From the IMG/VR virus record IMGVR_UViG_3300048817_000099: a stretch of DNA of 20,000 bases; one strand, written 5' to 3'. The notes below the pieces were generated by a model that worked only from the letters and a program-made list of their open reading frames with translations, made no database searches and was not told where the DNA came from. The stretch comes from an uncultured virus (IMG/VR IMGVR_UViG_3300048817_000099) (Duplodnaviria > Heunggongvirae > Uroviricota > Caudoviricetes). Position numbers and translations under genes: made by a program. This document shows, piece after piece, positions 1-20,000 of the stretch. How positions within the stretch are numbered: the first letter of the stretch is position 1; the number at the start of each line of letters is the position of its first letter.

Positions 1-1
1 C

Positions 2-196
2 TCGGGGATACCGCCCTATCTCGGTGGGTTCAACATCCACCCAGACTGGGGAGTGAATCTCACCCAGATCCTCGGCATCAGCGCCTTCGGAGCAGCAACA
101 GATCACGGTTACGTAGTGAGCGTGCGAGGGGCCAACGGAATACCAGCGCAGTACGCGTTCACCCGGAACGGTCAGTACGCAACCCCCACGTCGTAA
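2..196 (+). CDS. 3' end of an upstream gene (partial); possibly the C-terminal cell-wall-binding part of an endolysin
   Basis: Frame 2 is open from the window edge to TAA at 194-196 (SGIPPYLGGFNIHPDWGVNLTQILGISAFGAATDHGYVVSVRGANGIPAQYAFTRNGQYATPTS*). The function is a guess from its position next to a membrane protein. Confidence 0.5.
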   Translation, partial: SGIPPYLGGFNIHPDWGVNLTQILGISAFGAATDHGYVVSVRGANGIPAQYAFTRNGQYATPTS

Positions 197-224
197 GGGA
201 CACTCCCCGCCGTAGGCAGGTGCG

Positions 225-548
225 GTGGGTACCATGAGTGCCACCATGACCGCCACTGTCGTCGCGTTCCGGCTGACCCCTGCCCTTTGGCTTGTACTGG
301 ACGTTTTCGCCGTCTTCAGGCTGACTCGCTTGGTCACTCGGGACACAATCACCGAGAAGCCCCGCCAGTGGGTCAAGCGGAACCTGGGGACAGCGGCGTT
401 TGATTTCTGTGAGTGCCCTTGGTGTACCTCGATTTGGCTGGCCATCGGCGTCGTCCTGCTGACGGTGTTCGCCCCGCACCAGTGGCAGTACGCGGCCTAT
501 GTCCTGGTCTGCTCGGCCGTCGCTGGCGTCCTCGCTGAGCGGTCCTGA
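225..548 (+). CDS. DUF1360-like small membrane protein (possible holin-like)
   Basis: RLTRLVTRDTI and CPWCTSIW motifs plus about three hydrophobic segments. TGA overlaps the portal ATG (TGATG). The start may be ATG 234. Confidence 0.75.
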   Translation: MGTMSATMTATVVAFRLTPALWLVLDVFAVFRLTRLVTRDTITEKPRQWVKRNLGTAAFDFCECPWCTSIWLAIGVVLLTVFAPHQWQYAAYVLVCSAVAGVLAERS

Positions 549-3500
549 TGGCGGGCAAAGAGCTCAGTACCCGCAACCGCCGGTTCCTACAGAGACTCCA
601 GAGGCAGGAGAAGCCGGTCGCTCACCGGGCGTTGACGGCGGCGGCCATGCCCATCAACCTGGCCAGCAAGACAGAGGCGCGGCGGATGCGGGTGTTGCGT
701 CAGGGCTGGCAGAATGACGCGGCCGCCTACGCGGATTCCATACCTGAGCTGAGTTTTGCTTATGAGTTCCTTGGTAACGCGTCGAGTCGAATGCGGTACT
801 TCCCCGCCTGTGTCAATCCCGAGGAGCCGGACGGACCGCCCATTCCCATCGCCGAGGTCCCCGGTATCCCCCAAGGCGTTGTTGACGTGGCCCACCAGGC
901 CATGAGTGCTCTTGGTATCGGTCGCCAGGCGGTGGCTCCGCTGCAGAAGTCATTGAGTTGGCAACTGGGCGTTCCCGGAGAAGCGTTCCTAGTGGGGATG
1001 AACGACCCGCAGGACGGCGACGAGCAATGGTCCATCCGCTCCATCGACGAGTTCATGATCTTCGATGACACTTACAAGTTGCGCGAGGTCCCGCTCGACC
1101 CGCAGGGCACGCTTGGGTGGATACCACTTGACCCGGCGACCACCTATGCGGCGCGGCTTTGGAATCCGTGGCATCGCTTCAACAAACTGGCCACCAGTCC
1201 GATGCGCGCTCTGCTCGACGTGAGCGAGGAACTGTTACTCCTGAGCCGTGATGTCCGTTCGGTAGCTCGTAGCCGTCTGACCGGCGGCGGCATCCTCAAG
1301 ATTCCCGAGGGCCTGCGCATGGCCCCCATCAACGAGGACGACGATGACCCCGAGTCCGAGGCGTGGTTCGGTCGGTTCGCTGAGGCGATGATGACCCCCA
1401 TCTCCGACGATGGCGTGGCCTCTGCCGTGGTGCCCATCGGCATCAGCGGCGACCCCGAGTCGCTGGCCCAGCTCGACCACCTCATCATCGACCGGCCCTA
1501 CTCGCCGTTGGCCATCGAACTGCGAGCCGAAGCTATTGGGAGAATCGCCACTGGACTCGATTTCCCCCGGGAGATTCTCGAGGGAATTGGTGACGTTAAC
1601 CACTGGCAACAGGATGAATTGACCGAAGTGTTCATTCAGGGGAAGGGATGGTGTCGCCATCAGCAGGTGGAGGTTGGAGATCAGGTTCTAGCGTTCCATG
1701 TTGAGGGTGGCACTACTAGTTATGAGACGGTTGCCGAAGTGCTGCGGGAAGAGGTGGTCGACCGGGACGTGGTTTCGATGGAGGGCCGCTATCATTCATC
1801 ACTGACCTCGTACGAGCACCGTTGGCCCGTATGGCACGGCGACCGATTCGTGTTCTGCCAGAGCAAGGATCTGATTAACAACCCACAATCAGGTCCGAAC
1901 AAGGCATATATGGTGCTTGGCGCTCCATACCAGTCGCCCGTGACGCCAGAATTCACCGACGCTGAAGTGGCCGTGATGGCGTGGTTGAGCACAGATGCTG
2001 ATGTGTACCGGCCGTGGGGCGGGCGAGAGCGCCTGCGGATTCGCCAGCGAAATGCCGAGAACGTCGCAGCTCTCCGAGGCATAGTCGCCGGGTTCGACCA
2101 TGTCGAGCGCCATGATGAGTCGGCGGAAGTGACCGTTTTCGAGTTGACAGCCGATGAGACGGAACGGTGGCTAAGTCTCGGCGAGCGCTTAGCAACTCGG
2201 TGGGTACCGACATTGTCCGTCATCCAACGGTTCACCCGGTCGCAACTGGAGTTGTTCCTGGTGACGTGTGAGCGGGCGAACGGCGGCACAAAAGCGAAGC
2301 GAACCGTATTTGCCATTGACCCGGCCCGGCTGGCTCCGGTTGAGCACGCCGCGGTTCTAGCTGGTTATCGGACGACGATTCGCCAGCGCAACCAGCAACA
2401 CGGCTTCGGTACCGAGCCGGTGTGGCGGATCACATGGGGTACCCGAACCCTGTTCGCACCCAACCGTGAGCATCACATCACGGAGACCACTTACACGGGG
2501 ACGCTGTGGTGTCTGAGCGTTCCGGTGGGCAAGTCGTTCCTAGCTCGGCGCAATGGTCATACGTTCTTCACTGGCAACTCTGGGATGCTCGTCAGCGACG
2601 AAACGTTCCGCCATCACATCGAACCGCAGGTAATCAAGCAGGTCGACTGCATGAGCGCGGGCTATCTCCGAGTCTGGTTGACGGCGGCGGGCATCCCGAA
2701 GTACTGGGTCGACCGTATCTGCGTTTGGTACGACCCGGTCGACCTCATCTCCAAGCCTGACCCGATGGCCAACGCCGTGCTCCTACACGACCGGTTCGCC
2801 ATCAGCAACGAGGCGCTCCGCGATGCCGGTGGGTTCAAGGAAAGCGACCAGCCCGGTGCACTCGAAATCGAGTTCCGGATGCTGCAGAAGACCCGCACGT
2901 TCCCCCCCAACATGGTGGAGGCCATCTTCCACAAGGTCGACCCCGAGCTGGCCTTCCCGCCCATCAATACCAGCGGCACTATCCCCGGCATCGGGCCGCA
3001 GGGCGAGATTCCAGCCGAGGCCCCGCAACCGGCTGCGCCAGCCGCCCCAGCGTTGCCACCCAGCGCCCCTCTACCTGCTTCCCCGGCCCCGGCACTGCCA
3101 CCCGAGGCCAGCGCCACACCCCCGATGACCGCGCCGACAGAAGCCTTCGCCACCCCACCGAACCCGACCCACGTCCGCCTGTCCCGCAAACTCACCGAAA
3201 TCGACAGCCAGCTCCGGGCCCGTATCCAGGTGGCCGCTTGTGCGGCTATGACCCGGCTGTTGGACAAGGCCGGCGCCAAGCTCCGGACCCGGGCCGCCGA
3301 CCGGAAGTTCAAGGACAGCGAAGTCAAGACCTTGGTGGCGGGACAGCCCGACAACCGCCTGGTGGCCTCCACCATCGGCCCGGCCCTGGTGGCTTCCCTC
3401 GGCTTCACAACCGCTCCTGAGCTACTGAGTGCGGACTGGAGCGAACTGAAGGCCCAGTTCATGGCCTGGACCGAGGCGGCCCAGAAACAGGCGCTCCGGG

Positions 3501-4177
3501 TGGCCATGCAACTGGCCGGCATCACCACCGAGGACGAGTCGTACCAGGCGGCCGATCTTGCCTTGTCCTCCAGCGTGGCCCCGGCCTGGGAGGTCATGGA
3601 GGCCGCGCTCAATGCCCTGGCCGAGAAGGTGCTCTACACGCCGGATGGCGACCTGGACCCAGGGGCGGCGTTCGACCCGAACAGCGTGGTGCCGATGGGG
3701 GTCGTGCGGAACGCCCTGACCATTGCCGGGGGGACACCGCCGCCGGACAACGTGGTCGACGTGAGCCAGCCAGTCGATGTAGGTACAGACCCGGCGGGAG
3801 CCATGGTGTCGGTGAACGTGCCCGGCCAGATTGGGAACGGGGACGCCATCTCGACTCTGTTGGATGACTCGGGGATGCAGGTTGTCACCTATGAATGGAT
3901 TCACGGGTCGGGTGGTCAGCATTCATTTGAACCGCATGAGGACCTGGACGGGGTGCCGTTCGCCAACTTCGATGACGATGTATTGTTGAACCCAGGCGAC
4001 TGGCCCGACGTGTCACATTTCAGTCCTGGCGATCATTTTTCGTGCACGTGCGATGCGGCCTCCATCTACGGTCCAGGTGACAGCGGCCCCGACATCCGGC
4101 CCGACCAAGGTCCGCAACTTTCCGACGACGAGGGCGGCTCCGAACCCGTCAGCCCCGATGCGGGAGGCGACGAGTGA
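548..4177 (+). CDS. Portal protein fused to a C-terminal MuF-like domain, containing an intein
   Basis: Actinophage portal motifs (WQNDA, RLWNPW..., SPMRALLD..EEL, SRL.GGGIL.IP, ASAVVPI, LRAEAI.RIA.GLD.P.EIL.G...NHW/S). A Pro/Ala linker follows, then the MuF-type C-terminus W..HG...H..LDG...PGDH..CTC (3890-4054). Confidence 0.9.
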   Translation: MAGKELSTRNRRFLQRLQRQEKPVAHRALTAAAMPINLASKTEARRMRVLRQGWQNDAAAYADSIPELSFAYEFLGNASSRMRYFPACVNPEEPDGPPIPIAEVPGIPQGVVDVAHQAMSALGIGRQAVAPLQKSLSWQLGVPGEAFLVGMNDPQDGDEQWSIRSIDEFMIFDDTYKLREVPLDPQGTLGWIPLDPATTYAARLWNPWHRFNKLATSPMRALLDVSEELLLLSRDVRSVARSRLTGGGILKIPEGLRMAPINEDDDDPESEAWFGRFAEAMMTPISDDGVASAVVPIGISGDPESLAQLDHLIIDRPYSPLAIELRAEAIGRIATGLDFPREILEGIGDVNHWQQDELTEVFIQGKGWCRHQQVEVGDQVLAFHVEGGTTSYETVAEVLREEVVDRDVVSMEGRYHSSLTSYEHRWPVWHGDRFVFCQSKDLINNPQSGPNKAYMVLGAPYQSPVTPEFTDAEVAVMAWLSTDADVYRPWGGRERLRIRQRNAENVAALRGIVAGFDHVERHDESAEVTVFELTADETERWLSLGERLATRWVPTLSVIQRFTRSQLELFLVTCERANGGTKAKRTVFAIDPARLAPVEHAAVLAGYRTTIRQRNQQHGFGTEPVWRITWGTRTLFAPNREHHITETTYTGTLWCLSVPVGKSFLARRNGHTFFTGNSGMLVSDETFRHHIEPQVIKQVDCMSAGYLRVWLTAAGIPKYWVDRICVWYDPVDLISKPDPMANAVLLHDRFAISNEALRDAGGFKESDQPGALEIEFRMLQKTRTFPPNMVEAIFHKVDPELAFPPINTSGTIPGIGPQGEIPAEAPQPAAPAAPALPPSAPLPASPAPALPPEASATPPMTAPTEAFATPPNPTHVRLSRKLTEIDSQLRARIQVAACAAMTRLLDKAGAKLRTRAADRKFKDSEVKTLVAGQPDNRLVASTIGPALVASLGFTTAPELLSADWSELKAQFMAWTEAAQKQALRVAMQLAGITTEDESYQAADLALSSSVAPAWEVMEAALNALAEKVLYTPDGDLDPGAAFDPNSVVPMGVVRNALTIAGGTPPPDNVVDVSQPVDVGTDPAGAMVSVNVPGQIGNGDAISTLLDDSGMQVVTYEWIHGSGGQHSFEPHEDLDGVPFANFDDDVLLNPGDWPDVSHFSPGDHFSCTCDAASIYGPGDSGPDIRPDQGPQLSDDEGGSEPVSPDAGGDE
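1607..2578 (+). mobile_element. Class 3 intein (324 aa) with degenerate LAGLIDADG endonuclease
   Basis: Inserted at NHW|SGML. Block A is QQDELTEVFIQGKGW (starts with Gln), block B TSYEHRW, block F LWCLSV and block G TFFTGN followed by +1 Ser. LAGLIDADG-like blocks are MAWLSTDA and FLVTCERANG. Confidence 0.9.
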
Positions 4178-4470
4178 CCAAAGACGACGACGTGGCAAAC
4201 GACGACGGTCGGGACTGGCGAACAATCGATATCGTCAACGACGGCGTGCTGTGGCTGGTGAACCGCACGGTGTTCCACCCACGGGGATATGCCCTCGCAT
4301 TCGACCCCGAGTCCGGCGAGTTCGGCATATACGGCGACGGGTCGGAGCCATGGCGATTTGAGATTGACGACGATGTAGAGCAGACACGGTTCGATGCCGT
4401 GCGTCGACTGATGGGTGGTCCGGTCCATGACACCGGACCCGAACTAAGGGAGAATGCACCCGATGACTGA
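4174..4470 (+). CDS. Hypothetical phage protein
   Basis: GTG start overlaps the portal stop (GTGA). The GVLWLVNRTVFHPRGYALA segment looks like a conserved small actinophage protein. Confidence 0.7.
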   Translation: MTKDDDVANDDGRDWRTIDIVNDGVLWLVNRTVFHPRGYALAFDPESGEFGIYGDGSEPWRFEIDDDVEQTRFDAVRRLMGGPVHDTGPELRENAPDD

Positions 4471-7276
4471 TCTATTGACCCGCGATGCCATCATCGCCAG
4501 CTTCAACGCCGAACAGGAACCGCTGACAGCCGCCGCGTTGAGCGTCAGTTACGAGACAATCACCCAGGAAGTCCGGGCGTACCTGGGCGCCGAGCCCTAT
4601 TGGGCGCTCATCTCCAAGGCCGACCGGGATAAGGCGGCATCGTCGGGCGCCGCGATGCCAGATGGTGGATTTCCGGTCCTTTCGTGCTCAGGTGAGAACT
4701 CGGTCGACTCGGCCATCCATGCCGTGGGGCGGGGCAGCGCCGGGCACAACGCAATCCGAAAGCACATCATGAAGCGGGCCTCGTCCCTCGGCTGTGCCTC
4801 GAAAATTCCCGACACCTGGGGGGAAGACGGCAGCATCAAGTCCGACTCGGCCGCCGAAGCCATCACGGCCGCAACGCCTCCACCGCCCCCACCGGCGGCT
4901 CCGGTGGCAAAGGCTCCGCCAGCACCGGGAGCGCCACCCGAGAAGCCCGCGCCCGATGCCAAGACCCCACCCAAGGCCGGCGAGGGTTCGGTAGCCGACG
5001 CCGAGGTCGACGCAGGTATGTCCGTCCACGTCGACACGGTGAACAAGGACATCGCCGCGGCCATCGCCCTGCAGAAGACCGACCCGGGCACGGACAGCGA
5101 GGCGGCCGACACCAAGGTCATGACGATTCTGGAGCAGATGCAGGCGCTGGGGAAGCAGCTCGCCGCCGCCCAGGACGCCGATGCCAGCGAGAACCCGCCG
5201 TCGAAGTCTGCGCCAGCTCCGCCCAAGACGCCACCTGCCGCCGACGCCCCACCTGCCAACGGGCCACCTGCTTCTGACCCGCCGCCGGTCATGGCCGAGG
5301 GCGCTCTTGGGGCCAGTTGTGACTGTGGGGCCGTGGGATGCACCAGCCAGCCTGGGTGCCCGGCCTGCGCCGACCACGTCTGCGCCTGCAGCACCATGAC
5401 CGCCGCTGGACCTCCGACGAGCTCGGAGACCCCAGGGAACGCCGTGGGCATTCCCAACGACGCCGACGACAACGGCCCTGGACCCGGCGACATCGAGGCC
5501 GACGTCATCTGCGAGAACCCCGACTGCGGGCACATGGCCGGCGTGCACCAGGACGACGCCGACCTGGGCGGCAACTCCGGAGCCTGCCAGACCCCGGGCT
5601 GCACCTGCCCGGGCATGATTCCCCCTGGCGACCAGGTGAACGGGCCGAGCGACGACACCCCAGTGGGCCAGGACGACGGTGGAGGCCCGAACAACGCCGG
5701 AGGGGACGACGACGCACCCGGCGTTCCCAAGATGGCCGCCGACTTCGCTCCGGGCGACATGCCGCCCATCGGTGGGGACGGACCGACCGCTCCCGCCCCC
5801 GACGCTCCCGAGATTGAGGGCGCACCGGCTCCCGAGCTACCCCCGTTGGACCCGAACCCGTCTATCACCGTGGGGCCAGCCTTCGCCATTCCCGTGGCCT
5901 GGATTGAGGGTGTGGAGACCGGGGACGGCCGGATGATCCAGCCCGGTGCCCTGACCTGGCGGACACCGCCGCTGCCCCTCATGGCCATGGTCACCAGTTC
6001 GCACGACCCGAGCGGCATGTCCCCCAACGACCCTGCTGTCTTGGTCGGGCGTATCGAGCAGATCAGCGTGGAAGGTACAAACGGGACGGCCAGCGGTCAT
6101 CTGTTGACCACCAAGCACGGCATGGACTTCGCCCAGGTTCTCGAGCAGATGGGCCGCTATGGGGTGTCCATCGACGTGGGCGACGCCGAAATCCAGCAAA
6201 CCGGAGTGCCGGACATCACGCTCCCGCCCGGCGCCAGCCAGTTCGACGCCCCCATCCTCGACGTGCTGGTCAAGGGCGTCGTGATGGCTATGACCGCCTG
6301 CCCGATGGCCGCGTTCCAGGGGGCCTACATGGTCCTGGGTGACGGGTCCAACATCCCCGACGCCAAGGTGCCTCCTGCTCCCGAAGGCTCGAACATGGCC
6401 ATCCACTACGTGGACGAGATCCCCTGTGTGCCCTGCGGCGATGACTCGCTGGTGGCCGCGGCCGTCGACAAGCCCTCGCTCCTACGCCCGCCCGGCGCCT
6501 GGTTCGGCAACCCCAACTTCGGCAAGGACGCCGATGGCAAGGAAATCGCCCCTCACCTCGACGACCGGCTGAGCGAGACCATCGACCCCAAGTCAGGCCG
6601 ACTGTCGGGCAAGTTCGCCTGCCCCATCACCATCACCGACGACGGCGAGGTCTTCGGTCACATCGCCCAGCACGGCGTGTGTCACCAGTCCCCGCAGTTC
6701 CTCAACAACGGCCAGTGCGTGCTGGCCCCGAGGAGCCTGGTCGACTACGCCGCCTTCCACGGCACGGGCAAGGTCATCACCGCCGAGGGGGAGATGATTG
6801 GGGTGGGCCGGATGACGGCCGACACCGGGCACGCTTCGGACTCCCCGGCCGTCGACTTCCGCCGGGCCCTCGCCCATTACGACAACTCGGGCCTGACCGC
6901 GGCCACGGTGCGAGCTGGCGAGGACGAGTTCGGTATCTGGGTCCACGGCTCGCTCCATCCGAGCACCAGTCCCGAGCAGGTCCACACCATGCGGGTCAAC
7001 CCGCCGTCGGGCGACTGGCGACCCTTCGGGGCCGGGCGTGAGCTCTGCCAGGTCCTGTTCGTCAACCACCCCGGGTTCCCGATGGTGGTGGCCGACAAGC
7101 GGCCCGCTACCGGCGAAATCACCCGACTGGTGGCCGCTGGCGTGCCCTGCTTCTCCCTGCCCGAGCCGGTGGCGCTGTCGCTGGAGGAGCGGGTGGCCAT
7201 GATGGAGCGGGCCAACAAGCCGCTGCTGGGCCTGGCCAAGGAGCAACTGCGCCACCGCAGGGCAGCCATCTCCTGA
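4463..7276 (+). CDS. Capsid maturation (prohead) protease, multidomain
   Basis: EGVETGDGRMI.PGALTWR..PLPLM, SSHD, VGRI, GVSID protease-domain motifs. C-terminal domain GHIA..GVCH...AHYDN...RAGEDEFGIWV.G...SGDWR...VN.PGFP. N-terminal AMPDGGFP...AI.AVGR...RKHI.KRA..LG...IP..W domain. AAGGGAG at 4446-4452 favours ATG 4463 over 4454. Confidence 0.85.
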   Translation: MTDLLTRDAIIASFNAEQEPLTAAALSVSYETITQEVRAYLGAEPYWALISKADRDKAASSGAAMPDGGFPVLSCSGENSVDSAIHAVGRGSAGHNAIRKHIMKRASSLGCASKIPDTWGEDGSIKSDSAAEAITAATPPPPPPAAPVAKAPPAPGAPPEKPAPDAKTPPKAGEGSVADAEVDAGMSVHVDTVNKDIAAAIALQKTDPGTDSEAADTKVMTILEQMQALGKQLAAAQDADASENPPSKSAPAPPKTPPAADAPPANGPPASDPPPVMAEGALGASCDCGAVGCTSQPGCPACADHVCACSTMTAAGPPTSSETPGNAVGIPNDADDNGPGPGDIEADVICENPDCGHMAGVHQDDADLGGNSGACQTPGCTCPGMIPPGDQVNGPSDDTPVGQDDGGGPNNAGGDDDAPGVPKMAADFAPGDMPPIGGDGPTAPAPDAPEIEGAPAPELPPLDPNPSITVGPAFAIPVAWIEGVETGDGRMIQPGALTWRTPPLPLMAMVTSSHDPSGMSPNDPAVLVGRIEQISVEGTNGTASGHLLTTKHGMDFAQVLEQMGRYGVSIDVGDAEIQQTGVPDITLPPGASQFDAPILDVLVKGVVMAMTACPMAAFQGAYMVLGDGSNIPDAKVPPAPEGSNMAIHYVDEIPCVPCGDDSLVAAAVDKPSLLRPPGAWFGNPNFGKDADGKEIAPHLDDRLSETIDPKSGRLSGKFACPITITDDGEVFGHIAQHGVCHQSPQFLNNGQCVLAPRSLVDYAAFHGTGKVITAEGEMIGVGRMTADTGHASDSPAVDFRRALAHYDNSGLTAATVRAGEDEFGIWVHGSLHPSTSPEQVHTMRVNPPSGDWRPFGAGRELCQVLFVNHPGFPMVVADKRPATGEITRLVAAGVPCFSLPEPVALSLEERVAMMERANKPLLGLAKEQLRHRRAAIS

Positions 7277-7506
7277 TGGAGGAGTGGAAGCACCCCGACC
7301 CCGGATGGTGGAAACGGGCGCCGATGTCCAAGTCAGCTTCGCCCTTCGACCTCTGCGACGAGTGCGGACATGTTCGGTTCCTGCACGGGAAGGGTTGCAT
7401 GTCAACCAGCGCTTCTCTCGACGCTCCCCGTGGGTACGGCTGCATCTGCTCGAACACCGCCACGTCGAACCGATGGCACCAGCCCGTATCCGTGATGACT
7501 GGCTGA
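7276..7506 (+). CDS. Small Cys/His-rich putative metal-binding protein
   Basis: ATG overlaps the protease stop (TGATG). Contains CDECGHVRFLH..C...CIC. Confidence 0.6.
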   Translation: MEEWKHPDPGWWKRAPMSKSASPFDLCDECGHVRFLHGKGCMSTSASLDAPRGYGCICSNTATSNRWHQPVSVMTG

Positions 7507-7574
7507 CAGCGGTGGGACGGCGCCGGTTGCCCGTCCCTCTCTGCGGTTGGTCAACGGCTGGTGAGCCTCCCGAC

Positions 7575-7706
7575 ATGCGACCCTGGTGGGTAGGGGCCGA
7601 ACAACCGCCGTCAGCGCCTCCGATGCCCAAGCGATGTCCGGTGTGCGGTGGCCGGATGATTGACGACTTCTGCTCGGCGTGCGATGCCGCGGCTAGGGGG
7701 TCCTAG
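7575..7706 (+). CDS. Small zinc-ribbon protein (43 aa)
   Basis: MRPWWVGAEQPPSAPPMPKRCPVCGGRMIDDFCSACDAAARGS with two CxxC motifs. GGTGAG lies 9 nt upstream of the ATG. Confidence 0.45.
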   Translation: MRPWWVGAEQPPSAPPMPKRCPVCGGRMIDDFCSACDAAARGS

Positions 7707-8095
7707 AAATTGCAGTTGCACCACTGGTGAGCGCCGCACTTCGGGCATGGGTAACAGGCAGCGCAGAGACCGAGCATGAACGGGTGCTCCGGTTTGTGAT
7801 GTAGCCACAGCCGCCATCCCTGGGCCTTGTGGCACTGCCACCACCAGTCGGGCTTCCAGAGGAAGTAGGGCCGCATGTGATAGCCGAACTTGAACAGACC
7901 CATGCGCTTCAGGTCCCACCGCAGGCGGTAGGGCAAGACATCACGCCACCGCGGGAGTTTGTAGACCGCCGGCCCGCCGCCGCTCCAACTGACCGAGCCA
8001 CCGCAGCTGGTGATGCCCGATACGTACAGGAACGAGGCGACGTGGCCTGTCAGACTCCACCGTGAGTAGTGCCAGCGGGGCGGCGGGTCAGTCAT
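7703..8095 (-). CDS. Hypothetical Trp-rich protein with C-terminal Cys cluster
   Basis: ORF from ATG 8095 (MTDPPPRW...) ending CAACYPCPKCGAHQWCNCNF. Its stop overlaps the convergent ORF. The ORF track extends it to GTG 8251. Confidence 0.55.
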   Translation of the reverse strand: MTDPPPRWHYSRWSLTGHVASFLYVSGITSCGGSVSWSGGGPAVYKLPRWRDVLPYRLRWDLKRMGLFKFGYHMRPYFLWKPDWWWQCHKAQGWRLWLHHKPEHPFMLGLCAACYPCPKCGAHQWCNCNF

Positions 8096-8111
8096 CGGGC
8101 CTCTTCGGGGA

Positions 8112-8243
8112 TCAATCCCACGTCGCTTCCTCCGCCGCCATGAAGTTCCATAGTCCGCAATGGCGGGATGGCCGCTCGGTGCAATCTTCGGGCGTCGTTT
8201 CACCGCATTCACAACGTTCCGGTTCGTCCTCGTAGGCCTCCAT
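8112..8243 (-). CDS. Small acidic Cys-containing protein
   Basis: MEAYEDEPERCECGETTPEDCTERPSRHCGLWNFMAAEEATWD* (alternative ATG at 8255). Lies directly downstream of the predicted leftward promoter; below the ORF-track cutoff. Confidence 0.5.
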   Translation of the reverse strand: MEAYEDEPERCECGETTPEDCTERPSRHCGLWNFMAAEEATWD

Positions 8244-8256
8244 ATCCTCACCCATA

Positions 8257-8284
8257 ATCGTAAACGTTAGCGCTGTTTGGTCAA
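8257..8284 (-). promoter_or_regulatory. Putative SigA-type leftward promoter
   Basis: TTGACC-N16-TACGAT on the minus strand in an AT-richer intergenic gap. Confidence 0.55.
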
Positions 8285-8290
8285 GGGTGC

Positions 8291-8319
8291 TTGATTTCCC
8301 AGTTTGGGCAGGTCACACT
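8291..8319 (+). promoter_or_regulatory. Putative rightward promoter for the capsid/tail genes
   Basis: TTGATT-N17-CACACT. The -10 box is flanked by the inverted repeat GGCAG/CTGCC (8307-8325). Confidence 0.45.
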
Positions 8320-8325
8320 TCTGCC

Positions 8326-8414
8326 AGGTGAGTTCTGGCCTTGGAGCCAAGCCCACCGATGATTTCAGGTCTTAGCGCCTGGTCGCCCTAACAGGTACCC
8401 CACGCGCTAAGGAG
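8326..8414 (+). promoter_or_regulatory. Structured 5' leader of the major capsid gene with anti-SD
   Basis: Two similar hairpins. CTTAGCGC (8371-8378) is the exact reverse complement of GCGCTAAG (8404-8411), which overlaps the SD TAAGGAG. Confidence 0.45.
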
Positions 8415-8424
8415 CCGAAATCAA

Positions 8425-10320
8425 ATGGACCGTATCCAGGAACTGCTCGAGCGTCTGTCCGACCTCTCCGACGAGGAACTGACCGAGCTGAACGGTCTTC
8501 TCGCTGAGGCCTACACGGCCATCGACTCGTCCGACGAGCCGGCCACGGCAGAGCAAATCTCCCAGATGAACACCCTCGTCGAGGGTCTGGAGACCGTGGC
8601 CGCCGAGAACACCCGGCGCACCGAACTGGCGACCCAGCGGGAGCAGCAGAGGGCCGAACTGAAGACCCGGGCCGATGCGCTGCTCAACCCACCTGAAGAG
8701 GGCGAGACGCCGCCCGAGGATGCCCCGACCGACGAGGCCCCGGCGGAGGACGAGGAACTGGACGAGGACGGCAAGCCGAAGAAGAAGGTGACCGCCGAGA
8801 CCCCTCCGGCCGCTGACGAGACCCCGACCGAGGCTCCGGCAGACAGCCCGCTCATCCCGGTGAACGCCAGCACGGAACCCCCACGGGGCGACCCCGCTGC
8901 CGGTGATGGCATGGTCGAGCGCATGGCGGCCGTGGGCGGCCCGGCCAAGCCGAGTCCGACCCAGAATCAGACCGAGACGTTCGGGACCACGCTGGTTGCC
9001 GCCGGCGGTCTGCGGGGCATCGGCATCAACACCCCGTTCGAGGACCGTTTGCAACTCGGTCAGGTCATGGCCGATCAGATCGACGCCTTGGGCCAGCCTC
9101 ACGGTGAGTATCACCACCCAGCGCTGATTGCCACCGCTCGGTGGGAGTACCCCGAGGATCGGCGCCTTACCGGCGACGCCAACGCCAACTCGGAGAAATT
9201 CAACGCCATCTGCGCCATCGAAGCGCAGCGAGTGGACCCCAAGGACACCACGGCGCTTGTTGCAACCGGAGGCGTGTGCTTGCCGGTCAATGTGGATTAC
9301 GCCGTGCCTACGTGGTCGACGGCCGTTCGTCCGTTGCGCGACGGACTCCCTGCTTTCCAGGCCGACCGCGGTGGTCTCCGTTACGTGACCCCGCCGGACA
9401 TCGGCGTCCCCCCGTTGCAGGGCACGGCCAGTGGTGCCGGTCTCTCCACCAACACCTGGACCGAGGCCACCGACGCCAACCCCGCAGGAGCGACCAAGCC
9501 GGTCTGGGAAGTGACCTGCGGCACGGAGAACCTGGTCTACGTGAACGCCATCACCACGAGGGTCCAGTTCGGCAACATGCAGAGCCGGTTCGCCCCTGAG
9601 CAGGTGGCCGCAAACACGCAGCAGGCCATTGCCGTCAGCGCTCGCCAGGCCGAGCTCGAACTGCTCACCCTCATGCTGAGCGTCAGCTTCTGCAAGGAGG
9701 TCAGCATCGGCACCCAGTACCTCGGCGCACTCCGCGATGTCCTGTCGGCCGTCGACCTACTCAAGTCCCAGTACTGCGACTCGCACCGGATTCCCGAGTC
9801 GGCATCGTTCACGGCCATCTTCCCGCAATGGGCCAAGAACATGTTCAAGGCCGACCTCCTGCGTGAGACCGCCCACGACAACGCCGGCCCCCGAGACGTG
9901 CTGGCCGTGACCGACGCCCAGATCGAGGCGCTCTTCAGCGTCCGCGGGGTGAACGTCATCTGGACTTTGGAGGGTGTCAAGAGTGGCACCTACGGCAACG
10001 TGACCGTGGGGACCAGCCAGCAGTTCTCCGTGTTCACCACGGGCAACACGCCCCAGTGGCCTGGTCAGGCATCCAGCGCCGCGTTCGAGTTGCTCTGGCT
10101 GCTCTACGTGGAGGGGACCTACCAGTTCCTCGACTCCGGCCGGCTCGACCTCGGCGTGGTGCGGGACAGCATCCTGGACAGCACTAACGATTACGAGACC
10201 TTCGTGGAGACCTTCGAGGGAGTAGCCGGTCGAGGCATCGACGCCTACGGCGTGGTCCAGACCCTGCTCCCGAACGGTGGTTCGGCAGGAACCGTCGCCG
10301 TCGGCTCCTACAAGGAGTAG
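8425..10320 (+). CDS. Major capsid (hexamer) protein with N-terminal scaffold-like extension
   Basis: Strong SD TAAGGAG. Coiled-coil plus acidic Pro-rich N-terminus, then ALVATGGVCLP...Y, RDGLPAFQADRGG..Y, KP...VTC, GN...RF.PE and LDLGVVRDS.L..TNDY..FVETFEG motifs of this capsid family. Confidence 0.9.
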   Translation: MDRIQELLERLSDLSDEELTELNGLLAEAYTAIDSSDEPATAEQISQMNTLVEGLETVAAENTRRTELATQREQQRAELKTRADALLNPPEEGETPPEDAPTDEAPAEDEELDEDGKPKKKVTAETPPAADETPTEAPADSPLIPVNASTEPPRGDPAAGDGMVERMAAVGGPAKPSPTQNQTETFGTTLVAAGGLRGIGINTPFEDRLQLGQVMADQIDALGQPHGEYHHPALIATARWEYPEDRRLTGDANANSEKFNAICAIEAQRVDPKDTTALVATGGVCLPVNVDYAVPTWSTAVRPLRDGLPAFQADRGGLRYVTPPDIGVPPLQGTASGAGLSTNTWTEATDANPAGATKPVWEVTCGTENLVYVNAITTRVQFGNMQSRFAPEQVAANTQQAIAVSARQAELELLTLMLSVSFCKEVSIGTQYLGALRDVLSAVDLLKSQYCDSHRIPESASFTAIFPQWAKNMFKADLLRETAHDNAGPRDVLAVTDAQIEALFSVRGVNVIWTLEGVKSGTYGNVTVGTSQQFSVFTTGNTPQWPGQASSAAFELLWLLYVEGTYQFLDSGRLDLGVVRDSILDSTNDYETFVETFEGVAGRGIDAYGVVQTLLPNGGSAGTVAVGSYKE

Positions 10321-10330
10321 TCGGTCGTTC

Positions 10331-10419
10331 ATGCGCACTACGTTCCTGGCTCCGGCCCGTCCCCGCATCGCTGGTGGTGGTGTGCTGGGACGCGGCCGGG
10401 CTGGGACTGAGGTGCGCGT
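10331..10419 (+). promoter_or_regulatory. Long imperfect hairpin covering the SD of the next gene
   Basis: Nested pairings ATGCGCAC/GTGCGCGT, TCCTGGC/GCTGGGA, CCGGCC/GGCCGG and CGTCCC/GGGACG. The 3' arm includes GAGGTG (10409-10414). Confidence 0.6.
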
Positions 10420-10422
10420 CTG

Positions 10423-11958
10423 ATGGCCATGACCCCGCGCCTACTCGCTCCGGTGGCCGAACCGCCGCCGCCCAAGCCGCCTCAGTTGAACCTCGTCGCG
10501 TCGAGCCTCATGCCCGATGTCGACACCGACACCTTCGGTCCCGACGACGGCCCGTCTCTTGCCGCGTCCATCGGTCTGCACGCTCGGGTCCCGGTCGGCT
10601 CTGACCGCACCCTCTACGACATCCACCCCGGCGAGTCTGCCTACAGCGAGGTCATGGAGTACCGCAACGGGCTGATTGCCGCGGTCGGGGTCATGTCCGA
10701 GATGGAGCTCAAGCAGGTCGAGCAGGACGCCGGGGTCACCGTCGATTCGCTGCCCAAGTCCATCTTCGCGGCCACCTCGTCCGAGGACCGCTGGACCGGC
10801 GGTTTCGCCTACGCCCCCGAGAACCAGTACGCCGGCATCCTGGCCGACCCCTGTGGCCAGGTCATCGACCTGCCCTACCTGTCGCCTCAGAACGGCCTAG
10901 CCGCCCCCGCAGGACCCGCCGCCACCCCGTCAATCACCGGTGGTCACCTGACTGCTGCTGCTTCCCCCTACTCCTACGTGGTGGCCGCCGTCGGCATCAC
11001 CGGTGGGCAGGGGACGCCGACAGCCGCCTTCACCGGCACCATCGCCAGCGGAATCGTCGGCTCGAACGCCCTGGCCTGGTCGGCGGTAACCGGTGCGGCC
11101 AGCTACAACGTCTACGGCCGGTTCCCCGGTTCGTACCAGCTCATCGCCAATGTGACCGGGACCAGCTTCACCGACACCGGTGCGGCTGCTCCCACCCTGG
11201 CCGGCCAGTCCGAGAACCTGCCCCAGGTCGGGTTCATCCCCTTCCTCATCCAGGTGCAGGACACCGCCTCGGCCTTCGGGTGGGAGGTCCGTGACTACGT
11301 GGGCCGGGCCATGCGCCTACTGGACAACGCCACCCCGAATGCCCTCGAGCGGGAGTTGTGGACAGGCACGTTCGCCCAGAACACCGAGACCGGCCCCATG
11401 TACCAGTCGGACTTCCCCGGCGGTCTCAACGCCTTCTTCCAGCAGACAGGGACCATCGCTGACGGGGGTTCCGCATTGGCCGCCGTCGACCTCACCCCGG
11501 GAAGCTCGGGCGGGGGCGGCACGCCGTGCTCCATCACCCGCGGTATCCAAATCCTCGAGGACTACCTGGCCAACACCGGCTTCGGTGGACAAGGAATGCT
11601 CCACGTCGCCCCCGAGACCTCTCCCAACCTGCTCGGTGCCCGGCGAGTCGGCTCGCTCCTGCTCTCGGTGATGGACAACATCATCGTGCCCGGCTCGGGC
11701 TACCCGACCTCGGGTTCGACTGGGCCCATCGGCAACTCCAGCGCCAGCCCTGGTGCCGGAAACGCCTGGATCTACGCCACCGACCTCGTCTCCGTGCGTT
11801 TGGACGACCCCATGTTCTGGCCCTCGACCATGGCCGAGGCCACCGACCGCGGCAACTTCGCCAGCCCCAACACCGTCCGCATCAGGGCGCAGCGGGCAGG
11901 CGCGGCCACGTGGGACCAGAGTCGGCTCGCCGGTTGCAGAGTCACCCTTTCGACATGA
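10423..11958 (+). CDS. Second capsid protein (major capsid pentamer-like) with inserted FN3/Ig-like domain
   Basis: Follows the capsid gene. Motifs RWTGG..Y.PE, PF.I, RA.RLL....NALERELW.G, LEDYLA....G..MLH, I.VPGSGYP, WIYAT. Beta-rich insertion at about 10897-11196. Confidence 0.65.
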   Translation: MAMTPRLLAPVAEPPPPKPPQLNLVASSLMPDVDTDTFGPDDGPSLAASIGLHARVPVGSDRTLYDIHPGESAYSEVMEYRNGLIAAVGVMSEMELKQVEQDAGVTVDSLPKSIFAATSSEDRWTGGFAYAPENQYAGILADPCGQVIDLPYLSPQNGLAAPAGPAATPSITGGHLTAAASPYSYVVAAVGITGGQGTPTAAFTGTIASGIVGSNALAWSAVTGAASYNVYGRFPGSYQLIANVTGTSFTDTGAAAPTLAGQSENLPQVGFIPFLIQVQDTASAFGWEVRDYVGRAMRLLDNATPNALERELWTGTFAQNTETGPMYQSDFPGGLNAFFQQTGTIADGGSALAAVDLTPGSSGGGGTPCSITRGIQILEDYLANTGFGGQGMLHVAPETSPNLLGARRVGSLLLSVMDNIIVPGSGYPTSGSTGPIGNSSASPGAGNAWIYATDLVSVRLDDPMFWPSTMAEATDRGNFASPNTVRIRAQRAGAATWDQSRLAGCRVTLST

Positions 11959-11996
11959 CCCTTTTCAACATCAACCCTCAACTGGAGGTTTAACCC

Positions 11997-13223
11997 ATGG
12001 CAGCTCCCCAGGACGGCAGAGCACAGGTATTTGCGGTCGTCACCAGAGTGACCACGCTGGACGTGAACGGGTTCCCCGCCGTGGGGGCCAACGTGTTCAC
12101 GACCAACTCGCTGCTCAAGTGCAGCTTCGCCCCGGCCGAGGAGACCGGTGTCGACCTGGCCACCATCAACGCCAACGGTGACCTCTACAGCCACTACAAG
12201 CACGGGGACATGCCCAAGTACTACACCGTGCAGATCGAGATCGGGACACCCGACCCGATCCTCCACCAGATGCTGGCCGGCGGCACCGTCCTCACCGCTT
12301 CCGGTACTGCTCTCGGTACCCCCACCGGGACCATCACCGCGGTGGGGCAGATCACCCTCGGGTCGCTGCCCGCGGCCACCTACGGCTACCTGGTCACCCA
12401 GTTCAACCAGTACGGCGAGTCCAAGACCGCGGCCGAAGTGACCGGCACGGTTGCTTCGGGTACCTCGGGCACCATGGTCGTCTCCGGCATGGTGGCTGCC
12501 GCAGGTGCCACCGGCCTGAACGTCTACGGGCGCATCCCCGGCGGTGAGCAGTTGCTCGGCTCGGTGCCCAACATCGGGAGCCAGGCCACCGCCGCCGCAT
12601 CGGGGACCGGCACGGTGACCAGCCTGACGGTGACCGCCCTGACCGACGCCATCCCCCAGGGGACCACGTTCCAGATCACCGGGGACACCAACACCACCAA
12701 GATCGTGTTCACCACGACCCAGCCTGCCGGTGTGGGGGCCACCGCCCTCAACGTCTCGGCCAGCCAGTCAATCACCACGACCATCGTGGCCGCCGCCATC
12801 GTCCCCTGCTTCGTCGACACCGGTTCTCTGGTCCCCTCGGGCGGTTACCCCACGGTCGACACCACGGCGGGTCCTGGGGCGGACACAGGGTACGCAGCGG
12901 CCGCTCTGGGTGTGGTCGGCAACCCCAACGGCGTCAGCCTCGAGTTCTGGGGCGCCGCCATCCTGGGTGGGGCCGAGACCCCGAACCTGCCCTACTACCG
13001 CTGGGTCATCCCGAAGGTCCAGAACATCACCGAGGGCGGCCGGACCTTCCAGCCCGCCATCTTGGAGAACGTCTACATGGGCCAAGGGGTGCAGAACCCG
13101 AACTGGGGTGCAGGGCCCTTCGGGGACTGGCAGTTCCCTTCGACCCAGGTGTACCAGTACGCCTCGGCCGGACGCTCCACGCTGCCCGTCGCCGGCTTCG
13201 CCCCTGTGCCCGCAACGGCATAG
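11997..13223 (+). CDS. Major tail (tube) protein with inserted decoration domains
   Basis: SD GGAGG. RVTTLD..G.P, E.G......NANG, PDP.L..ML.GG, GVSLEFW, Y.RWVIP and NPNWG.GPFGDW motifs. Thr/Gly-rich beta insertion at 12312-12824. Confidence 0.85.
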   Translation: MAAPQDGRAQVFAVVTRVTTLDVNGFPAVGANVFTTNSLLKCSFAPAEETGVDLATINANGDLYSHYKHGDMPKYYTVQIEIGTPDPILHQMLAGGTVLTASGTALGTPTGTITAVGQITLGSLPAATYGYLVTQFNQYGESKTAAEVTGTVASGTSGTMVVSGMVAAAGATGLNVYGRIPGGEQLLGSVPNIGSQATAAASGTGTVTSLTVTALTDAIPQGTTFQITGDTNTTKIVFTTTQPAGVGATALNVSASQSITTTIVAAAIVPCFVDTGSLVPSGGYPTVDTTAGPGADTGYAAAALGVVGNPNGVSLEFWGAAILGGAETPNLPYYRWVIPKVQNITEGGRTFQPAILENVYMGQGVQNPNWGAGPFGDWQFPSTQVYQYASAGRSTLPVAGFAPVPATA

Positions 13224-13241
13224 GCTCAGGGGTAGAACCCC

Positions 13242-14108
13242 ATGTCCAGCACGTTCGATACCCCCCGTCTGGGGCCCAACGTTCCGTGGATTTCTGCCTC
13301 CACGGTGCTCGTTCAGGAGCCGTTGCAGGACCTGACCGTCTCGGTGGCCCTGGCCACGCAGATGGCGGTGGTGGCGTCGAACATCTGCTACCGCCTCAGT
13401 CGTCGCATGTTCACCGGACTGGCCGGACCGGTGACTGTGCGACCTCTGGCTCGGCCCACCGACGTTGACACCCGGTTCGGCTATTGGGGCGGCGGTGGCG
13501 CTGGCGGGGGTTATCTCAACGGGGGCCAGTTTGCCGGGGCCTACGGGCAGCAGAGCGGCGGGGTCAACTACTTCGGGTCGTCGAAACCGTCAGAGGTGGA
13601 GCTCGGGGGATTCCCGATTGTGCAGATTCTTTCGGTACTCATCGACGGTGTCCGCATACCGCCCAACGAGTACTACGTCCAGAACCGTCGAGTGCTGGTC
13701 AGGGCGAGGGCCTCAGCTAGTGCGGAGCCGACTGAACGTTTCGGCTGGCCGATGGCTCAGAATCTGGCGTTGCCGGACACGCAGCAGAACACATTCTCGG
13801 TCACGTACCTCTACGGCGTCGCTCCGCCCGAGGAAGGCGTTCTGGCGGCCACGACGATGGCCACGCAGTTGGTGCTCAACGCCATCGGGGAGGACAATTC
13901 GCTGCCACAGCGGGTGACCTCCATCACCCGGCAGGGTGTCACCGTCGCCGTGGTTGACGTAATGGACTTCTTCTCCAAGGGCCTAACTGGCCTTTGGGAG
14001 GTGGACTCGTTCATAGCCGCCGTGAACCCAACCAAGGCCAAGTTGCCGGGGTTGGCCTGGAGCCCAGATGTCGGCCGGCCGAGAAGAATGCCCCCCAGTT
14101 TCAGTTGA
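13242..14108 (+). CDS. Head-to-tail adaptor
   Basis: LS.RMF.G....TVRP, V.IDG..IP...Y, WP..QNL..P....TFSVTY.YG..PP and LPQRVTSITRQGVT...GLTGL.EVD.FI.AVNP signature. Confidence 0.85.
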   Translation: MSSTFDTPRLGPNVPWISASTVLVQEPLQDLTVSVALATQMAVVASNICYRLSRRMFTGLAGPVTVRPLARPTDVDTRFGYWGGGGAGGGYLNGGQFAGAYGQQSGGVNYFGSSKPSEVELGGFPIVQILSVLIDGVRIPPNEYYVQNRRVLVRARASASAEPTERFGWPMAQNLALPDTQQNTFSVTYLYGVAPPEEGVLAATTMATQLVLNAIGEDNSLPQRVTSITRQGVTVAVVDVMDFFSKGLTGLWEVDSFIAAVNPTKAKLPGLAWSPDVGRPRRMPPSFS

Positions 14109-14148
14109 CTGCCGTAGCATGACCCCAGACCGATAGGAGACCTGACCA

Positions 14149-14631
14149 ATGGACGCCTCAATCTCAGACGACCCACGCGCTCCGGATAGCGACTTCGACG
14201 ACCCGGACCTCGTCCGTTGGCGCAATCTGGGCGCCACCCCCGACGAGGCCAAGACCCTCGGTTCCACGGGACTCGACTCGGTCGACGACGCCACGCTCCT
14301 TGACCGCCTGACGGCTCTGAGGGCCTCAGATGGACCGAAGGACGACGATGGGGCCGACACCGGCTCTCAGGGCACCACAGGGGGCGCTCCTGACGACGGC
14401 GAGCCACTGACCCTGCTGGAGCAGCGGGCCAAGGCCGACGCCGGCGAGTGGACCCCAGCCGAACCCCTCACCGTCGCAGGCGTCCAGTACCCGGTGTGGG
14501 ACCTGGCCTACGCCTGGGTCGGCACCCGCATGGGCGACGAGGTCACCGGCGCTCACCTGCTGGCCCCGAACCTGGAGGCCCTGGCCGAGTCCATCGCCAT
14601 CCGGGTGGCTGCCACCAAGTCGCAGGAGTAA
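14149..14631 (+). CDS. Acidic hypothetical protein
   Basis: SD AGGAG upstream. Fills the gap in the structural operon; codons end mostly in G/C. Confidence 0.75.
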   Translation: MDASISDDPRAPDSDFDDPDLVRWRNLGATPDEAKTLGSTGLDSVDDATLLDRLTALRASDGPKDDDGADTGSQGTTGGAPDDGEPLTLLEQRAKADAGEWTPAEPLTVAGVQYPVWDLAYAWVGTRMGDEVTGAHLLAPNLEALAESIAIRVAATKSQE

Positions 14632-14637
14632 CCGCTG

Positions 14638-15189
14638 GTGGGGTTCAACCCGGCCACCCTGATTCCAGCGCCTCGGTTCAACATCCAGGCTGCCAGCGAC
14701 GCTCTATTCGGAGCCACGGTGGCCCTCATGGGGTTCTACGGTGCTGTCGACCTCCCCACGCGCCAGGGTTCGGTGCCCGGCAGTGAGCCGGCCTGGGACG
14801 ATGAGCAGTTCACCATCAATCACCTGAACATGACCATGGGCCAGCCGGGGATTGAACCGAACCAGGCGGTCAACCCGACGCAGCTGCTGTTCTTCTACAA
14901 CTTCGAGCTGCTCCTGCTCCGCAAGGTGGAGACCATCACCGGCAAAGGGAAGCAGGGCGGAATCCCCAGTGCCATCAAGCTGACCGCCGACGCTCAGACC
15001 ATCGAGCAGGACGGGGTGGCGATGCTCCAGGCCGTCGTGGCCATGCACCTCAACGGACTCATCGTGCCGGTGGAGGTCCCGTTCAAGTACGCAGCGCCGA
15101 CTGCGCTCACTCCGGCGGGCGGACTGTCGGGGAACAGGATGGGGGTTTCCTTCCAGGCCGGGTTCAGCCCGCAGCCAGGCGACTACTGA
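14638..15189 (+). CDS. Probable tail terminator/completion protein
   Basis: Position and size fit. LP.RQG.VPG..PAWD..Q, LLR and P.GG..G motifs are typical of this family. The stop overlaps the next ATG. Confidence 0.6.
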   Translation: MGFNPATLIPAPRFNIQAASDALFGATVALMGFYGAVDLPTRQGSVPGSEPAWDDEQFTINHLNMTMGQPGIEPNQAVNPTQLLFFYNFELLLLRKVETITGKGKQGGIPSAIKLTADAQTIEQDGVAMLQAVVAMHLNGLIVPVEVPFKYAAPTALTPAGGLSGNRMGVSFQAGFSPQPGDY

Positions 15190-16190
15190 TGCCCTACACC
15201 GCTGTTGAGATTGCTGCGATGCAGACCGATCAATCGGCAGTCACGTCCGCGCAAGCGAAGGTCACCGCGGACATCGCTGCCGGTGGTTCGTCGTCAGTTC
15301 TTCGCCTGGCGTTCTACTATCCGTGGTTCCCCAACGCATGGAATCAGCAAGGCTTCGATCCCTTCTCGCACTACCAGCCGACGCTGGGGTACTACTCGTC
15401 GTCCAACCCAGCGGTGTTGGCCAATCACGTAGCAGCCTTGCTATACGGGAACATGGATGCAGGGATCATTTCCTGGTGGGGGCAGGGCAGCCAGGAAGAC
15501 ACCGTGGTCCCGCTTGCCTTGGCGGCTGCACACGGCACATCGTTCCAGTGGACCCTGTACTACGAGGCACAGGGAATCGGTGACCCAGACGTGGCCCAGA
15601 TTGAGAGCGACCTGGCCTACATCAAAGAGCACTACGCCAGCGATCCGAACTTCTTGCACATCGACGGCAAGCCGGCCCTATTCGTCTACGCCCAGTCGTC
15701 GGACGCCTGCCCGATGGCGACGACGTGGAGCACGGCTAACGGGACCGAAGACTTCTTCGTCGTCCTGAAGGTGTTCCCCAACTACGCGACGTGCCCGAAT
15801 CAGCCCGAAGGCTGGCATCAATACGGCCCGGCGAGCGCCATCGACCATCAGGTCGGCTTCAGCTTCACCATCTCCCCGGGGTACTGGAAGCGGACCGACG
15901 CTACGCCTCTGCTGGTGCGTAATTCGACGATCTGGGCTCAGAGCATCCAAGCCATGGTGGCCAGTGGTGAACGGTTCCAACTGGTCACCACGTACAACGA
16001 ATGGGGCGAGGGCACTGCGGTCGAGAGCGGGACGCTGTGGGAGTCTGCCTCCGGGTTCGGTATCTACCTGGACGCCTTGCATGAGCTGATCCCGAGCGGG
16101 ACTGCCCTGGCCAGTTTGCAGAACGACCAACGGGCGGCTGTTGCGGCGGCGGCAAAGGTCACGAAGGACATCGCTGGGCTGCGCCCATAA
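15189..16190 (+). CDS. Glycoside hydrolase, GH99/GH71-like (endo-alpha-mannanase-like)
   Basis: AFYYPWF, P.LGYYSS.NP, IISWWG, YYE, IDGKP.LFVY, ISPGY and TTYNEWGEGTAVE (intact ExxE catalytic pair). Confidence 0.8.
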   Translation: MPYTAVEIAAMQTDQSAVTSAQAKVTADIAAGGSSSVLRLAFYYPWFPNAWNQQGFDPFSHYQPTLGYYSSSNPAVLANHVAALLYGNMDAGIISWWGQGSQEDTVVPLALAAAHGTSFQWTLYYEAQGIGDPDVAQIESDLAYIKEHYASDPNFLHIDGKPALFVYAQSSDACPMATTWSTANGTEDFFVVLKVFPNYATCPNQPEGWHQYGPASAIDHQVGFSFTISPGYWKRTDATPLLVRNSTIWAQSIQAMVASGERFQLVTTYNEWGEGTAVESGTLWESASGFGIYLDALHELIPSGTALASLQNDQRAAVAAAAKVTKDIAGLRP

Positions 16191-16210
16191 GCAGCAGTAC
16201 CATTCGGTTC

Positions 16211-16510
16211 ATGAAAAGAACCGTCATAGACCAGTGGCTCGGGCCATGGATATCGCAGATCGTCGCCGGTCCCGATTACCAGTCAGGCGACTTGGCCATT
16301 GAAATCGTGTACGACGAGGGATCAGGTTCGGGCACGGTGTCGAGTCACGTTCCGGCCATCTTCCTGTCCCAGTTCATCCCCCCGGGCACAGTGTCATCCG
16401 TCAGCTTCACGCACTACTCCACGCTCAAGGCTGCCGAGGACATAACTGGTGTCGATGAGTTGGACCTGGCCGTGTCGGCCAACAGCCTGCGAAGTGCATT
16501 CGGGTTCTGA
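16211..16510 (+). pseudogene. C-terminal fragment of a phosphoesterase (acid phosphatase/phospholipase C family)
   Basis: D.WL, I.YDEG, HVP.IF.S and FTHYSTLK..EDI.G...L motifs. The N-terminal catalytic portion is absent and there is no clear SD. Confidence 0.65.
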
Positions 16511-16686
16511 TGGCCGAGGGCGAGCTGGTCGACCTGCTCACCCCCATGTTTAGTGGCGACTCGACCGCTGCCCGCAATGGCATTCGGCAAGTCCTCGCCA
16601 TGTCGGACCAGGAAGCAGAGGACTGCCTAGTCCGCTGGTACGGCAACGAGATGCTCGAACTGGCGCGCCGAGGCCCTGATGGCTGA
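16510..16686 (+). CDS. Small hypothetical protein (58 aa)
   Basis: MAEGELVDLLTPMFSGDSTAARNGIRQVLAMSDQEAEDCLVRWYGNEMLELARRGPDG*. Overlaps both neighbours (TGATG and ATGGCTGA); not in the ORF track. Confidence 0.6.
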   Translation: MAEGELVDLLTPMFSGDSTAARNGIRQVLAMSDQEAEDCLVRWYGNEMLELARRGPDG

Positions 16687-17104
16687 CGGGGGCGTCCGCT
16701 TCACCATTGATGGGGCAGCCCTGGCCGAACTACTCCGTGGCCCCGACGGCCCAGTCGTCCAGCATCTCATCCGCCGGGCCGACGCTGTCATCGTCAAGGC
16801 CCGGTCGAACATCCGAGGGCACACCGACGGGCCGCTGGCCAACTCGATTGTGAAGCGGCCGGGGATGTCGGAGGCGGGGCCGTACTACGAAGTGATTGCG
16901 GGGTTGGGACTCTCGCCTCAGTACGCGCTTTTTTATCATGAGGGGACAGGTCCACCTGGCGGTCGTATATACCCGAAGCGGGCGAAGTTCCTCGCATTCA
17001 AGGGGAAGAGCGGCAACATGGTTTTCACCAAGTCGGTCAAGACCTTCGGTGGCAACAAATTCTTGTCCGAGGCCTTGGAAGAAGTAATGGCGTCGGACCT
17101 CTGA
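16679..17104 (+). CDS. HK97 gp10-like neck/tail component
   Basis: G.LANSI, YALFYHEGT, I.PKRAKFLAF, VFTKSV and N.FL.EAL motifs. Confidence 0.75.
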   Translation: MADGGVRFTIDGAALAELLRGPDGPVVQHLIRRADAVIVKARSNIRGHTDGPLANSIVKRPGMSEAGPYYEVIAGLGLSPQYALFYHEGTGPPGGRIYPKRAKFLAFKGKSGNMVFTKSVKTFGGNKFLSEALEEVMASDL

Positions 17105-17117
17105 TCCGTAGACCAGA

Positions 17118-17202
17118 AGCCCGACGCCCCACACCTTGGCTAACCGCAGCGGACCCAACCACACCATGCCTTGGCGTACCAAATCTCACCGTACCAAGAC
17201 GG
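17118..17202 (-). repeat. Array of 17 in-register degenerate pentamers (GNY-NN, consensus GGY-NN); candidate ncRNA
   Basis: The plus strand has C at every fifth position from 17120 to 17200. Minus-strand triplets are GTC,GGT,GGT,GAT,GGT,GCC,GGC,GGT,GGT,GGT,GCT,GGT,GCC,GGT,GGG,GTC,GCT, separated by variable dinucleotides. Confidence 0.85.
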
Positions 17203-17204
17203 CC

Positions 17205-17234
17205 ATTCTAGCTTCCCCGGTCGCTTTACGCTAA
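17205..17234 (-). promoter_or_regulatory. Putative promoter for the pentamer array
   Basis: TAGAAT -10 box (17210-17205) ends a few nt before the first repeat. The -35 is weak (TTAGCG, 18-nt spacer). Confidence 0.5.
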
Positions 17235-17267
17235 CCTTTAAGCCTGAACAGAAAACCCGACCCCGCC

Positions 17268-17435
17268 ATGGTCGGTATCCGGCAGCGGCCGTCCTGTGGT
17301 CACGCCATGTTGGTCGAGTGCCCGCTGACCGCCCGTGATTGGGAGGAAGTCTTCTTCGCCATGGTGGCGTTCCGTGGAGTCTGTCGTTCGGTAAGTGAGA
17401 GGGCGCATCGTCGCGCCGAGGAGTCCCATGCCTGA
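17268..17435 (+). CDS. Small hypothetical protein (55 aa)
   Basis: MVGIRQRPSCGHAMLVECPLTARDWEEVFFAMVAFRGVCRSVSERAHRRAEESHA*. Has an 8-nt ATGCCTGA overlap with the next gene; the start is uncertain. Confidence 0.45.
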   Translation: MVGIRQRPSCGHAMLVECPLTARDWEEVFFAMVAFRGVCRSVSERAHRRAEESHA

Positions 17436-17583
17436 CCTCAAACTGATCAAGGGCGGCAAGCCCGAGCCACCAACGCTTCCCCGATTCTTCTGCCTGAACT
17501 GCGATGCCGAAGCTGGGTCTGAGGAAGAGTTCGCGGCTCTGGGTCATGCTTTCGGCACGCCCTGTCCTGAACGAGGCGCCTAA
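17428..17583 (+). CDS. Small zinc-finger-like protein (51 aa)
   Basis: GAGGAG upstream of ATG 17428. MPDLKLIKGGK...CLNC...H.....C. Confidence 0.6.
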   Translation: MPDLKLIKGGKPEPPTLPRFFCLNCDAEAGSEEEFAALGHAFGTPCPERGA

Positions 17584-18035
17584 CCCGCCTTCCGTCTCTC
17601 CCGCGCCACCTCAATCCGACACTCCCGGCACGCCCACCCGCCAGGCACGTAGATGATGTTCGGCTTCGTGAACTGGTGACCCATGACGCAGTGGCTCCGC
17701 CCCTCGTTCCACTCCGCCAGGTTGATCGACCCCAGCACGTTCTCCACGGCCACCTTCGGCCGGACGTGATCCGGGTTCACGCATAGCCGGCGGGTGCAGG
17801 CGAAGTGCTTGAGCCGTAGACCCTTCGGTATCGGCTTGCCCCAGGCGATCTCCCAGCCCACTCGGTGAGCGTGCGTGTTGTGGCCGTCGCGGTATATCTC
17901 GGGGTAGCCGTCGCCGGTCAGATGACCGGTCCATAGCCAGCACGGTCCGAGGTCGGGGCGCAGATCGGCTATCGGCCCATCGGTATCGACGTTGGCGAAG
18001 AACCGTTCCTCGACTGGGATTTTGAGCCTTGCCAC
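17580..18035 (-). CDS. HNH homing endonuclease with C-terminal zinc-binding domain
   Basis: RFF..VD, CWLWTG....GY, AHRV.WE, H.AC....CVNPDH.......EN and HCVMGH.F...N.......CREC motifs. Probable GTG start at 18035 or 18041 (TAACTT lies 7 nt before 18035, consistent with a leaderless mRNA). Confidence 0.85.
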   Translation of the reverse strand: MARLKIPVEERFFANVDTDGPIADLRPDLGPCWLWTGHLTGDGYPEIYRDGHNTHAHRVGWEIAWGKPIPKGLRLKHFACTRRLCVNPDHVRPKVAVENVLGSINLAEWNEGRSHCVMGHQFTKPNIIYVPGGWACRECRIEVARERRKAG

Positions 18036-18114
18036 AGGCACGAAGTTACCGCGCTTACCGACACCGAGCTTGCCCCGTGTTTCCCTGTCACCACACCACC
18101 GATAGGAGAGACAC

Positions 18115-18633
18115 ATGGTAACCAACGCAGTCGAATCACTCGGGACCTTCGGAGAGGTCGAGGACGAGGAAGACCTCGACGGGCTCGGCGACCCACCGAT
18201 TCCCTTCACGCTGGTCGGCTACGAGGCGAAGAAAGGAACCGACGGCAAGCACAAGCGCCGGGAGTTCACCTTCCACGTCCGTCCGACCGCCGGCTTCGGC
18301 CCGCTGTTCAACGTCCTCCACCACGTCGACGACAGCGGGAAGATTCCCGAGCAGGTGGCGGCCCGGTTCCTTTTCGCCGCCCTGATTGCCGAGGACCAGC
18401 CCCGGTTCACCAAAACGCTGGACGACCCCAGCATCGAGTTCCGGGCCGAGCTGCTCGGTGAGTTCGCCATGAGACTCGGGGAGCGGTATGGCCTGCGCCC
18501 TACCCAGCCGCGGTCCGCACGGCGCAGTGGGCCGCGGCGTACTGGAACGACGTCAACGGCCGGGCGCTCCAGAAAGGCATCGACCTCGAAGCGTGTGACG
18601 CCGCGCACGCGCTCGACATCATCTACTCCATGA
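18115..18633 (+). CDS. Tail assembly chaperone (short form)
   Basis: SD AGGAG; lies just upstream of the tape measure gene. C-terminal YG.RPT.P.S....GP..TG.TST tail is typical of the zero-frame product. Confidence 0.8.
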   Translation: MVTNAVESLGTFGEVEDEEDLDGLGDPPIPFTLVGYEAKKGTDGKHKRREFTFHVRPTAGFGPLFNVLHHVDDSGKIPEQVAARFLFAALIAEDQPRFTKTLDDPSIEFRAELLGEFAMRLGERYGLRPTQPRSARRSGPRRTGTTSTAGRSRKASTSKRVTPRTRSTSSTP

Positions 18634-18821
18634 TTCTCGACGACTTCGGCCCGAACGCCACCCGGTATGAGGCACGGTCCAAGGTGGACGAGAAACTGGC
18701 CGAGCCCTTCGACACCGAAGAGGCCGAGGAGTACCACCGCGACCTCTGGAATCAGCGGAACATCGAGGCCATGCGCTCGGGCGGAATCGGAACCCACGAC
18801 GACCCGCACTTCATGGGCTGA
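18115..18821 (+). CDS. Tail assembly chaperone, long form via -1 programmed frameshift
   Basis: The -1 frame is open from 18462 to TGA 18821 and reads PYPAAVRTAQWAAAYWNDVNGRALQKGIDLEACDAAHALDIIYSMILDD..., with no ATG until 18630. Confidence 0.75.
18496..18538 (+). promoter_or_regulatory. Probable frameshift site CGC-CCT-AC plus stimulatory hairpin
   Basis: A CCT to CCC -1 slip is possible. A 12-bp stem (18507-18518 with 18527-18538) starts 5 nt downstream. Confidence 0.6.
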
Positions 18822-18824
18822 GCC

Positions 18825-20000
18825 GTGATTGTCGGCACCGCCAGCGTCCTGCTTTTGGCCGACGACTCGGAGTTCGAGGCGTCACTCAGCGAGGGAGCAG
18901 CACCGGCATTCGAGGGGCTGGTCGACGAGGCCCGGGCCGCTGGTGCCGAAGCAGGGACAGGACTGACCGGTGGTATCACCGAGGGGCTGGTACCGCTGGC
19001 CGAAGAGGCCGATGCCGCCGGCACCGAGGCTGGGGTGGCTCTACGGGACCGGCTGGCCGAGGGGCTCGAGGGCATCACTGGCGATGTTGATGCCGTAGCT
19101 GCGGGCCTTGGCGAGAAACTGGTCGGAGCGGGGACTGCTGCCGGGACGGAGACCGGAGACGCCATCCGTGCTGGCATCACGCCCGCTCTCGCCGAAACAG
19201 GGGATGAGGCCGAGGCTCTGGCTGCCCGCATCGCCGCCTTGTTCGACGGGGCCAGGGAATCGGTTGTCCCCTTCTCCGACGAACTACTGGTGACCCGTGA
19301 CTCCACGGTGGAGCTCGGCGAGGCCACCACGGAACTGAGCGTCGAACAGGCGACGGCTGCGGCCCGGGCGGACCTGCTCACCGCGGCGCAGGCTCAACTG
19401 GTAGCGGCCAATGAGGCCCTCATCGACGTACAGACCAAGGTGGCCGAGGGGACCCTCACCGGAACCGACGCGTCCGAAGCCCAAGCAGCGGCCCTGAGTG
19501 AGCAGACAGCAGCAAGTCGGGCTGCCGCGGCCGCAGCGGCAGCGGAAGCCAGCGCCCAGGAAGCACTGACGGTCTCCCTCGGCGAATCGGCCGAAGCCAG
19601 TCGGGCCACAACCGGGGCGGTCGGAGAACTGGCCGTCTCCGAGGATGCCGCCGGAGCCAGCGCTGAGAAATCCTCTGGGGGCATCAAAAGCATGCTCGGG
19701 AGCCTGGGAGTGCCCGAGTCACTTCTGGGCGGCTGGGGGGCACTGGGGGTGGCTCTCGTCGGCGTCGGTGGGGTCGCCCTGGATCTGGGGAAGAAGATGC
19801 AGGCGGCGGATACGGCCATCGCCGTGGCCTCGGGTACGTCGGTCAAGTCGGCCACCGCCATCGGCGACGCCATGCTGGGCACAGCGGGCAAGGTCGAGTT
19901 CAGCGCCGAGGAGCAGGCCACCGCCTTCGCGTCCGTCGCCGGCCAGCTCAAGTCGACCGAGGGGGCTGCACTCAACACCGGCCAGGCCATGCAGGTGATG
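18825..20000 (+). CDS. Tape measure protein (5' part, runs off the window)
   Basis: GTG start (MIVGTASVLLLADDSEFE...), open for 392 codons to the window edge. Ala/Gly/Glu-rich helical sequence with AAG.E.G repeats; follows the chaperone. Confidence 0.85.
   Translation, partial: MIVGTASVLLLADDSEFEASLSEGAAPAFEGLVDEARAAGAEAGTGLTGGITEGLVPLAEEADAAGTEAGVALRDRLAEGLEGITGDVDAVAAGLGEKLVGAGTAAGTETGDAIRAGITPALAETGDEAEALAARIAALFDGARESVVPFSDELLVTRDSTVELGEATTELSVEQATAAARADLLTAAQAQLVAANEALIDVQTKVAEGTLTGTDASEAQAAALSEQTAASRAAAAAAAAEASAQEALTVSLGESAEASRATTGAVGELAVSEDAAGASAEKSSGGIKSMLGSLGVPESLLGGWGALGVALVGVGGVALDLGKKMQAADTAIAVASGTSVKSATAIGDAMLGTAGKVEFSAEEQATAFASVAGQLKSTEGAALNTGQAMQVM

Follow-up and report, generated by a model that had tools for sequence, protein, structure and literature searches.

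A predicted vrRNA array in an uncultured peat actinophage whose gapped code matches the neck gene of a sibling phage

Phages possess a minimal Cas7-like RAMP protein, Vipr, and the text of three preprints, data tables aside, describes the RNAs that go with it. These vrRNAs are small RNAs of about 100 nt that co-purify with Vipr and consist of 9–16 GGY/NN units (at least 4), followed by a structured, invariable 3′ tail; only the fourth and fifth nucleotides of each unit (N4N5) pair with DNA, with one target base being skipped per unit (10.64898/2026.04.26.720920). The same text places the skipped bases on codon wobble positions and the targets in competing phages and satellites, and it distinguishes seven VIPR types, including other handle forms (NNNGG, YNNNG, and NNNNG) and allowing internal degeneracy (10.64898/2026.04.26.720920). 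A target is called when at least 80% of the NN positions match without gaps, with no self-target (10.64898/2026.04.26.720920; 10.64898/2026.10.15.759431). In the SUSP1 structures, as the companion text presents them, G1 is read via hydrogen bonds and the pocket for Y3 excludes purines (10.64898/2026.04.26.720927). In a complete VIPR system, vipr stands next to the guides, usually with vap as well, and related guides keep the handle constant while their NN pairs are hypervariable. Solo vrRNAs are reported from satellites and from 346 VIPR-null enterobacterial phages, that is, from phages with no vipr anywhere in the genome (10.64898/2026.10.15.759431). The worked examples in the text of the three preprints are enterobacterial and Pseudomonas phages, and that text (data tables aside) contains no mention of Actinomycetota, neck genes, or allele-linked guides.

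Here, we describe an array of this kind in a 20,000-nt stretch of viral DNA, called the window throughout, which carries the virion module of a siphovirus at 65% G+C (Table 1). The major head protein shares no more than 35% identity with its counterparts in cultured phages of Gordonia, Arthrobacter, Microbacterium, and Mycobacterium; we therefore take the window phage to be an uncultured actinophage, from peat. Searches of cultured phages for near and for distant similarity returned no match to the array locus. Two other records are related to the window. The first (G001) covers 13.8 kb of the same phage, with 99.99% identity to positions 1900-15674 of the window, and ends before the array. 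The second (G002) is a sibling phage record of 37.6 kb, estimated to be ~71% complete, with shared blocks that are 85-96% identical. Relative to this sibling, the window has a 1.5-kb insert in the middle of the virion module (15192-16669), containing a protein with a GH99-like glycoside hydrolase domain (15189-16190; Pfam PF16317, E 8e-14) and two small ORFs. Downstream of the neck gene, the HNH endonuclease ORF is drawn from a GTG at 18209 and so shares 95 nt (18115-18209) with the beginning of the chaperone-like gene on the plus strand; the true HNH start is probably further in, since the phrog_826 match begins at residue 58.

Table 1. Features of the array locus, the surrounding virion module, and the sibling's divergent locus (window positions unless a locus handle is given)
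Feature	Coordinates	Strand	Basis or remark
Virion module: portal; long portal-/protease-related; major head; head-tail adaptor; neck-like		+	Phage family matches
Tail chaperone-like and tape-measure-like ORFs, after the neck gene			Position and composition, without family match
Neck / tail-completion-like gene	16679..17104	+	Weak phrog_5 match, E 0.006
Mosaic segment unlike the sibling	16912..17578	.	blastn of window against L001: homology ends at 16911 and resumes at 17579
3′ tail: 18-bp hairpin, then AUUACUUCUU	17089..17128	-	18 pairs, 11 of them G-C
Repeat units 13-17 (GCCAA GGTGT GGGGC GTCGG GCTTC)	17116..17140	-	In phase, off-target
Predicted vrRNA repeat units 1-12 (GNY-NN)	17141..17200	-	NN pairs match sibling neck gene
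-10-like box TAGAAT	17205..17210	-	Read directly; places start at ~17198-17200, at unit 1
Terminator-like hairpin and GTTTTCTGTT (T tract)	17257..17275	-	Between HNH gene and array
HNH endonuclease gene	17580..18209	-	phrog_826, E 2.7e-34; same place in sibling phage, 94% identity
Predicted divergent Cas7-like Vipr gene, 227 aa	L137 17943-18626	-	Middle ORF; 196-aa ORF before, 203-aa ORF after

The array consists of 17 in-phase pentamers, read on the minus strand from 17200 to 17116 as GTCTT GGTAC GGTGA GATTT GGTAC GCCAA GGCAT GGTGT GGTTG GGTCC GCTGC GGTTA GCCAA GGTGT GGGGC GTCGG GCT(TC). Within the handle, the first G is present in 17/17 units, a pyrimidine stands third in 16/17, and G stands second in 10/17; seven units therefore have a degenerate second position, and nine of the 17 are strict GGY. 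A fresh reading of the minus strand reproduced the unit counts (17 beginning with G, 16 with a pyrimidine third, 9 GGY) and the list of NN pairs given in the first-pass annotation of this DNA. The two positions that are nearly invariant, G1 and Y3, are the very ones held by the protein in the SUSP1 structures. As a row of tandem 5-nt units, 17 in number, the array fits the repeat form of a vrRNA, the preprints allowing for its degeneracy, and arrays with a degenerate second G are also found in IMG/VR GGY-array loci: L014, which encodes Vipr, and L011, in which no member of the main Vipr cluster (A1, see below) was found.

The array periodicity is far above chance. On both strands of the window, the second-longest period-5 run of G is 10 units as compared with 17 in the array, and a scan of the window for further GNY arrays, a check that the first-pass annotation had suggested for the whole genome, found no other G.Y.. 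run of six units or more. When the window was simulated 300 times with a first-order Markov model, G.... runs reached at most 13 units and G.Y.. runs at most 9 (observed: 17 and 14, respectively), and the analytic expectation for 17 G residues in a row at period 5, counting both strands, is 2e-4.

The array lies within ~475 nt of DNA (17105-17579) that contains no convincing ORF. The ORFs that can be drawn in 17105-17580 have a GC3 of 0.58-0.73, as against 0.75-0.85 in the real genes of the window, and none matched a family; this includes a minus-strand ORF that overlaps the array (17140-17547; GC3 0.59). Low GC3 and the lack of a family match mean that the stretch is non-coding, and a coding reading of 17105-17580 was discarded on these grounds. 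A search for relatives of the 62-aa ORF at 17395-17580 found none, nor did the array stretch contain a tRNA or an Rfam family.

On the minus strand, one encounters in order the HNH gene, a terminator-like hairpin, the TAGAAT box, the array, the 18-bp hairpin, and AUUACUUCUU. The box was found just ahead of the array where the first-pass annotation had described it, with a predicted start at about the first unit. A scan for two-hexamer sigma-70 promoters found 0, so the promoter call rests on the -10 box, and promoters possessing only a -10 element are usual in Actinomycetota. At the far end, the tail hairpin has units 15-17 as its 5′ arm and folds at -38.8 kcal/mol (z = -7.7; 0/200 shuffles fold as well), and the tail extends over the final 16 nt of the neck gene on the plus strand. 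A 20-mer from the tail had 0 matches in the IMG/VR viral_contigs. The terminator-like hairpin upstream would, from its position, separate the transcription units of the HNH gene and the array.

The first-pass annotation had proposed that the NN pairs spell out a target with gaps. We joined the pairs by 0, 1, 2, or 3 wildcards and scanned both strands of the window and of the sibling record (G002). For 16 units, a skip of one nucleotide gave a best score of 24/32 in the sibling (next best, 20/32), whereas skips of 0, 2, or 3 each gave a best score of 19/32; the ungapped concatenation of the pairs, which the first-pass annotation had also put forward for searching, is thus no outlier. With 14 units and a one-nucleotide skip, the best site scores 23/28 (82%) and the next best 17/28. 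The match is concentrated in units 1-12, whose pairs read TT AC GA TT AC AA AT GT TG CC GC TA and agree at 23/24 positions (96%) with the minus strand of the sibling at 27014-27048, one base being skipped per unit. Across all 16 units (27002-27048), the agreement is 24/32 (75%), which is under the published 80% line; units 13-16, which lie beside and within the hairpin, match at 1/8 target positions.

The site is in the sibling's neck gene, and 15/15 of the skipped bases fall on codon position 3. Shuffled controls, both of bases (0/2000) and of unit order (0/2000), never reached the observed score, whether 12, 14, 15, or 16 units were used, and the composition-aware Poisson-binomial expectation over the sibling record rises from 1.3e-9 with 12 units to 2e-6 with 14 and 7e-5 with 16. 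The proposal of a gapped target has therefore held up, in wobble phase and above the shuffled controls that had been suggested for it. Using other informative positions (2-3, 3-4, or three or four per unit) produced no outlier score. As a pattern of 19 specified bases, units 1-10 have a single match in the IMG/VR viral_contigs, namely the sibling's neck site, and 0 in genome_contigs (bacterial and archaeal genomes).

The next consideration is whether the guide would recognize its own genome. The window's neck allele differs from the sibling's in its C-terminal half (protein alignment), and at the homologous site (17006-17040), the guide matches at 16/24 positions, that is, 8/24 of the positions that it reads are different. 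The best one-nucleotide-skip score anywhere in the window is 19/32, and there is no self-target within it at or above the published threshold. Taken together, the repeat form, the code, the wobble phase, and the avoidance of self all agree with the published description, and on sequence grounds the array is assignable as a predicted vrRNA.

Within the neck gene, the target is situated in the 3′ half, in the sole segment in which the two phages diverge. This mosaic segment measures 667 bp in the window as compared with 223 bp in the sibling and comprises that 3′ half, the array, and ~370 nt of additional non-coding DNA. In the sibling, the HNH stop codon is ~20 nt from the end of the neck gene, which means that it possesses neither the array nor the extra 370 nt. 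With 16/24 at its own site against 23/24 in the sibling, the guide adjoins an allele that it does not match, and it does match the neck allele that the window's allele replaced. The guide (17141-17200) and the window's counterpart of its target site share a strand and are some 100-190 nt apart. The placement of a guide beside a gene whose other allele it targets might be a clue to how guides arise or spread. Searches with the neck protein in viral_contigs and metagenome_contigs found the sibling-type allele only and no second carrier of the array.

The two phages were also found together. Ten peat or permafrost DNA runs contain at least half of the sampled locus words. In one of these (X2), 16817-17800 is covered by a single contig that departs from the window at 4 positions, which all fall within 17228-17244 and leave the array untouched; a second run (X7) shows the same four differences, and the array and hairpin are identical in both. 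These differences are 28-44 nt upstream of the array and 18-34 nt upstream of the TAGAAT box. Both runs also carry short contigs of the sibling type, in which 10/10 of the listed variant letters (16708-16786) are those that distinguish the sibling, and in X7, such a contig extends into the sibling-type junction. It follows that the carrier of the guide and the carrier of the target occur in the same samples. Among RNA runs, the contigs of one (X20, for which contigs only were used) cover the locus at 16654-16796, outside the array, and another (X21) contains none of the locus words.

A vrRNA requires a partner protein, and the first-pass annotation had stated that no such gene is adjacent. To assemble profiles, we scanned IMG/VR for eight consecutive GGY handles (GGYNN x7 plus GGY), which yielded at least 134 stretches, 80 of them with flanks. 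After removal of the array ORFs, the largest ORF cluster has members in 56/81 GGY-array loci longer than 2 kb, and in these 56/81, the Vipr gene is within 2.5 kb of the array (both counts among the matches listed). An alignment of 37 of these Vipr ORFs served as the A1 profile, which matches the PDB entry 36pp_D, "SUSP1 Vipr protein," at E 4e-44. Run against a six-frame translation of the window, in which the neighbors of the array are the neck and HNH genes, neither A1 nor a second profile, A2 (described below), found a Vipr (best E 3.3); the statement thus stands for the 20-kb window, where neither profile detected the kind of RAMP/Cas7-like gene that the first-pass annotation proposed to look for. 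A1 also found nothing in the 13.8-kb piece or in the sibling record. Among the matches listed, 25/81 GGY-array loci longer than 2 kb (L002-L081) have no member of the main Vipr cluster in their flanks; some of them could represent additional solo arrays, divergent Viprs, or the ends of contigs. In one locus (L047), a sequence resembling the T-arm of a tRNA comes after the array.

The sibling does possess a locus of its own. A 2.3-kb insert (L137 17249-19661) replaces the 150 bp found in the window at 8103-8253. It contains three ORFs, all on the minus strand, together with a G-rich spacer of 430 nt that has period-5 runs of G. The 227-aa protein encoded by the middle ORF has 84 relatives, mostly metagenomic, with one from Actinomadura. 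The alignment of this family (A2) resembles A1 by hhalign with a probability of 96.3% (E 1.7e-9) over 131 columns, including the glycine-rich loop; the AlphaFold model has a mean pLDDT of 84, and the top listed Foldseek matches in the PDB are chains of Cas7, Csm3, Cmr, and gRAMP-type effector complexes, from E 4e-8. By profile and model, the protein is a predicted divergent Vipr, which makes the sibling VIPR-positive, with a divergent type, whereas the window phage lacks that locus: neither the window nor the 13.8-kb piece contains a vipr gene, and the place of the 2.3-kb VIPR insert is taken in the window by the 150 bp.

Loci of the A2 family have arrays as well. Period-5 runs of at least 9 units occur in 72/80 IMG/VR A2 loci, commonly just upstream of the gene, and are runs of C on the strand read in 424 cases and of G in 67, with none for A or T. 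Only G1 is fixed in their units; the second position is G in 54% of them, and the third is a pyrimidine in 43%. In-phase punctuation of the GTCRR type (mostly GTCGG) accounts for 435/5238 A2 units vs 107/7915 units in GGY loci, and the unit before GTCGG begins with GGG in 160/342 cases vs 1294/5238 overall. We considered whether the window array might be of the A2 type and set this aside as unproven: the 80 A2 loci (L140-L219) have no G.Y.. run of 10 units or more, and position 3 is mostly a purine in the sibling's arrays. In its Y3, the window array resembles the degenerate arrays of the GGY-type loci L011 and L014, not those of A2. The units at 17121-17130, GGGGC GTCGG, do have the form of the GGGNN-GTCGG punctuation of A2 arrays; this ending may be due to chance, or it may hint at processing or loading by an A2 system.

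The sibling's own guides were scanned against the window and the sibling under 13 codes, and nothing stood out; the two highest fractions, 14/16 and 16/18 (positions 2-3), fell in the G-rich end of the HNH gene, look like low complexity, and were rejected. On a wider scale, 150 of the 255 distinct A2-type guides were run against 877 kb of loci under 6 codes, with few hits at or above 0.9, these being CG- or TG-rich. The code (4,2,3) was scanned with all A2 guides of at least 9 units; most A2 guides have 8-9 units, which is too short for the background.

We consider the array to be a working vrRNA gene, with a probability of roughly 0.8, by which a Vipr filament would be guided to the sibling's neck gene and the late operon blocked in mixed infection, while the carrier's own linked allele would be immune. 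An RNA of ~110 nt would start on the minus strand just past TAGAAT, run through the pentamers, and end in the 18-bp hairpin. Vipr would polymerize on this RNA, one protomer per G-N-Y handle, leaving each N4N5 exposed, and the filament would bind double-stranded DNA, skipping one base for every two that are paired. Units 1-12 would in this way specify a 35-bp site in the neck gene of the sibling (92-96% identical elsewhere), and once bound there, the filament would block the late operon of this rival in a mixed infection. The carrier would be spared because its own neck allele differs at 8/24 of the positions read; this allele is located on the 667-bp mosaic segment that also contains the guide. 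Transcription, loading, silencing, and the source of Vipr are what we infer in this account. As for the last of these, supply in trans by a co-infecting phage or prophage has a little under an even chance in our estimation, which places it slightly ahead of a vipr gene elsewhere in the genome of the window phage.

That second possibility deserves attention, as it would make the array a genuine vrRNA but not an orphan: a GGY-type vipr would reside in the ~30 kb of genome outside the window, and the array would serve a complete system as a dispersed guide. The window shows no more than 20 kb of this phage, and the 13.8-kb piece ends at window position 15674; moreover, the strict Y3 (16/17) implies that the partner has a pocket for pyrimidines, a requirement not shared by the sibling's divergent arrays, and a Vipr lies within 2.5 kb of the array in 56/81 IMG/VR GGY-array loci (among the matches listed). 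Against these points, the sibling record (37.6 kb, ~71% complete) lacks an A1-type Vipr, and the preprint text presents arrays either beside vipr or solo in vipr-null genomes, not as dispersed guides. We regard an own vipr gene as plausible, though we would expect to be wrong somewhat more often than right.

The two remaining explanations do away with a functioning guide. If the array were the relic of a lost VIPR locus, no protein would load it and the target match would be a fossil, which would agree with the degenerate second position (7/17), the last four units being off-target, and the absence of a partner gene from the window. However, drift is difficult to reconcile with a match of 23/24 to a phage from the very same runs. 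Other points against a relic are the almost perfect G1 and Y3, the intact -10 box and strong hairpin, and an array that is unchanged in the X2 and X7 contigs while 4 substitutions lie upstream of it; we consider a relic improbable. Lower still is the probability that the locus has nothing to do with VIPR, being instead a cis-antisense RNA, a bidirectional terminator at the neck/HNH junction, or a G-rich structural repeat with a coincidental gapped match. The hairpin over the neck stop codon could indeed terminate transcription from either side, a minus-strand RNA would be antisense to any late transcript that reads through, and GG every 5 nt could conceivably form two-tetrad quadruplexes. None of these would predict an invariant G1 and Y3 with free N4N5, nor a match of 23/24 that follows precisely the published skip rule, keeps the wobble phase, is unique in IMG/VR, and falls in the closest relative, and we give this explanation very little credence.

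One further reading is speculative and, we think, rather unlikely as a whole. The guide and the resistant copy of its target (16912-17578) could form an allele-specific "killer plus immunity" cassette, adjacent to the HNH homing endonuclease gene, which would silence the ancestral neck allele in mixed infections, spread through the siblings in a drive-like manner, and perhaps use the rival's own Vipr. The cue for the last idea is that G1 is the sole fixed position in the sibling's arrays and that the in-phase GGGNN-GTCGG ending is common to them and the window array.

VIPR and solo vrRNAs have already been described; what is offered here is a clear natural guide-target pair in an uncultured actinophage from peat. 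The carriers of guide and target are siblings found in the same runs, and the target is a virion gene. As the carrier's own allele differs exactly at positions that the guide reads, an allele-specific test would be simple, requiring two 35-bp sites and one RNA. The pair raises the question of how guides and resistant alleles become linked. For annotation, it indicates that a single degenerate array with no vipr nearby can be assigned from its target alone.

How, then, does the locus compare with the known systems? The first-pass annotation had linked the array to phage GGY/NN arrays described together with RAMP/Cas7-like proteins, and this link is correct: GGY/NN vrRNAs and their non-contiguous code are the subject of 10.64898/2026.04.26.720920 and its companions. 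Like the vrRNAs of type II VIPR (Escherichia phage SUSP1 and a Pseudomonas fulva prophage; 10.64898/2026.04.26.720920 and 10.64898/2026.04.26.720927), the window array has 5-nt G-G-Y/NN units, a unit count near 9-16, and a structured tail, and its predicted target lies in a competing phage, with a one-base skip in wobble phase and no self-target. It differs from type II in having the second G in only 10/17 units, a plain 18-bp hairpin rather than the SUSP1 pseudoknot, and no neighboring vipr or vap, as well as in belonging to a phage of the Actinomycetota host group and lying inside a virion module.

The solo vrRNAs of VIPR-null SUSP1-like phages and F5 satellites, as described in the preprint text, are similar in having no vipr nearby and a close relative that bears VIPR (10.64898/2026.10.15.759431). 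In both cases, the predicted target is in a relative and the match to self is below that to the rival. There are also differences from what that text describes. Solo vrRNAs sit where vipr-vap1 was deleted, whereas the window guide is at another locus. Their targets are vipr, further vrRNAs, satellites, or host repeats, whereas the window guide is predicted to target a virion (neck) gene. Unlike them, the window guide is linked to a copy of its target that has diverged and does not match it, and the Vipr of the relative belongs to a divergent family whose arrays have no Y3 constraint.

A more distant parallel is found among the archaeal viruses, in which Medvedeva et al. in 2019 reportedly found mini-CRISPR arrays without cas genes that are aimed at close relatives; these are said to use contiguous CRISPR spacers together with the Cas proteins of the host. 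The window array shares with them the possession of the guide part alone, the targeting of sibling viruses, and effectors that would be made elsewhere, and differs from them in being built of pentamer handles with a gapped code.
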